Assembly (NCBI GenBank): GCA_038918905.1
Contig: JBCKZS010000010.1
Span: 638-64,637 of the forward strand
Origin: Vicinamibacterales bacterium
Lineage (GTDB): Bacteria; Acidobacteriota; Vicinamibacteria; Vicinamibacterales; SCN-69-37
Length of the DNA stretch: 64,000 nt
Direction of reading: 5' to 3'
Of the stretch, positions 1 through 64,000 are shown one piece after another; the stretch's first letter is position 1, and every line of letters begins with the position of its first letter. A program made the position numbers and the translations under genes. The notes below the pieces were generated by a model. The model saw only the letters and a list, made by a program, of their open reading frames with translations. It was not told the DNA's origin and did not search any database.

Positions 1-180
1 CCGTGTCATGCGAGACGTGAAGCCAGCGGGCCCGCTGGATCCGCGTCTCGTCGTCCGCAATGTCACGGCCGACGGCGAGCAGTTTACCTACGGCACCATC
101 ATCCGACGGTCAGTGCTGTATGTCGTGACGGGCGTGCAAGGGGCGCGATGAGCCTCACGGCTCACGAAGTCGCGCTTCGC

Positions 181-507
181 TCAGGGAATCGGAATGTCGA
201 TTTCGGCGTAGCTCCCGGGTGCCGCCTCGTTCACCGCCGCGACGACACGGTTTACGTGCAACTCAAGTCCGGGCCAGCGCGCATACCCGATCACGACGAT
301 GGCGATCTGTCGGCCGGCGAGATTCAGCTGAGAGCGAAGGTTCTTGTCCGTTGTCACGAACACACTGAAGCTCGAGGCCTCGGCGGCGGTGAGGAGTTCA
401 CCGTTACTGAGGGTACCCCACTCTTGTTCGGTTGCCGTTCGGACAGTGTGATGCATCAGATGCGGACGGAGCGGAACGGGAGTGCCTTGATCGAACAGGA
501 CGAGCAT
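181..507 (-). CDS. small PIN-like (DUF5615/Mut7-C-type) protein, putative toxin partner of a DUF433 protein
   Basis: 108-aa ORF. Its start overlaps the stop of the upstream DUF433-like ORF by 1 nt (TAATG). Family call from remembered sequence pattern only. Confidence 0.5.
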   Translation of the reverse strand: MLVLFDQGTPVPLRPHLMHHTVRTATEQEWGTLSNGELLTAAEASSFSVFVTTDKNLRSQLNLAGRQIAIVVIGYARWPGLELHVNRVVAAVNEAAPGSYAEIDIPIP

Positions 508-743
508 TAACGCCCTGACACCGTTAGGTCGAGGCTGCGCGCGGCAAACTCGATGACGGCTTGTACCTGCTTCCGGTTGAGGCCATCGTACCAGGCGAGC
601 ACGTCATCAATGCTCGCGCCCGCTTCGAGGTTTTTGAAAATCGTGGCCACCGGCATACGTGTGCCGTGAAGCACCCAGGCACCGCTCACTTTTCCCGCGA
701 CCCTTTCGACCGCCGGGCACTGAGTCCAGTCGAGGACTGCCAT
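507..743 (-). CDS. DUF433-like small protein, putative antitoxin
   Basis: ORF 507..800. The internal start [36 protein letters not shown]...[22 protein letters not shown] fits the DUF433 pattern. Coupled to the PIN-like ORF. Confidence 0.55.
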
Positions 744-895
744 CTGTTTAACCCCCCCCTCTGACGGTCCCAGAATACACCTGATTCGCGGGAACATCAC
801 GAGCTCACCAGATCGCCAGATCGATCACCCGCTCACCAGTCAAGAGACCACAGGATACACTGCGCCTGACGCTATAATCCCTCCACCTCAGTCGA

Positions 896-1639
896 ATGGC
901 CCTTCCTCCCGGCACCCGCCTCGGCCCCTACGAAATCCTGTCCTCCCTTGGCGTCGGCGGGATGGGCGGGGGGTATCTCGCCATCAACATCGGGTGGGGC
1001 CTGGCCGTGATGCTGGGCATCTACACCTCGGCCGGCGTGTCGGGGGCGCATCTCAATCCCGCCGTGACCGTCGCTCTCGCGGTCCATCGCAACCTGCCGT
1101 GGAGCAAAGTCGCGCCGTACATCCTGGCGCAGACAGCCGGCGCGTTCGCCGCATCAGCCCTGGTGTTCTTGAACTATCGCGAAGCCTTCACGGCATTCGA
1201 CGGCGGCACACGGATGATCGAGGGCGCCACGGCGACCGCCGGCATCTTCGCCACCTACCCACAACCCTTCCTGTCGCTGGCGGGCGGCTTCGTCGACCAG
1301 GTGATCGGCACCATGCTGCTGATGGCCGGCGTGCTCGCGGTGACGGATCAGAAGAACGTCGCACCGCCGGCGTGGCTCACTGCGCCGCTGGTCGGCGCGC
1401 TGGTCGTCGCCATCGGCGTGGCGTTTGGTTTCAACGCCGGGTATGCGATCAACCCGGCGCGCGACCTCGGGCCGAGGCTGTTCACGGCGCTCGCCGGTTG
1501 GGGGCCGGGCGTGTTTACCGCCAGCGGCGGATGGTGGTGGGTGCCGGTGATTGCTCCCTGCGTGGGCGCCATCCTGGGCGCGTGGCTCTACGACACATTC
1601 ATCAACAAGCATCACGTCGCACCAGAGGCCGGCCGATGA
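896..1639 (+). CDS. glpF: MIP-family aquaglyceroporin (GlpF-like) with a foreign kinase-like 5' end; TM1 missing, possibly non-functional
   Basis: Two NPA boxes ([18 protein letters not shown]). Aligns to E. coli GlpF only from about residue 41. The first 25 aa are a kinase N-terminus. Its stop overlaps the glpK ATG (ATGA). Confidence 0.75.
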
Positions 1640-3123
1640 AATATGTTCTCGCTCTCGACCAGGGCACTACCTCCAGTCGCGCCATCGTGTTCGATCGATC
1701 GGGCAAGGCGGTGTCGACGGCGCAGCAGGAGTTTCCCCAGATCTTTCCGGGACCCGGCCATGTGGAGCACGACCCCGAGGCGATCTGGTCCACGCAGTTG
1801 CAGACCGCGAAGGACGCGCTCGCACGCGCGGGGATCACCGCCGCCGACATCGCCGCGATCGGCGTCACCAACCAGCGCGAGACGACGGTGTTGTGGGACA
1901 AGGCGACGGGCAAGCCGATCGCCAACGCCATCGTCTGGCAGAGCCGCGTCACCGCACCGATTTGCGATCGACTGAAGGCCGATGGCCACGAAGCCACGTT
2001 CCGCAAGAAGACAGGCTTGGTGGTCGATGCCTACTTCTCGGGCACCAAGATCAAGCACCTGCTCGATTCGCATGATGGCCTGCGCGCTCGCGCCGCTCGC
2101 GGCGAAGTGCTGTTCGGCACCATCGATTCGTTCCTGATCTGGCGCCTCACTGGCGGCAAGGTCCACGTGACGGATGTCAGCAACGCGAGTCGAACGCTGC
2201 TGTTCAATATCCACACCATGCAGTGGGACGACGAGTTGCTGACACTGCTGGATGTGCCGCGCGCGATGTTGCCCGAGGTGAAGTCGTCCAGCGAGGTCTA
2301 CGGACACACCGAGCCGTCACTGTTTGGGACGGCGATCCCCATCGCCGGCGACGCCGGCGATCAGCAGGCCGCGCTCTTTGGTCAGGCGTGCTTCGAGGCG
2401 GGCTCGGCCAAGAATACCTACGGCACCGGCTGCTTCATGCTGTTGAACACAGGCGCCAAGGCCGTGCCCTCGGAGAAAGGCCTGCTGACGACGGTGGCCT
2501 GGAAGATTGGCGGTAAGACCACGTACGCCCTGGAGGGCTCCGTGTTCGTCGCCGGCGCGGCGGTGCAGTGGCTGCGGGATGGCCTCAAGGCCATCGAAGC
2601 CTCGGCCGACGTCGAGAAGCTGATGGCGGAGGTAACCGACACTGACGGCGTCTACCTGGTACCGGCGTTTGTCGGGCTCGGTGCGCCGTATTGGGATCCC
2701 CGCGCCCGCGGTGTCATCGTGGGACTAACCCGGAACACCAAGATGGCCCACATCGCGCGGGCCGCCGTCGATGCCATGGCGTACCAGACCCGCGACGTGC
2801 TGGAAGTGATGCAGGTGGAATCGGGCCTGCCGCTGACGACGTTGAAGGTGGACGGCGGTGCGGCTGCTAACGCGATGCTGCTGCAGTTCCAGGCGGATCT
2901 CCTCAACGTCACGGTCCGGCGTCCGGTGGTCGCCGAGACGACCGCGCTCGGCGCCGCGTATCTCGCGGGGCTGGCGGTCGGTTACTGGAAGAGCATGGAC
3001 GATGTGGCGACGAACTGGGCGCTCGATCGCGAGTTCCGGCCGTCGATGCCGAAGGCGCAGAGCGACAAGCTGTATGCCGGCTGGAAGAAGGCGGTGGGTC
3101 GGTCGTTGGATTGGGAGACGTAG
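1636..3123 (+). CDS. glpK: glycerol kinase
   Basis: [20 protein letters not shown]... and full-length FGGY-kinase colinearity (495 aa). Classic glpFK arrangement. Confidence 0.95.
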
Positions 3124-3165
3124 GCCACCGATTAGACGCAGATTAGCGCCGATTCCCCGGACAGT

Positions 3166-4173
3166 CTAACCGGCCGGGAACAGCAGGGCACGCGCCCACT
3201 CGTTCTTCGCCGACAGGTGATACACCAGCGCGCGTGACAGCTCCGGCACCCACGCCGCGGCCGGCACGAAGCCGGTGAACATCAGCCCGTGCTCCTCGTC
3301 TACGCACCACGCACCCAGTTGGTGCGCATCCGGCTCAAGCCGTTCGTTCGCGTTCAGCCGCTGGGCCACCATCGCGTCCGGTTCCACGGGCAGCTTCAAT
3401 CGCATCAGCAATCCGCTCCCCAGTGACGGGTGCTTCGCTTCCGCATCCAGTTCAAGGTGCGCGTGCGCGTCGGGGGCGAACTCGAGGTCGGCGTCAACGC
3501 GGTGCATATCGTTGGTGGCCAGAAGCCACGGCCGCGGCTCCACATGCACCAACTGCCCGAGCTCATCGGGCTCGAACTCCACATGCACCAACTGCGCGAG
3601 CTCGTCGGGCTTGAACGGCGAATCCGCCTCGCCGCGCTGCTGGTAGATCTTGAGAATCCCGACCATCTCATCCGGCGTCAACCGCATGCCCTGCTTCGGG
3701 TGGGGGGACGCCGCGACCTGGCCGCCGAAGGCATCGGCGAGCTCCGCCGCTTCGGCATAGGCGTCGGCCATCTGCAGCGCCATGGTGTGGAGCGCGATGG
3801 TTTGCGCCAGTTGATAGTTATCGGCGGTGAGGGAGACCGACGAATGCAGGCTGATGGTGCGCGCCACCGGATCGGCGACATACGCGCTGAGGGATGCAAA
3901 CCGGTTCACGGCCGCCAATCGTGTCCAGGTGGAGTCGTCCATGGGCACGCCGTCGATCAAGTCGGTCTCGACATGCAGGGTGGTCAGCTGCACGCCCTGG
4001 ATCTCTCGCGCCGGCACCACCCACACACGTTGCGCCAACGACGAGGCCCACCAGGTGAAGGAGGTGTGTTCCTGAACGGCCCACTCGGCTTCGATCTGCA
4101 TGCGGGCGGTCAGAAACCGCAACACCTGTTCGACGAATTCCACGTTACTCCTGCCAGCAATGGTACATCGCAA
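3166..4173 (-). CDS. hypothetical protein with an internal 13-aa tandem duplication
   Basis: 335-aa ORF with no recognised motif. True start may be the internal MQIEAEW (4101), because 4145..4173 overlaps the upstream gene. Confidence 0.45.
   Translation of the reverse strand: MRCTIAGRSNVEFVEQVLRFLTARMQIEAEWAVQEHTSFTWWASSLAQRVWVVPAREIQGVQLTTLHVETDLIDGVPMDDSTWTRLAAVNRFASLSAYVADPVARTISLHSSVSLTADNYQLAQTIALHTMALQMADAYAEAAELADAFGGQVAASPHPKQGMRLTPDEMVGILKIYQQRGEADSPFKPDELAQLVHVEFEPDELGQLVHVEPRPWLLATNDMHRVDADLEFAPDAHAHLELDAEAKHPSLGSGLLMRLKLPVEPDAMVAQRLNANERLEPDAHQLGAWCVDEEHGLMFTGFVPAAAWVPELSRALVYHLSAKNEWARALLFPAG
3538..3615. repeat. 2 x 39-bp in-frame tandem duplication inside the CDS
   Basis: ctccacatgcaccaactgc(c/g)cgagctc(a/g)tcgggct(c/t)gaa occurs twice. 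It encodes F(K/E)PDEL(A/G)QLVHVE twice. Confidence 0.85.
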
Positions 4174-4933
4174 TGGAGGCCGCGGTTGTCACGTTCAGCG
4201 AGTCCACGGCCGCCGTCGTCGGAATGCAGACGCGGAACGTCGAGGCCGCCATCGCCGGTTCGGTCAGGCCGTCGCCTTCGGCGCCGATGAGCAGGGCGAC
4301 CTTGGCGTGGCGGGGGAGATCCCGCAGAGGCAACGCGTCGTGACGCGGCGTCAGCGCCGCGACTGTAAAACCGTCGGCCTTGAGATCGGCAATCGCACCC
4401 GGCCACTGCGGCGCGGTCACGAATGGCACGACTAGCGACGCAGCCATCGAGGTGCGGATCGCCTTTCGGTACAGCGGATCGCCGCACGACGGCCCCAGCA
4501 CCACCAGCTCTACGCCGAATGCGGCAGCGGTGCGAAACAGACCGCCTACGTTGTCGGGATTGCTGACGCCTTCCATCATCAGCACCGGCGACAGCGGTCC
4601 GCTGGCAATGCGATCGAGCACAGGCAACCCCAAAGAAGGGGTTGCCTCCACCTGCAGGCGGTGCGCCAACGCAAGGCAGCCGCGATGGATGTTGAAGCCT
4701 GCGATGGCATTCATCAGCGTCTGATTGACGATGAAGATCGGCGCGTTGGAGAGCTGGAGCACGTCGCTCAGGTTCTCGGCGGCAGATGGTGTCAGCAGAA
4801 TCGACTGCATCTCCCAGTGACGATAAGCCGTATTAGAGGCCTCCCGAGACGACAGAATCCCCGTGCTCAGACACACAGCACGCCGTGGATAGGACAGTGG
4901 AACCGGTCGCTCATATGCTGGATACCATAACAA
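4145..4933 (-). CDS. SpoU/TrmH-family RNA 2'-O-methyltransferase (N-terminal region atypical, possibly truncated)
   Basis: C-terminal SpoU motifs: NPDNVGGLFRTAAAFG, LLIGAEGDGL, IPTTAAVDSLNVTTAASIAMY. Confidence 0.75.
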   Translation of the reverse strand: MLWYPAYERPVPLSYPRRAVCLSTGILSSREASNTAYRHWEMQSILLTPSAAENLSDVLQLSNAPIFIVNQTLMNAIAGFNIHRGCLALAHRLQVEATPSLGLPVLDRIASGPLSPVLMMEGVSNPDNVGGLFRTAAAFGVELVVLGPSCGDPLYRKAIRTSMAASLVVPFVTAPQWPGAIADLKADGFTVAALTPRHDALPLRDLPRHAKVALLIGAEGDGLTEPAMAASTFRVCIPTTAAVDSLNVTTAASIAMYHCWQE

Positions 4934-5283
4934 CGACTTCGATTCAGTCGCCGATCTTATTTGGCCACGTCTGTAATGGAGTTCCGTTCAGCGGGCTAAC
5001 GGACTGCCGCTCAGCCGCGAGCGGCGCGCACATTTGTTTGCAAACCAGCCCATCCCGTCCGCGCCGTTCGTCGGCTGCAGCGACGTGTTAGCCCCAAAAT
5101 AAGCGCGTTTACGGGTGGATCGCCGACGAGCCTCGCGATGAGATCATGGCGCAGACCTCCCCCTCCGGCACGAAGCCAGTCGGTGGTCCCCCCCAGATGG
5201 TCCTGTCGTCGTTGCCCTCCGCGTACGTGATGAAACAGGTGAATGCCATCCGGGCCTCTCTATCCCGGTTTCAATGCGGCCCT

Positions 5284-6813
5284 TCAGCAGCGGAGCGGCG
5301 GGCCGCACGCGTCGAAGCCGCGGAGGAAGACCGCCTGCCAGGGATTCCACGCGAGCAAGCGGAAGACGAGCCGGCGACTCGTGCGGACGACCTGCACGGG
5401 GATCAGCACAAAGGCGTGCAGGAAGGCTTTGAATTCCATCCGCAGGACTGCGGCCTTCTCGGCAGCATCGCGCGCGGCCCAGCGCCCCGTCGTGGATAAT
5501 CGCAGGGCGAACCACGCCTTCAGCGTCCAGGCCAGCGCGGTCATCACCATGTACGCCCAGTGACTGAGCCGCGTGTCGACGGGCATCCGCATCGCGCCGA
5601 CGCCGTGTGTGAGTTGATCGATCAGGTGCTCCTGGTTGCAGCGGTCGTTGGCCAGGAAGACCACCTCGGCCGCCGCGGTCTCGCCATCGTTGGTGCAATA
5701 AAAAAAGTAGCGAATGTCGTCGAACAGCCGCTGGTCGCCTTGCTCGACCGACATATTCTTCCGCACCACCACCAGGCGATACGCCTTGGTGCAGGCGGTG
5801 GGCCGATACGGGAATTCGGCGACCGCCTCGGCCGTGAGCCGAAGCGTCTTGAACTCGCGCGCGACGATGATCGCCGCTTTGACGTTCACGGGCCGCTGCC
5901 GCGGGGCGGTCTGCACCGTGTAGGCCTGGCGTCGCGTCAGCGGGGTCCAGGCCTTCGCGGGCCACGCGTCGGCCGCCTGAATCAGGTGCGCGCGCGCATC
6001 GCAGCCAAAGACAAACCGGACGCCCGCCGCGTCCCACCGGTCCAGGTGGCGCGTTTGGCTGAAATCCGTATCGCCCCGGAACGTGACCCGCTGGAAGCCC
6101 GCGTCCCGACACAGCGCGTGGGCCTGATCCAACCGCTCGGCCGCCCCTCCGACGACGGCCGATTCCCGCTGCGATTGACCAGGAACAACGGCTCGCCCGT
6201 GTTCGCCAGCGACACCACCAGCGGATGGTAGCCCCAGACTCCGTTGTACGCGATGTCCATTCCGGCCTTGCACTGCCCCGTGGTCTCCGCCAGCGTCCCG
6301 TCGGCAGATCACCGCTTCGGCGAAGAACGCCGCCGGCTGCGTGCGCCAGACGCGGACCCGCGTCTCGTTGATCGCCGTCTGCATCGCCTCGATCGCCGCC
6401 TCGTCAAACCGCCGACAAAAATCACCGGCGGTCGTGGGGTCCGGAATCCGTTGCGCCCCGAGCGCATCCAGATACACTTCGTCCTGGCGACGCTGCTCGA
6501 TATCCTGCAAGCACGTCCCGCCGCACAGTACGTTGTACGCGATGCCGAGCACGTCATCCGATTCGTGGTACGACAGTCCGGCGCGGACACCGAATGGGAA
6601 TCGACGCCGTTCGTTGCGGGATCGGCGATTTACGCCGTTCGCCCAATGTTCAACCTCATGCTCGAGATCTACAACGAGTGGCGCCCAGGCACCGCCGGCC
6701 ACGACCGCGCGACGACCATCGCCCACGGGTTTCGCGGCGGCTGGAACCTCGGCGAAGCGCAGCTCATCCTCGGTCTGGCCTTCCCGGTCACCCGCGGCGC
6801 CTTCCGCGACCAC
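5284..6813 (-). mobile_element. IS1380-family transposase gene, disrupted by two compensating frameshifts (pseudogene); element ends not defined
   Basis: RIPDPTTAGDFCRRF motif. The central ...[55 protein letters not shown] is in another frame (ORF 5982..6260). Shifts lie near 6305-6310 and 6144-6147. Confidence 0.75.
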
Positions 6814-6890
6814 GGCGTCCTCGGGTACGTCTCGTACGAACTGCCGTTCACCAAGAACCGGTAGATCCCCTGCGCTACGCCAACGCGCCT

Positions 6891-7679
6891 TCAGCGCGAC
6901 AGACGCTTGATGCGTTCGTACAGGCCGATCGGAGGTTCGTCGCCGGGCGAAAGACGGTCGAGCGTGGCGCGGTAGGCCGCGATGGCGCCGGCACGATCGC
7001 CGCGCCGCTCAAGGACCAGGCCCCGATAGAAGTAGCCGCGTGAATCCCGTGGTGCGGCGGTGATCAGGGCCTCGGCGGTTTGGGCAACGTCATCAAGGGC
7101 TTCGCGAATCAGCTGCGCTCGCGCGCGGCCCGCGAGCTGATCCGCAACGCCGGCGCCGGCAGCGACCACTTCGACCCAGTTCGACACCAACGTGTTACCG
7201 CCGAGATCGACGCGCGCCCGCACTCGAGCGCCGACGAGCGGCAGCGCCGCCGCCGCAACCGTCAACACGGTCGTCGCGGTCGCGGCGGCATCCAGCGACA
7301 TCGTCGCCGGCTGCGGCAAGCGCAGGACGCGGCTCGGGAGTGGCGCGGCCGCGGCGCCGGCGGCGCCTTCGGTCTCCAGGGTAAATATCGCCGCAGCAAA
7401 GTCGGCCGCCACGGGCGCAGCTGCGCGAATCGACTCGGGCTGGCGCGCCATCGCGTTGAACACGCGCACCGTCGCCACTGCATCGTCGCCCGGCGCACCG
7501 ATCGAGATCTGCAGCCGCACGGCGAGCGGCGATTGGGCAGGCTGGGTCGCTGACAGCGATGTGCCGGCGGCGGGCGATACCGTCCGGTGACGCCACCACC
7601 AGAAACCGGCGACGGCAACGGCGACGGCAACGGCGAGCAAGATCACTCCGGCCAGCGATCGTCGAAGCGCCGCGCTCAC
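6891..7679 (-). CDS. membrane-anchored protein with C-terminal TPR-like repeat
   Basis: N-terminal TM helix (LAGVILLAVAVAVAVAGFWWW). C-terminal YFYRGLVLERRGDRAGAIAAYRATL is TPR-like. GTGA overlap with the upstream gene. Confidence 0.5.
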   Translation of the reverse strand: MSAALRRSLAGVILLAVAVAVAVAGFWWWRHRTVSPAAGTSLSATQPAQSPLAVRLQISIGAPGDDAVATVRVFNAMARQPESIRAAAPVAADFAAAIFTLETEGAAGAAAAPLPSRVLRLPQPATMSLDAAATATTVLTVAAAALPLVGARVRARVDLGGNTLVSNWVEVVAAGAGVADQLAGRARAQLIREALDDVAQTAEALITAAPRDSRGYFYRGLVLERRGDRAGAIAAYRATLDRLSPGDEPPIGLYERIKRLSR

Positions 7680-9817
7680 TTCAGCCTCATCTGCGCGATG
7701 CAGTTGCCGTAGGTCGCGTCGCCAGACACCGGAAGCGCGTGACCGTTCTCAATATGTTGCGCGCCGGCGTTGAGACCGGTCCCCGTTTTCGTCGTGCAGA
7801 ATGCGGTACCAAACGACTGCGGCCATGTGTACGTGTAGCACTTGCCGTCCCAGCTCGTGTAGTAGTTCGCGCCTGAGTACGACATCACGCACCCGCGATC
7901 GCCCGAGAGCACACCGCCCCACGGCGCATAGAGACCCTTCGGGCCGAGGCGGCAACTCCGTTCAGTCCAGTCGCCGTGATGGTCGATGCTCAACGCGTGG
8001 CCGATCTCGTGCGCGATCGTGCTCTCGAGCGCCTGGTCAGCGGTTTCGTCGGCGAGCTGCAGCAGATCGACCAGCACTTCCCTGACTTGATTCGGCGTAC
8101 CCACGCGCGGCTTGGTCAGACCGAGCGTACCGGGATCGAGGCCCTGGTCTTTCAGGTGGATGGCTTTCTGCGCGCCGGCGCTGGCGGTGCCGCGGTTGAA
8201 GTTCACGACGCGCTGGCTGTTCATCTCGTCCTGCTCGATGAGATATAGCAGGAGGCCGGTCTGATTGGCGAGACCGGTGCCCATGCCCGCCTCGTCGAAG
8301 ATGAACAGGTCCTTCGTCCGCGGATCGGTGGACACCCACGTGCCGTGCACGGTGAAGCCGCGGTACTCCTCATAGTTCGAGAACCCGTCGCCCTTCGAGC
8401 CGCCGACCGGTTCCTCCTCGGCGTCTTCGGTGGCCGGGTGTCCGGTGAGTCCGGCGTTCCTCTCCCACGTGTCCCAAATGTGATTCTCGTCGGCATCGAC
8501 GGGCAGCGTGACCGAGGACTTACCGTCGGGCGCGAGGCAGTCGTACCACTCGCCATCCACGTTGACCTCGGCTTTCAGTCGTCCCCACGCGCCGTAGTCG
8601 AGGGCCGTGACCGACACCGACGCACTCGCCGCGAGCGAGGTCGTCTCGATCGTCCAGCCGTCGGCGGTCTCGGTCGCCGCGGTCATCGGCACCGGCTGGT
8701 CATCGGCGAATCGCAGATCGAGTCCCGTCCCGCGGCCAGAATTCAGCGTCGTGCCGGGCTCGCGGCTGACGTCGAACAACGTGAAGCGGAACTTGCCCGT
8801 GCCGCCGACCGCTTCGGGGATCGACGCCGTCAGCGTCGTGCGAGCGAGCATCTTCGGCCGCCACGCGGGATCGGTCGCCGTGATGGCGCCGTCGATCTGC
8901 ACGCGGCGCGTGATGTTCCATGTCGCCGTCAACGTGGAAACGTCGTTGACGAACCGGTAGCTACCGGCCATCGCGCCGCTGGCGACGACGAAGGTGCGCG
9001 GGTCGGCGGCCGTGATACGGCGCATCGCCACGGCGGTCGCGGTGAGGGCCTCGCGCACGCCGTCCGCGGTGATCGACGTGCCCTCGTCGCCGAATCCTTT
9101 CGAGGCCCGCTCCGCCGGCGTGAGTCGCGACCACGTCCAGAGCGCGTAGCCCGCGACCCACGAGCCGTTGCCCCCGGTCCGCATCGTGTTGATGTGCGGT
9201 TGATCAGGATGGCCCTTGCTGATTCGCGTGACGCGGACGCTGAATCCGTTGAAGACGACCGGCTGACCGAGGAGGCTGTAACTGCCGTTGGGCAAGATGT
9301 CTTTGAGCGGATCGCTGCCGGTGAGGCTGTAGTACACCCAGCCGCCGCTGAACGCGCCGCCGCCCATCGAAACGATGCGGGCTTCCGGCGCGACATCCTT
9401 GCCGGTGTAGTCCCAGTGCGCGACATCGCCGTAGGGATTTGTTTCGCTCATCCGTCCAGAGATGCCTAGCGTGATCGTCGAGCCATCGTCGACGAGGGGA
9501 ACGAGACGGCCGACGACGTTGCCGGTCGCGTCCTTCACGCTGAGGGCCTGGCCTTCCTTTAACTGAATCCGCGCCGTCCAGCTTGTGACGACGTCGCCTG
9601 ACTGATTCGCGGGTCCGCCCGGCTCGGTTCCGACCGCGGGCAAGATGTAGGCGCCGATGCCGGTCCGTCGCGCTTCACCGGACGCGGTCCCGGTCCAGCG
9701 GTTCTCGGCCGGTGGGGGAGACGCCGTCTGGGCGTTGGGCCGCGAGGCCGATGCGCCGATCGTCAGGACGGCGATGGCCAGCGGAGCCGCGGCGCGGATG
9801 GTACGCACGAGCGTCAT
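7676..9817 (-). CDS. secreted metzincin-like zinc metalloprotease (large N-terminal region unassigned)
   Basis: Signal-peptide-like N-terminus. HEIGHALSIDHH (HExxHxxxxxH) followed by CVMSY (serralysin-type Met-turn SxMSY). Confidence 0.6.
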   Translation of the reverse strand: MTLVRTIRAAAPLAIAVLTIGASASRPNAQTASPPPAENRWTGTASGEARRTGIGAYILPAVGTEPGGPANQSGDVVTSWTARIQLKEGQALSVKDATGNVVGRLVPLVDDGSTITLGISGRMSETNPYGDVAHWDYTGKDVAPEARIVSMGGGAFSGGWVYYSLTGSDPLKDILPNGSYSLLGQPVVFNGFSVRVTRISKGHPDQPHINTMRTGGNGSWVAGYALWTWSRLTPAERASKGFGDEGTSITADGVREALTATAVAMRRITAADPRTFVVASGAMAGSYRFVNDVSTLTATWNITRRVQIDGAITATDPAWRPKMLARTTLTASIPEAVGGTGKFRFTLFDVSREPGTTLNSGRGTGLDLRFADDQPVPMTAATETADGWTIETTSLAASASVSVTALDYGAWGRLKAEVNVDGEWYDCLAPDGKSSVTLPVDADENHIWDTWERNAGLTGHPATEDAEEEPVGGSKGDGFSNYEEYRGFTVHGTWVSTDPRTKDLFIFDEAGMGTGLANQTGLLLYLIEQDEMNSQRVVNFNRGTASAGAQKAIHLKDQGLDPGTLGLTKPRVGTPNQVREVLVDLLQLADETADQALESTIAHEIGHALSIDHHGDWTERSCRLGPKGLYAPWGGVLSGDRGCVMSYSGANYYTSWDGKCYTYTWPQSFGTAFCTTKTGTGLNAGAQHIENGHALPVSGDATYGNCIAQMRLK

Positions 9818-9839
9818 TTTCGCATTATCCTACCGTGCA

Positions 9840-10646
9840 TCAGACCGTTCGCGCCGGATGGATCGATTCCATCGACGACGTGAAGCCGGTATCGAAGAGC
9901 GATGGCAGCACGGAGGCCACCGATTTTCGATACGTCGCCACGACATCCGCATCGGGAAGCCGGCCGCGAAGTCGCACGGGTTTTCCGGCGGCGAGCTGCT
10001 CGACGCGCCGCCGGTACGCGTCGTCAGAGAATCCGCCAATGACGTCGAGCGTCGCGCCCGGCGGAAGCGCGTCGATCAGCAGATGCAACCCCTTGCCCTC
10101 GAAGATCCGGCCCACGTAGGAAAACAGATGCCGCTCTTTGGTCACCGCCGCGTCGGGACAGAACACGTCCGTATCCACTCCGCCACCGATCACGGTCGCG
10201 GGCCTGGTGATGGCGGCGTTCAGCTGCCGGTTGAAGTCCGAAATCGGCAGAAAGCCCGTCATCATGTTGCGCATGGGAATAAACCGGGCCAGCGACTTCG
10301 CCTGCGCGCCGGAAAGGTCCGTGAGAAACGTGCGCTTGCCTTTCAATCGTCCGAACAGCATCGCCAGATCGGTGACGTAGGTTCGTGGCTGCAGGCAATG
10401 AATCACATCGCATTCAGCGAGGCCACCGAGATGCGACCATGCCACCGGGTTGAGCGCACCGGCCGCGTCGCTGACAATGCGTGTGTGCAGGGAAGGCCAT
10501 TGGAGCGTCACGTGCCGGAGGAAGGCACCGACCGGTACCTCGAAGCGCTCGGGCGCGGGACCACGAACCACACAATCCGGGCCGATGGCCAGCGGGTCGC
10601 TTTCTCGATCGGCAGTCGCTTCTATCGTCATCGTCATCGTCGACAC
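9840..10646 (-). pseudogene. GT4-type glycosyltransferase, 3'-truncated
   Basis: GT1-domain start (HLFSYVGRIFEGKGLHLLIDAL...VRLRGRLPDADVVATYRKSVASVLPS) ends about 20 aa after the PS motif. The EX7E-containing C-terminal part is absent. Confidence 0.45.
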
Positions 10647-10649
10647 GAA

Positions 10650-10812
10650 CTACGCCATGCCAACCTTCGCGCGTTCGTACGACGTGTCTGCAGAGGGCCA
10701 GCGGTTCCGGATAGTCAAGGACATGGCGACCGACGCCAACTCACCGCCGGCGAGTTTCGTCGTCGTCCTCAATTGGTGTGAAGAGCTGAAGGCGCGGGTG
10801 CTGGCGAAGTGA
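10650..10812 (+). pseudogene. 3' stub of a Ser/Thr-kinase/TolB-beta-propeller-type gene
   Basis: ...SYDVSAEGQRFRIVKD...PASFVVVLNWCEELKARVLAK* is the typical C-terminal end of that architecture. No upstream coding continuity. Confidence 0.45.
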
Positions 10813-10959
10813 GCCGGCACACACCACTGGCAGGGAGCAGACACGGACAATGACACGCACGGCAGACATACTGACGGCCCTGTTCACTCTCGTGGTTCAA
10901 AACGGCACCCCAACGCCGGACGTGTGATTCACGCACAGGATACGTGACACGTAGGATGT

Positions 10960-11184
10960 GTGGCATTCAGCACCGCTCCCGTCGACATTGACGACGTGCT
11001 GGCCGCGATCGATCTGGATCGGCTGCACCGCATCTCGTTCTGGGACGGGCTGATCGTCAGATCCGCCCAACAGGCCCGTTGTGCGAGAATTTACAGCGAA
11101 GACCTTCAACATGGCCGTCGATTCGACGGCGTCGAGGTCCAAAGGTCCGAAGGTCCAGAGGTTCCGAAGGGGAGGCAGGCATGA
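10960..11184 (+). pseudogene. 5'-truncated PIN-domain (VapC-like) gene
   Basis: LHRISFWDGLIVRSAQQARCARIYSEDLQHGRRFDGVEV equals the C-terminal half of a PIN domain. The N-terminal acidic residues are missing, and the tail runs into a GGTCC repeat. Confidence 0.5.
11134..11170. repeat. GGTCC octamer array (about 4 units)
   Basis: gaGGTCCaaaGGTCCgaaGGTCCagaGGTTCCgaagg, directly upstream of the RBS and ATG at 11181. Confidence 0.8.
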
Positions 11185-12539
11185 GACGTTGGTTGTGGGC
11201 CGTGGTGGCAGTCGGCGTGAGTGTCGCGATCGCGACTGGGGGACCGCGGGCGCAGGTGCAGCCGCAGGGGATCGTCGCGCTGGTGGGTGGCACCCTGATT
11301 GACGGGTTCGGCGGCACGCCCCTGCGCAATTCCGTCATCCTCGTGCGCGGTGAGCGGATCTCCGCGGTGGGGCAGGTCGGCACGTTGGCGGTGCCCGACG
11401 GCGCGGAGGTGATCTCGACCGAGGGCATGTCCGTGTTGCCGGGCCTGTGGGACATGCACGTCCACCTGATGATCAACGGGCACTCCGACTACACGCATTG
11501 GGACAAGACCTACCCGTCGCGATTCGAGCGCGAGATCATGCCGGCCTCGGCACACCAGTTGCTGCGCGCCGGCGTCACGTCCGCGCGCGACCTCGGGGCG
11601 CCACTCGACGCGAGCCTCAACGTCCGCGATCGCATCAACCGGGGCGAGATTCCGGGGCCCCGTCTGTACGTGTCCGGTCCCTTCATCCAGAAGGCGCCGT
11701 ACCCGGGCACCGAACTGTTTCGCTGGGGCGTCAGTGGACCTGACGATGCGCGGGCGAAGGTGCGGCGGTTGGCCACGGCGGGTGTCGACGTCATCAAGCT
11801 GATCGATCAGGACCAGATGACACTGGAGGAGGTGGAGGCGGTGGTGGCGGAAGCGCACGCGCATGGCCTGCCGGTGGTCGGACACTCGCATCGCCCGGAG
11901 GAAATTCGCCGGGGCCTGCGCGCGGGTGTCGACAACTTCGAGCACACGGGCCTGGCGACGGCGCCGGAGTACCCGGCGGACATCATGGAGCTGATCCGGG
12001 AGCGCACGGCGCAGATGAACCGCGGGCCGTTCTACTGGACGCCGACCGTGCAGGGACTCTTCAACTACGAGTACCTCCGCGATCATCCCGAGTCGCTCGA
12101 CGACCCCTCCTGGACCCTCGGCCTCGGCGCCGACATCGTCGCCGACATCCGCCAGTCGTTGCGGAAGCCGGGCGAACTCGGGTACTTCCAGTTGACGGCC
12201 GCGCGCAAGCCGACCCTGAAGCGCAAGATCACCCAGTTGCGCGAGGCCGGCGTGACGCTGCTCATCGGCACCGACAGCGGCATCCCCACGCAGTTTCACA
12301 GCCAGTCGACGTGGAACGAACTCGACGTGTGGGTGCGCGAAATGGGCATCCCGCCGATGGAAGCGATTCGCAGTGCCACCTACTGGCCGTCGCTGATGAT
12401 GAAGAAGGACGCGGACGTCGGCACGATCACGCCAGGCAAGTACGCCGACATCATCGCCGTGCGTGGCGACGTGCTGAAGTACATCAACCTTCTTCAGCGC
12501 GTGGATGTCGTCGTCAAGGGCGGGAAACAGATCAGATAA
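11181..12539 (+). CDS. secreted amidohydrolase-family metallohydrolase
   Basis: GGAGG RBS, signal-like N-terminus, LPGLWDMHVHL (HxH metal motif), and ...GTDSG... late motif. Confidence 0.85.
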   Translation: MRRWLWAVVAVGVSVAIATGGPRAQVQPQGIVALVGGTLIDGFGGTPLRNSVILVRGERISAVGQVGTLAVPDGAEVISTEGMSVLPGLWDMHVHLMINGHSDYTHWDKTYPSRFEREIMPASAHQLLRAGVTSARDLGAPLDASLNVRDRINRGEIPGPRLYVSGPFIQKAPYPGTELFRWGVSGPDDARAKVRRLATAGVDVIKLIDQDQMTLEEVEAVVAEAHAHGLPVVGHSHRPEEIRRGLRAGVDNFEHTGLATAPEYPADIMELIRERTAQMNRGPFYWTPTVQGLFNYEYLRDHPESLDDPSWTLGLGADIVADIRQSLRKPGELGYFQLTAARKPTLKRKITQLREAGVTLLIGTDSGIPTQFHSQSTWNELDVWVREMGIPPMEAIRSATYWPSLMMKKDADVGTITPGKYADIIAVRGDVLKYINLLQRVDVVVKGGKQIR

Positions 12540-12846
12540 GAGTGCGCGCCGGGGATTTACATGGAGGACTGGAGCTTTGGATGAATGGGAGGCTTGAACC
12601 GCATCCCTCGAAACGGCGTGACGGCCAAGGTTGGCTTGGCTGTGGATGGGGGCAACCTGCGCAAGATCGCGGGGCCGGCGTCGGGCGTCATTTATCCCCA
12701 GGTCTCAGGGGATCAGGTCGGCGCGTGAGGCCCCTGCTGCCGCTTATCGTTTTATCGTCGAGTGAGTCAGCGCGGCGTGTCGACCGGCAGGCCCAGCCGC
12801 GCGGCCGCTGCTGACATGCGCTCGTCGCAGGTGACGACTTCAGCCA

Positions 12847-13851
12847 TCACACGACCGCTGCGATAAATCGCAGCGCCGTCTCTTCCGCCCAGTAGCCGTC
12901 TGAGCTGGCCGTGGCGCGGCCGACGAAGCCGCAGTGGCCACCGTGACGCGACAGGCGCACCGTGATGTTCGGATTGTCCTGGATTTCGTCCCGCTGAAAC
13001 TGCGAGACGGGGACGAACGGATCGTCGCTGGCCGCCAGGATCAGCGCGGGGACGCGCACGCGCTCTGTCACACGGAGGGCGCTCGCAAGATGGTAATAAT
13101 TGGCGGCCGTGCTGAAGCCGTGGAGTGGTGCCGTATAGGCGTCGTCGAACTGGCGAATGGTGTGGATCCTCGAGAGCGGCGCGAGATCGAAACGCCCGGG
13201 ATGGGCGGCCGCCTTCCGGCGCATCCGGGCCTTCAGGTTCCTGACGAAGTTCCACTGATAGAGCGCGTTGGCGGGCCGCGCGATGGCATCCACGCAGAGG
13301 GACAGATCGATCGTCGGGCTGATCGCCGCGACCGCGACGACCGGCAGGTCTGGCGTGGTCTCAAGTTCGCCCGCCAGCTTCAGCGTCAGGTTGCCACCCA
13401 GCGAGTAGCCCACGATGGCGATCGCACCGAGAGGTGCTTCGGCCTGCAGGGCCCGCAGCACCGCCACGGGATCGGCCGTGAGACCCGAGTGATACAGCCC
13501 GGGCGTCAGGTGCTCGGTGCCGCCGCAGTTGCGCTGGTTGAGGAGGACGACGTGCCAGCCGCGGCGCCAGGCTTTCTCGGCCAGGCCGCGCATGTAGTGC
13601 GCGTCGCTGGAGCCTCCAAGGCCGTGCAGGCCCAGCAGGGTGGGGGTGCCGGGACGTTGCCTTTGCCAGTAACAGTCGGCCCGTACCTGGCTCTCACTCT
13701 CCACGCGCACCAACCGGATCTCCGGCGTGGGGAGCCGCGGAAACCGGCGCAGCCGGGCCCACGCGAAGATCGTCATCGCGTGGCCGTTCGAGAGCCCCGG
13801 CCCAGGCGTGAAGTCAGCGTCCGCGGAGGTCGTAGATGGCGAAGGTGTCAT
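12847..13851 (-). CDS. alpha/beta hydrolase, YheT-like
   Basis: DFTPGPGLSNGHAMTIF matches the YheT N-terminus (F.P..G.SN.H.QT). Nucleophile elbow GYSLGG. Confidence 0.8.
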   Translation of the reverse strand: MTPSPSTTSADADFTPGPGLSNGHAMTIFAWARLRRFPRLPTPEIRLVRVESESQVRADCYWQRQRPGTPTLLGLHGLGGSSDAHYMRGLAEKAWRRGWHVVLLNQRNCGGTEHLTPGLYHSGLTADPVAVLRALQAEAPLGAIAIVGYSLGGNLTLKLAGELETTPDLPVVAVAAISPTIDLSLCVDAIARPANALYQWNFVRNLKARMRRKAAAHPGRFDLAPLSRIHTIRQFDDAYTAPLHGFSTAANYYHLASALRVTERVRVPALILAASDDPFVPVSQFQRDEIQDNPNITVRLSRHGGHCGFVGRATASSDGYWAEETALRFIAAVV

Positions 13852-15286
13852 TGCGATAGAGCAGCGGCAGGTTGAGCGGCCGTCTGGCTTCCACGATCGC
13901 CGCGGCGAGATGGTAGGCCGCGCCGAGGGCGATCGCGCGCCGGGTCGACAGTTGGTCGTAGTCGGCCAGCAGGGGCGTGCGTTCGGCCACCCGCTCGGCG
14001 ATCTCACGGTCGTAGAGCGCCAGGGCGCTGTCCTTCACGGACTCGAGCATGGTGTCTTTCTCGGCGGCCAGACGGACACTGACCCCGTACTTCCAGGCGT
14101 GGCCCGGATCGGCGAGCACGTGCCAGTCGTCGGGCTGCCGGCCGAGCCAGGTCATCGCATCCACCCAATCGGTGTCGGGCAAGGCGACGGTGACGAGCCG
14201 GCGTTCGGGCTGCAGTACTTCCAGCACGTAGTAGCCGCGGAGGCCGGAGGCCAGCGCCAGGACCACACACGCGACCACGGCGACACGTGTGGATCGCGCG
14301 AGCCACCACGCCACGTAGGTCAACGCGACAAAGTCGAGCACCCAGAACACCCGCGTGACCTGCAACTGCACGGCCAGGGCCAGTTCGACGGCCGTGAGGG
14401 GGACCGACACCAGAAACAGCGCGGTCAGCGCCAGGCATCCGGCCACCAGTGCGTGTTCGCCGGGCCGGGCGGTGCCGGCGCGCACACGCGCACGCCACGC
14501 GAACCAGATGACCACCGGGTATGCGAGGTTGATCAGCCAGGCGTCGATCGGCCAGTCCATCGGGAAGAGGTAGTCCTTCTCCGCGAGGACGCCGAGCCAG
14601 AGCGCATCCATCGTGACCAGGCGACCCTTGAGTGGACCGGCCAGGATCGTCCACAGACTGAACGCGGCCCCGATCACGAGTGCCGGCACGCTGACGCGGC
14701 GCCACTGCGGAAAACGCGCGACGAGGCCGATGCCCACCGCGACGCCAAACCACAAGGCGGTGGTGGGGTGCACCACGGCGGCCAGCGCCACGAACGCCAA
14801 CGCGGCCCAGCCCCGATCGCGCACCAGGCACGCGAGTGCCGCGATGCCCATGCCGAACGCCAGTTGGCGGGGATGCAGGTAGCCTTCAAGCGAGTTGGCG
14901 CCGGTTTTGGCGATGCGGTGACGGAAGGTCAGCAACAGCACGAGCAGCGTGACGGCCCACCACGGCAGCGCGAGCCCCCGGGCAAACGCGATCGCCGCCG
15001 CGAAGCAGAGCAGCAGGGTCATGACGTAGAGCGTGATCGCGACGGTGGGCAGCGACGCCCCGGTCGCGTTGACGGCCGCGGCGATCAGTTGGTCGGACAC
15101 CATCAAGTGTGACTGCGCCTCGAGCAGGGGGGTGTCGCGGGGAAACAATCCGGGGTCGAGTTGCTGTTGCACGGCCGGCAGGTAGAAGGCCTGGTCGGAC
15201 ACACCGTACCGGTAGCCGCCGGAGTTGGCCGTGGCAAGAATCACGAAGGCGATCGCCCCCGCCGCGGCCAGGCCTGCCGTCTTCAC
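13814..15286 (-). CDS. polytopic membrane protein (GT-C-like glycosyltransferase is only a guess)
   Basis: 490-aa ORF with many hydrophobic helices. No catalytic motif recognised. Confidence 0.55.
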   Translation of the reverse strand: MKTAGLAAAGAIAFVILATANSGGYRYGVSDQAFYLPAVQQQLDPGLFPRDTPLLEAQSHLMVSDQLIAAAVNATGASLPTVAITLYVMTLLLCFAAAIAFARGLALPWWAVTLLVLLLTFRHRIAKTGANSLEGYLHPRQLAFGMGIAALACLVRDRGWAALAFVALAAVVHPTTALWFGVAVGIGLVARFPQWRRVSVPALVIGAAFSLWTILAGPLKGRLVTMDALWLGVLAEKDYLFPMDWPIDAWLINLAYPVVIWFAWRARVRAGTARPGEHALVAGCLALTALFLVSVPLTAVELALAVQLQVTRVFWVLDFVALTYVAWWLARSTRVAVVACVVLALASGLRGYYVLEVLQPERRLVTVALPDTDWVDAMTWLGRQPDDWHVLADPGHAWKYGVSVRLAAEKDTMLESVKDSALALYDREIAERVAERTPLLADYDQLSTRRAIALGAAYHLAAAIVEARRPLNLPLLYRNDTFAIYDLRGR

Positions 15287-15443
15287 ATGCCTTCGTCGGC
15301 TGTCGGCCCGTACATGGCCGGCAGCGGCTCCTCGAGCAGCTGCAGATACACGGTCAGTTGGCCGCGGTGATGGATGGTGCGGTTAATAAGGTGCTGTGGG
15401 TGCATGCGTGGTCTCCGAAGCAGCGTACGGAGGGGGGCGGCCG

Positions 15444-15490
15444 AAAAGAGCTCGTAGCTGATTGCCGAGCAATCAGCTACGAGCTCTTTT
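15444..15490. repeat. perfect palindromic element, copy A (20-nt arms, 7-nt loop); bidirectional terminator-like
   Basis: AAAAGAGCTCGTAGCTGATTgccgagcAATCAGCTACGAGCTCTTTT. The same stem sequence occurs at 31099 and 32026. Confidence 0.9.
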
Positions 15491-15902
15491 TCGCCAGCCA
15501 GGTCGCTTCGCCCATGCCGCCCAGGTCGGCCGTGCCCTTGATCAGGGTGCCCGACTCGGCGAGTTCACCGGCGAAACGCATGTGTGTTTCCGTCCCCTCG
15601 GCGTTGATCGTCACGACAAACTCGATCGCGCGGCCGACGACCTTGCCCACAAGCGGGTATTCGCCGTAGCGGCCCGTGTAGGTGCCGCTCAGCTTGTCGC
15701 CCTCCTGCTTGAACACGAGGACGGGGCTGGAGGTCCCGGCCTCCATTTCCAGCGTCATCTGCCACTTGCCCGCCAGCGGCGCGGGCGCGACGGGTTTCTG
15801 TTGGGCGGCGCCCTGGGCCGTGCCCTGGACGACGACCGGCGCGACGGTAGCGAGCGCCACGACGGCGCCCGCCAGCCAGATCCACGAATAACGCTTGCGC
15901 AT
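15477..15902 (-). CDS. small secreted protein, tandem paralogue 2
   Basis: Signal-like N-terminus. Similar in layout to the upstream ORF (GKW.M.LE...G...L.....GDK..GT...). Its stop lies inside the palindrome (KKSS*). Confidence 0.5.
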   Translation of the reverse strand: MRKRYSWIWLAGAVVALATVAPVVVQGTAQGAAQQKPVAPAPLAGKWQMTLEMEAGTSSPVLVFKQEGDKLSGTYTGRYGEYPLVGKVVGRAIEFVVTINAEGTETHMRFAGELAESGTLIKGTADLGGMGEATWLAKKSS

Positions 15903-16348
15903 CAGAGTCCTTTCGGGCGCGTGGCCGACCACGGGAAACTACCCATCTCACCGAGGTGCATCGTGCCCGCCATCGTCCCGTCGTCCTTGACGGCGCCCTC
16001 GAAGTAGATCTCGATCATCTGGCCTCCCGCGTCGAAGCTGATGGTGAAGCCGAGTTTGCTGTCCTTGAACTCACCGCCGATCGGTGTCGGGCCGTTGGGG
16101 CTCTCGAGGGTGCCCGTCACCTTGTCCGCCGTATCGATCTTGACGTCCAGGTTTAACGACATGGCGCCCTGCGGACTCTCCAGCGCCATGACCCACTTGC
16201 CGGCGTGGGACGACGCGGCCTTCGGGTCGACCTTCGCATCGGCGGGTTTCTGTGTCGGCGGGGGCGGCGGCGGCGCCTGCTGGGCGACCAGCGTGGCGGC
16301 GCCCGAGAGCGCCAACATGGTGACGAGCGCGGTGATGGTGTTCTTCAT
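15902..16348 (-). CDS. small secreted protein, tandem paralogue 1
   Basis: MKNTITALVTMLALSGAATLVAQQ signal. TGATG junction with paralogue 2. Confidence 0.5.
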   Translation of the reverse strand: MKNTITALVTMLALSGAATLVAQQAPPPPPPTQKPADAKVDPKAASSHAGKWVMALESPQGAMSLNLDVKIDTADKVTGTLESPNGPTPIGGEFKDSKLGFTISFDAGGQMIEIYFEGAVKDDGTMAGTMHLGEMGSFPWSATRPKGL

Positions 16349-16458
16349 GACGGTCTCGCTCCTTCGCAATGATGTCCCGAAGCATACCACCGGCCGCCAG
16401 GGCCGCGTCCACGTCTTCTTCCCGCTCACGAGGCAGGCTCACGCCGACCCGCGGCGGC

Positions 16459-17967
16459 TCATTTCACGTCGCCCGCCAGTCGCCGGACTACCGGGCTGGC
16501 CAGGAGCGCCACGATGCCGGCGCCGCCGACGATCATGGCGACCTGCCCGAACAGGGACGCGGGCTCGAGCGAAGCCATGCGGCCCGCGACGAGGCCGGCG
16601 AACAAATTGCCGAGCGCGGCCGCGATGAACCACACCCCCATCATCTGTCCGAGGCGGTTGCGCGGAGCGAGCTTGGTAATGGAACTGAGACCCACCGGCG
16701 AGAGACACAGCTCTCCGGCCGTGTGTAGAAAGTAGGTGACGATGAGCCACGCTGGCGAGACCGGCGTGGCTTCGGTGGCGTTGGCCGCGCCCCAGGCGAG
16801 CACGAAGAAGCCGACCGCGAGCGCCAGGAGCCCCAGGGCGAACTTCATCGGAATCGAGGGATTGGCGTTGCGCTGAGCCAGCCAGGTCCACAACCAGCCG
16901 AAGACGGGCGCGAAGAGGATGATGAAGATGGGATTGACCGACTGCAGCCAACTGGCCGGCGCCTCCCATCCGAAGATGTTCCGGTCGGTGAGCCGTTCCG
17001 CGAAGAGATTCAGCGACGAGCCGGCCTGCTCGAAGCCCGACCAGAACATGGCCGCCAGGATGAAGAGCCAGAAGATGACCACGAGCCGTTTCTTCTCGGT
17101 GGAGGTGTGGCCCCCGGCCGTGAGCAGGAACGCGAAGTAGAGCACCGCGAGGCCGATGATCGCGTAGCCGAGCGTGGCCGCGATCACCTGCAGATTCGGG
17201 ATCCAGGCGCCGGCCGCGACGAGCCATCCCGCGGTGAGTCCGCCCGCGGCCAGCAGCGCCGACACCAGGTAGAGCCCGCGCGCGCGCGCCGCCACCGTGG
17301 GGGCGTCGTCGCCGCCGGTGTAGAGGCCGACGGTGCCGAAGTACTGCTCTCCGAGCCGGTACTGCACGAGCCCCAGCACCATGCCGATCCCGGCCAGCGA
17401 GAAGCCCCAGTGCCAGTTGTACTGCTCGCCGAACAGGCCGCACAGCAGCGGACCTAGGAAGGCGCCGAGGTTGATGCCCATGTAGAAGATCGAGAACCCG
17501 GCGTCGCGACGCGCGCCCCCTTCCGGATACAGGTCGCCCACGATCGTGCTGACGTTCGGCTTGAGCAGGCCGGTGCCCGCCACGATGAGCGCCAGACCGA
17601 TGAAGAACATCGGTGTTGCCGGGACGGCCAGGCTGAAGTGTCCCGCCGCGATGATCGAGCCGCCGACGAAGATCGCGCGGCGCTGGCCCCAGATGTTGTC
17701 GGCGATCCACCCGCCGGCAATGGTGGCGACATAGACCAGCGAGGTGTACAGACCGTAGATCGCGCCGGCGGTGGCGATGTCGTAGCCGAGGCCAGGGTTC
17801 GCATCCACCGTGGCGCGTGTCATGTAGAGAATCAGGATGGCGCGCATCCCGTAGTAGCTGAACCGCTCCCACATCTCCGTGAAGAAGAGGGTGGCGAGAC
17901 CTCGGGGATGCCCAAAAAACGTGCGGTTGGCGGGCGCGGTGCTGGAGACGATCTGGGATGCGGCCAC
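16459..17967 (-). CDS. proton-dependent oligopeptide transporter (POT/PTR2 family)
   Basis: FFGHPRGLATLFFTEMWERFSYYGMRAILILYM is the POT signature. 502 aa, polytopic. Confidence 0.9.
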   Translation of the reverse strand: MAASQIVSSTAPANRTFFGHPRGLATLFFTEMWERFSYYGMRAILILYMTRATVDANPGLGYDIATAGAIYGLYTSLVYVATIAGGWIADNIWGQRRAIFVGGSIIAAGHFSLAVPATPMFFIGLALIVAGTGLLKPNVSTIVGDLYPEGGARRDAGFSIFYMGINLGAFLGPLLCGLFGEQYNWHWGFSLAGIGMVLGLVQYRLGEQYFGTVGLYTGGDDAPTVAARARGLYLVSALLAAGGLTAGWLVAAGAWIPNLQVIAATLGYAIIGLAVLYFAFLLTAGGHTSTEKKRLVVIFWLFILAAMFWSGFEQAGSSLNLFAERLTDRNIFGWEAPASWLQSVNPIFIILFAPVFGWLWTWLAQRNANPSIPMKFALGLLALAVGFFVLAWGAANATEATPVSPAWLIVTYFLHTAGELCLSPVGLSSITKLAPRNRLGQMMGVWFIAAALGNLFAGLVAGRMASLEPASLFGQVAMIVGGAGIVALLASPVVRRLAGDVK

Positions 17968-18144
17968 GTGTCAGTCCTCCTGCTTAGGGCCTGGAAATGA
18001 ATGAAGGTGCCATTCTGGCTGCCGATGCCTCCCGGCCGGCGGCGTGGCTCGTCGCTTGCACACACTGGGTATGCGCGCTCCTCGCGCCTGGCCGGCCGGG
18101 CGCCTCGACACCCAGAATGAGCACCTTAATTCATTTCCAGGCCC

Positions 18145-18435
18145 TTACGGCTGTTCGGGCACGAAGCCCGGGGGATCGGTGGACCCCTGGCCGAAGAAAA
18201 ACTCTTCCATGTGTTTGGCGACAAGCTGCTGCGCTTCCTTCTGGAAGGGCAACAGGCGATTCTCGTTTAGAATCTTCTTCATCTGCTCTTCCCAGAGCGC
18301 CCACGCCTCCTGCGAGACCTGTTCGTAGATGCGCTGACCGAGGGGGCCGGGCCAGGGGGGCGCAGGCAGGGCTGGGAGTTCGCGATGCAGCTTGACGCAG
18401 TGGACGGTGCGGACCGGAACGTCAGGGGCAGTCAT
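18145..18435 (-). CDS. yggX: Fe(2+)-trafficking/oxidative-damage protection protein YggX-like
   Basis: The last 96 aa of a long spurious ORF. VHCVKLHRELPAL...GQRIYEQVSQEAWALWEEQMKKILNENRL is colinear with E. coli YggX. Confidence 0.8.
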   Translation of the reverse strand: MTAPDVPVRTVHCVKLHRELPALPAPPWPGPLGQRIYEQVSQEAWALWEEQMKKILNENRLLPFQKEAQQLVAKHMEEFFFGQGSTDPPGFVPEQP

Positions 18436-21400
18436 AGTGTCCCCGCATCTTACTGTAGAAGACGGGCCGGGCAAACGCTCGCGTGCCTGCTGCTGTGTCT
18501 GGCGCTGCCGGCGGTCAGCTCCGCCCAGTATTTTGGGCGGAACAAGGTGCAGTACCGGTCCTTCGAGTTCCGGGTGCTGCCGACCGAACACTTCGACATC
18601 TATTACTACCCGGAGGAGGCGGAGGCTGCCCGGCTGGTCTCGCGGATGGCCGAGCGGTGGTACGCGCGGCTGTCGCGGTTTTTCACGCACGAACTCCGCG
18701 GCCGTCAGGCGCTGATTCTGTACGCGGCCCCCGCGCATTTCCGTCAGACCAACGCCATTGAAGGCGCGATCGGCGAGGGCACGGGCGGCGCCACCGACGC
18801 CCTCAAGCGTCGCATTGTGCTGCCCATGGCGGGGTCGCTCGCCGATACGGACCACGTCCTGGGCCACGAGCTGGTGCACGCCTTCCAGTTCGACATGACC
18901 GGGGCCGATCCCCGCGAGTCGGAATTCGCGCTTCCCGGCATCCTGCAGTACCCGCTGTGGTTTGCCGAGGGGATGGCCGAGTACTTGTCGCTCGGTCCCC
19001 TGGACGCCCAGACGGCCATGTGGATGCGCGATGCGGCCCTCACCGAGCGGCTGCCGCACGTCAAGGATCTGAACCACCCGAAGTTGTTTCCGTACCGCTG
19101 GGGCCACGCGTTCTGGGCGTTTATCGGCGCCAGGTATGGCGACCGGGCGGTGGCGTCGCTGCTGCGGTCGGCGGCCCACCCGCGCTTTGACATGAGCGGG
19201 CTCGCCGCGCAACTCGGGACCGATCCGGACGGGCTGACCGAGGACTGGCACCGGTCCATTCTCGAGGCCATCCGCGGCGCCGAGGTGGACCTGCCGTCGC
19301 TCACCAGCCAGCCTCGTCGGCTGCTCAGCGAGGAGAATGGTGGCGGGCGGATCAACGTCGGGCCGAAGGTGAGTCCCGACGGCACGCGGGTCGCGTTTTT
19401 CTCGGAACGGGATCGGCTCTCCGTCGATCTCTATCTCGCCAACACGACCACGGGCCGGATCGAGCGGAAGCTGCTCGGGTCGGCGACCGACCCTCACTTC
19501 GACAGCCTGCAGTTCCTCTACTCGGCAGGAGCCTGGCGACCCGACGGGCGCCAACTGGTTATCACCGCGGTGCGCCGCGGCCGGCCCGCCCTCGCTTTCG
19601 TGGATCCGAAGAACGGCCGGATCACGCGCGAGATCGTCCTCGACGATCTCGACGATGCGTTGGGGCCGGCGTGGTCGCCCGACGGCCGCACGCTGGTGCT
19701 GAGTGGCAATCGCGGCGGGCTGACCGATCTGTACCTGGTGGAGGTGGCCAGTGGCGTGGTCACCGCATTGACGTCCGATCCGTTCGCCGACCTGGAACCG
19801 ACGTTCACTCCCGACGGCAGGACCGTGGTCTTTGTCACCGAGCGGTTCAGCACCGATCTCGAGTGGCTCAAACCGGGACCGCTTCGGCTCGCGCGTATGG
19901 CGATCGCCACGAAGGAGGTGCAGCCGATTCAGGCATTCCTCACCGGCAAACACCTGAGTCCGCAGGTGAGCGCCGATGGCCGTCACGTGACGTTTGTCGC
20001 CGAGCCTGACGGCGTCAGCAATTTGTATCGGATTGGGATCGACGGCGGACCGGTGTCGCGTCTGACGGCGTTCGCGACCGGCATTGCAGGCATCGCCGCG
20101 TCCAGTCCAACGCTGTCGATCGCGACGACGACCGATCGGCTGGTGTTCAGTGTGTTCGAGCGTGATGGTCACGCCCTGTACGTGCTTGACGAGGCGGACG
20201 TGGTGGCGATGGTGCCGCCCGCCCCCTCGTCCCGATCGGCGGCGGCGTTGACGCCGGAGGCGGCCGCTGGACGACCGGCCAGTCTGTCGAATTTTGTCAC
20301 GGGCGATGTGACGCGCCTCCTGAATGACTCCGCGCACGGCCTCCCGCCTCCCGGCATCGTCGCTGAGTCGGCCCCGTACGAACGCCCGCTCTCGCTCGAC
20401 ATCGTGACGCAACCGACAATCACGGCCGGGGTGAACTCGTTCGGCGGGTTTGTGGGCGGCAGCATCGGCGCGCTGTTCAGCGACATGCTGGGCGATCGGG
20501 TGCTGGGCGTGGGCGCGCAGGTCTCGGGGGACATCGCTGACCTCGGCGCGCAATTGCTCTACATCAGCCGGCGTCATCGCTGGAACTGGGCGGCCGTGCT
20601 GGAGCAGGTGCCGTACCGGATCGGGTACCTCTCCTGGGTGGACGATCCGTCGGCGGGCACGACCACACTCAGCGAAATCATCGACCGGCAGACGTTCCGC
20701 GGTGGTTCGATGATGACGGCGTATCCGTTCAGCCGATCGACGCGGTTCGAGCTGGGCGCCGGTGCCCACGCCGTGTCCTTTACGCGCCGGATTCGCGATC
20801 GGGTCTACGACACCGAGAGTGAAGAGTTGCTCGAGCGGCGTGACTCGAAGTCAACGCTCGAGCAGTCGCTGAACCTGGCCACGCTCACCGGCGCGCTGGT
20901 CCACGACACGTCGTTGTTCGGCGCGATCAGTCCGATCCTCGGGCGCCGGTACCGCCTGGAGGTGACGGGGACGCGCGGCTCGCTGCGCTACACGACGGCG
21001 GTGGTGGACTGGCGGCAGTACCTGATGCCGGTGCGGCCGGTCACATTGGCGTTTCGGGTGATGCACGTCGGGCGGTACGGCGGCGATGCCGAGCACCGGC
21101 AACTGGCCCAGCTCTATGCCGGCCACCAGGCGCTGGTCCACGGGTACGGATTCGGATCGTTCGCCCCAGGGGAGTGCACCGCGTTTGATCCCGATCGCTG
21201 CCGGGTGTTCGATCGGCTCATGGGCAGCCGCGTGGCGCTGGCCAACGCCGAGATCCGCGCGCCGCTCCTCGGCCTGCTCCGCGGCGAGATCGACTACGGC
21301 TCCTACGTGCCGCTCGAGATCGCCGCGTTCTTCGATGCCGGCGTCGCGTGGTCGTCCGGCTCCTCGCCGTCGTTCGCCGGCGGCACCCGCGACCTCGTGC

Positions 21401-21528
21401 GCAGCTACGGCGCGGCGATCCGCGCGAACATCTTCGGCTTCCTGACGCTGGAACTCTCCTCGGCGCGCGCGATCGATCGCGCCGGCCGCCCGTGGAAATG
21501 GCAGTTGGGAGTGCTGCAGGGATTCTAG
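18385..21528 (+). CDS. large envelope protein: HExxH peptidase-like N-domain + TolB-type beta-propeller repeats + Omp85-like C-terminal barrel
   Basis: Signal LACLLLCLALPAVSSAQ, HVLGHELVHAF, repeated (S/T)PDG(R/T).(V/L).F motifs, C-terminal ...GVLQGF. The start is uncertain because 18385..18435 overlaps divergent yggX. Confidence 0.7.
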   Translation: MQLDAVDGADRNVRGSHSVPASYCRRRAGQTLACLLLCLALPAVSSAQYFGRNKVQYRSFEFRVLPTEHFDIYYYPEEAEAARLVSRMAERWYARLSRFFTHELRGRQALILYAAPAHFRQTNAIEGAIGEGTGGATDALKRRIVLPMAGSLADTDHVLGHELVHAFQFDMTGADPRESEFALPGILQYPLWFAEGMAEYLSLGPLDAQTAMWMRDAALTERLPHVKDLNHPKLFPYRWGHAFWAFIGARYGDRAVASLLRSAAHPRFDMSGLAAQLGTDPDGLTEDWHRSILEAIRGAEVDLPSLTSQPRRLLSEENGGGRINVGPKVSPDGTRVAFFSERDRLSVDLYLANTTTGRIERKLLGSATDPHFDSLQFLYSAGAWRPDGRQLVITAVRRGRPALAFVDPKNGRITREIVLDDLDDALGPAWSPDGRTLVLSGNRGGLTDLYLVEVASGVVTALTSDPFADLEPTFTPDGRTVVFVTERFSTDLEWLKPGPLRLARMAIATKEVQPIQAFLTGKHLSPQVSADGRHVTFVAEPDGVSNLYRIGIDGGPVSRLTAFATGIAGIAASSPTLSIATTTDRLVFSVFERDGHALYVLDEADVVAMVPPAPSSRSAAALTPEAAAGRPASLSNFVTGDVTRLLNDSAHGLPPPGIVAESAPYERPLSLDIVTQPTITAGVNSFGGFVGGSIGALFSDMLGDRVLGVGAQVSGDIADLGAQLLYISRRHRWNWAAVLEQVPYRIGYLSWVDDPSAGTTTLSEIIDRQTFRGGSMMTAYPFSRSTRFELGAGAHAVSFTRRIRDRVYDTESEELLERRDSKSTLEQSLNLATLTGALVHDTSLFGAISPILGRRYRLEVTGTRGSLRYTTAVVDWRQYLMPVRPVTLAFRVMHVGRYGGDAEHRQLAQLYAGHQALVHGYGFGSFAPGECTAFDPDRCRVFDRLMGSRVALANAEIRAPLLGLLRGEIDYGSYVPLEIAAFFDAGVAWSSGSSPSFAGGTRDLVRSYGAAIRANIFGFLTLELSSARAIDRAGRPWKWQLGVLQGF

Positions 21529-21567
21529 AAATGTACGATTTACGATTTGTTATTTGTCATGGGGAGC

Positions 21568-23619
21568 TCAGTTTCTCTGGCGCAACGCTACCTGCACGCG
21601 TGCGTCGTTGAAACAGGCGCCGCCGGCGAGATCGGTGAGCGTGTCAGGCACGAGCGCGTTGGACGTCGCGCCGTTGTAGGTGCTGCGGGCCCATAGACCC
21701 TTGGGCAGCGAGACGACGCCCGCGCACACTTCGGGCGTGACGGTCACATCGCACCACACATCCCCCAACGCATTGAATACCCGGACGGCATCGCCTTCCT
21801 CAATCGACCGCGCCCGCGCATCGTCGGGATGCACTTTGAGTTTGGCGATGCCCGGGCGGAACTCGCCGAGCGTGGACGAGATGGTGTGAGCGCTGGCGGG
21901 CGAGATGAGCGCCAGCGGGTACTCGGCGGTGGCCGGGTCGGGCTGGAACACGTAGAGGCCCGCAGTGGTGTCGAGCGCGGCGGGATAGAGGTGCACCTTC
22001 CGATCGGGTGTCTTCGGCAGCACGTCAACGAATTGCACGGGTGCGCCGTTGGCCGGTCCGGTGGCCACGGCGCCGGCGTGCAGGGGTGCGCTCAGATGCT
22101 CGGGCATATGGGCGGTGACGTCGATCAGCGCTTCGGTCTGGCCGAGGGCATCCGTGTCCACGTCCGCGAGACCGAGGCGGATCGCCAGGGCGCGGAAGAC
22201 TTCGTGATTCGGCCGCGCCTCGCCCACGGGCTCGATCACGGGTTGCACGACCTGCAGGTGATACGCGCCGTAGCCGCGCGCGATGTCGTAATGCTCAAGG
22301 AAGGTCGTGGCCGGCAACACGACATCGGCATACTTCGCCGAATCGGTCATCGCCTGTTCGAAGACCACGGTGAAGAGATCCTCGCGTTCCAGGCCGCGGC
22401 GGACGCGGTTCTGGTCGGGCATGGTCGCGAGCGGGTTGCAGTTGTAGACGAACAGCACCTGCACCGGCGGATCGGCGTACTCCGTGAGCGCGCGGCCGAG
22501 GTGGTTCATGTTGACCAGGCGCGAATCGGGAGCCGGCGTGTTGATCCAGGACTCGGCCGCGAGGCCGTACGCGCCCGAGTTGCTCATCGTGTAGCCGCCC
22601 CCCTGCAGGCCGAACTTGCCGGCGACGGCCGGCAGCGCGAGGATGGCCATCGTAGCCGCGCCGCCGTTGCGGTTGCGCTCCTGCCCCCACCCGCATCGGA
22701 TCACGGCCGGTGAGATCGTGCCGTACCACTCGGCCACTTGCCTGAGGTCGGCAACCTTGATGCGCGCGATCTGCGCCGCGCGGTCGAGTGTCCACGGGTC
22801 CGCCGCCTGACGCAGGTCGTCGACGCCCGTCGCCTGCGCGGCCAGGAACGCCGCATCAGCGCGACCGGTCACAAACAGTTCGCGAATCAGCGCCAGCGCG
22901 ACGGGCAGGTCGGTGCCGGGCGCGACGGGCAGGTGCAGGTCTGCCGTGCGCGCGAGCGGCGTCCGGCGCGGGTCGATCACGACCAGCCTGGCGCCGGCCT
23001 TCTGCGCCTGCTTGATGTGCGCCATCAGGTGAATGCCGGACGCGGGCGGGTTGGCGCCCCAGACGATGATGAGGCGGGCGTGGGCGTAGTCGGCGTACGC
23101 AACGCCGGCCATCTTGCCGTACATCGCCGTGGCCGCGGCGTTCGTGGGCGCGGCACACACGGTGCGCGCGAGGCGCGAGGCGCCAAACCGGCGGAAGAGG
23201 CGCGCGTCTTCGCAGTCGTTGGTCAGCAGGCCGTTGCTGCCGCCGTAGTAGCAGGGGAGCACCGATTCGGCGCCGAACTGGTCGCGCGCCTCGGTCATCT
23301 TCGACGCGACGAGGTCGAGGGCTTCCGCCCAGGGGACGATGGTGAAGTCGCCGCGGCCTTTGGGGCCGCGCCGGATGGCGGGATAGAGGACACGCTCGGC
23401 CGAGTAGACGCGCCGGTCGAAGCCCCGGACCTTGCCGCAGATGAACCCGTCGGTCGAGGGCGCCAACTGGCTGCCGTCGATCTTCTGGATGCGGCCGCCT
23501 TCGACGGTCACCGCGAGGCTGCAGGCGTCGGGGCAATCGAGCGGGCACGCGGTGTGTACGGTGGAACGTCCCCAGGAGCCGGGCGGCGCGACCTCGTCGT
23601 GCGTGTCGGAAGATGCCAT
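21568..23619 (-). CDS. molybdopterin-dependent oxidoreductase (DMSO reductase superfamily)
   Basis: N-terminal 4Fe-4S motif CPLDCPDACSL and MopB-type colinearity (about 684 aa). Alternative start at 23643. Confidence 0.85.
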   Translation of the reverse strand: MASSDTHDEVAPPGSWGRSTVHTACPLDCPDACSLAVTVEGGRIQKIDGSQLAPSTDGFICGKVRGFDRRVYSAERVLYPAIRRGPKGRGDFTIVPWAEALDLVASKMTEARDQFGAESVLPCYYGGSNGLLTNDCEDARLFRRFGASRLARTVCAAPTNAAATAMYGKMAGVAYADYAHARLIIVWGANPPASGIHLMAHIKQAQKAGARLVVIDPRRTPLARTADLHLPVAPGTDLPVALALIRELFVTGRADAAFLAAQATGVDDLRQAADPWTLDRAAQIARIKVADLRQVAEWYGTISPAVIRCGWGQERNRNGGAATMAILALPAVAGKFGLQGGGYTMSNSGAYGLAAESWINTPAPDSRLVNMNHLGRALTEYADPPVQVLFVYNCNPLATMPDQNRVRRGLEREDLFTVVFEQAMTDSAKYADVVLPATTFLEHYDIARGYGAYHLQVVQPVIEPVGEARPNHEVFRALAIRLGLADVDTDALGQTEALIDVTAHMPEHLSAPLHAGAVATGPANGAPVQFVDVLPKTPDRKVHLYPAALDTTAGLYVFQPDPATAEYPLALISPASAHTISSTLGEFRPGIAKLKVHPDDARARSIEEGDAVRVFNALGDVWCDVTVTPEVCAGVVSLPKGLWARSTYNGATSNALVPDTLTDLAGGACFNDARVQVALRQRN

Positions 23620-23695
23620 GCAGAGAGTGTACGATGACCGCATGGAGACGTTCCACCACGGGCCGCCGGGCGTCAGCCGGGTCTACTGATTCGCG

Positions 23696-23872
23696 ATGTC
23701 GCGACCGCGCGTGGTCATCATCGGGGGCGGCTTCGGCGGTCTGAACGCCGCCAAGGCCCTTCGGCACGCCGGCGTGGACGTCGTCGCGCTCGATCGCAGG
23801 AACCATCACCTGTCGGTGCTCCTTCAGTGGGCCGTATCGTACTTCACTGTCAGCGATCGGTCCGGCTCATGA
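23696..23872 (+). pseudogene. ndh: type II NADH dehydrogenase (ndh) remnant: N-terminus fused in frame to C-terminus
   Basis: The 58-aa ORF MSRPRVVIIGGGFGGLNAAKALRHAGVDVVALDRRNHHL|SVLLQWAVSYFTVSDRSGS joins the FAD GxGxxG fold start to the NDH-2 C-terminal tail (NRLSVLLQW.WSY). Confidence 0.6.
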
Positions 23873-23903
23873 CCGGCACCGAGCCGCACGAGCCTCCCGC
23901 GTC

Positions 23904-24968
23904 ATGAGCCGCGTGCGGGTGCGCGGCTGGTGGTTCTGGCCGCTGCTGGTGGCGCTGGTCGTCGTGATCCCATGGCCGGCCTGGCTGATCGAGCTGGCCT
24001 ACGCGCGTGGTGTGTATCCACAGATCCAGCGGGTCGTGACGCAGGCGAGCAACCAGGCGCCGTTCGCGATCATTGATGTCGGGCTCGGCCTGCTCGCGGT
24101 GTACCTCGTCGTGTTGATGGGCCGTGCGGTGTTCGCCATTCTGTCGCGCGGGTTCGTGAGCGCCGTGTGGGAACTGATTCGGCGCGTCGTGCGCGCGGCG
24201 GCGGTGATCGCCTTGGCGTTTCTTGTCCTCTGGGGGATGAACTACCGGCGGCAGGCGCTGGAGACGACGCTGGGCGGCGCGTCGTCGGAGGCGCCCGATG
24301 TCGAGGCGCTGCGGCGGTTGGCGACGACGGCCGCGACGGAAGCGGGACGGTTGCGCGCCGCGGCGGCGGGCGCGAGTGCCGACTATCAGGACATCGCGGG
24401 CCGGCTTGAGGCGTCGTTCCAGCGGGGACTGTCGGCGCTGGGGCTGTCGCGCCTGGCGACGCCGGGCCGTCCGAAGGAGTCACGCGTGTTGACGCCGTTT
24501 TTCACCGCGGCCGGGGTCAACGGCATGGTGAATCCCGTCGCGCTCGAATCGATCGTGCACCCGGATCTGCTTCCGTTCGAGCGGCCGATGGTGCTGGCGC
24601 ACGAGTGGGCGCACCTGGCGGGGTTCGCGGACGAAGCGGATGCGAGCGCGATCGCGTGGCTGGCGTGTGTGACGGGTGACGCCGCGCTGGCGTACAGCGC
24701 CCACATATTCGTCATTCTGGAAACGGCGGGCGCGCTGCCTCCCGGCGACTGGCGCGCGGTGCGCGCGCGTCTGGCGCCCGGCGTGGTGGAGGACCTGGCC
24801 GCGCTGGCGCAGCGCCTGACGCGACAGCGGCCGGCCGTGCGTCAGTCGGCCTTCCGCGTGTACGACGGCTACCTGAAGTCCAATCGTGTGCAGGACGGCG
24901 TGCGCAGTTACAACCGCGTGCTGCGCGTGCTGCTCACGCCGCGCATGGTGGCCGCCGCAGGGCGGTAA
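23904..24968 (+). CDS. DUF3810-like membrane metalloprotease-like protein
   Basis: N-terminal TM helices. VLAHEWAHLAGFADEADASAIAWLAC matches the DUF3810 HExxH...E(A/D)EA pattern. Confidence 0.7.
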   Translation: MSRVRVRGWWFWPLLVALVVVIPWPAWLIELAYARGVYPQIQRVVTQASNQAPFAIIDVGLGLLAVYLVVLMGRAVFAILSRGFVSAVWELIRRVVRAAAVIALAFLVLWGMNYRRQALETTLGGASSEAPDVEALRRLATTAATEAGRLRAAAAGASADYQDIAGRLEASFQRGLSALGLSRLATPGRPKESRVLTPFFTAAGVNGMVNPVALESIVHPDLLPFERPMVLAHEWAHLAGFADEADASAIAWLACVTGDAALAYSAHIFVILETAGALPPGDWRAVRARLAPGVVEDLAALAQRLTRQRPAVRQSAFRVYDGYLKSNRVQDGVRSYNRVLRVLLTPRMVAAAGR

Positions 24969-24972
24969 ACGA

Positions 24973-24998
24973 GAGGTCCAGGGGTCCAGAGGTCCAGA
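24973..24998. repeat. GGTCC octamer array (3 units)
   Basis: gaGGTCCaggGGTCCagaGGTCCaga, immediately 5' of the FtsX stub. Confidence 0.8.
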
Positions 24999-25000
24999 AC

Positions 25001-25168
25001 ATCGTTCGGCAGATCGATCCGCCTTTCCTCTATCAGGTGGAACCGGTTGACCCGGTCACACTGGCGACCACGATGATCGGCCTCCGCGTGATCGCCCCGG
25101 TCGTCACCGCGCGTCCCGCGATCGGCGCTTCACGGGTGGACCTGTCGCGGCTGTTGAGGGAAGAGTAG
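25001..25168 (+). pseudogene. 3' stub of an FtsX/MacB-type (ADOP-like) ABC permease
   Basis: ...LYQVEPVDPVTLATTMIGL...ARPAIGASRVDLSRLLREE* resembles the conserved C-terminal TM4 and tail (Y.V.P.DP.T......ARRA..VDP...LR.E). No upstream gene body. Confidence 0.5.
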
Positions 25169-25188
25169 GATCCCTGGACCCTTGGACC
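25168..25188. repeat. GGTCC-type array in inverted orientation
   Basis: ggatccctGGACCcttGGACC is the reverse complement of GGTCCaagGGTCCagggatcc. Forms an inverted pair with 24973..24998. Confidence 0.7.
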
Positions 25189-25192
25189 GCGT

Positions 25193-25441
25193 TTACCCCT
25201 TGTCGAGTTTGTCGAGGTCGTCGGGCGTAATCGGCGTGGACGACAGGCCGGTGCGCAGGTCGTCGGGCGCCGCGTCGGGACCTTCGGTCAGCGGCACATA
25301 GATTTGGTACCAGCCGCGGTGGTTACACGCGTGGCACCGATAGGGCTGCTTTTCACTGAAGACACGACGGATCCGCTCAGCGGGTGACCTGAGGCGCGAG
25401 GGGTAAATTCAAGATGAGCCGCAGGCCGGACACTTCCGCAT
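25193..25441 (-). pseudogene. small zinc-ribbon protein, paralogue 3, with in-frame TGA at codon 11
   Basis: MRKCPACGSS*IYPSRLRSPAERIRRVFSEKQPYRCHACNHRGWYQI...; TGA at 25409..25411. Same CPxC...RCxxC..(R)GW layout as ORFs at 26396 and 27367. Confidence 0.5.
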
Positions 25442-25539
25442 GAACCGCTGGATTCTACCAGATCAGCGACTCAGAGTCCTTCAAAGTCAGTTTTCGTCGT
25501 AAGAATGGTGCCTTCGTAGGGCCGAGGCATGCCTCGCTC

Positions 25540-26373
25540 CTACCCACTGATGCGAATGTCGAGTGCCTCGGCGAGCCGGCGCAGCCAGCCGAGAATCCGC
25601 TGGCGCGCGTCGGGGCCCACGAGCAGCAGTTGCTTCTGGACCGGGCGCAGTCCGCGCAGCGTGGCGTCGGTGTGTTCGAAGTAGCCGGGCCGGCGCAGGA
25701 GCTCCGGATCGCCCGACGGTTCGGGGGTGGCCACGAGCATCTCGATCGCGCGCTGAATCGACCGGTCGAAATCTCCGCCGGGATGTCCGAGATCGGCGTA
25801 CGCCGTGTCAAACAGCGGCTTGATGTTCACATAGAGCTGCGCAGCTTCCGACGGACTCACCGAGGTGAGCGCCGAGGTCGCCGTGTCCCACCGCGTGTAC
25901 GTGCGCGCGTCGATGCGGCCACTCTCCGATCCGGTAATGGCCAGGCGCGTGGGCGGCCGCAACACGCGCAGCGGCACGGCGGGCGTTCGCCCTTCGCCGA
26001 TCTGTTCCACCGCCAGTACGGCGGCCCGGATCAGGCCGTCGCTCGCCAGCAGACGGGCCAGCAGGGGATGCCGCGAGAGCAGGCCGACCAGGTCACGGAA
26101 CACCGTGTCGGACCCATCGAGCGCCGGCAGTTCCATCGGTTCCCGCAGCGGGCGATTGGTCGTCATCGCGGCGTCGGTCGCGGCGGTGGGCGCGGGCACG
26201 ACCTCGTCGGGCTGCGCGCGGGTCATCCACCAGAGGCTGAGGGCCCCACCGGCCGCCAGCGCCAGCACGCCCACCACCACCCACCGCACGGCAGACGAGG
26301 GGGGCGGAGCGGGCGGTGGAGGCGGAGGAGGCAGCCCGGACGCGGGGCGCAGGGGCAAGTCGTCGAATGCCAT
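25540..26373 (-). CDS. DUF3014-like membrane-anchored protein
   Basis: Pro-rich N-terminus, one TM helix. C-terminal ...YFEHTDATLRGLRPVQKQLLLVGPDARQRILGWLRRL fits the DUF3014 pattern as I remember it. Confidence 0.65.
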   Translation of the reverse strand: MAFDDLPLRPASGLPPPPPPPAPPPSSAVRWVVVGVLALAAGGALSLWWMTRAQPDEVVPAPTAATDAAMTTNRPLREPMELPALDGSDTVFRDLVGLLSRHPLLARLLASDGLIRAAVLAVEQIGEGRTPAVPLRVLRPPTRLAITGSESGRIDARTYTRWDTATSALTSVSPSEAAQLYVNIKPLFDTAYADLGHPGGDFDRSIQRAIEMLVATPEPSGDPELLRRPGYFEHTDATLRGLRPVQKQLLLVGPDARQRILGWLRRLAEALDIRISG

Positions 26374-26395
26374 GACCCCGCCATTGTATGCCCGT

Positions 26396-26647
26396 CTACT
26401 CCGGGCGGGAATCGGGCGGGTCGATCCGCTCAAAGCGCTGGGACTCGATGGCCTCGGCGGGCGTCTCGGTCCCGGAACTGAAGCGGACGAGAATCGGCGC
26501 GGCCACCCACTTCGTCCAGCCGCAGGATGCGCACCGCACGGGGTACCGTCGCGTCAGCCGCGAACGCAACCGGTCGACCTTCGAGTGCCGGTGCGACCGC
26601 TGCAGGAACGGGCCCTGGCACTTCGGACAGACGGTGAGTGTCGCCAT
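26396..26647 (-). CDS. small zinc-ribbon protein, paralogue 2
   Basis: MATLTVCPKCQGPFLQRSHRHSKVDRLRSRLTRRYPVRCASCGWTKWV... has two CxxC pairs. Confidence 0.5.
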   Translation of the reverse strand: MATLTVCPKCQGPFLQRSHRHSKVDRLRSRLTRRYPVRCASCGWTKWVAAPILVRFSSGTETPAEAIESQRFERIDPPDSRPE

Positions 26648-27059
26648 CGCGGCGTGGGCGCTCGCCTGCGGATGCCCCGGGCGGGCCACGGACGGGGTTC
26701 GGCTCGGCGGGCCCGGTCAGCGGCGACAGGAGCTGGTCGCCATGCCAGTGCCGCGCGATCACGCCCAGCATGCGCGCGCCGCCGTCGAGATTCCCGCTGT
26801 GGACGTTGGGCGGCAGCTTCGGCCAGTGGCCCGTCTCCGCCATCCACGCGACCAGATCGTAGCCGGTGGGCGTGTGCGGACAGTGACGCTGGCCGGTGTG
26901 CTTGAGGTGTTCGCCACGGTGAATGCAGTCGGCGCACCAGCCCAGGTCGTAGTCGAGCGACAGCTCGTGCACTAACTGCGCTTCGAGCAGCCGCTGGGCG
27001 CTGCGCACCGTCGTGACGCACAGCCAGCCGGGCGGCGCCGCCGGCTGTCGTCGAGCCAC
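26430..27059 (-). pseudogene. CPR-like (cyclic-phosphate processing receiver) domain ORF, apparently frame-disrupted at both ends
   Basis: PPGWLCVTTVRSAQRLLEAQLVHELSLDYDLG...TGYDLVAWMAE...PPNVHSGNLDGGARM. The expected N-terminal KLWLDD is in the adjacent frame, and the long Pro/Arg tail overlaps the next gene. Confidence 0.45.
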
Positions 27060-27367
27060 AGCTTCACCGTACGTTGAATGGAGTTGGCGTGCGACAACAC
27101 GAGGTCCACCAGCGCCGTCTCGTCGCGCTCCTGCAGAATCTCGATGTCCAGTTCCCGGCCGAGGCGCAAGGGCGGCAGGTCGGGGAACGCCGCGTCCGGA
27201 CTCCAGACATCACGCACCCGTCCGCGCCAGCCGCAGGTGTTGCACCGGAACCACCGCGTGCGCGTCCACCAACCCTGCGCACTCTCAAGCCACGTGCGCG
27301 CCTGCGAGGGACGCAAGTGCGAAAACCCGCACTGCGGACACACCCGGACGCTGTCTGGGGTCGCCAT
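26972..27367 (-). CDS. small zinc-ribbon protein, paralogue 1; its 3' part runs into the CPR-like N-terminus (KLWLDD)
   Basis: MATPDSVRVCPQCGFSHLRPSQARTWLESAQGWWTRTRWFRCNTCGWRGRV...; ...TVKLWLDDSRR precedes the frame change near 27040. Confidence 0.5.
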   Translation of the reverse strand: MATPDSVRVCPQCGFSHLRPSQARTWLESAQGWWTRTRWFRCNTCGWRGRVRDVWSPDAAFPDLPPLRLGRELDIEILQERDETALVDLVLSHANSIQRTVKLWLDDSRRRRPAGCASRRCAAPSGCSKRS

Positions 27368-27385
27368 ATTCAGTGAATCAGCACT

Positions 27386-27482
27386 CCCAATCCTCAATCC
27401 CCAATCCTCAATCCCCAATCCTCAATCCCCAATCCTCAATCCCCAATCCTCAATCCTCAATCCTCAATCCTCAATCCTCAAT
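27386..27482. repeat. heptad array CC(C/T)CAAT x ~14 (five 14-mers then four 7-mers)
   Basis: ccccaatcctcaat x5 followed by cctcaat x4. Fills most of the divergent intergenic region 27368..27503. Confidence 0.95.
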
Positions 27483-27503
27483 TTCTGGGTACACTCATCC
27501 TCG

Positions 27504-28502
27504 ATGTCCCGCGCGCTGCCTGCTCCCGTTCAGATTTACCTCGACCGCACGACCCAGACCTCGGCCCGTGTGGTGCCGCTGACCGGTGACGCATCGGACC
27601 GTCGGTACTTCCGGGTGTTGCCACGAGGCAAGCAGTCGTTTGTCCTGGCCGTCAACGCGGCGCCGTTTGAGTACCAGGCGCTGCCGTTTGTGAACGTGGC
27701 CCAGTTGTTGGCCGCGATGCCGCTCCCGGTGCCCCACATCCTGGGGGAAGCGGCGGATCAGGGCGTGCTGGCGCTCGACGACCTCGGGGACGTGACGTTG
27801 CAGGCGCACGTCGGCGCGGCGCCGGCCTCCGAACACGCCGCCCTCTACCGGCAGGCCGTCGGATTCATCGAGGTCATACAGCGGCGCGGGCGGGAACTCG
27901 CCCAGCCGAAGTACATCCCCTACGGCATCGCGTTTGACGAGGAGAAGCTCACGTGGGAGATGGACTTCTTCGTCAAACATTTCCTTGAGGCCTACCGGGG
28001 TGTGGTGTTCGAGCCCGGCGATCGCGACGCGTTGCGCGCCGCCCTGGGCGAACTCGTGGCCACGCTCGCGGCCGAACCACGGGTGTTGTGCCACCGCGAC
28101 TATCACAGCCGGAATCTGATGTTGTCGGACGGCCAGCTCTGGATCATCGATTTTCAGGACGCCCGCATGGGCCCCGACACCTACGACCTGGTGTCGCTGC
28201 TGCGTGATTCCTACGTGGACATCGCCGACGAGGTCGTGGACGAACTGCTGGCGTACTTCCTCGCGCTGACCGGTCGCTCCACGGAAGGGCCCGAGTTCCG
28301 CCGGCGGTTCGACGAAATGGCCCTGCAGCGGAACCTCAAAGCCCTGGGCACGTTCGGCTATCAGACCACCGCCCGGGGCAACACGGTCTACATCCAGTAC
28401 ATCCCGCGCACGCTGCGCTACGCGCGGGAGCAGGCGCACAAACACCCGCGGTTCGCCCCCCTGCGCGACCTGCTCGCGCGGTATGTCGAGGAATTCCGGT
28501 AA
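27504..28502 (+). CDS. aminoglycoside-phosphotransferase-fold kinase (AmgK-like sugar kinase is a guess)
   Basis: [23 protein letters not shown] (Brenner motif), [10 protein letters not shown] (DFQ/DFG). Confidence 0.75.
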
Positions 28503-29805
28503 CATCAGCCGGGTGCACGTCTACATCGAAGACATCGCGTCGCACGTCGGCACACCGGTCACCCTCAAGGGCTGGCTGGCGGGCCGGCGTTCCAGCGGCA
28601 AGATTCACTTCCTGCAGATGCGGGATGGATCCGGCTTCATCCAGGCCGTGATGTCGAAGGCCGCCGTCGGCGACGAGGCCTTCGCCACGGCCGACCACCT
28701 CTCGCAGGAAAGCGCCATCATCGTCCACGGCACGCCGCGTGCTGACGCGCGCGCGCCGGGCGGATACGAGCTCGACGTCAGCGGCCTTGAGGTCGTCGGC
28801 GCGTCCACCGACTTCCCCATCACGCCCAAGGAACATGGCGTCGACTTCCTGATGGATCACCGCCATCTCTGGATTCGTTCGCAGCGCCAGCAGTCCGTGC
28901 TCCGCATCCGCCACGAAGTGATCGACGCCGTGCGCGACTACTTCAACCGCCGCGGGTTCATCCTGGCCGACACCCCCATCTTCACGCCATCCGCCTGCGA
29001 AGGCACCACGACGCTGTTCCCGGTGCAGTACTTCGACGACACGACGGCGTATCTGACGCAGAGCGGCCAGCTCTACAACGAAGCGAACGCGATGGCGCTC
29101 GGCCGCACGTACTGCTTCGGCCCGACCTTCCGCGCGGAGAAATCCAAGACGCGGCGCCACCTCACCGAGTTCTGGATGGTGGAACCCGAGGTGGCGTACG
29201 CCGACCTCAACGACGTGATCGCGCTCGCCGAGGGCCTCGTGGCGCACGTCATCGCCCGCGTGCTCGACCGTCGACAGAAGGAGCTGACGGTCCTCGAGCG
29301 CGACACCACGACACTGGCGCGCATCACGACGCCCTTCGCGCGCATTACGTATGACGACGCGGTGAAGGTGCTGCAGGAGAAGGGCCTGCCGTTCGAGTGG
29401 GGCGGCGACTTCGGGAGTCCGGACGAGACCGCGTTGTCCGAACACTTCGATGGGCCGGTCGCCGTGACCGGTTATCCGAGCAAGATCAAGGCGTTCTACT
29501 TCAAGCCGATGGCAGGGCGTCCCGACGTCTCGATGTCGGTCGACGTCCTGGCCCCCGAGGGGTACGGCGAGATCATCGGCGGCGGCCAGCGCCTCGAAGA
29601 CCTCGACCTGCTGCTGCAGCGAATCAAGGAACACCACCTGCCGCGGGAGGCGTTCGAGTGGTATCTCGACCTCCGCCGCTTCGGCAGTGTGCCCCATGGC
29701 GGCTTCGGCATGGGCATCGAGCGCGTCGTCTCCTGGATCTGCGGCCTCGACCACCTGCGCGAGGCGATTCCCTATCCCCGGATGTTGAATCGGTTGTATC
29801 CGTAG
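28483..29805 (+). CDS. asnS: asparagine--tRNA ligase
   Basis: OB-fold N-domain, class II motifs ([31 protein letters not shown]). Start may be an internal GTG (VHVYIEDI). Confidence 0.9.
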
Positions 29806-29815
29806 ATAGCAAATC

Positions 29816-31111
29816 ATGCGCATAGGTTTTGTCTCGCTCGGGTGTCCGAAGAACCTCGTGGACGGCGAGGTCATGCTCGGCCTGGCGAAACACGCCGGGC
29901 ACGAGTTGACAGCCGACGCCTCCACCGCCGAGGTCATCGTCGTCAACACCTGCGCGTTTATCGACAATGCCAAGGAAGAGTCGGTGTAGGCCATCCTCGA
30001 GATGGCGCAGTTCAAGCGCAACGGCTCGTGCAGGAAGCTGATCGTCACCGGCGGTCTGGCGCAGCGCTATCGCGATCAGCTCAAGGCCGAGATCCCGGAG
30101 ATCGACGTGTGCCTCGGCACCGGTGAAGTGCCCGAAATCGTCGGCGCCATTGCCGGTCAACCGACGCCGATGACCTTGTTTCGATCGCGCGCCGAAGCTA
30201 CAGGCGCGCACGTGCACCAGAGCACGAGTGCACCCGAGCACGAAAGCGCCGGTGCACCCGTGCACGAGAGCACCCGAGCACCGATCACGTATCTCTACAG
30301 CACCGACACCCCACGCGTCCTGACCACGCCGTCGCACTTTGCCTACGTCAAGATTGCGGAAGGGTGCGACTACACGTGCGCGTTCTGCATCATCCCGACG
30401 TTGCGCGGGGAATACCGCAGCCGCGCGGTGGACGCGATCGTGCGCGAAGCCGAAACGTTGGCGGCGGGAGGCGTCCGCAAGGTGTTGCTCATCTCGCAGG
30501 ACACGACGTTTTTCGGCCTCGACCGCGGTCAGCGCGGTGCGCTGGCCACGCTGCTGCGGCGGCTGAACGAGGTGGCCGGCCTCGCGTGGATCCGTCTGCT
30601 CTACCTCTACCCCACGACGATTACTGACGACGTGCTGCAGGCGATGGCGGAGTGCGACAAGGTGTGCCACTATATCGACCTGCCGCTGCAGCATGCGTCG
30701 GCTGATGTGCTGCGCCGCATGCGGCGCCCTGGCAACCGCGAGGCGTACGACAAATTATTGGCGCGCATCCGGCGGACAGTGCCTGATGTCACGCTCCGCA
30801 CCACGTTCATTGTGGGGTTTCCTGGCGAGACCGAGGCCGACGTGGAGCAGTTACTCGCCTTCGTGCGCGACACGCAGTTCGACCACGTGGGCGTGTTCAC
30901 CTATTCGCACGAAGAAGGCACGCGCGCATACGACCTCGTGGACGACGTGCCGGCGAAGGTGAAGAGGTCCCGCCGCGACGCCGTGATGAAGCTGCAGAAG
31001 CAGATCGTCGCCGCGCGGCTCAAAGCGCGCAAAGGCGACCGGGTGCGCGTGATGGTCGACGGCCCGTCGCCGGAATCAGACCTGGTCGTCACGCCAGCAA
31101 TGAGCTCGTAG
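29816..31111 (+). pseudogene. rimO: ribosomal protein S12 methylthiotransferase RimO, inactivated (TAG at codon 58; TRAM domain truncated)
   Basis: [20 protein letters not shown]...[18 protein letters not shown] (TAG at 29987..29989). Radical-SAM CDYTCAFC is present. The ORF ends ...SDLVVTPAMSS* inside the palindromic element. Confidence 0.8.
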
Positions 31112-31143
31112 CTGATTTATTCCAAATCAGCTACGAGCTCATT
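31099..31143. repeat. perfect palindromic element, copy B (20-nt arms, 5-nt loop)
   Basis: AATGAGCTCGTAGCTGATTTattccAAATCAGCTACGAGCTCATT followed by ttct. Confidence 0.9.
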
Positions 31144-31188
31144 TTCTGGGGGTAACGCTTACCCGACAGGCGGCCGATAACCCGACGT

Positions 31189-32040
31189 ATGCGCCGACTC
31201 CCGATCTGGACCTTCGCCGTGTGTCTCGCCGCGCTGGCGGGGTGCGATCTGATCAAGGCCCCCACCGAGCCGGGACCCGCCAACGGCGCAGTGCGGTACG
31301 GCGCCCTGGGCGCCAGCGATGCCATCGGGTATGGGGGCAGCGCCCCGTGCGTGCCGTTTTCGCCGTGTCCCGACGGCACGGGCTACGTCCAGACGGTGGC
31401 CCGGCGCCTGCGGGCCGCCCATGCCGACTTCGACGTCTCCAACCTGGGCATCCCCGGCGCGGTGCTGAGCCGCGAAATCATGGACATTGGCAACAGCCTG
31501 GGCCGGGGGATTGTCGCCAACTTCATCGACGGAGAGCTCCCGTTTGTCCCGCGCGGGTCCACCCTCGTCACGGTGTTTTCCGGCGGCAACGACGTCAACG
31601 CCATCGGCGCCGCCCTGCGCCCCTTGGCGGTGGGCGAACGCGCGGCCTACGCGCAGGCCCGCATCCAGAATTTCGGCCGCGATTTCGCGGCGCTCGTCAC
31701 CGGCATCACCAACCGTGCCTCCGCCGCGCAGATCATCGTCCTCAACCTGCCCAACATGGCCCGGCTACCCTACGCCGCCGGATACACGGCCGAGGAACGG
31801 GAGTGGCTGCGCCAGTTGTCCGTCGGGTTCTCCGCCGGGATGAACGCCACCCGCTCGAGCCGGGTGCGGGTGATCGACCTGATGTGCCACGCCCCCGTTT
31901 ATCAGTCGTCCCTCTACTCGAGTGACGGTTTTCACCCGAACGATGCCGGGTACGCCCTCCTGGCCGACCTGGTGTCGGCCGCCATCGCGCAGGCGCCCGC
32001 GGCTCCGGCCACGAGCTGCGGGTTCAAAATGAGCTCGTAG
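31189..32040 (+). CDS. SGNH/GDSL-family hydrolase lipoprotein
   Basis: Lipobox LAGC. Blocks GALGASDAIG, VFSGGNDV, SDGFHPN. Its stop lies inside palindrome copy C (KMSS*). Confidence 0.75.
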   Translation: MRRLPIWTFAVCLAALAGCDLIKAPTEPGPANGAVRYGALGASDAIGYGGSAPCVPFSPCPDGTGYVQTVARRLRAAHADFDVSNLGIPGAVLSREIMDIGNSLGRGIVANFIDGELPFVPRGSTLVTVFSGGNDVNAIGAALRPLAVGERAAYAQARIQNFGRDFAALVTGITNRASAAQIIVLNLPNMARLPYAAGYTAEEREWLRQLSVGFSAGMNATRSSRVRVIDLMCHAPVYQSSLYSSDGFHPNDAGYALLADLVSAAIAQAPAAPATSCGFKMSS

Positions 32041-32074
32041 CTGATTTGCCGGAAATCAGCTACGAGCTCATTTT
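32026..32074. repeat. perfect palindromic element, copy C (22-nt arms, 5-nt loop)
   Basis: AAAATGAGCTCGTAGCTGATTTgccggAAATCAGCTACGAGCTCATTTT. Confidence 0.9.
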
Positions 32075-32209
32075 GACCGGCGGGGCGCCGGAAATGTCCG
32101 TGCTATACTCGCGGGTGCTCGTAGCGGGAATGGAAGTGGTATGTGGGCCCGTGCCCACTTTTTCTGTTTTTAGACCCCTTCTCGCTCCGGGCGCCGTCGG
32201 GACCCAGTT

Positions 32210-32761
32210 GTGACTTCGACCCGCGACCGTGCCGTCGACCGTGTGCGCCAGGCGGCGATCCGCGTGGCCCACAGCCACGGGCTTGAGCTGTTCGACCTGC
32301 AGTGCCGGCGCGAGTCGATCGGCTGGGTGCTCCGGATCGTGATCGACCGGCCGTGGGTCGAAGCGCACGGTCCGGATCGGCCGCGGGACGCCGTGGGCAT
32401 CGAAGACTGCCAGCGGATGAGCCACGACCTCGGGACGCTGCTGGACGTCGAGGACGACCTCGGCGCCGCGCTCGAGCGGGCCTACACCCTGGAGGTGTCG
32501 TCACCCGGACTCGATCGTCCGCTGCGCCAGGAGGCCGACTACCGCCGCTTTGCCGGGCGGCGGGCGAAGATCGTGACGAGCGTGGCGGTGGAAGGGCAGA
32601 CGAGTTTTTCCGGCCGGTTGACGGGCGTCGACGCCGGCGCGGTGCTCCTGACCGAGGGCCGGCGGGTGCACCGGATCCCGCTGGACGCGATTCGGCGGGC
32701 ACGGCTGGATGTGGAATTTCAGGCAGCAGACCGATTGAGTGCGGGACTATATGGCGACTGA
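32210..32761 (+). CDS. rimP: ribosome maturation factor RimP
   Basis: Position upstream of nusA, plus the ...LEVSSPGLDRPL motif. Confidence 0.85.
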   Translation: MTSTRDRAVDRVRQAAIRVAHSHGLELFDLQCRRESIGWVLRIVIDRPWVEAHGPDRPRDAVGIEDCQRMSHDLGTLLDVEDDLGAALERAYTLEVSSPGLDRPLRQEADYRRFAGRRAKIVTSVAVEGQTSFSGRLTGVDAGAVLLTEGRRVHRIPLDAIRRARLDVEFQAADRLSAGLYGD

Positions 32762-34193
32762 GTTGCAGCAGATGATTGAAATGGTGGCGAAGGACAAGGG
32801 CATCGACCCGGCCATCGTCGTAAGTGCGATCGAAGACGCGTACCTGGCGGCCGCGCGCAAGGTGTTCAAGGACGAAGACGACCTGCGGTCGCGTTTCAAC
32901 CTTGAGACCGGGCAGATCGAGTTGTATGCGGTCAAACAGATCGTGGACGGGGTCGCCGACGCAGCCAGGGAAATCGCCCTCAGCGCGGCGCAGGAGCTGT
33001 ACGGCGAAGAGGCCGAAGTCGGGATGGAAATCGAGTTCCCGAAGGAAACGGACAAACTCGGCCGCATCGCCGCGCAAACCGCCAAACAGGTCATCGCGCA
33101 GCGGGTGCGCGAGGCCGAACGCGAGAAGATTCACGGCGAGTTCAGCCAGCGTGTCGGCGAAGTGGTCAACGCGGTGGTGAAGCGCTTCGAAAGCGGCGAC
33201 CTCATCGTCGAAATCGGCCGCGTCGAAGCCCAGATTCCACGCAAGGAACAGTCGCGCGCGGAGAACTACGCGATCGGCGACCGCGTGCGCGCGGTCATCA
33301 AGGCCGTCACGCACAACGTCAAGGGACCGCAGGTCGTGCTCTCGCGCACCGACCCGGCCCTGCTCATCAAGTTGTTCGAACAGGAAGTGCCGGAAGTCTA
33401 CGACGGCACGGTCATGATTCGCGGCTGCGTGCGCGAGGCCGGCGACCGCGCGAAGGTGGCCGTGTTCTCGCGTGAACGGGACGTCGACCCGGTCGGCGCC
33501 TGCGTCGGCATGCGCGGCACCCGCGTGCAGGCGATCATTCGCGAACTGCGCGGCGAGAAGATCGACATCGTCGAATGGTCGGAAGATCCGGTCGACTTCA
33601 TCACCAAGGCCCTCAGCCCCGCCCGCGTCCAGCGCGTCACCATCGTCGACGACGAGGCGCGGGTGGTGGAGGTGCTGGTCGAAGACCGGCAGTTGTCACT
33701 CGCGATCGGCAAGAAGGGCCAGAACGTCCGCCTCGCGGCGAAACTGACGGGCTGGAAGATCGACATCAAGAGCGACGAAGACAAGAAGAAGGAAGTCGAG
33801 CTGCAATTGGCCGGTCTCGAGTTTGGCGATGCGACCGAGGCCGAGGCGCCCCTGGCGCTGCCCGGCATCCACAACGAAGTGGTGAGTGTCCTTCAGGCCG
33901 CGGGGTACACGACGGTCGAGAAGATTCGGGCAACCGGCGCCGACACACTCGCCGCCCTGCCCGGCTTCGACGCCGAAACGGTGGCCGTGGTCCTCGAGGC
34001 CGCCGCCAGGGCCGACGCCGCCGCCCAGGTCGAGGCCGCCGCCAGGGCCGACGCCGCCGCCAGGGCCGACGCCGCCGCCCAGGTCGACGCCGCCGCGGCC
34101 ACACCCGCGGCTGTGGAGACGCCCGACACCGTGGACACGACCGAAGGCGCGGAGACCGCCGGCGCGACAGACGAGTCGGCGCCGCGCGACTGA
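32751..34193 (+). CDS. nusA: transcription termination/antitermination factor NusA
   Basis: MATELQQMIEMVAKDKGID..., S1 and KH domains (ACVGMRGTRVQAI, LAIGKKGQNVRLA). Ala-rich repetitive C-terminus. Confidence 0.95.
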   Translation: MATELQQMIEMVAKDKGIDPAIVVSAIEDAYLAAARKVFKDEDDLRSRFNLETGQIELYAVKQIVDGVADAAREIALSAAQELYGEEAEVGMEIEFPKETDKLGRIAAQTAKQVIAQRVREAEREKIHGEFSQRVGEVVNAVVKRFESGDLIVEIGRVEAQIPRKEQSRAENYAIGDRVRAVIKAVTHNVKGPQVVLSRTDPALLIKLFEQEVPEVYDGTVMIRGCVREAGDRAKVAVFSRERDVDPVGACVGMRGTRVQAIIRELRGEKIDIVEWSEDPVDFITKALSPARVQRVTIVDDEARVVEVLVEDRQLSLAIGKKGQNVRLAAKLTGWKIDIKSDEDKKKEVELQLAGLEFGDATEAEAPLALPGIHNEVVSVLQAAGYTTVEKIRATGADTLAALPGFDAETVAVVLEAAARADAAAQVEAAARADAAARADAAAQVDAAAATPAAVETPDTVDTTEGAETAGATDESAPRD

Positions 34194-34216
34194 CGTATTG
34201 CCGATCGCCGATTTTT

Positions 34217-34243
34217 AGATTTCAGATTTCAGATTTCAGATTC
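34217..34243. repeat. heptamer AGATTTC x3.9
   Basis: agatttcagatttcagatttcagattc lies 13 nt upstream of the infB TTG start. Confidence 0.9.
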
Positions 34244-34255
34244 ACCGAGGTTCCC

Positions 34256-37120
34256 TTGGCCACTGTCCGGATTTATAAGGTCGCTGAACTGTTGGGCTTG
34301 TCGAGCCAGGACGCCATGGCGCTGCTCAAGAAGGAGACCGGCATCGAGGTGAAGAGCGCGTCGAGTTCGATCGAGGAGATCGTCGCGCGCCAGTTCGTGG
34401 AACGCCAGGCCAGGAAGCGGCAGATTGCGTTGCCGCCGGCCAACACGATGTTTGCCGATGCGCCGGCAGCCACGGCCAAGGCCCCCGCGAGGGCCGGGGG
34501 ACAGACAGGGGGCAAGGCGCCGGGAAAGTCCTGGGGGAAGACGTCCGGCAGGACCGCCGCCAGGGTGCCCGAGCCGCCCAGGCCCGTCGCGCCCGTGTTG
34601 CGGCCGCGTCTGGTCAAGACCATCAAACCGGTGGCGGCACCGGCCCAGGACGAGGCTCACGCCGACGCGGCGCCAGCCACCGCCGAACCGGAGGCTGCGG
34701 CGCCCACCGCCCCGCACGTCCCGGAGCCGGCCGCCGCTGTGCAGGACACGCCTGCCGAGGCCGCTGCCCCGGCAGGGATCCCCGAACCCACGCCCGCAGT
34801 CAGAGCGCCCGCGCTGGCCGCTGGGGCCGCCACGCCGGCCGCTGAAACCCCGGCGCCAGTCGCAGCACCCGCGCCGAAGCCGGCCGCGACCCCTGCACCG
34901 AAAGTGGCCGCGACACCGCAGCCGCCAGCGCCCGCGATTTCGCCGGTCACGCGGCCGCTCGGCCGCACGGCGCCGCCGATCCGGCGTCTTCGCATTGAAG
35001 ATCCGTTGACCGGCGAGGCGCCTGCCGCGCGGCCGATTCCGCAACGTCCGGTCGTCCGGCCGCAGATGGCCCCGCCCGCACCGACGCGTCCCGCCATTCC
35101 GGGCACGATGCGTCCCGGCGGTCCCACAGGGCGTCCCATTCCCGCGGGTCCGCGCCCGCCACTTGGCGGCCCGCGTCCGCTGCCATCGCAGCCGGTCCGG
35201 CCGGGTCAGCCCGCCGGCCCTGGAGGCCTGCGTCCGCCCTTCGGACAACGCCCGGGTCAGTCCACCTATCGCCCGTCGTATTCCGGCCCGCGCACGCGCG
35301 GCCCGCGTCGTGATGACCGGCCGCAGATGCCGGTGCCGCAGGAACCGCCGCCGCCGATCACCAAACTCATCACGCTGGCCGAAGGCATGTCGGTGAAGGA
35401 CCTGGCCGACAAACTCGAGGTCAAACCCAAGGACGTCCTGAAGAAACTGATGGACCATCGCATGATGATGACCATCAACTCGACGCTCGACGCCGAAACG
35501 GCGCAGCTCGTCTCGCGCGACTTCGGCGCGGAAGTGCTCATCCGGTCGTTCGAAGAAGAAGTCATCGACGTGGAGGCGGAGACCTCCAGGCCGGAAGACC
35601 TGGTCGAACGCGCGCCGGTCGTGACCGTCATGGGCCACGTCGACCACGGCAAGACCACGCTGCTCGACAGCATCCGCACGACCAAGGTCGCCGAGCACGA
35701 GGCCGGCGGCATCACGCAGCACATCGGCGCCTACTCGGTGGACGTCAACGGACGCCGCGTGGTGTTCCTCGACACTCCCGGTCACGAAGCCTTCACCCTG
35801 ATGCGCGCCCGCGGCGCCAAGGTCACCGACATCGTCATCCTGGTCGTGGCCGCTGACGACGGCGTCATGCCGCAGACGAAGGAAGCGATCGACCACGCGA
35901 AGGCCGCGAACGTGCCCGTCATTGTGGCCGTGAACAAGATCGACGTGCCTGGCGCCAACGCCGAGCGCGTCAAGCGCGATCTCTCCGAACTGGGCCTGCA
36001 GCCTGAAGAGTGGGGCGGCACGACGGTCACCGTCGAGGTCTCCGCCAAGCACCGGACCAACCTGGATCAATTGCTGGAGATGATCCTCCTCGTGGCCGAC
36101 CTGGGCACGCACAAGGCCAACCCGACCCGCATGGCGCGGGGCACGGTGCTCGAAGCCAAACTCGACCGGGGCCGCGGCCCGGTCGCCACCGTGCTCGTGC
36201 AGGACGGCACGATTCGCGAAGGCGACCTGTTCATCGCGGGCACCGTGGACGGCAAAGTCCGCGCGCTCTTCGACCACGTCGGTCGCAAGGTGAAGTCGGC
36301 GGGCCCGTCCACGCCGGTCGAAGTGCTGGGCCTGTCGGCCCTCCCCTCGCCTGGCGACACGCTGCAGGTGATTAACGATCCGATCAAGGCGCGCCAGGTG
36401 GTGACCTATCGTCAGGCGCAGGCCAAAGCCAAGGCGCTCGGCGCCCGCGGCTCGCGGCTCACGCTGGAATCGATGCAGCAGCAGATGGCGGAAGGCCAGT
36501 TGAAGGAGCTGGCGATCATCATCAAGGCGGACGTGCAGGGCTCGGCCGAAGTGCTGGCCGACACGCTGGCCAAGCTGACCGACACCCGGGTCAAGGTGCG
36601 CATCATCCACACGGGCGTCGGCGCGATCAACGAGTCGGACGTGCTGCTGGCCAGCGCGTCGAAGGCCGTCATCATCGGCTTCAACGTCAAGCCCGACCGC
36701 AATGCCGTCGTAGTGGCCGAGCGCGAAGAAATCGAGATCCGCCACCACACCGTCATCTACCACGTCACCGACGAGATCAAGAAGGCGATGACCGGCCTGC
36801 TCGAGCCGACCCTGCGCGAGACGCGCATCGGCGTGGCGCAGGTGCAGCAGATCTTCAAGACCCCCAAGGCCGGCACGGTCGCCGGCTGCACGGTCAGCGA
36901 AGGCCGCATTACCCGCGCGGGCGACGCGCAGGCGCGCCTGCTCCGCGGCGGCGGGGTGCTGTGGACCGGCCGCCTCAATTCGCTGCGCCGCTTCAAGGAC
37001 GACGTGAGCGAGGTGAAGTCGGGCATGGAGTGCGGCCTCAGCCTCGACCGGTATCACGACATCGAGGTCGGCGACCTCATCGAGATCTTTCAGATCGAGA
37101 AGATCGCGCAAACGCTCTGA
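34256..37120 (+). CDS. infB: translation initiation factor IF-2
   Basis: GAGG then TTG start giving (M)[13 protein letters not shown] (IF2_N). G-domain [25 protein letters not shown]. Confidence 0.95.
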
Positions 37121-37563
37121 TGGCCCAGGGCGCGCGTCCCGATCGTGTCGGCGAGCAGATCCGCCAGGAGCTGAGCCGGATGCTCTCGCAGCAGATTCAG
37201 GACCCCGGCATCGGCTTCCTGACGCTCACGCGCGTCACAGTCACGCCCGACCTGCAACTGGCGCGCGTGCTCTACACCGTCATCGGCGATGACAAGCAGC
37301 GGCGCGACACCAAGAAGGCGCTCGACCGCGCCCTCCCCTTCCTGCGCCGCCAGATCGCGTCGCGCGTGCGCCTGCGACGTGTGCCGGAACTGCAGTTTTT
37401 TTACGACGAGTCCATCGAACAGCAGGACCGCATCGAGCAGATTCTGCTGGACCTCGAGAACGAACGCCGCGCACGCGCGACGCCCCCCGACGCCGACGCC
37501 GCGACCAACGCGACGGACGAAACAGCCGCGCCCGATCCGAACACACCCGAGGATCCCGAATGA
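37120..37563 (+). CDS. rbfA: ribosome-binding factor A
   Basis: RVGEQIRQELSRML...LTRVTVTPDLQLARV. TGATG junction with infB. Confidence 0.9.
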   Translation: MAQGARPDRVGEQIRQELSRMLSQQIQDPGIGFLTLTRVTVTPDLQLARVLYTVIGDDKQRRDTKKALDRALPFLRRQIASRVRLRRVPELQFFYDESIEQQDRIEQILLDLENERRARATPPDADAATNATDETAAPDPNTPEDPE

Positions 37564-38534
37564 GCGGATCGGCGGCTGACGTCGCCGCCGCCATCCGTGC
37601 CCACGACTCCTTCCTGCTGACGTCACACGCGCGGCCGGACGGCGATGCCATTGGCTCACAGTTGGCCATGGCGTTTGCGCTCGACGCGCTCGGCAAACGC
37701 GTGCGGCTCGTCAACAGGGACCCCGCCCCCGCGACATATCGGCCCTTCCCAGGCCTCGACCGCATCATCGTCGCACCCACCGTCCCGCCGCTGGCCGGCG
37801 CCACTGCCAGCGCCGAGGCCACCATCGTCATGGAGTGCGGCGACCTCAGCCGCACGGAAGTGGCGGGGCTGGAACGCCCCACGGTGATCAACATCGACCA
37901 CCACGTGGGGAACACGATGTACGGGTCGGTGAACTGGTTCGACGCGTCCGCCGCCGCCTGCGGCGAGATGGTGGCCGACGTCATCGACGCGATCGGTGTG
38001 CCGTGGACACAGCCCATCGCCGCGCACCTGTACCTGGCGATCGCCACCGACACGGGCGGCTTCCGTCATGGCCCCATCTCCGAGCGAACATTTCGCGTCG
38101 CCGCGCGCGTGGCCGCCACCGGCCTGTCGCCCGCGCAACTCTCGCGCGACATTTTTGACAGCTTCGGCGCCGGCCGCCTCCGCCTGACCGGCGCCCTGCT
38201 CAACGCCATGACGCTGCACCACGACCGCCGGCTCGCGGTGCTCTATTACGACGACGAGATACTGGCCGCCTGCGGCGCGACGCCCGACGACACCGACGGC
38301 CTGGTGAACCTGCCGCTCGGCGCGAAGGAGGTGGTGGCGGTGGCGCTCGTCAGGAAACAGGACGACACCGAGTACCGCGTCAGCATGCGCTCGAAAGGCG
38401 ACGTCAGCGTCCGCGCCGTCGCGCTCCAGTTCAACGGAGGCGGACACGTCAACGCAGCCGCCTGCACCATCGCGGGCACGCGCGACTCCGTCACAGCCGC
38501 GGTCGTAGAAGCCCTTCATGAGGTGTTGAGATGA
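37560..38534 (+). CDS. nrnA: DHH-family phosphoesterase (NrnA-like oligoribonuclease/pAp phosphatase)
   Basis: HARPDGDAIGS, NIDHH, and GGGH near the C-terminus. ATGA overlap with rbfA. Confidence 0.8.
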   Translation: MSGSAADVAAAIRAHDSFLLTSHARPDGDAIGSQLAMAFALDALGKRVRLVNRDPAPATYRPFPGLDRIIVAPTVPPLAGATASAEATIVMECGDLSRTEVAGLERPTVINIDHHVGNTMYGSVNWFDASAAACGEMVADVIDAIGVPWTQPIAAHLYLAIATDTGGFRHGPISERTFRVAARVAATGLSPAQLSRDIFDSFGAGRLRLTGALLNAMTLHHDRRLAVLYYDDEILAACGATPDDTDGLVNLPLGAKEVVAVALVRKQDDTEYRVSMRSKGDVSVRAVALQFNGGGHVNAAACTIAGTRDSVTAAVVEALHEVLR

Positions 38535-38574
38535 CTGAGATGAAGTCCTTCCACCTCAGCCATCTCAGCCACCT

Positions 38575-39468
38575 ATGACGGGCGTTCTTCTCATCGACAA
38601 GCCCTCAGGCCCGACGTCGCATGACGTCGTGGCGCGCCTGCGGCAGGTCACGCGTGAGCGCAGCATCGGCCACGCCGGCACACTCGACCCGCGCGGCACC
38701 GGACTGCTCGTGCTGATGCTCGGCAAAGCCACGCGGCTTGCCCCCCTGCTCTCGGGCCACGACAAGACCTACGAGGCCACGATTCGGCTCGGGTTTGCCA
38801 CGACGACCGACGACGCGGATGGGGTGAGGCTGGAGGAGGGCCCGTCGGGGCCGGTGCCGGAGGATGGGGCGATTCGCGCGGCGCTCGACACGTTCCGCGG
38901 CACGTTCGACCAGATGCCGCCGCAGTTTTCGGCGAAGAAGGTCGACGGGCACAAGGCCTGCGACATGGCCCGGCGCGATCAACATGTACCGCTGAAGACC
39001 TCCGCGGTGACTGTGCGGTCGCTGGACGTGGTCGACCGCATCGGCGACCTGGTCCGGCTCGGGATGACCGTCTCGGCCGGATTCTACGTCCGATCGCTCG
39101 CCCGCGACCTCGGGGCACAACTCGGCTGCGGCGCGCATCTGGACGCCCTTCGGCGGACACAGTCCGGGGCCTTCCGGGTCACGGCAGCCACGCCCCTGGA
39201 CGAGGCGGACCGGCTGGGCCCCAACCTGGAGCCGCGCCTGATCTCGCTGGCCGACGCCCTTCCGGAACTCCCCGCCGTACGGCTGTCGGACCAGGGGTTG
39301 ATCCGGGTGCGTCACGGGAACCCCGTGGGGCCGCAACTCATTGCAGGCGCATGGGTTCCCGCCGGGCTGGGGCTCTCGAAGGTGCGCCTGCTTGATGACG
39401 CCGGGGCGCTCGTCGCCCTGGCGGATTTACGGGGCGGTCTTTTGCACCCTGCCGTTGTACTCGGCTAG
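38575..39468 (+). CDS. truB: tRNA pseudouridine-55 synthase
   Basis: GVLLIDKPSGPTSHDVV...GHAGTLDP motif and operon position. Confidence 0.9.
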   Translation: MTGVLLIDKPSGPTSHDVVARLRQVTRERSIGHAGTLDPRGTGLLVLMLGKATRLAPLLSGHDKTYEATIRLGFATTTDDADGVRLEEGPSGPVPEDGAIRAALDTFRGTFDQMPPQFSAKKVDGHKACDMARRDQHVPLKTSAVTVRSLDVVDRIGDLVRLGMTVSAGFYVRSLARDLGAQLGCGAHLDALRRTQSGAFRVTAATPLDEADRLGPNLEPRLISLADALPELPAVRLSDQGLIRVRHGNPVGPQLIAGAWVPAGLGLSKVRLLDDAGALVALADLRGGLLHPAVVLG

Positions 39469-39555
39469 AATCAATCGTTTGTTGGTGCAGGATTTACGGC
39501 TCTCTGGTCATGCGCAGTCCCGCGCACTCTGGACGGCTCGTGGAAGGCAGATATC

Positions 39556-39822
39556 GTGCTGAGCAAGGAACGGAAGACAGAAGTTATTGGTACCTACAAG
39601 ACCCACGACGGCGATACCGGGTCTCCCGAAGTGCAGGTCGCGATTCTCAGCGAACGCATCACCTACCTGACGGACCACTTCAAAACCCATGCAAAAGACC
39701 ACCACTCGCGGCGTGGTCTCCTCAAGATGGTCTCCCAGCGGCGGCGTCTGCTCGACTACGTGCGGCGCAAGGATGCGGACCGCTATTCCGACCTGATCAA
39801 GCGCCTCGGCATCCGCAAGTAG
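39556..39822 (+). CDS. rpsO: 30S ribosomal protein S15
   Basis: [32 protein letters not shown]; GTG start. Confidence 0.95.
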
Positions 39823-39862
39823 CGCCCGCGCACGCGTAGACACAGCAGAAGGACAAGCACTC

Positions 39863-42061
<2,199 letters not shown>

Positions 42062-42088
42062 CCGGCACGCCCGCGCACCGAACGTCCA

Positions 42089-42121
42089 CGCCGGTCAGGG
42101 TCCCCCTGGCCGGCGTTTTCT
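42089..42121 (+). terminator. intrinsic terminator of pnp
   Basis: cgccggtcaggg-tcc-ccctggccggcg (12-bp stem with one T:G position) followed by ttttct. Confidence 0.6.
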
Positions 42122-42327
42122 GTACCTGATTCGATCAACAGGCCGTTGTCGACATCGGGCTCCAACACGGGTCGGAATGTCGGAGCGTCGGACGGGTCGG
42201 TCGTCAGCGGGCACACGACGATCGAGTCGGTGGCGCCAAACAGGTCGTCCTGAACAATCACTGCGGGGCGCGGCTTGCCGGCGTAAGCGGAGCCGCCCGC
42301 AACCGTCCACACCTCGCCGCGGTTCAC
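42122..42327 (-). pseudogene. 3'-truncated MazF/PemK-family toxin gene
   Basis: (GTG)NRGEVWTVAGGSAYAGKPRPAVIVQDDLF...IVVCPLTT...FRPVLEP..DNGL. Homology stops at about aa 68, exactly at the pnp terminator. Confidence 0.55.
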
Positions 42328-42495
42328 TCTGCGTCCCAGGCCGCGATCGCGTCGACAAACGCCTGGTCGTCACCGGCATGCGGGCTAAGGTGCAGGACCA
42401 CCGCCACGCACCCGGGCAGGTCGGGCACGCTGGCGCCGTAGCTGGTGGAGCCTTGCTCGATGAGCTGGTGTTCAGAGAAGTTCGTGCCCGACGGA

Positions 42496-42759
42496 TCACG
42501 GCTTCCGGGTATCGGACTCCGTCTCGGCGTTGAGGTATCGAAAGACCCGATTGAGGCGATGACCCTCGACGGTCACGCGGTGGCCCACGAGTCCCTCGCC
42601 GGCCGGATCCGCATACGGGTTCGACCCGATGCGCTGGAGAATCAGTTCCTCGCCATCATCGGTGGTCAGCACCTGGGCGGTGTACGCCCCGCTGGTCCCC
42701 CGGCGCACGAATTGACTCGACACCAGGCCGTTGAGTCGCTCAGGACGCTGATCGCTCAT
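42496..42759 (-). CDS. hypothetical 87-aa protein
   Basis: ORF from the internal ATG (MSDQRPERLNGLV...). Same strand as, and 107 nt downstream of, the C25-like gene. No motif recognised. Confidence 0.35.
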   Translation of the reverse strand: MSDQRPERLNGLVSSQFVRRGTSGAYTAQVLTTDDGEELILQRIGSNPYADPAGEGLVGHRVTVEGHRLNRVFRYLNAETESDTRKP

Positions 42760-42866
42760 GGCAGCCCCCTCCCCTGCGTCCCAGTCAGCGCAGGTCGCCG
42801 TCTCCGGAACGCACAACCCAAGACTAGCCGGAAAGCGCCGGATTCGGCCACGGCCCCGCGCCTTCA

Positions 42867-44528
42867 TCAGGAAGAAACAACCGCACGTTGATTCATCACC
42901 CGGCCCGATTCGTCAGCCTGGACCGTCACCATTCCCACGCGGCGCAGACCACCGTTGCCGAGCGGCACGATCCAGCAGTACTGAAACGTGCCGTCCTCCG
43001 CCACGACCTCGGCTTCCGCCGTGGCACCACCGGGCAACGAAGCGAGCGCGAGGCCCGCGAACGCGGGCACGACTGCGGATTGAGTCAAACGCTCGGCCAT
43101 CGTGGGCGCGCTCGCGATGTCGGCGGCCTTGGCCTTCTTGAAGCGCGCGAGCAGGACGCGCGCCACCTCCGTGACCTCCGTGGGCAGCGGGTCGGCTGCG
43201 CGCAGAGCCTGCCGATCCGGGAGGCCCTCGCGAAGGATCCGGCCAAGGTTGAAGCGCATCCTCCGCCGCATGCGTCTCTGCGAGGTGTCGGCCGTCACCG
43301 CAGACAGGGTGGTGGCCACCGGCCCGGTCGAGGCGGGCTTGGGTCCGGCTTTGGCCGTCGAAGGCAGCACCGGGTGAATCGACGGATCGCCAAGCAGCAC
43401 GAACTGCAACAGCGTCTTTTCGTCAGCGCGGTCAGGACGCAGGCCTTGCTGCTGCAGCCAGCGCAGCAGATCCTGTTTGGCTTCGAGCGCCGCGCGGCCC
43501 AGTGAGGCGCCCGAGGTCGCGTGCTGCAGGAACGACGTCGCCACCCAGTCGGCGCACAGCATCGTGTCCTCGCCCACCCACGCGAGGGTCGTCGCGCCGA
43601 GGAACCCGTGTGCGCCCTGCCTCAGGTAGACGCTTGGGATCGGGGGTTGTCCGGGCTGCAGTGCCGCCGGATGATTCGGATCGAACACCTTCGCCCCATA
43701 ACAGCACATCGCGCCCACGACCACGCCAGGCGTGATTCGCCCGTCGATGGCGGCAGAGCTGAGCACGACCGGCGACCCACCGGTGCCCTCTCCCGCAAAC
43801 TCCGTGCTCAAGTCATTCCCGTGGCACTTGAACAGATGGCGCAGACTCTTGTGCCGTGCCCTGAGGGCGGTGGCCTTGCCATCCGTGGGTGGACTGACGA
43901 GCAAGTCCGCGAGCGGTGCGCCAAGTTGACGCATGCACTCCAGGCCACTCGGTCGCCAGAGGGCGCAGCACACCGAGAGTCCGGTCTTCCGGTACGTCGC
44001 GGCCGGCTGGCTCACCCACCTCGTCGCGTGTTTCAGATAGTCGATGAGCCAGGAGGGATCGTGGCTGCCGGGCAGGTCAGGAATGCGGCCCACGACGCGG
44101 TCTGGCACGAGGTAGGTCGATCGCTTTGCCAGGTTGAACGACGACGTACTGGCGTACGGATTGTCGGTGGGCACTTCGTCATCGTTGTCCCCGCCGATCG
44201 TGGTGCTGAACGACGGGTTCGGCGTCATGAAGTAGGGCACCACGTCATCGGCGCCCAGGATGACGATGTAGTCGGGCGCGGTGGCGGCCACCAGCGCGTC
44301 GAGCACCTCCTTGACCTTAACGGCGGTCACCGCCCCGGTCAGAGGCGCGACGCCGTAGGCCGCCACCGCCTGCGGGTCATCGATGTTCACATGAATCGTG
44401 CGGAACCCGCGGGCGGCGTCAGCCTTGATCCAGGCGCGGATGGCGGTCTCGATGCGCGCGAGGGCCGTCGCGGAGTACTTCCGCTTGAGGGCGCCTCGCA
44501 CCGTGATGCTCAGCTTCGTGGAGGTCAC
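42867..44528 (-). CDS. cytoplasmic clan-CD cysteine peptidase-like protein (gingipain/C25-like fold) with unassigned ~150-aa C-terminal domain
   Basis: No signal peptide. PDYIVILGADDVVPY, VPTDNPYA, VVGRIPDLPG, candidate His FKCHGND, candidate Cys VGAMCCYGA, LLGDPSIHPV (C25-style order). Confidence 0.55.
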   Translation of the reverse strand: MTSTKLSITVRGALKRKYSATALARIETAIRAWIKADAARGFRTIHVNIDDPQAVAAYGVAPLTGAVTAVKVKEVLDALVAATAPDYIVILGADDVVPYFMTPNPSFSTTIGGDNDDEVPTDNPYASTSSFNLAKRSTYLVPDRVVGRIPDLPGSHDPSWLIDYLKHATRWVSQPAATYRKTGLSVCCALWRPSGLECMRQLGAPLADLLVSPPTDGKATALRARHKSLRHLFKCHGNDLSTEFAGEGTGGSPVVLSSAAIDGRITPGVVVGAMCCYGAKVFDPNHPAALQPGQPPIPSVYLRQGAHGFLGATTLAWVGEDTMLCADWVATSFLQHATSGASLGRAALEAKQDLLRWLQQQGLRPDRADEKTLLQFVLLGDPSIHPVLPSTAKAGPKPASTGPVATTLSAVTADTSQRRMRRRMRFNLGRILREGLPDRQALRAADPLPTEVTEVARVLLARFKKAKAADIASAPTMAERLTQSAVVPAFAGLALASLPGGATAEAEVVAEDGTFQYCWIVPLGNGGLRRVGMVTVQADESGRVMNQRAVVSS

Positions 44529-44536
44529 GGCGCACC

Positions 44537-45460
44537 TTATGGCAGCTTGCCGAGGGCCGTGTTGACGCGATCGGCCACGGCCTTGAATCCCGGCCCGGTG
44601 GGATGCAGTTCATTCGCCCACGACTTCCGGTACTTCTTGCCGGCGACTTCGTTCGACAGCGTGCCGCGCAGGTCGATGTAGTGCAGGTGTTTGAGTCCGA
44701 GGCCGCCGGCGATGCGCGCCAGTTGCTCGTTGAACCGATCAATCAACTCGCTCATGAGACCGGTCGTCTCTTCGAGGTCCGAGAATCCCTTGCGGCGGAA
44801 CCCCGGTTCGAGCCACGGTCCGGGCAGGAACCAGAAGCCGCCGAGGAACCCGCGGCCGTCCGGCACCGGCCTGTCGTAGCCGTGGATGAGGATCGGAAGT
44901 TTCGCGCCGAAGAACGTCTCGGACAGGACCGTGACGGCGGACGCAAGGCTGACGATGGCCGCGGCCAGGCGTTCCTCGAAGAGGCCGGAGACCACACGTG
45001 CGTTGAGGGCCGGCAAGCCCGAGCGTTTGTGGTTGAGGAGCATCGAAAACTCCTCGCCGGCAATGTCGTTGCCGCCGCCCGAGAGCAGAAACGCGCGCGG
45101 CGTCTTTCCGGCCTGACTCAGTTTGCGGAGTTCGCGTTCGAGATTCGACAACTGCGCGTAGTCGTACGCCATCTCCTCGACGCGATCGCCCTTGTGGGCG
45201 GACGAGACGACTTCCCACCTGTGCTGGTCCTCGAGTTCCGCGAGGACGTCTGACATCGGGTAGTCGAACCATGAGTCGCCTTCCGCGACCAGGATGCCTG
45301 GGCTGGGCTTCTTCGGCCCTGCGGCCTTGAGTCGTTGTTGCCGCCGCGCGAGTACCGCTTTCGCGGCGTCGGTGCCGGCCTGCTGTGCCGCCGCCCATTC
45401 GGCGGGAGTCAACACTCGTCGCGATAGTTTCTTCTTCGCCTTCACTTGCGTTTTCGCCAT
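44537..45460 (-). CDS. cytoplasmic SGNH-hydrolase-like protein with Lys-rich N-terminal extension
   Basis: GGAGG RBS before the ATG at 45460. Blocks VAEGDSWFDYP (GDS), LLSGGGNDI (GxND), WANELHPT (block V-like). 8-nt gap to the C25-like gene. Confidence 0.6.
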   Translation of the reverse strand: MAKTQVKAKKKLSRRVLTPAEWAAAQQAGTDAAKAVLARRQQRLKAAGPKKPSPGILVAEGDSWFDYPMSDVLAELEDQHRWEVVSSAHKGDRVEEMAYDYAQLSNLERELRKLSQAGKTPRAFLLSGGGNDIAGEEFSMLLNHKRSGLPALNARVVSGLFEERLAAAIVSLASAVTVLSETFFGAKLPILIHGYDRPVPDGRGFLGGFWFLPGPWLEPGFRRKGFSDLEETTGLMSELIDRFNEQLARIAGGLGLKHLHYIDLRGTLSNEVAGKKYRKSWANELHPTGPGFKAVADRVNTALGKLP

Positions 45461-45856
45461 CACGGCCTCCTGGCTGGTCGGGAATCGGTCCCACTCTGCC
45501 AATAGGGACGGCCCCCGAAGCGACTTTCCTTCAACACTCCGAAGCCCCCAGTAGTCGCGGTCGATGGTAGGCGGGCCCCGACACTCTGTCAACGGAAATG
45601 TCGCCTGAAATTTCGCCGACCATGGTGGCGAAAGCCGCGGCGCCCTCGCCTCGGACCTCGACGGGCAGCCGCACGCGTTCGTCCTGGCGTGCGTGATTGA
45701 ACCCGAGCCGGACTTTGGTGTTGACCAGATGCGCGAGACGCCGAACTGCACCATCCGGTTCGCGATGGATTTACTCGCAGGGCCGTACGTGCGGCAGGCG
45801 TAGGAGACGAGCAGATCCTGGAGTGGATGAACGGCAAGGGCTTGTAGGAGCGATGT

Positions 45857-46747
45857 ATGCAATGGACGATCGGCGACAAGGTCAAACACGTGTCCATCCC
45901 TGATTGGGGCGTTGGAGAGGTCATCACCGTCGCCGACCACCACAACGTGGAGGTGCGCTTTCGAACGGGCGGATTAAGAACCACAAAGGCCGATCGGCTG
46001 GTTCGGCTCACCGAGGCAGAACTTGCCGAGCTCCTGCCGAAGACCCGCAGGTCGACCTCAAGGCCACGGCGCGCGCACACTCCGATCGCGACCTTCAAGG
46101 CCGCATTCGTGGCAATGTTCCCCGAGGGGTTCCGCGACCAGAAATACCTGAAACAGGAGCGGGACTACAAGGTGAAAGCCAGCGAGCTCCTGCAGGAACA
46201 GCTCGCACCCAAGGCGCTTTCTGCCCTTGTCAAGAAAGGCGACTACGCCGAGGTGTGCAAGAGGGCCAGGCGATTGGTCAGCGCCACCAACCTGGTCTTC
46301 AAGAACGAGGCCATGGACCTCAAAGACGGCCTTCAGAGTCCGGCGAACCAGGAACTCTTCGCTACGGCCCTGCTCTCGCAGCTGTACGGGCAGGGTCCCT
46401 TCGAGGCGCGAATGGAAGGGTTCATGAACGCCTTGTCGAACATTGACGCGGCGAAATGGACCATCGCGACGTACTTCTCGTTCCTTGCCTTCCCGGAGGA
46501 GCACCTCTTCATCAAGCCCACGCCGACCAAGCGCATCGCTGACGCCTGTTTGATTGAGCTCAACTACCGTCCGGAGTTGAACTGGCTCACCTACGCGACA
46601 TCATTGCGCCTGGCAGCCGAGCTGATGGACCAACTCGCGGACCTCCAGCCAAGGGATATGATCGACATTCAGTCGTTCATGTGGAAGGTGGGCCGGGGAT
46701 CGAATAACAAAGGACCGGGAGGTGTACCGTGGCCCGTCGTTGTCTGA
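45857..46747 (+). CDS. hypothetical protein: small SH3/Tudor-like N-terminal module (DUF3553-like) + helical domain
   Basis: IGDKVKHVSIPDWGVGEVITV...VEVRF resembles the GD.V.H..FG.G.V motif. The rest is unassigned. Divergent from the SGNH gene. Confidence 0.5.
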   Translation: MQWTIGDKVKHVSIPDWGVGEVITVADHHNVEVRFRTGGLRTTKADRLVRLTEAELAELLPKTRRSTSRPRRAHTPIATFKAAFVAMFPEGFRDQKYLKQERDYKVKASELLQEQLAPKALSALVKKGDYAEVCKRARRLVSATNLVFKNEAMDLKDGLQSPANQELFATALLSQLYGQGPFEARMEGFMNALSNIDAAKWTIATYFSFLAFPEEHLFIKPTPTKRIADACLIELNYRPELNWLTYATSLRLAAELMDQLADLQPRDMIDIQSFMWKVGRGSNNKGPGGVPWPVVV

Positions 46748-46924
46748 GTGTGCCCAAGGGCACGCCTGCCCACTCGCCCGCGGCCAACAAAGACCGCGGC
46801 TGTCTCAGCGGACGGCTGCACTCGGGTACGTTATGGCGACGCCCGTTGGTCCGTATTGCCGATGTCTGGCCGCCGGACTGAATCCAGTCGGCGGCGGCAC
46901 TGAGTGGCTCACCTGGTGGGCCAC

Positions 46925-48598
46925 TCAACTCTGCCTGAAGAGCCGCATCCCTGCCTCTTTCTCGAATGCCGTACAAATCAGCTTGAGCCGTTCCTGCCGG
47001 AACTTCTTGAATGCACCAACGACTCCGCGTTCCCAGACGCCAGCGTCCTGCCCAGCTGGAAGCAGATGGCTCCTCATGACCTGGAGAAAGCGCTGGCGGC
47101 CCTCGTCACGATATTCGGCTAGATACTTGCGCGGCAGGCGCTTGCCGATCTTGAGATTGTCTCGCGCCACCAAGAAGCAGATATTGCACAGGCTGTTGTA
47201 GACCTTCGCCGACACATGGTGCCGGAGCTGTCCTTGAGGAAAGATGTGATGCCGATGTTTTCGATTTGAGTGGCTGATGATGGCCTTGTCCAATGGGATT
47301 GGCTCGCCATCCTCGAGATACCGAGGAGCGCGAGCCGCCAGCAGACAGAAGAATGCCCGCGCCCTGGCGCTGCGTGAAGCATAGTCGGCCGACTGAATAT
47401 CCAGTACCGGGTCGAGACGGTCACGAAAGACGAAGCGAACCCTTGAACCCCGTGCAAGGGACGCGAAGAACTTCGCGTCGCCCACAATGTTGCGGTGATA
47501 ACCCCGGCCTGTATACCGCTGCCCCACACCCGTTGCCCAAAACCACTTGCGGATTTCCGCGGCCTGGTACCGATCGGGCGGACCATGGTGGTGAAAGAAA
47601 AATACCGCAAGGGTCGCCAGCATGTTTGCGGACGGCAGGTACGACTCGTCGTGGACGGGGAAGCGATTGTGCAAGTGGTCCACGGCAGCGCAGAACGCGT
47701 TCTGGTACTTGTGCCAGAGGTTCTGGAATCTCTTCTTTTCCGACTCGTCTTTCTGAATGAGTTTTGACCAGCGCCGAGCCATCGCCTCCAGCTTCGGTGG
47801 ATCTCCATCAAGGGCCTGGCTCTCAGCGACCAGGTTGAAGCCCATTAGGATCGGATCGATCGCACTCAAGGCAAGAACAGTATCCCGGATCTTCTGACGA
47901 AGTTCTTGCGCCATCGACCGCACGTCAAGTTCTCCCATTAATGCGATGGCACGGTCCGCCGACGTAATTCGCATGCCTTGCGAATTGACCCGAATGAACA
48001 CCTCGCCGATCTCATCCAACGTCGCCGACCGTACGGTCACAACCGGAATGGGATACGTCAAGAAGCGCTGACGGCACTTGCCCACTCTCATCAAGAACCA
48101 GTCCGGCTTACTGGACATTCTCCTCTTCCAGTCAGGCGCCAAGATATCTGGAAGCGGAACGAACTCACGATCAACGGGCTTGCGGTAAACGATGCGATCG
48201 TGGTCGTCACCCTCCGGATCGGGAGTGACAACAAAACACAGCCGCCTGAAGTCAATCTCCCGTCCTGCGTCGTTCTTCCGAACCTGACCTTCAAACGCCT
48301 GGTAGATCACCGATAGTCGTTGCTGGCCATCGATGACAAACCACACCACGCGATTCCCGCTATCAAACGATGGGAGCACGTCTGCGGACTGTCGAATCAG
48401 GTTGGCTGACCGGCGATCCATCTCCCAGAGGAACAGCGACCCAATCGGCATGGCTCGGTAGATACTGTCCAGAAGCTTCGCCGCGCGACGGGCATCCCAG
48501 ACGAAGTTGCGCTGTAATTTTGGCACCGCGAATTTTCGTGCCTGCAAATCCGAGCGCAGCTTCCTGATGGACACTGTAGCGAGCTTGGGAGGCTTCAT
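46925..48598 (-). CDS. GmrSD-like type IV (modification-dependent) restriction enzyme, DUF262 + DUF1524
   Basis: FAVPKLQRNFVW..., VIDGQQRLSVIYQ (DGQQR). C-terminal HNH-like RKHRHHIFPQGQL. Start at MKPPKLATV. Confidence 0.8.
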   Translation of the reverse strand: MKPPKLATVSIRKLRSDLQARKFAVPKLQRNFVWDARRAAKLLDSIYRAMPIGSLFLWEMDRRSANLIRQSADVLPSFDSGNRVVWFVIDGQQRLSVIYQAFEGQVRKNDAGREIDFRRLCFVVTPDPEGDDHDRIVYRKPVDREFVPLPDILAPDWKRRMSSKPDWFLMRVGKCRQRFLTYPIPVVTVRSATLDEIGEVFIRVNSQGMRITSADRAIALMGELDVRSMAQELRQKIRDTVLALSAIDPILMGFNLVAESQALDGDPPKLEAMARRWSKLIQKDESEKKRFQNLWHKYQNAFCAAVDHLHNRFPVHDESYLPSANMLATLAVFFFHHHGPPDRYQAAEIRKWFWATGVGQRYTGRGYHRNIVGDAKFFASLARGSRVRFVFRDRLDPVLDIQSADYASRSARARAFFCLLAARAPRYLEDGEPIPLDKAIISHSNRKHRHHIFPQGQLRHHVSAKVYNSLCNICFLVARDNLKIGKRLPRKYLAEYRDEGRQRFLQVMRSHLLPAGQDAGVWERGVVGAFKKFRQERLKLICTAFEKEAGMRLFRQS

Positions 48599-48861
48599 TT
48601 TTTTTGTAACTCCCCATCTTGACTCAGGTCGCGAACGCCAGATTCTGGCATGACCACGGCCGAAGCGCCAGACTTTGGGCTGATCGAGACGGTCGTCACA
48701 TTCCCGATCACGCGTCGGCCGAGGCGGGTCCAGAGCGGTTGAATCCAGGGCGGGTCGCGAGAGTCCTTGATCTGGGCTTGAGGATCGAGGTCGTTTAGAA
48801 AAGGAGACGCGGCGCCATCGCCTGTCTTCCACGTCGTGCCCTGCCTCACGCCGTCGCCCAT
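48595..48861 (-). CDS. hypothetical 88-aa ORF bridging hsdR and the GmrSD-like gene
   Basis: Overlaps the hsdR stop by 16 nt, and its TGA overlaps the GmrSD ATG (ATGA). No motif recognised. Confidence 0.35.
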
Positions 48862-51800
48862 TCTCCGGACAGCAGCGCCGCCTGTTCCAACACTGTCTGC
48901 GTCGCACGCTCCTGCTTGTCTGGCGGATATCCGTGTTTGCGCAGGATGCGCTTGACCAGCACCCGTAACTGCGCGCGCACGTTCTCACGCATGGTCCAAT
49001 CGATCGTTACGTTGTTGCGGACGGTCTGGACGAGCTCCCTCGCAATCGCGCGGAGCGTCTCGTCGCCCAGCACCCTCACCGCGCTGTCGTTCGTCTCCAG
49101 CGCGTCATAGAAGGCAAGCTCATCCTCCGACAACCCCAGCACCCGGCCGCGCGCGTTCGCCTCGCGCATGTCCTTCGCGAGCTGGATCAACTCCTCGATG
49201 ACCTGCGCCGCCTCGATGGCCCGATTCTGGTAGCGGCGGATCGTCTGCTCCAACATTTCTGCAAAGGACCGCGCCTGCACGACGTTCTTCCTTCGACGGG
49301 TGCTGAGCTCCCCTTTGAGCAGCTTCTGCAACAGCTCCACGGCGAGGTTGCGCTGCGGCATGCCGCGCACCTCGGCCAGGAATTCGTCCGAGAGAATCGA
49401 AATATCGGGCTTCGCCAGTCCCGCCGCCGCGAAGATGTCCACCACGCCTTCCGGCGCCACCGCGCGGGAGATGATCTGGCGAACCGCGTGGTCCAGCTCT
49501 TCCTCCGGCCGCGCGTCGCCGGGCGCGCGCTTGGCGAGCACGGCCTGCACCGCCTGAAAAAACGCCACGTCGTCGCGAATGCGCAGCGCCTCGGCGTGCG
49601 GCACCGCCAGCGCGAATGCCTGCGACAGCTCCCGCACGACCCGCAGGCACCGATCCTTGCCGTCCTCTTGCTGCAGGATGTGCTCCTGCGCGGCGGGCAA
49701 CAGGCCCAGCCGCTCCCGCGGCGTACCGCTGGTCCACCTGGTCCAGTCGATGCCGTGAAAGAGGCCGCAGCAGATTTCGTACTTCTCCAGCATCACGGCC
49801 ACGGCCTCGTCCTGATCGAACGCCGTGCGGCCCCGGCCGCCGCTCTCGGTGTAGGTCGCGAGCGCCTGCTTCAGCTCCTGGGCAAGCCCGAGATAGTCCA
49901 CCACCAACCCGCCGGGCTTGTCCTTGAACACGCGGTTCACCCGCGCTATGGCCTGCATCAGCCCATGACCGCGCATCGGCTTGTCCGCATACATCGTGTG
50001 GAGGCTTGGAGCGTCGAAGCCGGTGAGCCACATGTCGCGCACCAGCACGATCGTGAGCGGGTCCCTGGCATCGCGGAAACGGTTGGCCAGCGCCTCTCGC
50101 CGCGGCTTGTTGCGGATATGTTGCTGCCAGTCCGGCGGATCGGACGCCGACCCGGTCATCACAACCTTGATCGCGCCCTGCTCATCATCGTCGTGCGCCC
50201 AGGCCGGGCGCAACTTCACCAACTCGCCGTACAACTCCACGCAGATGCGCCGGCTCATGCACACCACCATGGCCTTGCCGTCCATCGCCGCAAGCCGGTT
50301 TTCGAAGTGCTCAACGATGTCACGGGCGATGATCTTCAAGCGCTTCTCAGCGCCGACGATAGCCTCGAGCTGCGCCCACCTGCTCTTGAGCTTCTCTTTG
50401 CGATCGACCTCCTCGCCTTCGGTCGCCTCCTCAAAGTCCGGGTCGATCTTCGGCCGCTCCGCTTCGTCAAGCGCAAGCTTGGCGAGGCGGCTCTCGTAGT
50501 AGATCGGCACCGTGGCGCCGTCCTGCACGGCGCGCTGGATGTCGTAGACACTGATGTAGTCGCCGAACACCGCGCGTGTATTGGCGTCCGCAAGCTCGAT
50601 CGGGGTTCCGGTGAAGCCAATGAACGAGGCGTGCGGCAGTGCATCGCGCATGTGCCGCGCGAAGCCATCGATGAAGTCGTACTGGCTGCGGTGCGCTTCG
50701 TCGGCAATCACCACGATGTTGCGGCGAGCGGAGAGCGTCGGATGCCGGTCGCCCCGCTCTTCCGGGAAGAACTTGTGGATGGTGGTGAACACCACGCCGC
50801 CTGCGGCGACCGAGAGCAATTCCCGCAGGTGCGCCCGGCTCTCTGCCTGCACCGGCGGCTGGCGCAACAGATCCTTGCAGCGGGAGAACGTCGCAAAGAG
50901 CTGATCGTCGAGGTCGTTTCGGTCGGTGAGCAGGACGAGGGTCGGATTCTCCATCGCCGGTTCACGGATGATGCGGCCCGCATAAAAGGCCATCGTCAGG
51001 CTCTTGCCCGACCCCTGCGTGTGCCAGACCACGCCGACGCGCCGGTCGCCCGACTGCCCGCCCGGCTTCTGGCCCGACTCGTATCGCCCGAGCGCGTCCG
51101 CGACGCGATCGATTGTCGTGTCGACCTGGTGCAGTTCAGCCGCCCGCAGCGTCTCGGTCACGGCCACCTGCACGGCGTGGAACTGGTGGTACCCGGCCAT
51201 CTTCTTCGTGATGCGCCCGCCACCATCATCTTCGAACACGAGGAAATCGCGCACCATGTCGAGGAAGCGGCGCGGTTCGAAGAGGCCCGTCGTGACCACT
51301 TGCAGTTCCGGCAGGTAGGTGTCCGCCAGGCGCTCGCCTGCGATCGTGCGCCAGGGCTTGAACCACTCGCGACCAGCCGTGAGTGTGCCGACGCGGGCTT
51401 CCACACCGTCAGAGATGACGAGCAGCTCGTTCGTGGCGAAGAGCGACGGAATCTCGGCCTTGTAGGTCTGGAGCTGCTGGAAGGCCGACCAGATCGTGGC
51501 GTTCTCGGCCGCTGCGTTCTTCAGCTCCAGCACCGCCAGCGGCAGGCCGTTCACGAAGAGCACCACGTCCGGCCGGCGGGTGTGTTTGTTCTCCACCACC
51601 GTGAACTGATTGACCGCGAGGCAGTCGTTGTTCGCGGAGTCTTCGAAGTCGATCACCCGGACTGGCGTCCCCTTGATTTCGTCGTTCGCGGCGCGATACT
51701 CGACCTCCACTCCGTCCACGAGCAGGCGGTGAACGCCCCGGTTGCGCCCGACGAGGTCTGCCCCTTCGGGCCGCGTGAGCTTGCGGAACGCGTCCTCCAG

Positions 51801-52001
51801 CGCTTCGGCGGGAAGGTCCCGGTTCAGCCGCGCCAGCGCATCCCGCAGCCGCCGCTCCAGCACGACCTGGCCGTAATCGGTGCGCTCCGCGGCAAACTCG
51901 CCGGGCGCGATGTCCGCGCCGTTGACCACACTCCAGCCGATGGCTTCAAGCCAGTCGAGGGCGGCCTGTTCGACGACGGATTCGGTGAAGCTCGCGCTCA
52001 T
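48846..52001 (-). CDS. hsdR: type I restriction enzyme R subunit
   Basis: [18 protein letters not shown]... N-terminus. Helicase motifs [29 protein letters not shown]. 1051 aa. Confidence 0.95.
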
Positions 52002-53317
52002 GTCGTTTCCCACAGCGCGCGCAGCGGCACGGCGTGCAGGCCGTCGCCGAAGCTGATGGTCGCGCTTCCATCGTAAAGCACGACGCCTGCGGCGAAGCGC
52101 TTACCCGCGGCGTCCCGCAGCTTGCGAAGTCCCCGGAGGTCACCTTCCGTCACGGTCGCGGCTGCCTTCACCTCGACGCCGGCGACGGCCGCATGGCCCT
52201 GCTCCAGCACGATGTCCACCTCGAAATCGTCGCGATCCCTGAAGTGGAAGAACTCGACCGGCATCGGTCGCCAGCTTGCCTGGCGGCGGAGCTCCTGGAG
52301 CACGAACGATTCCAGCATCGGCCCGAGCGCCGCGCGGTCCTCGTCGAGCGCCGCCGCGCCGATCCCGAGCAGGGAGCAGGCCACGCCCGTGTCGCCCATG
52401 TGGAGCTTGGGGCGCTTGACCATCCGGCTCAGGCGGTTCGTGTGCCACGCGGGCAATCGCTCGAGCAGGAACACCCGCTCCAGCAGCGTGACGTAGTCGT
52501 GGATCGTCTGGCGCGTCAGCTCGAAGGGGGCCGCAAGATCCGCCACGTTGAGGAGTGTCGCGGTATGGCTCGCCGCCAGGGCGAGCAGCTTGGGCAGCGC
52601 GTCGAGCGAGTGTATGCGCGCCAGGTCGCGGACGTCGCGCTGGATCTGCGTTTCGATGTAATCGCGGTACCACGCGCGCCGGCGCGCCGCGCTCCGGCGC
52701 GCGAGCGCCGCGGGGTATCCGCCTGCGACGATGCGCTCGGCGAGGCCGACGCCGAGGCGTTCGCTGATGCCGGTTCTGAAGCGGGCGGCAAACAAGGCGT
52801 CGATGAATCGCGGCCGGGTGCTCTCGATCTCGCATTGCGCCAGCGGATGGAGCCGCAGCAGGCCCATCCGCCCCGCCAGGGACTCGGCGAGGCGGGGAAC
52901 GAGGAGCACGTTGGCGGATCCCGTCAGGATGAACCTGCCCGCGGTTCTGCGCTGGTCGATAGCGGCCTTGAGCGAGGTAAAGATCTCCGGGATCCGCTGG
53001 ACGTCGTCCAGGATGGTCCTCGCCGGGAGGCGGGACACGAAGCCGACCGGGTCGTTTCGCGCGGCAGCGAGCACGGCCTCGTCGTCGAACGAGACGTACC
53101 GGTACCCGCGGGGCTCGCCGACGGCGCGAGCGAGCGTGGTTTTGCCGCTCTGCCGCGGGCCGTGGATCAGGACGGCGGGCGTGTCGCCGAGCGCCTCGCG
53201 CAGGCGCGGCGCGAGGTGGCGGGGATAGGGTTTGGCGATCCGGGACACGACCGATAGTAGCTGCGCCGGACGGCTGAATGCAAGAATAGCCGTCGGCTGA
53301 ACGCTATTTTCGGCCAC
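51998..53317 (-). CDS. AAA-family ATPase with DUF4143-type C-terminal domain
   Basis: [17 protein letters not shown] (Walker A). Its stop overlaps the hsdR ATG (ATGA). The real start is more likely the GTG at 53248 ([12 protein letters not shown]...), because 53271..53357 is a repeat array. Confidence 0.8.
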
Positions 53318-53357
53318 GGCTGATCGCTATTTTACGCATCGGCCGAACGTTACTGTC
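53271..53357. repeat. 23-bp tandem repeat, 3 full + 1 partial unit
   Basis: cggctgaatgcaagaatagccgt / cggctgaacgctattttcggcca / cggctgatcgctattttacgcat / cggccgaacgttac... It abuts the hsdR stub breakpoint. Confidence 0.8.
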
Positions 53358-53450
53358 CTCGCCGATATCCGCGCCGTTGACCACCCAGCCGATGCCATCC
53401 AGCCAGGCGAGGGCGGCCTGTTCAACGACGGATTCAGTGAAGGGAGTCAT
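53358..53450 (-). pseudogene. hsdR 5' stub (31 codons)
   Basis: [31 protein letters not shown] compared with intact hsd[36 protein letters not shown]. Homology ends after GGCGAG. Confidence 0.75.
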
Positions 53451-53585
53451 GACGATGCCCGGCCGATTATCCAGGAATGAGCAGGAATAAGCAGGAAAGA
53501 GCAGGCGAAAGGGCAGGAATAGGAAGGAATAAAAGCCAGAATAGGAGTTCAATTGGAGTCGAATTGGAGTTCCCCCGGCTGGCGA
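53451..53585 (-). promoter_or_regulatory. A/T- and pyrimidine-rich leader with phased short repeats (function unknown)
   Basis: Minus strand: AACTCCAATTCGACTCCAATTGAACTCC, then TTTCCTGCTT|ATTCCTGCTC|ATTCCTGGAT (10-nt phase). It is one of the very few non-coding gaps over 100 bp between hsdM and the GmrSD-like gene. Confidence 0.4.
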
Positions 53586-54350
53586 TCACGCCACCAGCTC
53601 CTCACGCACGCTCTCGCGCTGGCTCCACGGAACCGGGCGCACTTCGTAACTCCGCAGCGCGTCGATTACCGCTTGCGAGGCCGTCTGCTCCGAGTCATTC
53701 AGTAGCGCATAGGCGCGCGAATCCGGTGAGCGCACTTCCTTCGTGTCGATCCACGAGAGAACCACCGCCTGCGCGGTGTCGCGATTCGGCCGGTTGATGG
53801 TCTGGATGATGCGCTCCGGCTGCTGCCGCGATTTGGGGATCACGAAGTCAAACAGGTGGTCATACCCGGTCTTGCCCGTGAACTTGACCTTCGGTGTGTA
53901 TCGCACGTCGTGCACATCGAGCCAGGCAACGACATCCTCGTAAAAGAGGCTCGCCACTATCGGCACCGCCAGATAGAACATGTCGTTCACCGCCAGCATG
54001 GCTTGCACGAGGTTGTGCTTGCGCAGCGCGAAGTTGTCGGGCGACGCGTGGACCTGAAGCGCTTTACCGTCCATCTGAACGCCAAAGCCATTCAGCGTCA
54101 TCTTCAGCAGGTCCTGGCGCTTGTGGCTCTCCAACTTGCAGCCGCTCTGTTCCAGATCGCCGATCGTGTGCCCGTCGTCGGTCAGGATGAAGCCGCCGTT
54201 GGCCTTCTTCGCATAAATCTGCAAGTAGTCGTTGTGCCGATCGAGATAGGGCGTGGTGATCTCGATCCATTGATCGATCTGGCGAAGGACGGACTTGTCC
54301 TTGAGCCAGGCATGGTAGGCGTCCATTAAACGCTGGATGTCGTGAATCAT
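53586..54350 (-). CDS. DUF1828/DUF1829-like protein
   Basis: [19 protein letters not shown]...[18 protein letters not shown]...[16 protein letters not shown]... fits my recollection of DUF1828+DUF1829. ATGA overlap with the upstream ORF. Confidence 0.65.
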
Positions 54351-54796
54351 GTGAACAGCCCCCGGTCGATGTGCGGCGGTTGCGTGATATTGCAGAACCG
54401 CAGGAAGTCTTCCAGCGTCGCCCACACATCGCCGGTGTCCTGGAAACGGTCAGCCGGAACCGGCAGCGCCCACTTGTCGCCGTAGCCCTCGCGGTACAGG
54501 TGCAGATGGGGCGCCGGAATTTCTTCGTCGTCCGGGTTACGATGGGGAGCGCCGCCCAGATCGAGCCGGACAAGGACGACGACCTGCTGAGCCCGGTTCT
54601 GCATGGTGACCTTGACCAAATCGATGCGGCCGCGGCTCAGGTCGAGCAGGAATTGCTCCCGCTTGTCGGCGGACTGAAGCGGCACCACGATCGATTGCCC
54701 GCCCATCGGGAAGTCGATCCGATCGTCCGTGGTTCGGTGCTTCTCCATGGCGATCAAGGCATCCGCCTCGGCCTGCGTGAGATTGATGTCGGCCAT
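54347..54796 (-). CDS. hypothetical 149-aa protein, partner of the DUF1828/1829 gene
   Basis: [20 protein letters not shown]...[28 protein letters not shown]... A widespread uncharacterised family by recollection; not verified. Confidence 0.55.
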
Positions 54797-54841
54797 CAGA
54801 CCGCCCCCACGAACAAACGCCCGGCGCCATGTATCCACCGT

Positions 54842-54945
54842 CTGCCGGGTGCAAGCACCGCACCATGGCGGACGGACCAGCCGACGCTCTTCAGCCAGGC
54901 GAGGCCGGCCTGTTCGACCGTGGATTCGGTGAAGGTGGAGTTCAT
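54842..54945 (-). pseudogene. hsdR 5' stub (34 codons)
   Basis: [34 protein letters not shown]. Its ATG overlaps the HerA stop (ATGA). Homology ends after CCCGGCAG. Confidence 0.75.
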
Positions 54946-56699
54946 CGCTTCTGGTAGCGCCAGCGATTCGCGACGGCTTTCAGTTGGTCCTCGGACATCG
55001 CATCGCTCTGCCATCCCCTGTCGAAGTCGATGTCGTTCGACTTCGGTAGCTGGTCGTCCGCGAGATCTCGGATCATGATGCGTGAGGGAAGCATGGCTGC
55101 CTGACCGACGAAGATGGCCTCCTGTCGCCGCAGTCCAGACAGCATCTTCGTCAGTCCCGCCATCGAATCTGGAAGCACACCACGCACATGCTCCCTGTCC
55201 GCCTCATTCGTTATGCGGAGCACAATCCAAGAGTTGCACTGCGAGAGCACGGTCGACTCCACTTCGCTTGGCCGCTGCGATACAAGGAACAACCCGATGC
55301 CGTACTTACGGCCTTCCTTCGCGATCCGTCTGATGGCGCTTTGGGCTGCCCCATACTGCGCCTCACCGCTGTTGGGGACGTAGCGATGGGCCTCCTCGCA
55401 TACGAGCACAACCGGACTGACCTCTCGCTCAGCGACGGTCTGCCAGACCTTCAAAGAGAACAACGTTCGCGCGATCGCTGCGCTTGCCGTACCGGCCACC
55501 TCGTTAGGCACCCCGGACAGGTCGACGATTCTCACCGCATCACCGGCGCCTAGTATCTGAGCCAGCACGGACGGCATCGGGTCACCTGCTCCATCCCAGG
55601 CTTTCATCATGAACGAGAGTCGCTCGTCCTTTATCAACGAGTCGAGCTTTCTCAGAACCTTGTTGTAGTCCTCATGATCCTTCTTGTTCTTGTTGGTTGG
55701 TCTCTGTGAGTTGATTGCCCCTACGAGACCAGTCTCGTACTTCGCTCCGTTCAGCTCGCCGAACTCGTCCAATCCCGCCGGGTCACCAAGAAGGTAGGGG
55801 ATAGGCGCATCGACTGTGAGCTTGCTTGAGTCAAGCTGGAGAACGCTCGTCGCAGCGCTCGAACGTGCCGCGAGCAGTGCATTCTTGACAATGTTCGCCT
55901 GCGACGTAGCGGCGTACTCGGTCTTTCCGATTAAGAGACCAATGGTCTCATCAAGGTCCAAGAGCCAATAGGGCAGCGACAGTGTCCCCTCATCGGTGGA
56001 TAACCTCTTGTGCTCCTTGAATGCCTTGCCGTACTCGTTATGCGGATCGAGGATGACGATCTGCGGTTTCCAGTTGTCGTACTTGGCATCCTTGCCTCGT
56101 TGAATCACGCTGTGGATGATCGCTGCGACCGCGGCGGACTTGCCAGTACCGGTCGAGCCGAGTATCGCGGTGTGCTTGCCAAGCAGCTCATTCAAGTCCG
56201 CATAGCAGGGCGCTCCGCCCGCCCCCACATGCTCTCCGAGCTGGATGACTGCGCCTTTGAAGTGCCCGTAGATAAACCGCAGCTCTGACTTCGGCGTGAG
56301 ATAGACCGTTTGCTGGGGCAAGGGGTAGGTCGCTACGCCGCGTTCGAACTGCAGCTCCCCCTCGCCAGCGTCATCACGTGTCCATTCTCCCTCTCCGAAC
56401 AGATCAGCCTCAACGACCCTCTCATCCGCTGCGGCCCGAGGTGCCACCCCGCGCTCGGCCTCGTACTCCGCCTTCATTCGAAGCCGCCCGACAAGCGCGT
56501 AGATCAGGCGGCGGCCAAAGTGAATCCGCACGATCGATCCGAACTGCCCGATGGGATATGTCTCCCCCGCATAGACACGAGACAATTCCGTCAGGCCGGG
56601 GTCCAGCTCAGCAATGATGTGCGAGCCGTCCACCTCGATGATCTTGCCGATGGCCAGGTTCTCGATCGGATCGCCGGGATTGCGCTTTTCGGTATTCAT
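54942..56699 (-). CDS. HerA-like hexameric ATPase/helicase of a SIR2-HerA defence pair
   Basis: Walker A GSTGTGKS, Walker [12 protein letters not shown], 585 aa. ATGA overlap with the SIR2 gene. Confidence 0.85.
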
Positions 56700-57840
56700 C
56701 GCTCACCCCCGAGCAACCGCGTGATGTTTTCGAACTTCCACCACAGGAGATCCGTCGTCGACTTCTCCGAGGAATCACCATGAAAGAAGCCTCGGTTCGC
56801 GAAAATCAACACCTGTTCTCGGATCCTCTCGTCCTCGGTCCACGTCTTCAACTGGCCCGTCGGTTCGCTCTCGCTCGTGAACGCCACGACGGTCAAGTTA
56901 CCCGCGGATTCGCGGAGCCCCCTGTCCACCTCGATATTGATATGTGCGTCGGCGAAGCCGTATCCGCATATGACAAGGACGCGCTGGAAACCGTGGTTTG
57001 GCCGCATGACGCCCCGCGCTCGGTCCGCCAGTTGGGCGAATGGGTCCAACTGCGTTTCGCGATACTTCGTTGAAGCCGGCCAAATGAGAATCCGGCGGTC
57101 GTTCGCGTCTGTCACTTGGAGACTCGATGCAAATCGCCGGGGCAAGGGATCGCTGGGGAGCTCGCACCAGTTGATTGATCCGTGAAGCTTCAGGACGCGG
57201 GCGGCCAAACCGTCACGATCGAAAGTCTTAGGGTTCCACCAGCCCGTCACCCCTCCGTCGATCCCATCCGAGAACGGAACCCGCTCTAGTGCTAGAGCGT
57301 CCTCGATCGCGGTGTCGTAGTTGAGCACGAGGTAGTCCACAACCTGACCGGGTGCCGTTCTGCCCTCGCGCAAGGGGCGATGCACTGCGACGACAAAGGC
57401 TCGATGGATTGCAATCGAGACCTTCTTCTCGATGACGCTGGCAATGGCCCGCTTGATTTGATCGGCGGCACCTCGCAGTTGCGCGACGGTGTAACCCGTC
57501 GCGCCCAATGTGATGTCCTTCTGCGTCGCGCCACGGTCAACTCTGCGCTCCGCGATAGCAAGGAGGTCGATCAGTTCGCTTAGGTAATCCTCAATGTGTG
57601 CATTCGCGGCGCCGGCGAAGAGATTCTTGACAGCGGTCAGGATGGCTTTGCTCGTGCCATCGAGTTCACTGCTACCAAGAACCTCGGCCGTGAGTTCACC
57701 AGTCAGGGGGAGGCCCGCGCACTTGCTGCAACCCGCCCCGATCAAGAACGCCCGCCCACTCTGAACGACAAGTTCTTCGAACTTCGCGACCGCTTCGGAG
57801 AAAGGCTTCTCGCGGAGTACGGATAGATCGTCGGGCGTTG

Positions 57841-57844
<4 letters not shown>
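56696..57844 (-). CDS. SIR2-family (NADase-type) protein of a SIR2-HerA defence pair
   Basis: FLIGAGCSKCAGLP (GAGxS NAD loop), LKLHGSINW (catalytic His). GGAGG RBS. Its ATG overlaps the hsdS stop (ATGA). Confidence 0.85.
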
Positions 57845-59092
<1,248 letters not shown>

Positions 59093-59103
<11 letters not shown>

Positions 59104-59163
59104 ACCCACGCTCCTTCACGTTCGCGGCGACGGCACCGCCCGGCTTCGTAGCCTGCGCCCTGC
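59093..59163 (-). pseudogene. hsdM 3' stub
   Basis: ...AQATKPGGAVAANVKERGYGG* compared with the hsdM end ...[21 protein letters not shown]. About three quarters of 70 nt match by eye. Both ends use GGGTATGGC to start the next gene. Confidence 0.65.
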
Positions 59164-60299
59164 TCACGGCTTCCTCCGGCGAGCGCGTGGCGTCTCTTGC
59201 GATTCTCCGGAAAGCTCTGCCTCGATCTCCTCCACCGTCGGCAGGATCCCCTCCAGTTCCTTCGGCAGCGACTTGACGAGGCTCGTCTCCCACTGTGACA
59301 CGCCGATCGGCTTCTTGAGGTCGCGCAGCGCGTACTCCACCACGACCGCGTTCTTCGAGCGGCAGAGCAGCAGCCCGATGGTGGGCTTGTCGTCCGGATG
59401 GCGCAGCAGGTCGTCGGCCGCCGAGAGATAGAGATTCAGCTTCCCCACGAATGCCGGGGCGAACGCCACGGCCTTCAGCTCGACCACCACGTAGCAGCGC
59501 AGCTTCAAGTGGTAGAAGAGCAGGGTCCACCAGGAAGTCCTGGTCGCCGACCTCCAGCAGCACCTGCCTGCCCACGAAGGCGAAGCCGCTGCCCAGTTCC
59601 AGCAGAAAGCGCTGCACGTGATCGACGAGCGCCTCCTCCACCTCGCGCTCGCGGCGCGGGTCGGCGGTACCGAGGAAGTCGAACAGATAGGGGTCCTTGA
59701 AGACCTGGGCAGCGAGGTCGGACTCGCCGGGCGGCAGCGCCGCCGCGAAGTTGGTCAGCGCCTTGCCCTGGCGGTCGCGGGCGCGGCCCTGGATCTGGAG
59801 CACAAGGATGTTGTGCGACCAGCCCCGCTCGATGGCCTGGCGCGCGTACCAGAGGCGCTCGGCGGGGTCGTCGAGCTTCTCCAGCAGCGCGATGTGGTGG
59901 TACCAGGGCAATCGTGCAAGAGGCTCTTGCACGATTGCCCGCTCCGGCCAGGCCGCGGCGAACGCGCGCATGTACTTGAGGTTGCGCGGCGAGAAACCCT
60001 TCATGTCGGGGAACGCCTCGCGCAGGTCCGCGGCCAGGCGGTCGATCACCTTCGCGCCCCAGCCCGCGCTCTCCTGCCGCGCCAGGATCATCCGTCCGAT
60101 GTCCCAGTAGAGCAGGACCATCGCCGCGTTGGCGGACAGGACGACGCGCAGGCGCTCCTGCTGGATGCGCGACTTGATCGCGGCCAACGCGTCGGCGTAG
60201 TCCTGCGGGAGGGCAGTCCTGGCCGGCGCGACCGGAAAGCGCGCTTCGGGCCGGGCGCGGCCCCGCGCAAGCCGGATGTCGGCTTCCGGGCGGGAGCGC

Positions 60300-60310
<11 letters not shown>
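59164..60310 (-). pseudogene. YhcG/DUF1016-type PD-(D/E)XK nuclease, +1 frameshift
   Basis: N-part ...GSGFAFVGRQVLLEVGDQDFLVD and C-part LLFYHLKLRCYVVVELKAVAF...LSAADDLLRHPDDKPTIGLLLC are in different frames. There is an extra C in GACCCTG (59521..59527). Confidence 0.8.
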
Positions 60311-61919
<1,609 letters not shown>

Positions 61920-62365
61920 GGCGTACCTCCGCTCTGGGGCGCTGCTGGATTCTAGCGTATGCGGCACCCGTGACAGGTCAGGTCCCACGCGGTCAATAAT
62001 CCCGGCACGCTGACCCGCCCTGTCAGAGGGACGCTGATGGCGCAGTCCACGGTGAGCCACAACGCCATCCGCCGCAGGTCGTCGCGCGTGGACTGCGGGA
62101 ATTGCATGGCATGCTCGAGCAGGCCGTGCACCAACGTGCCCCACGCGGCGCCGGCATCGGCGCGGCGCGATGGGGTGGGGGTGGTAAAGACGGCCGTCGG
62201 ATCGCCTTCGGGTCATTGGCGCGGCCACGCCCTGCGTACGTCCCCGGCCGCCCTACGCACCGTCTCAGCGCCGACGAGCGCCATGGCATCCTGCCGATCG
62301 GCCAGCGTATGGCCGATGCCGTGCGTGGGCACAAACACCCACTTCGCGCTCGCTTCGCCCGCGCG

Positions 62366-62409
62366 GGTCCGGAGGTCCTGGGTCCAGGGTTCGAGGTCCT
62401 GAGGTCCGG
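62366..62409. repeat. GGTCC octamer-type array (5 units)
   Basis: GGTCCggaGGTCCtgGGTCCagggttcgaGGTCCtgaGGTCCgg, just 3' of the HTH antitoxin gene. Confidence 0.8.
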
Positions 62410-62413
62410 GAGC

Positions 62414-62737
62414 TCAGCGGCGTAGGGACAATTCGAAGCGCAGCCCCTCGGCGGCCTGCAACTGCGCGATGACCTCGAGCAGGTTCCGGGCGCGAGGATT
62501 CCCGTTCGGCCCCAGCATGCGCATGAGGCTCTTGCTCGGCCTGTCCGTCAGCTGGCTGAGGGCATCAAACCCGATGGTCGCGTTGATGTAGTCGCGCAAG
62601 ATCGCCTTGCCCGTGTCGAGGTCGCCCCCCAACAGACACTGCACGCCTTCGCGCAGAAGTTCCCGACGGAACCTGGGCTCTTTCTGCAGACGCGTCTGCA
62701 CCGTCGCCTTGAAATCACGTGTCAGCGCCATCATCAC
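62414..62737 (-). CDS. HTH antidote-type DNA-binding protein (HigA/COG3636-like antitoxin)
   Basis: ...[43 protein letters not shown] fits the 'addiction module antidote' pattern (..LS..GNP....L..V...L). Confidence 0.65.
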
Positions 62738-62880
62738 ACCTGCTTGCGGCGTTTGTAATCACGCCACCGATCCGCGGCCAGTCGAATGTCGTTCTCCTGC
62801 CGCACCTTGGTGCCTCCCGCCAGCAAAATGACAAGCGTGTCTCCCTCCTTGCCGAAGTAGTCCCTGAGGTCGGTCCTCGA
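62734..62880 (-). pseudogene. 5'-truncated RelE/HigB-type 'addiction module killer' gene
   Basis: ...[43 protein letters not shown]. An in-frame TGA lies immediately upstream, so only about 48 codons remain. Overlaps the antitoxin start. Confidence 0.6.
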
Positions 62881-62988
62881 TCAACTGTTCGAGCTCGAGT
62901 CGTCCAAAAGAGACGCGGCGCCCCTGCTACGGAACGGTCTCGCGCGACCGAGGGCGAATCGGGCTACCGCGTCCCGGTGGTACAGAAA

Positions 62989-63360
62989 TTAAGATACAAG
63001 TAACTGTCCGTGGCCGGAGCGCTGCTGCTTGCGGGTCGCCGCCCCAGCGGCTGGCACGGGGACGGGCTTGAGCCACGGGACCCTCTGCCGCGTGCGCGTC
63101 GAGCGGCGCTGGCCGGCGCGCTCATCGAGGCGCGGACAGAGGCCGGCCCCGGAGAGGCGAGGGCCGGCGGGGGGGAACCGCGACAGGTCATCGCCGATCT
63201 CCGCGATGAGGACGGCGGCACCCGTGTGGCTCACGCCGGGCAGGGGCATCAAGCGAGTGGTGGCGGCGCGAAAGGGCGCGCGCGTGTCCTGGAGGCGCGC
63301 CTCCAGGTCGGCCACCGCGGCCTCCAGCGCCTCGATTTGCGTCAGGTGCCGATCGATCAT
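62989..63360 (-). mobile_element. IS110-family transposase fragment (C-terminal Transposase_20 part only)
   Basis: LMPLPGVSHTGAAVLIAEIGDDLSRFPPAGPRLSGAGLCPRLDERAGQRRSTRTR... The N-terminal DEDD domain is absent. Confidence 0.7.
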
Positions 63361-63524
63361 GCATTGATGATGCGCGGTGCCGCGACCGTGCCCACCTCGA
63401 GACGTTTGCTTTGGGTCGAAAGCGGACTCAAGTTCAGATTGGCACTACTATTGGGGGGGGGGCAGGTCACGCCTGCTTGCCGGGGTGCTGAGCGGACTGG
63501 GTGCCCCTTCCCGGAGAAAGGCAG

Positions 63525-63869
63525 ATGACCCTAGCCGACGAAAAATGCGTCCCATGCCGCGGTGGAGTTCCACCGATGGGAAAAAACCGTGCGGAAGAGC
63601 TGCTGCGGGAGTTGGACGACGGGTGGCACCTAAACCCGGATGGCCACCTCGAGCGCGCCTATGCTTTCAAGAACTTCGCGGATGCCATGGCTTTTGCCAA
63701 CAAGGTGGCCGACATCGCAGAAGACGAGGGCCATCACCCGGATCTCTACATCGCATGGGGCAAGTGCAAGGTGGAAATCTGGACGCACAAAATCACGGGA
63801 TTGACCGAGAGCGACTTCTACTTCGCTGCCAAGGCAGATCGCGGCTTTAAAGCCTCGAACAAGAGCTGA
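63525..63869 (+). CDS. phhB: pterin-4a-carbinolamine dehydratase
   Basis: ...GWHLNPDGHLERAYAFKNFADAMAFANKVADIAEDEGHHPDLYIAWGKCKVEIWTHKI.GLTE.DF is the PCD/DCoH signature. Confidence 0.85.
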   Translation: MTLADEKCVPCRGGVPPMGKNRAEELLRELDDGWHLNPDGHLERAYAFKNFADAMAFANKVADIAEDEGHHPDLYIAWGKCKVEIWTHKITGLTESDFYFAAKADRGFKASNKS

Positions 63870-64000
63870 GGCCACCCACGCGCTACGCGCCCTGCTACGT
63901 GGTCGCGGCGGCGCGCGGGGCAGCGGTGGCGCCACGCTTCATCTCGCGCACGAGGAAGTCCACCACGCGCTCGAACGGGTCAAAGCCAAACGCCTGCGCG

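Follow-up and report, generated by a model that had tools for sequence, protein, structure and literature searches.

The window analysed here is the whole 64,000-nucleotide stretch of contig JBCKZS010000010.1 from a Vicinamibacterales bacterium, and within it a set of three genes lies between the infB-rbfA-truB-rpsO-pnp block and a defence island containing GmrSD, HsdR, AAA_14-DUF4143, HerA with SIR2, HsdS and DUF1016, a position at the island's edge that the first-pass annotation had described correctly for this copy. A check of the open reading frames in the window returned the coordinates given before for all three genes, which run on the minus strand in the order SGNH hydrolase, C25-like protease and small ORF (Table 1). 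A GGAGG box stands 5 nt ahead of the SGNH ATG, a gap of 8 nt separates the SGNH stop from the protease start, and the promoter-like site upstream is a pattern match only, from a consensus scan that found one site where 0.3 were expected. The small ORF extends over 42496-42867 and could encode at most 123 aa, from an ATG that overlaps the protease stop codon (TGATG), or 87 aa from an ATG at 42759 with a GGAGG box 8 nt upstream; the latter start is preferred because of this box, the lengths of homologues and the start called in a sister strain. All three genes make up a single operon, which the near-identical sister strain keeps though the content of its island differs. None of the three proteins has a hydrophobic N-terminal segment in its first 57 residues (maximum Kyte-Doolittle(12) values of 0.36-0.82), in agreement with the earlier statement that signal peptides are absent.

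A divergent gene at 45857-46747 (DUF3553/Tudor-like) had also been proposed as a component, but it is conserved in the near-identical sister strain only and has no homologue in 160 fetched C25/SGNH loci, in all of which the gene calls are heuristic. A phage origin is likewise unsupported, C25 relatives being absent from IMG/VR, where six viral contigs carry distant SGNH relatives only (27-33% identity).

Table 1. Features of the three-gene operon, in coordinates of the window
Feature	Position	Strand	Evidence or remark
Promoter-like site TTGACA-17-TACCAT	45564..45592	-	~100 nt upstream of SGNH start
SGNH/GDSL-type hydrolase, 307 aa from ATG	44537..45460	-	
C25-like protease gene, 553 aa, GTG start	42867..44528	-	
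Clan-CD gingipain-like protease domain, residues 1-390	43359..44528	-	Pfam C25, AF2, Foldseek, invariant residues
Protease C-terminal alpha/beta domain, residues 405-553	42870..43316	-	AF2 model, homologue alignment
87-aa OB-fold-like protein, at most a distant DUF5818 relative	42496..42759	-	Linkage, fusions, AF2

The protease matches Pfam Peptidase_C25 (PF01364) in two stretches, scoring 44.3 bits where the cut-off is 23, the best stretch covering profile positions 294-372, and the same profile is carried by nearly all of 120 listed homologues. His236, Cys275 and Cys276 are invariant in 28 homologous sequences, within the motifs IKCH236G (His codon 43821-43823) and AMC275C276YG (Cys codons 43701-43706), and follow the His-Gly ... 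Cys order of clan CD, the His and the Cys each coming behind a hydrophobic strand; the nucleophile would be Cys275 or Cys276, both of which are candidates. The AF2 model (pLDDT 86, pTM 0.88) has the caspase-haemoglobinase alpha/beta fold, and its best Foldseek matches are to gingipain K (4rbm and 6i9a, E 6e-13 and 2e-12, probability 1.0), followed by clan-CD proteases of immunity or regulation, namely Csx29/TPR-CHAT, separase and SAVED-CHAT. The model, the matches and the invariant residues bear out the clan-CD fold and catalytic dyad suggested earlier, and the motifs quoted at that time for this gene and for the SGNH gene are all present. At the sequence level there is no match in the PDB for either the protease or the SGNH profile.

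To our knowledge C25 gingipain-like proteases are known almost solely as secreted virulence factors. The window protease shares with gingipains K and R of Porphyromonas gingivalis (MEROPS C25, clan CD) the fold, the His-Gly ... Cys dyad and the Pfam family, but identity is only 11-14%, and it has neither the signal peptide, N-terminal pro-domain and T9SS C-terminal domain that are canonical for gingipain secretion nor adhesin domains; residues 3-9, right at the N-terminus, already form the first strand of the modelled fold, and the single NCBIfam match is PorU-related (E 0.027). Without secretion features it is therefore a clan-CD, C25-like protease and not a gingipain, and it is predicted to be a cytoplasmic, non-secreted cysteine protease with putative peptidase activity. 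Unlike gingipains it is paired with an OB-fold protein and ends in an unrelated alpha/beta domain of ~150 aa, which follows a disordered linker (393-412) and starts with a long helix bearing the invariant R418, R421 and R422. This domain has no Pfam match, and hhalign gives no homology between it and the small protein (probability below 1%). TPR-CHAT/Csx29 (Craspase) and SAVED-CHAT, which are clan-CD immune effectors activated by signals, are matched by the model with E values of 5e-6 to 2e-3, less strongly than gingipain K, and the window protease has no CRISPR or cyclic-nucleotide sensor domain. Distant C25-like clades are found following NACHT-TPR STAND proteins.

The 87-aa ORF was at first regarded as optional, a view that has to be reversed: in 27 of 32 close loci the gene for the small protein stands immediately downstream of the protease gene, and in three independent fusion proteins (L095, P0406 and P0319) it is joined to the C-terminus of the protease. 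It is this protein, and not the SGNH gene, that is the constant partner of the protease. The pair occurs in at least eight phyla, of which Acidobacteriota, Gemmatimonadota, Verrucomicrobiota, Planctomycetota, Pseudomonadota, Myxococcota and Bacteroidota are named, and also on rhizobial conjugative plasmids. The AF2 model (pLDDT 82; order b1-b2-b3-helix-b4-b5) predicts an OB-like fold, whose structural matches are all non-significant (E at least 0.02). There is a weak, sub-threshold likeness to DUF5818, the function of which is not known: the window protein scores 16.3 bits (E 0.0071) in its 87-aa form and 13.9 bits (E 0.041) in its 123-aa form, and 17 of 60 relatives have weak matches at E at most 0.01 (best 1.2e-5), with neither the window protein nor the two relatives that have listed scores reaching the gathering score of 27 bits. 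It is at most a distant DUF5818 relative. At the near-invariant Ser of the family the window protein departs from the rest, with GTSGAY instead of GTGSEH. The OB protein is probably co-expressed with the protease and probably binds it.

The first gene of the operon has the SGNH-type motifs previously proposed, in blocks GDSWFDYP (Ser63, codon 45272-45274), GGGND (Asn131, 45068-45070) and NELHPT (His286, 44603-44605), and S63, N131 and H286 of blocks I, III and V are invariant in 26 SGNH sequences. Block V is a variant, [ND]-E-L-H, with an invariant E284, and the Gly of block II is tentatively G91. The window protein itself falls under the Pfam cut-offs of PF13472 and PF00657 (23.7 and 19 bits against 32.9 and 23.6; best E 7e-5); precomputed matches to one or other profile exist in most of its 120 closest homologues, and five neighbours of C25 genes match GDSL profiles with E down to 5e-10. 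A basic, Lys/Arg-rich N-terminal tail of ~55 aa is conserved, with subtypes that are specific to the partner, and is a candidate inhibitory segment that a partner protease might remove.

The pairing of SGNH and C25 genes proposed by the first-pass annotation is real as a repeated linkage, found in at least 13 independent loci and three gene orders, among them SGNH-C25-small, which recurs in the closest homologues (50-58% identity) and in a divergent clade, and C25-small-SGNH (L017, L029). It does not make SGNH the defining partner of the protease, since only 3 of 32 species-representative loci have it. Seen from the SGNH side the picture is different: 80 SGNH-anchored metagenome loci were surveyed, and 23 of the 59 that could be assessed have, close by, a gene for a protease lacking a signal peptide, which belongs to the C25-like (7 loci), S8 (6), trypsin-like (6), M43 (3) and C11 (1) families. 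In 20 of the 23 the distance is 15-532 bp, the wider gaps being 808 bp (L119), 933 bp (L114) and ~2 kb on the opposite strand (L089). Non-C25 protease queries gave ~44 matches per Mb at SGNH loci and 4.6 per Mb in the control, an approximately tenfold difference; adjacency to the SGNH family is recurrent and extends over several protease families. Furthermore, this SGNH subfamily occurs as a fusion with trypsin-like proteases in two plasmid-encoded proteins, of Geminocystis and Mesorhizobium, again without signal peptides. M16, M10 and M28 peptidases also adjoin SGNH genes but have signal peptides or a lipobox, for which reason they were discounted as probable coincidences. Directly after the S8 variants comes a 101-aa ORF, which resembles a subtilisin propeptide by eye only and has no Pfam match. 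The coupling of one SGNH family with many unrelated cytoplasmic proteases, a link that the first-pass annotation had not foreseen, lends support to its idea of an esterase effector activated by proteolysis.

SGNH is the commonest non-syntenic neighbour of the C25-OB pair and one among several exchangeable third genes; elsewhere the pair is adjoined by a gene of SIR2 NADase type, by one for a deaminase-like amidohydrolase together with a UDG-like gene, or by a trypsin-like protease gene. The SIR2 assignment, made for locus L001, rests on PDB matches to the NADases DSR2, ThsA and KomC and not on BLASTP against the window's SIR2_2 protein, which was not significant. Upstream AAA/STAND-type ATPases occur in some variants (L112, with AAA_22/AAA_16, and L125, with an AAA_16 match that is under the Pfam cut-off). 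Such variety of third genes may reflect the modularity typical of conflict systems. Some relatives adjoin SIR2, TIR or STAND genes, or AbiE, and Ser/Thr kinase-TPR genes, which are very abundant in Acidobacteriota, lie near several loci. The association with defence islands noted for the window stands for this copy, which abuts an island, but is weak for the family as a whole, as most homologous loci have metabolic or housekeeping surroundings and only a few of 106 nearest neighbours match defence models. With the majority of homologous loci outside defence islands, a role in defence is plausible but not established. In PADLOC-DB v2 neither the protease nor the small protein has a match, and that of the SGNH protein, to Cas7 at E 0.021, is spurious. 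No system of this composition, of which the first-pass annotation knew no description, was found in PADLOC or the literature searched.

Precedents for proteases that control a neighbouring effector are the pro-nuclease/protease pairs, such as trypsin-nuclease, and the caspase-nuclease canu loci (PMC12799240), together with the gasdermin-protease operons of bacterial immunity (bioRxiv 10.1101/2021.06.07.447441). As in those modules, a putative effector family here has unrelated proteases of several kinds as neighbours, the gene products are predicted to be cytoplasmic, and the cassettes are small, modular and horizontally scattered, some with an upstream AAA/STAND-type ATPase. The differences from canu and gasdermin modules are that the putative effector is an SGNH hydrolase and not a nuclease or pore former, that the protease is gingipain-like and comes with an obligatory OB-fold partner, and that proteolytic activation and anti-phage activity are putative here.

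By likening the locus to the gasdermin-protease and caspase-nuclease systems, we infer as its best reading a protease-gated effector module, an interpretation that we put forward tentatively and rate at somewhat under an even chance. The core would be the cytoplasmic gingipain-like protease with the small OB-fold protein, and the cargo, an SGNH esterase/lipase-type hydrolase, would occupy the exchangeable slot for a third gene. The protease would be held latent, with the OB protein as its lock, sensor or first substrate; upon a trigger it would cut the co-encoded SGNH protein, most likely in the Lys/Arg-rich N-terminal extension, and the esterase activity thus freed would damage membrane lipids or another ester-bearing component and arrest growth, in an abortive-infection-like or other conflict response. 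Computation shows the clan-CD and OB-like folds, the catalytic residues, the lack of secretion signals and the linkages and fusions of the genes; that the OB protein binds the protease, that the protease activates SGNH, where it cuts, what SGNH acts on and that the role is in defence belong to the inference. The earlier interpretation is retained here in its clan-CD fold, motifs, lack of secretion and gene linkage, and departed from in its choice of partner, the gene at 45857 and the weight given to the island. A broader proposal, which we hold with less assurance still, is that C25-OB forms the core of undescribed, phylogenetically scattered and modular immune or conflict systems that activate exchangeable pro-effectors (SGNH, SIR2 NADase, deaminase-like amidohydrolase), whilst the SGNH family would independently be a widespread protease-gated pro-effector, taken into service by no fewer than five unrelated families of cytoplasmic protease and forming a lipase/esterase counterpart of the gasdermins and gated nucleases.

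It is also conceivable, if rather unlikely, that protease and OB protein are a self-contained regulated-proteolysis or toxin-antitoxin-like pair of protease and inhibitor with a housekeeping or stress function, to which SGNH is unrelated or merely co-regulated. Such a pair would fit the many loci, most of them, where the two genes occur alone, and the non-defence contexts, as it would the propeptide-like ORF of the S8 variants. Small inhibitors encoded in operons with cysteine proteases are well established, in staphopain-staphostatin and SpeB-Spi, where a small cytoplasmic beta-rich protein is likewise encoded directly downstream of the protease gene; those proteases are secreted and papain-like, however, whereas the small protein here is OB-like, without detectable similarity to the inhibitors and sometimes fused to the protease. 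What a self-contained pair accounts for poorly is that SGNH should be its most frequent non-syntenic neighbour and should join and fuse to unrelated proteases, which is hard to explain without functional coupling, and that the third genes elsewhere are typical immune effectors. Least probable by far, and already disfavoured, is a chance juxtaposition of SGNH and C25 at the edge of the island, for whilst 29 of the 32 species-representative C25 loci are without SGNH, the 8-nt spacing, the same order in homologues at 50-58% identity, the independent linked loci in three orders and the persistence of the operon in the sister strain despite the differing island all speak against it.

Two further readings are, to a similar degree, improbable. 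One sees a degradative or envelope-remodelling protease and esterase, acting on the cell wall or lipoproteins or exported non-classically, in nutrition, lysis or predation and not in immunity. Both the C25 and SGNH families are usually secreted, the M16, M10 and M28 neighbours have signal peptides or a lipobox, one plasmid match sits inside an amidase-domain protein, and the Geminocystis fusion lacks a basic linker and is followed by the cell-wall hydrolases GH19, N-acetylmuramoyl-L-alanine amidase and murein endopeptidase, a lytic or degradative role therefore being possible. Set against this, the window proteins, like the protease partners of the C25, S8, trypsin-like, C11 and M43 families, have no signal peptide or transmembrane segment, the protease begins with the first strand of its fold and lacks a detectable T9SS domain, and the SIR2 NADase and deaminase partners act on cytoplasmic metabolites. 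The other reading reverses the coupling, with SGNH acting on the protease or OB protein, perhaps to strip it of an acyl or ester modification, or both enzymes acting in parallel on one target, and no proteolytic activation. Adjacency and fusion do indicate coupling and not its direction, and the fusion proteins have no obvious basic linker to cleave; five non-homologous protease folds beside one SGNH family are nevertheless explained more easily by a common substrate or effector, and the Lys/Arg-rich tail suits the Arg/Lys specificity of gingipains, clostripain and trypsin.

The findings point to a module not described before in which a protease would control an effector, perhaps in defence, and cultured strains that carry it, with examples in Methylibium rhizosphaerae C1-9 and on plasmids of Bradyrhizobium septentrionale and Rhizobium, offer entry points for experiments. 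If the proposal is true, the small OB-fold protein would count as an obligate partner of the protease, in the role of lock, sensor or substrate, SGNH hydrolases would form a new class of proteolytically gated effector beside gasdermins and gated nucleases, and C25 proteases would join the intracellular clan-CD proteases that govern cell-fate decisions in bacteria.

The SGNH-type hydrolase, C25-like (gingipain-like) protease and small OB-like protein genes lie between an infB-rbfA-truB-rpsO-pnp block on one side and a defence island on the other. The protease gene follows the SGNH stop codon after 8 nt, and GGAGG boxes stand before the SGNH ATG and 8 nt upstream of the small ORF ATG, the latter a start that agrees with homologue lengths and with the gene call in the sister strain; taken with the shared direction of the ORFs and a promoter-like site, this suggests that the three genes are read as one operon. 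Every motif quoted for the hydrolase and protease in the first-pass annotation is found in the window sequences, and its statement that signal peptides are lacking holds too, a hydrophobic N-terminal segment being absent from all three proteins. The near-identical sister strain GCA_038918835.1 carries the same operon beside pnp and is missing the GmrSD gene, which argues that the operon is stable and the neighbouring island variable.

The island comprises GmrSD, HsdR, AAA_14-DUF4143, DUF1828/1829, HerA with SIR2, HsdS and DUF1016 genes, those after GmrSD, HsdR included, spanning 48846-60316. The GmrSD gene lies in a low-GC patch (0.58-0.60 vs about 0.67) and has no counterpart on sister-strain contig L183, which is collinear apart from this, and a recent insertion seems likely; the HerA-like ATPase and SIR2_2 protein look like a SIR2-HerA system. 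The frame of the MazF/PemK remnant continues into the pnp 3' end and terminator, and a 34-aa ORF overlaps the start of the remnant. The divergent DUF3553/Tudor-like gene, whose product has no assignment beyond that N-terminal domain, is kept in the sister strain and stands beside none of the other C25 or SGNH loci among the 160 fetched.

Positions of features in the window and in homologous loci (L-numbers)
Sequence	Feature	Position	Strand	Remarks
Window	MazF/PemK toxin gene remnant	41962-42327	minus	profile positions 2-66 of 109 match, E 4e-9
Window	34-aa ORF	42324-42428		
Window	Small ORF	42496-42867	minus	87 aa from ATG at 42759
Window	C25-like protease	42867-44528	minus	553 aa, GTG start
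Window	SGNH-type hydrolase	44537-45460	minus	307 aa
Window	Promoter-like site	45592-45564	minus	pattern match
Window	N-terminal DUF3553/Tudor-like domain protein	45857-46747	plus	296 aa, divergent
Window	GmrSD/DUF262-type restriction gene	46925-48988	minus	PADLOC PDC-M55C, E 1.5e-39
Window	AAA_14-DUF4143 ATPase	51998-53317		
Window	DUF1828/DUF1829 protein	53586-54425		
Window	HerA-like DUF87 ATPase and SIR2_2 protein	54942-58114		
Window	HsdS	57841-59109		
Window	DUF1016/YhcG nuclease	59093-60316		
L036	STAND protein, then TPR-C25-like protease protein	234-9515		
L179	Trypsin-SGNH fusion	1468-3456		
L180	Trypsin-SGNH fusion	2793-5807		
L181	Ferritin-like/radical SAM cluster	9115-13089		
L182	Ferritin-like/radical SAM cluster	1-4972		

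The protease scores 44.3 bits against Pfam Peptidase_C25 (cut-off 23) and has 292 homologues; of the 120 listed, most align over the full query length with 41-59% identity, and nearly all are called simply "hypothetical protein". Its AlphaFold2 model is confident (pLDDT 86, pTM 0.88) with gingipain K as the best PDB matches (E 6e-13 and 2e-12), followed by Csx29/TPR-CHAT, separase and SAVED-CHAT, and His236 (IKCHG) and Cys275/Cys276 (AMCCYG) are invariant in all 28 aligned sequences, so that the clan-CD-like fold proposed from sequence is supported by the model. Fold and catalytic residues, as well as the linkages and fusions below, are computational observations. Residues 3-9 form the first strand of the modelled fold, and hence a pro-domain or signal peptide is lacking. 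A disordered linker (393-412) leads to a conserved alpha/beta domain, which opens with a long helix carrying the invariant R418, R421 and R422 and has no Pfam family match.

The first-pass annotation had presented the protease and SGNH hydrolase as a pair. Their linkage does recur, indeed the SGNH-C25-small order is repeated in the closest protease homologues and in one divergent clade, but SGNH does not stand as the defining partner: among 80 protease-anchored loci fetched from species-representative genomes, with heuristic gene calls, only 3 of the 32 close relatives have an SGNH homologue. In 27 of these 32 the small ORF directly follows the protease gene, and of the five without it one stops at a contig end and in another the protease gene is disrupted. 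Carriers include Acidobacteriota, Gemmatimonadota, Verrucomicrobiota, Planctomycetota, Beta- and Gammaproteobacteria (the cultured Methylibium rhizosphaerae C1-9 is among the carriers), Myxococcota and Bacteroidota, and the protease and small protein are also paired on rhizobial conjugative plasmids. Furthermore, L095 (608 aa), P0406 (561 aa) and P0319 are single proteins in which the C-terminus of the protease continues into the small domain. The small protein, not SGNH, is the real and obligate partner of the protease. By profile search it has 317 representative relatives, most of which are stand-alone proteins 75-110 aa long. Its model (pLDDT 82) runs strand-strand-strand-helix-strand-strand, as in an OB fold, with only weak, non-significant structural matches to OB proteins; DUF5818 matches in 17 of 60 relatives were all sub-threshold. 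Much of the family conserves a loop, [KR]-G-[ST]-x-S-E-H, which in the window copy reads RRGTSGAY.

Although a facultative third gene, SGNH shows a general coupling to proteases. The family is large (>3,600 matches). Every sequence in its alignment carries an N-terminal tail of ~55 aa that is rich in Lys and Arg, and S63, N131 and H286 do not vary. Among 80 SGNH-anchored metagenome loci, likewise with heuristic gene calls, a gene for a protease lacking a signal peptide was found in 23 of the 59 whose flank reaches 900 bp or more (23/80 overall): C25-like in seven, S8 and trypsin-like in six each, M43 in three and C11 in one. The distance is 15-532 bp in 20 of the 23, the remainder lying at 808 bp (L119), 933 bp (L114) and about 2 kb on the opposite strand (L089). 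Non-C25 protease queries gave 17 matches in 16 SGNH loci over 0.39 Mb (about 44 per Mb) vs 5 control loci over 1.08 Mb (4.6 per Mb), roughly a tenfold excess. Two plasmid proteins without signal peptides, from Geminocystis and Mesorhizobium, carry this SGNH subfamily with its hallmark motifs C-terminally fused to a trypsin-like protease; the Mesorhizobium protein also has a middle domain judged by eye to be EEP-like (Exo_endo_phos-like). SGNH tails sort into partner-specific subtypes, which is compatible with co-evolution, and shared ancestry could also account for them.

Downstream of the Geminocystis fusion gene are GH19, N-acetylmuramoyl-L-alanine amidase and murein endopeptidase genes. L104, L105 and L112 have an S8 protease gene after the SGNH gene, and with it a 101-aa ORF whose resemblance to a subtilisin I9 propeptide was judged by eye only, with no Pfam match. 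The upstream gene differs: in L104 and L105 it encodes a Ser/Thr kinase-TPR protein, in L112 an AAA_22/STAND-like ATPase that includes a PG_binding domain.

Other genes occupy the third position beside the pair of protease and small protein: in L001 a SIR2 protein that is a relative (E about 1e-8) of DSR2, ThsA and KomC, NADases of defence, a deaminase-like amidohydrolase with a UDG-like gene in five loci, and a trypsin-like protease, near AbiE, on Bradyrhizobium plasmids. Such modularity is typical of conflict systems. In Chloroflexota, genes of more distant C25-like clades come after those of giant NACHT-TPR STAND proteins (about 2,240 aa), and these operons are an NLR-like protease system on the same protease superfamily. 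The association of the pair with defence islands is weak: the window copy borders an island, but the surroundings of the pair are mostly those of metabolic or housekeeping genes, with only a few defence-model matches among its 106 nearest neighbours, and PADLOC had no match for the three proteins.

In L036 and similar loci among L033-L071 the gene next after the STAND gene encodes a protein of about 845 aa with TPR and a C25-like protease. Terriglobia have stand-alone C25-like domains of about 365 aa, flanked by upstream proteins of 235-990 aa and downstream proteins of 710-830 aa (L039, L068, L073, L079, L080) or by a 377-aa upstream ORF only (L051); four L039/L068 flanking proteins yielded one Big_3_5 Ig-like domain and three without a Pfam match. 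The ferritin-like protein, two hypothetical proteins and radical SAM protein adjoining the C25-like gene in L181 and L182 are common to Bradyrhizobium and Rhizobium plasmids; plasmid synteny could explain this, as could a further linked module.

The best-supported reading is that a cytoplasmic gingipain-like protease would be held latent, with the dedicated OB-fold protein as its lock, sensor or substrate, and would control an exchangeable effector, in the window the SGNH esterase/lipase. The P1 specificity established for gingipain-, clostripain- and trypsin-type proteases would fit the Lys/Arg-rich tail of SGNH; direction of regulation, cleavage site, SGNH substrate and role in defence we infer.

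The view that no defence system of this composition has been described agrees with the literature searched, in which nothing was found on C25/gingipain-like proteases, DUF5818 or SGNH/GDSL in phage defence or conflict, and neither SGNH nor C25 appears in an eLife survey of NTP-dependent conflict systems. The closest paradigm is that of pro-nucleases paired with trypsin-like or caspase proteases (PMC12799240), together with gasdermin-protease operons. We rate the locus as related to protease-gated effector modules, with the protease family, the effector family and the obligate partner being new.

Follow-up and report, generated by a model that had tools for sequence, protein, structure and literature searches.

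Restoration of a gene end is known from genomic islands and integrons, such as those using tRNA-targeting integrases or attI/attC cassettes; these systems need a recombinase and a fixed core site. Defence genes embedded in restriction loci include PrrC in the prr locus of E. coli and the rlo genes in the hsd loci of Campylobacter. Defence genes nested in Type I R-M operons are now used for the discovery of immune systems, and their arrival has so far gone unexplained. Genes embedded in Type I R-M, BREX and DISARM operons have been catalogued under the name 'guilt by embedding', in a text in which hsdR, 'truncated' and 'recombination' never occur (bioRxiv 10.1101/2024.01.29.577857). A different precedent is offered by the T6SS effector-immunity arrays of Vibrio cholerae, where incoming modules displace most of the resident gene and orphan fragments accumulate with no integrase, the proposed mechanism being homology-facilitated illegitimate recombination (Kirchberger et al. 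2017, PMC5361080). According to the literature cited in that paper, the 'C-terminal displacement' of Rhs and CDI systems yields comparable orphan arrays (PMC5361080). R-M insertion with long target duplication, in turn, produces variable direct repeats of >30 bp with no mobility genes; these repeats often run across the beginning or end of the gene that is hit, which leaves one copy of it intact, and in the published cases they hardly differ from each other and correspond to one copy at the empty site (Furuta, Abe and Kobayashi 2010, PMC2853133). Here we describe a Type I R-M operon in which defence genes alternate with orphan 5' fragments of hsdR, which we call stubs; we found no description of such a recurrent footprint in the literature.

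Organization of the operon and its stubs

The window, i.e. the entire analysed stretch of 64,000 nucleotides from a Vicinamibacterales bacterium (GCA_038918905.1 JBCKZS010000010.1:638-64637), contains a Type I R-M operon whose hsdM, hsdS and hsdR genes lie on one strand and are all full length by profile coverage (Pfam, PADLOC). Between hsdM and hsdR PADLOC recovers the embedded families PDC-S02, SIR2-HerA, PDC-M24A/B and PDC-S01. The features, read along the minus strand, are as follows (L numbers denote individual comparison loci):

60300..62228, minus: intact hsdM, Type I methyltransferase (Pfam N6_Mtase 2e-104 and HsdM_N; PADLOC MTase_I 4e-221)
59194..60316, minus: embedded DUF1016/YhcG PD-(D/E)xK nuclease with one frameshift (PADLOC PDC-S02; Pfam DUF1016_N, truncated YhcG_C)
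59099..59190, minus: hsdM 3' stub (local alignment to the hsdM 3' end)
57841..59109, minus: hsdS specificity subunit (Pfam Methylase_S; PADLOC Specificity_I 2e-115)
54942..57856, minus: cargo block 1, a SIR2 (56696 to ~57856) and HerA (54942-56699) defence pair (PADLOC SIR2 9e-65, HerA 2.5e-134)
54849..54945, minus: stub 3, hsdR-derived part, codons 1 to ~33 (HMM and alignment)
54796..54848, minus: decayed 3' tail of hsdS, joined to stub 3 (aligned at the DNA level to L164 and L166)
53586..54796, minus: cargo block 2, DUF6978 (54347-54796) and DUF1828/DUF1829 (53586-54350), ATGA-coupled (PADLOC PDC-M24A, PDC-M24B, 1e-58, 3e-106; Pfam 9e-47, 9e-34, 1e-27)
53451..53585, minus: pyrimidine-rich leader of 135 nt, upstream of stub 2
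53358..53450, minus: stub 2, hsdR codons 1-35 (HMM; junction common to L081 and L082)
53249..53357, minus: conserved DUF4143 control region, marking where cargo block 3 starts on the left
51998..53248, minus: cargo block 3, AAA ATPase with DUF4143 (PADLOC PDC-S01, 2e-165; Pfam DUF4143 2e-41, AAA_14)
48846..52001, minus: intact hsdR, 1051 aa (Pfam HSDR_N, SWI2_SNF2, T1RH-like_C; PADLOC REase_I)
46925..48850, minus: GmrSD-like (DUF262) gene adjoining hsdR downstream (Pfam GmrSD_N 5e-22; PADLOC PDC-M55C)

GC content is unequal among these blocks, and the frame of the DUF1016/YhcG gene is broken near residue 267 (by tblastn the L106 homologue aligns over residues 2-269 and, in the next frame, 267-379). 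The preliminary description of the locus had noted that the cargo carries no integrase; indeed, Pfam and PADLOC recover no recombinase domain (tyrosine or serine integrase, transposase) in the cargo or elsewhere among the 20 ORFs of the locus and its flanks, although one encoded at another place in the genome might act in trans. Compared with HsdR proteins of 80 species in many phyla, that of the window shows 75-85% identity. Plasmid homologues of HsdR reach at most 58% identity, and hence point to no vehicle for this tight family.

The three minus-strand hsdR starts (ATG positions 52001, 53450 and 54945) are confirmed, and their translations agree with the peptides quoted in the preliminary description. 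An HMM built on 80 intact HsdR N-termini matches positions 3-140 in the intact gene, 2-35 in stub 2 (E 3e-6) and 3-35 in stub 3 (E 6e-8). The couplings given there hold as well: the HerA stop overlaps the ATG of stub 3, and the DUF4143 stop that of intact hsdR, each as ATGA, and stub 2 stands behind the 135-nt leader. The copies are diverged as claimed, stub 2 and stub 3 being respectively 88% and 74% identical to the intact hsdR 5' end, and are therefore no assembly collapse of the kind that the description had allowed for. Independent assemblies reproduce the order HerA-stub 3-DUF6978 in at least 6 metagenome contigs and the stub 2/DUF4143 junction in a further 2. The locus has the form of a displacement array, with serial hsdR fragments, each accompanied by a retained module, and one intact copy at one end.

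Both stubs end at CCCGGC(G)AG, and to this extent the claim that they are cut at the same nucleotide was sound; however, the breakpoint of stub 3 is a microhomology with a fused hsdS tail. In close relatives of stub 3, which form nested length variants, a 5' portion of hsdR continues in frame into the final codons of hsdS, and the hsdS stop overlaps the cargo ATG. Thus L166 reads hsdR 1-57, ..RLRDAL, followed directly by PLKLSSGELRVKDVERFIGKAV and a stop, the tail being the HsdS C-terminus of the family (consensus LAALRDTLLPKLISGELRVKDAERF..; that of the window reads ..LAALRDTLLPKLISGELRMKDGAHIVLEATV). L166, L164 and the window have the HerA and DUF6978 flanks in common and differ in the stub: L164 and L166, which score 16.5 and 31.6 bits respectively with an HsdS-tail HMM, retain ..SGELRVKDVERFIGKAV before the stop where DNA alignment places the decayed hsdS tail of stub 3. 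The CCGGCAGACGG of the window aligns with the hsdS sequence CCGGCGAGCTGCGG, and CCGGCAG (54848-54842) is the microhomology of this hsdS tail with the PGE of hsdR. Likewise, the window's 'CCCGGCAG' falls within the microhomology CCNGGCGAG, common to hsdR codons 33-35 (PGE) and the hsdS tail (SGE). The bases that end stub 3 double as the SGE codons of the fused hsdS tail, so that its breakpoint marks a microhomology of the two genes and not a place of cutting. The stop of the hybrid ORF (TGA, 54798-54796) overlaps the DUF6978 ATG.

Stub 2 has suffered one 3-nt and one 6-nt deletion, and its ORF, for which a homologue search returned no candidates, continues to a TAG at 53306-53304. The alignment with the 6-nt gap is backed by L081 and L082, which retain GCCCGGCGAC/GACAGTAGCG and CTGGAGAG/GAACATAGCG. 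Stub 2 directly adjoins the control region of the DUF4143 gene, consisting of 3-4 direct repeats of TAGCGWTCAGCCG followed by TTGCAT..TACTAT and kept in 18 of 18 aligned loci irrespective of the upstream sequence. Since Rfam gave no match in 51800-55100, leader included, and a sigma-70 consensus scan no promoter in the same interval, we name it a conserved control region only. The leader (53451..53585) holds about 5 copies of a 10-11-nt repeat, TTATTCCTGC (minus strand), and is not conserved in other loci; more generally, neither the leaders that separate DUF1828/1829 from hsdR nor the sequences preceding DUF6978 are conserved among distant relatives, and no common junction motif emerged there.

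The window also holds a mirror image of the hsdR stubs. The hsdM 3' stub (59099..59190) repeats the final hsdM codons (..AANVKERGYGG and the stop), with the last ~45 nt nearly identical by local alignment; its overlap with the hsdS ATG is exactly that of the genuine hsdM end with the DUF1016 ATG. Such stubs occur in the window and 7 other loci: extra pieces that match the last 21-61 codons of hsdM lie upstream of hsdS in L003, L017 (two), L041, L050, L066 and L119, and in L106 hsdM-3'-like codons can be read by eye past the DUF1016 stop.

Stubs and junctions in related loci

We compared the window with 80 related hsdR loci of 23 kb, one per species and all from other species, and with a metagenome set. 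Same-strand hsdR stubs upstream of hsdR were present in 17 of the 80 species-level loci; all of these start at HMM position 2-9 and end at 24-104. Further cases, up to 118, come from the metagenome set; overall the HMM ends are 21-118, with one more case, read by eye, at ~14 (L005). The preliminary description had postulated that cassettes enter hsdR at a fixed point, ~105 nt from its start, and had itself named variable stub ends in other genomes as the observation that would speak against it; the stubs of other genomes in fact end anywhere from codon ~14 to codon ~118. A single type of cargo, DUF4143, follows stubs of ~25, 35, 40, 60 and ~106 codons in separate lineages, and no conserved core or shared sequence follows the breakpoints of independent junctions.

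In 65 of 70 loci of this Type I family, hsdS and hsdR are separated by cargo of 500 nt or more. Units of cargo plus an hsdR start recur: 1) DUF4143-hsdR in 17 loci; 2) SIR2-HerA-hsdR in L100 and L161; 3) DUF6978/DUF1828-hsdR in L013, L071 and L072. Several loci contain more than one stub, L005 and L096 having three each and L067, L073 and L085 two each, as compared with two plus the intact hsdR in the window; behind the stubs of L066, L073a and L060 there is little or no intact cargo. Deletions are also evident: the L100 junction is that of L114 minus 31 nt, in L111 hsdR codon 23 is joined to codon 1024, and in L115 an hsdM fragment is joined to stub codon 63. In the pairs L100/L114, L100/L115 and L096/L106, compared for an end of the shared block at the stub length as cassettes would predict, the hsdR of L114 is itself a stub, L115 has its deletion, and L096 and L106 are uniformly related. 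Among the loci compared we encountered no before-and-after pair from one lineage and no same-lineage empty site, and within the 23-kb loci no complete operons of this family in tandem.

The HsdS-tail HMM was run on 31 post-stub windows, with thresholds from 3000 control windows. Six of the 31 scored above the 99th percentile of controls, where about 0.3 would be expected, and 4 more above the 95th. The novel joint shows a microhomology of CCNGGCGAG in the window, GCCGAGCGG in the junction L005c (..EAER joined to IIGRVC and a stop) and CTGCGCGATGCGCT in L166; besides the PGE/SGE joint of the window, junctions sit at AER and LRDAL, motifs likewise common to hsdR 5' and hsdS 3' ends. Sharing of 8-mers between the hsdR 5' end and the hsdS tail peaks at hsdR codons 12-13, 33-34, 37-39 and 51-54, and the clusters of stub ends (~14, 35, 40-41, 54-60) match these peaks. 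This agreement is confounded in part, since HMM alignments tend to stop at conserved motifs and the microhomologies are just such motifs; for this reason we place no weight on a binomial test of stub ends against microhomology bins. At about two thirds of the stub junctions, stub 2 included, a recognisable hsdS tail is absent and the microhomology is unreadable; in L060 the junction partner is the interior of a cargo gene. At junctions without an hsdS tail we infer that the partner was either lost by later trimming or was something else. Variable ends, and an hsdS 3' partner met at a short common motif where it can be read, are marks of illegitimate, microhomology-guided events between operons, whether recombination or deletion, and not of site-specific cassettes.

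Origin of the stubs

We propose, with a probability of roughly 0.6, that the stubs are relics of former hsdR genes, left by out-of-register, microhomology-guided joins of two operons belonging to one widely transferred Type I family. The usual layout of this family is hsdM-hsdS-(defence cargo)-hsdR, with the cargo starting at the hsdS stop and the hsdR ATG at the cargo stop. Where two operons of this kind come together, a point within the first ~20-120 codons of hsdR in one would be linked to a point within the last ~25 codons of hsdS in the other. The product would keep the hsdM, hsdS and cargo of the first operon and gain the cargo of the second with its coupled intact hsdR, and the join would leave a short hybrid ORF, an hsdR 5' stub plus hsdS tail, ending on the start codon of the new cargo. 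Such joins would favour sequences that both gene ends encode, namely PGE/SGE (CCNGGCGAG), AER and LRDAL; small later deletions would then trim the hybrid ORF, and two rounds of joining would yield the two stubs of the window. The enzymology is probably RecA-independent microhomology joining or deletion, acting either on incoming DNA anchored by hsdR homology with an illegitimate left join or through deletion between tandem operons; the right-hand crossover leaves no visible scar. The tandem cassettes of the preliminary description are thereby retained as tandem accretion of blocks, each coupled to its own hsdR start, and abandoned as insertions at a fixed site.

Site-specific integration of cassettes of cargo plus a replacement hsdR 5' end, at one site ~105 nt into hsdR and by a recombinase encoded elsewhere, would explain why both window stubs end at CCCGGC(G)AG and why every cargo block has its own coupled hsdR start. 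It is scarcely credible in view of stub ends that range over codons ~14 to ~118 in about 30 junctions (~25 to ~106 for DUF4143 alone), the lack of anything conserved past the breakpoints, the hsdS-tail fusion at the stub 3 breakpoint with its nested variants in relatives, and the want of a recombinase in or beside the blocks. L081 also speaks against it: there the DUF4143 gene and stub are 94% identical to the window and the hsdR past an inserted RhuM gene is 79% identical throughout, so that beyond the stub length, over at least 200 nt, this hsdR represents another allele and not the resident one. Insertion of cargo into hsdR with in situ duplication of its first ~100 nt, the copies diverging later, agrees with the direct repeats of >30 bp (the ~100-nt hsdR 5' repeats) that flank each cargo with no mobility genes and span the start codon of the target gene, in the pattern of Furuta et al. 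2010. Over 43 nt, one stub of L081 (2062-2118) and the hsdR start that follows it are 98% identical, and several proximal stubs (window stub 2, L002, L005c, L009) are nearest, of 81 sequences, to their own intact hsdR, which would also fit local duplication or gene conversion. Yet 28 of 29 stub-intact pairs are 65-91% identical at the nucleotide level, as against the near-identity of published cases, and the divergence of stubs from their intact counterparts (pS 0.46, pN/pS 0.35; random intact pairs 0.63 and 0.41) looks allelic, as if stubs came from separate functional alleles. Moreover, the right-hand repeat always starts exactly at the ATG coupled to the cargo stop, whatever the many unrelated cargos, and duplication does not predict hsdS tails after several stubs; we consider it quite improbable.

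It has also to be asked whether the stubs persist for their usefulness, the hybrid ORF bringing ribosomes to the cargo start codon (translational coupling, polarity protection) and selection setting its length. The stub ORF stop does overlap the cargo ATG in window stub 3, L005c, L055, L071/L072, L081b, L164 and L166, but this arrangement goes back to the overlap that hsdS and cargo have natively, and any in-frame join, about 1 in 3 by chance, would preserve it. As many stubs have stop codons or frameshifts (L002, L011, L066, L067), and stub 2 ends inside a control region that the DUF4143 gene appears to bring as its own, such a role is improbable. A further alternative complements the microhomology joins rather than excluding them: a stub and the next hsdR start could serve as two arms, by which RecA copies the module into a related hsdR or a circle loops out and reinserts, and this might be the main route by which modules spread and stack. 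What lies upstream of one and the same DUF4143 junction varies: in the window it is DUF1828/1829 with the leader, in L081 an Mrr-like gene that is truncated, and in L082 a GmrSD-like gene. The HerA-stub unit is followed by DUF6978 in the window but by DUF4143 in L100; and nearly all detected stubs, except that of ~14 codons in L005, retain the most conserved segment, codons 5-23. However, differing upstream partners are equally explicable by other upstream insertions or deletions, no chimeric pattern is resolvable inside a stub of ~100 nt, the 18% difference between the L100 and L114 stubs beside 94% identical cargo fits neutral decay, and several founder events are still needed for the different breakpoints of one cargo. 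As the principal route we regard it as unlikely.

Implications and relationship to known systems

If the stubs did arise by microhomology joins, the footprint reflects an ordinary mechanism and reveals no new kind of mobile element. Its value is rather that of a readable record, in which whole cargo-hsdR blocks would have been joined to existing operons through tiny matches between hsdR starts and hsdS ends, the hybrid ORFs being trimmed afterwards. Orphan hsdR 5' and hsdM 3' ends may hence provide a simple marker for block boundaries and for the order of acquisition in defence islands. More tentatively, the hsd gene ends (hsdR 5' and hsdS 3', perhaps also hsdM 3') could be recombinase-free docking points and the stubs portable homology arms, with which operons of this family stack defence systems. 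With docking ends and stubs of this kind, such operons, spread as they are across many phyla, might need nothing but host recombination to stack or exchange entire defence systems; this possibility, if true, would amount to a general mechanism for the growth of 'embedded' defence islands.

Like gene-end-restoring islands and integrons, the locus has tandem cargo beside a regenerated gene end; unlike them, it has neither a recombinase nor a fixed core site that we could find. With the target duplications of Furuta et al. it has in common long variable flanking repeats and the lack of mobility genes in the window locus, and it departs from them in that the repeats of this family are 65-91% identical and allele-like, several left repeats being fused to an hsdS tail. 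The resemblance to the T6SS, Rhs and CDI orphan arrays, as far as these are set out in PMC5361080, lies in the use of a conserved gene end as a meeting point and in the retention of a fragment and a neighbouring gene at each displacement. In those arrays, as characterized there, the orphans are 3' toxin ends, whereas here they are 5' ends of a restriction subunit gene and the passengers are whole defence systems; further, the illegitimate partner, in distinction from that source's account, is here readable as the hsdS 3' end with defined microhomologies. Finally, the cargo of the window (PDC-S01, PDC-S02, PDC-M24 and SIR2-HerA) belongs to the embedded families of 'guilt by embedding'; that catalogue lists embedded genes, whereas the stubs described here bear on how embedding and stacking happen.

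Organization of the R-M locus and its hsdR stubs

The minus strand from 46.9 to 62.2 kb carries a single chromosomal Type I R-M locus, with infB, truB and pnp upstream, comprising the following features (the PDC names are PADLOC families):

62228-60300, minus: hsdM
60316 to ~59194, minus: DUF1016/YhcG nuclease (PDC-S02), frameshifted
about 59099-59190, minus: short hsdM 3' remnant between the DUF1016 gene and hsdS
59109-57841, minus: hsdS
to 54942, minus: SIR2 and HerA
ATG at 54945, minus: stub 3, an hsdR 5' piece
54796-53586, minus: DUF6978 and DUF1828/1829 (PDC-M24)
53451-53585, minus: repeat-rich leader of 135 nt before stub 2
ATG at 53450, minus: stub 2, an hsdR 5' piece
53249-53364, minus: conserved DUF4143 control region
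53248-51998, minus: DUF4143 AAA ATPase (PDC-S01)
52001-48846, minus: intact hsdR
after intact hsdR, minus: GmrSD-like gene

GC content by block is ~70% for DUF4143, ~59% for PDC-M24, 57-62% for SIR2-HerA and 64-69% for hsdR. The preliminary description is confirmed as to the three hsdR starts, with their peptides and couplings, and an HMM built from intact HsdR N-termini matched both stub 2 and stub 3 through position 35. The earlier gapped alignment of stub 2 is also correct: two metagenome loci, L081 and L082, retain remnants, and stub 2 likewise ends at PGE codons. No recombinase domain was found at the locus, in agreement with the earlier view of cassettes devoid of an integrase. The hsdR copies of the window are 74-88% identical and hence are not collapsed repeats, and the window junctions were also assembled independently in other samples.

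A frameshift near residue 267 breaks the embedded DUF1016/YhcG gene (59194-60316, minus), a sign either of a pseudogene or of an error in sequencing; the long ORF given for this interval continues out of frame into the hsdM remnant. The longest SIR2 ORF (56696-58114, minus) and the GmrSD-like ORF (46925-48988, minus) overlap the hsdS and hsdR 3' ends by 140-270 nt. From alignments of homologues and from profile matches, the true starts seem to lie near 57856 and 48850, respectively, so that tblastn matches to the first ~50-80 residues elsewhere would be frame artefacts. The leader is pyrimidine-rich, with ~5 copies of a repeat of 10-11-nt period (GCAGGAAT, plus strand) and two copies of ACTCCAATT; no conservation was seen in other loci, nor any match in Rfam.

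Stub ends in related loci

We fetched 80 loci encoding close HsdR relatives (75-85% identical, one per species), drawn from Chloroflexota, Acidobacteriota, Proteobacteria, Planctomycetota, Nitrospirota and other phyla; such protein identity over so many phyla would imply very wide and recent horizontal transfer of this operon family. Cargo of at least 500 nt lies between hsdS and hsdR in 65 of the 70 loci showing both genes. Extra hsdR N-terminal matches on the same strand, upstream of the intact gene, were recovered in 17 of the 80 loci, with three stubs in L005 and two each in L067 and L073. Each of these matches begins at the genuine start of hsdR (HMM position 2-9), and the ends fall at positions 24, 27, 27, 37, 37, 40, 40, 41, 41, 46, 46, 47, 54, 55, 56, 59 and 104. 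In a further 80 metagenome loci, retrieved by way of the DUF4143 ATPase, this cargo lies behind stubs of about 25, 35, 40, 60 and ~106 codons in differing lineages, and directly after hsdS, without a stub, in L102 and L121. The pattern recognized in the preliminary description recurs across phyla, but the defined integration site in hsdR proposed there, with its fixed-site cassette mechanism, is not supported: stub ends vary among related loci, the very outcome which that description had named as refuting it.

Judged from ORF sequences rather than by family search, the cargo following stubs is small and of defence or toxin-antitoxin type (DarT/DarG-like, TIR-like, VapBC-like, HicB-like, RhuM-like, Mrr-like and a four-helix-bundle protein). 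A gap of 0-12 nt separates the end of the last cargo gene from the hsdR ATG that follows; stubs L066, L073a and L060 are followed by almost no intact cargo.

Microhomology between hsdR and hsdS at the junctions

Searches with the 49-aa stub 3 ORF recovered four relatives, all on contigs with the order HerA-[short ORF]-DUF6978 and nearly identical flanks. In L166 the short ORF (72 aa) passes from hsdR codons 1-57 (ending ..RLRDAL) into PLKLSSGELRVKDVERFIGKAV*, and this second half is the HsdS C-terminus of the same R-M family (consensus LAALRDTLLPKLISGELRVKDAERF..). The L164 ORF (65 aa) is a shortened form of this fusion and the stub 3 ORF of the window is the shortest; the three length variants are most simply read as nested deletions across one founder junction. 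At the DNA level the window sequence CCGGCAGACGGTGG.. aligns base for base, at equal length, with L166 hsdS CCGGCGAGCTGCGGGTC.., and therefore CCCGGCAG of stub 3, where hsdR homology is apparently lost, marks the place at which hsdR (GCG CCN GGC GAG, APGE) and the hsdS tail (TCC GGC GAG CTG, SGEL) have 8-9 bases in common. The stop of the stub 3 ORF, which overlaps the DUF6978 ATG, is the original hsdS stop.

No hsdS tail survives at the stub 2 junction. L081 and L082 retain remnants of ..CCCGGCGAG directly before GACAGTAGCG, and over the block that begins with the DUF4143 control region and reaches hsdR codon 20 they are 94% and 91% identical to the window, respectively. Stub 2 may have been made with the same PGE/SGE microhomology as stub 3, and hsdR/hsdS microhomology accounts for the coincident breakpoints of the window, directly for stub 3 and by inference for stub 2.

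We scored 150 nt around each of 31 stub ends with an HMM of HsdS tails, using 3000 windows as controls: six (L166, L164, L011, L077, L055 and L071) exceeded the 99th control percentile and four more the 95th. One of the three L005 stubs reads ..EAER|IIGRVC*, joined at GCCGAGCGG, the AER codons in both hsdR and hsdS, and L055 reads ..GLRESLLPLACSDLRR... Counts of 8-mers shared between the full sets of hsdR 5' ends and hsdS tails peak at hsdR codons 12-13, 33-34, 37-39 and 51-54, and stub ends cluster at about 14, 35, 40-41 and 54-60, a coincidence that is weaker evidence than directly readable junctions since HMM alignments tend to end at conserved motifs. In L060 (9687-10000) a stub of ~46 codons is followed, on a by-eye reading of the peptide, by the fused C-terminal half of a DUF4411/PIN-like gene and not by an hsdS tail, so hsdS is not always the partner.

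The ~115-nt region upstream of DUF4143 is strongly conserved in all 18 aligned loci, whatever adjoins it upstream. It contains 3-4 direct repeats of TAGCGWTCAGCCG followed by TTGCAT..TACTAT, and is probably an operator array on which the winged-helix domain of DUF4143 acts in autoregulation.

Origin of the stubs

The best-supported account of the stubs is that two operons of one family became joined out of register. At short shared sequences, a 5' segment of hsdR from one operon would be linked to the hsdS 3' end of the other, giving one operon with both cargos and a single intact hsdR, and the hybrid ORF of hsdR 5' end and hsdS tail would be trimmed afterwards. Incoming DNA might be anchored by hsdR homology while its left end joins illegitimately (homology-facilitated illegitimate recombination), or a microhomology-mediated deletion might occur between two operons already in tandem; both routes lead to this product and look alike in these sequences. 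Stubs already in place may in addition act as homology arms in later exchanges; the same DUF4143 junction is seen with three different blocks upstream of it. In L081, the closest relative to the window, a RhuM-like gene is joined at codon 21 of the hsdR after DUF4143, again with an ATGA overlap, and the hsdR that follows is only 79% identical to that of the window over its whole visible length. In this event another allele supplied all of the downstream block, rather than a replacement 5' end alone. The hsdR copy after the RhuM-like gene (L081 3119-3317) carries a TAG in frame at about codon 44 and lacks 3 nt, and may itself be decaying.

Duplication in situ followed by decay is argued against by stub divergence: stubs compared with their own intact copies give pS 0.46, pN 0.16 and a ratio of 0.35, and random pairs of intact hsdR genes 0.63, 0.26 and 0.41, indicating that the copies diverged as functional alleles, under purifying selection, prior to truncation. 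Several proximal stubs are closest, among 81 sequences, to their own intact copy, which fits related donors and recipients or occasional gene conversion.

Deletions, both small and large, are frequent among these loci: L100 has the L114 junction minus 31 nt, L111 (7248-7394) has an internal hsdR deletion that brings codon 23 next to codon 1024, L115 has an hsdM fragment running into codon 63 of a stub, L081 keeps a mini-stub alone, and several stubs have stop codons or frameshifts. The hsdM remnant of the window (..AANVKERGYGG*) follows embedded cargo, lies just upstream of hsdS and terminates at the position of the hsdM stop; its overlap with the hsdS ATG exactly mirrors that between the true hsdM end and the DUF1016 ATG. 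Additional segments that match the final 21-61 hsdM codons lie upstream of hsdS in L003, L017 (two copies), L041, L050, L066 and L119, and hsdM-3'-like codons, read by eye, follow the DUF1016 stop in L106. These remnants are the mirror image of the hsdR 5' stubs; hence, relics at the ends of conserved genes within the operon are general to this R-M family. In L046 (19389-19652) and L074 (14933-15620) hsdR 3' remnants lie downstream of intact hsdR.

Relation to known systems

Defence genes embedded in Type I R-M operons are already known; the guilt-by-embedding preprint (bioRxiv 10.1101/2024.01.29.577857) mentions neither hsdR fragments nor a mechanism, and a full-text literature search found no report of hsdR 5' stub arrays. 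The stubs are probably products of ordinary recombination, and their footprint helps in tracing the history of defence islands. Insertion with long target duplication, described by Kobayashi (PMC2853133), is also close but entails near-identical repeats, which the hsdR stubs are not. Closest among published patterns are the orphan arrays of T6SS, Rhs and CDI loci, which have been ascribed to modules displacing one another in sequence through homology-facilitated illegitimate recombination (PMC5361080).
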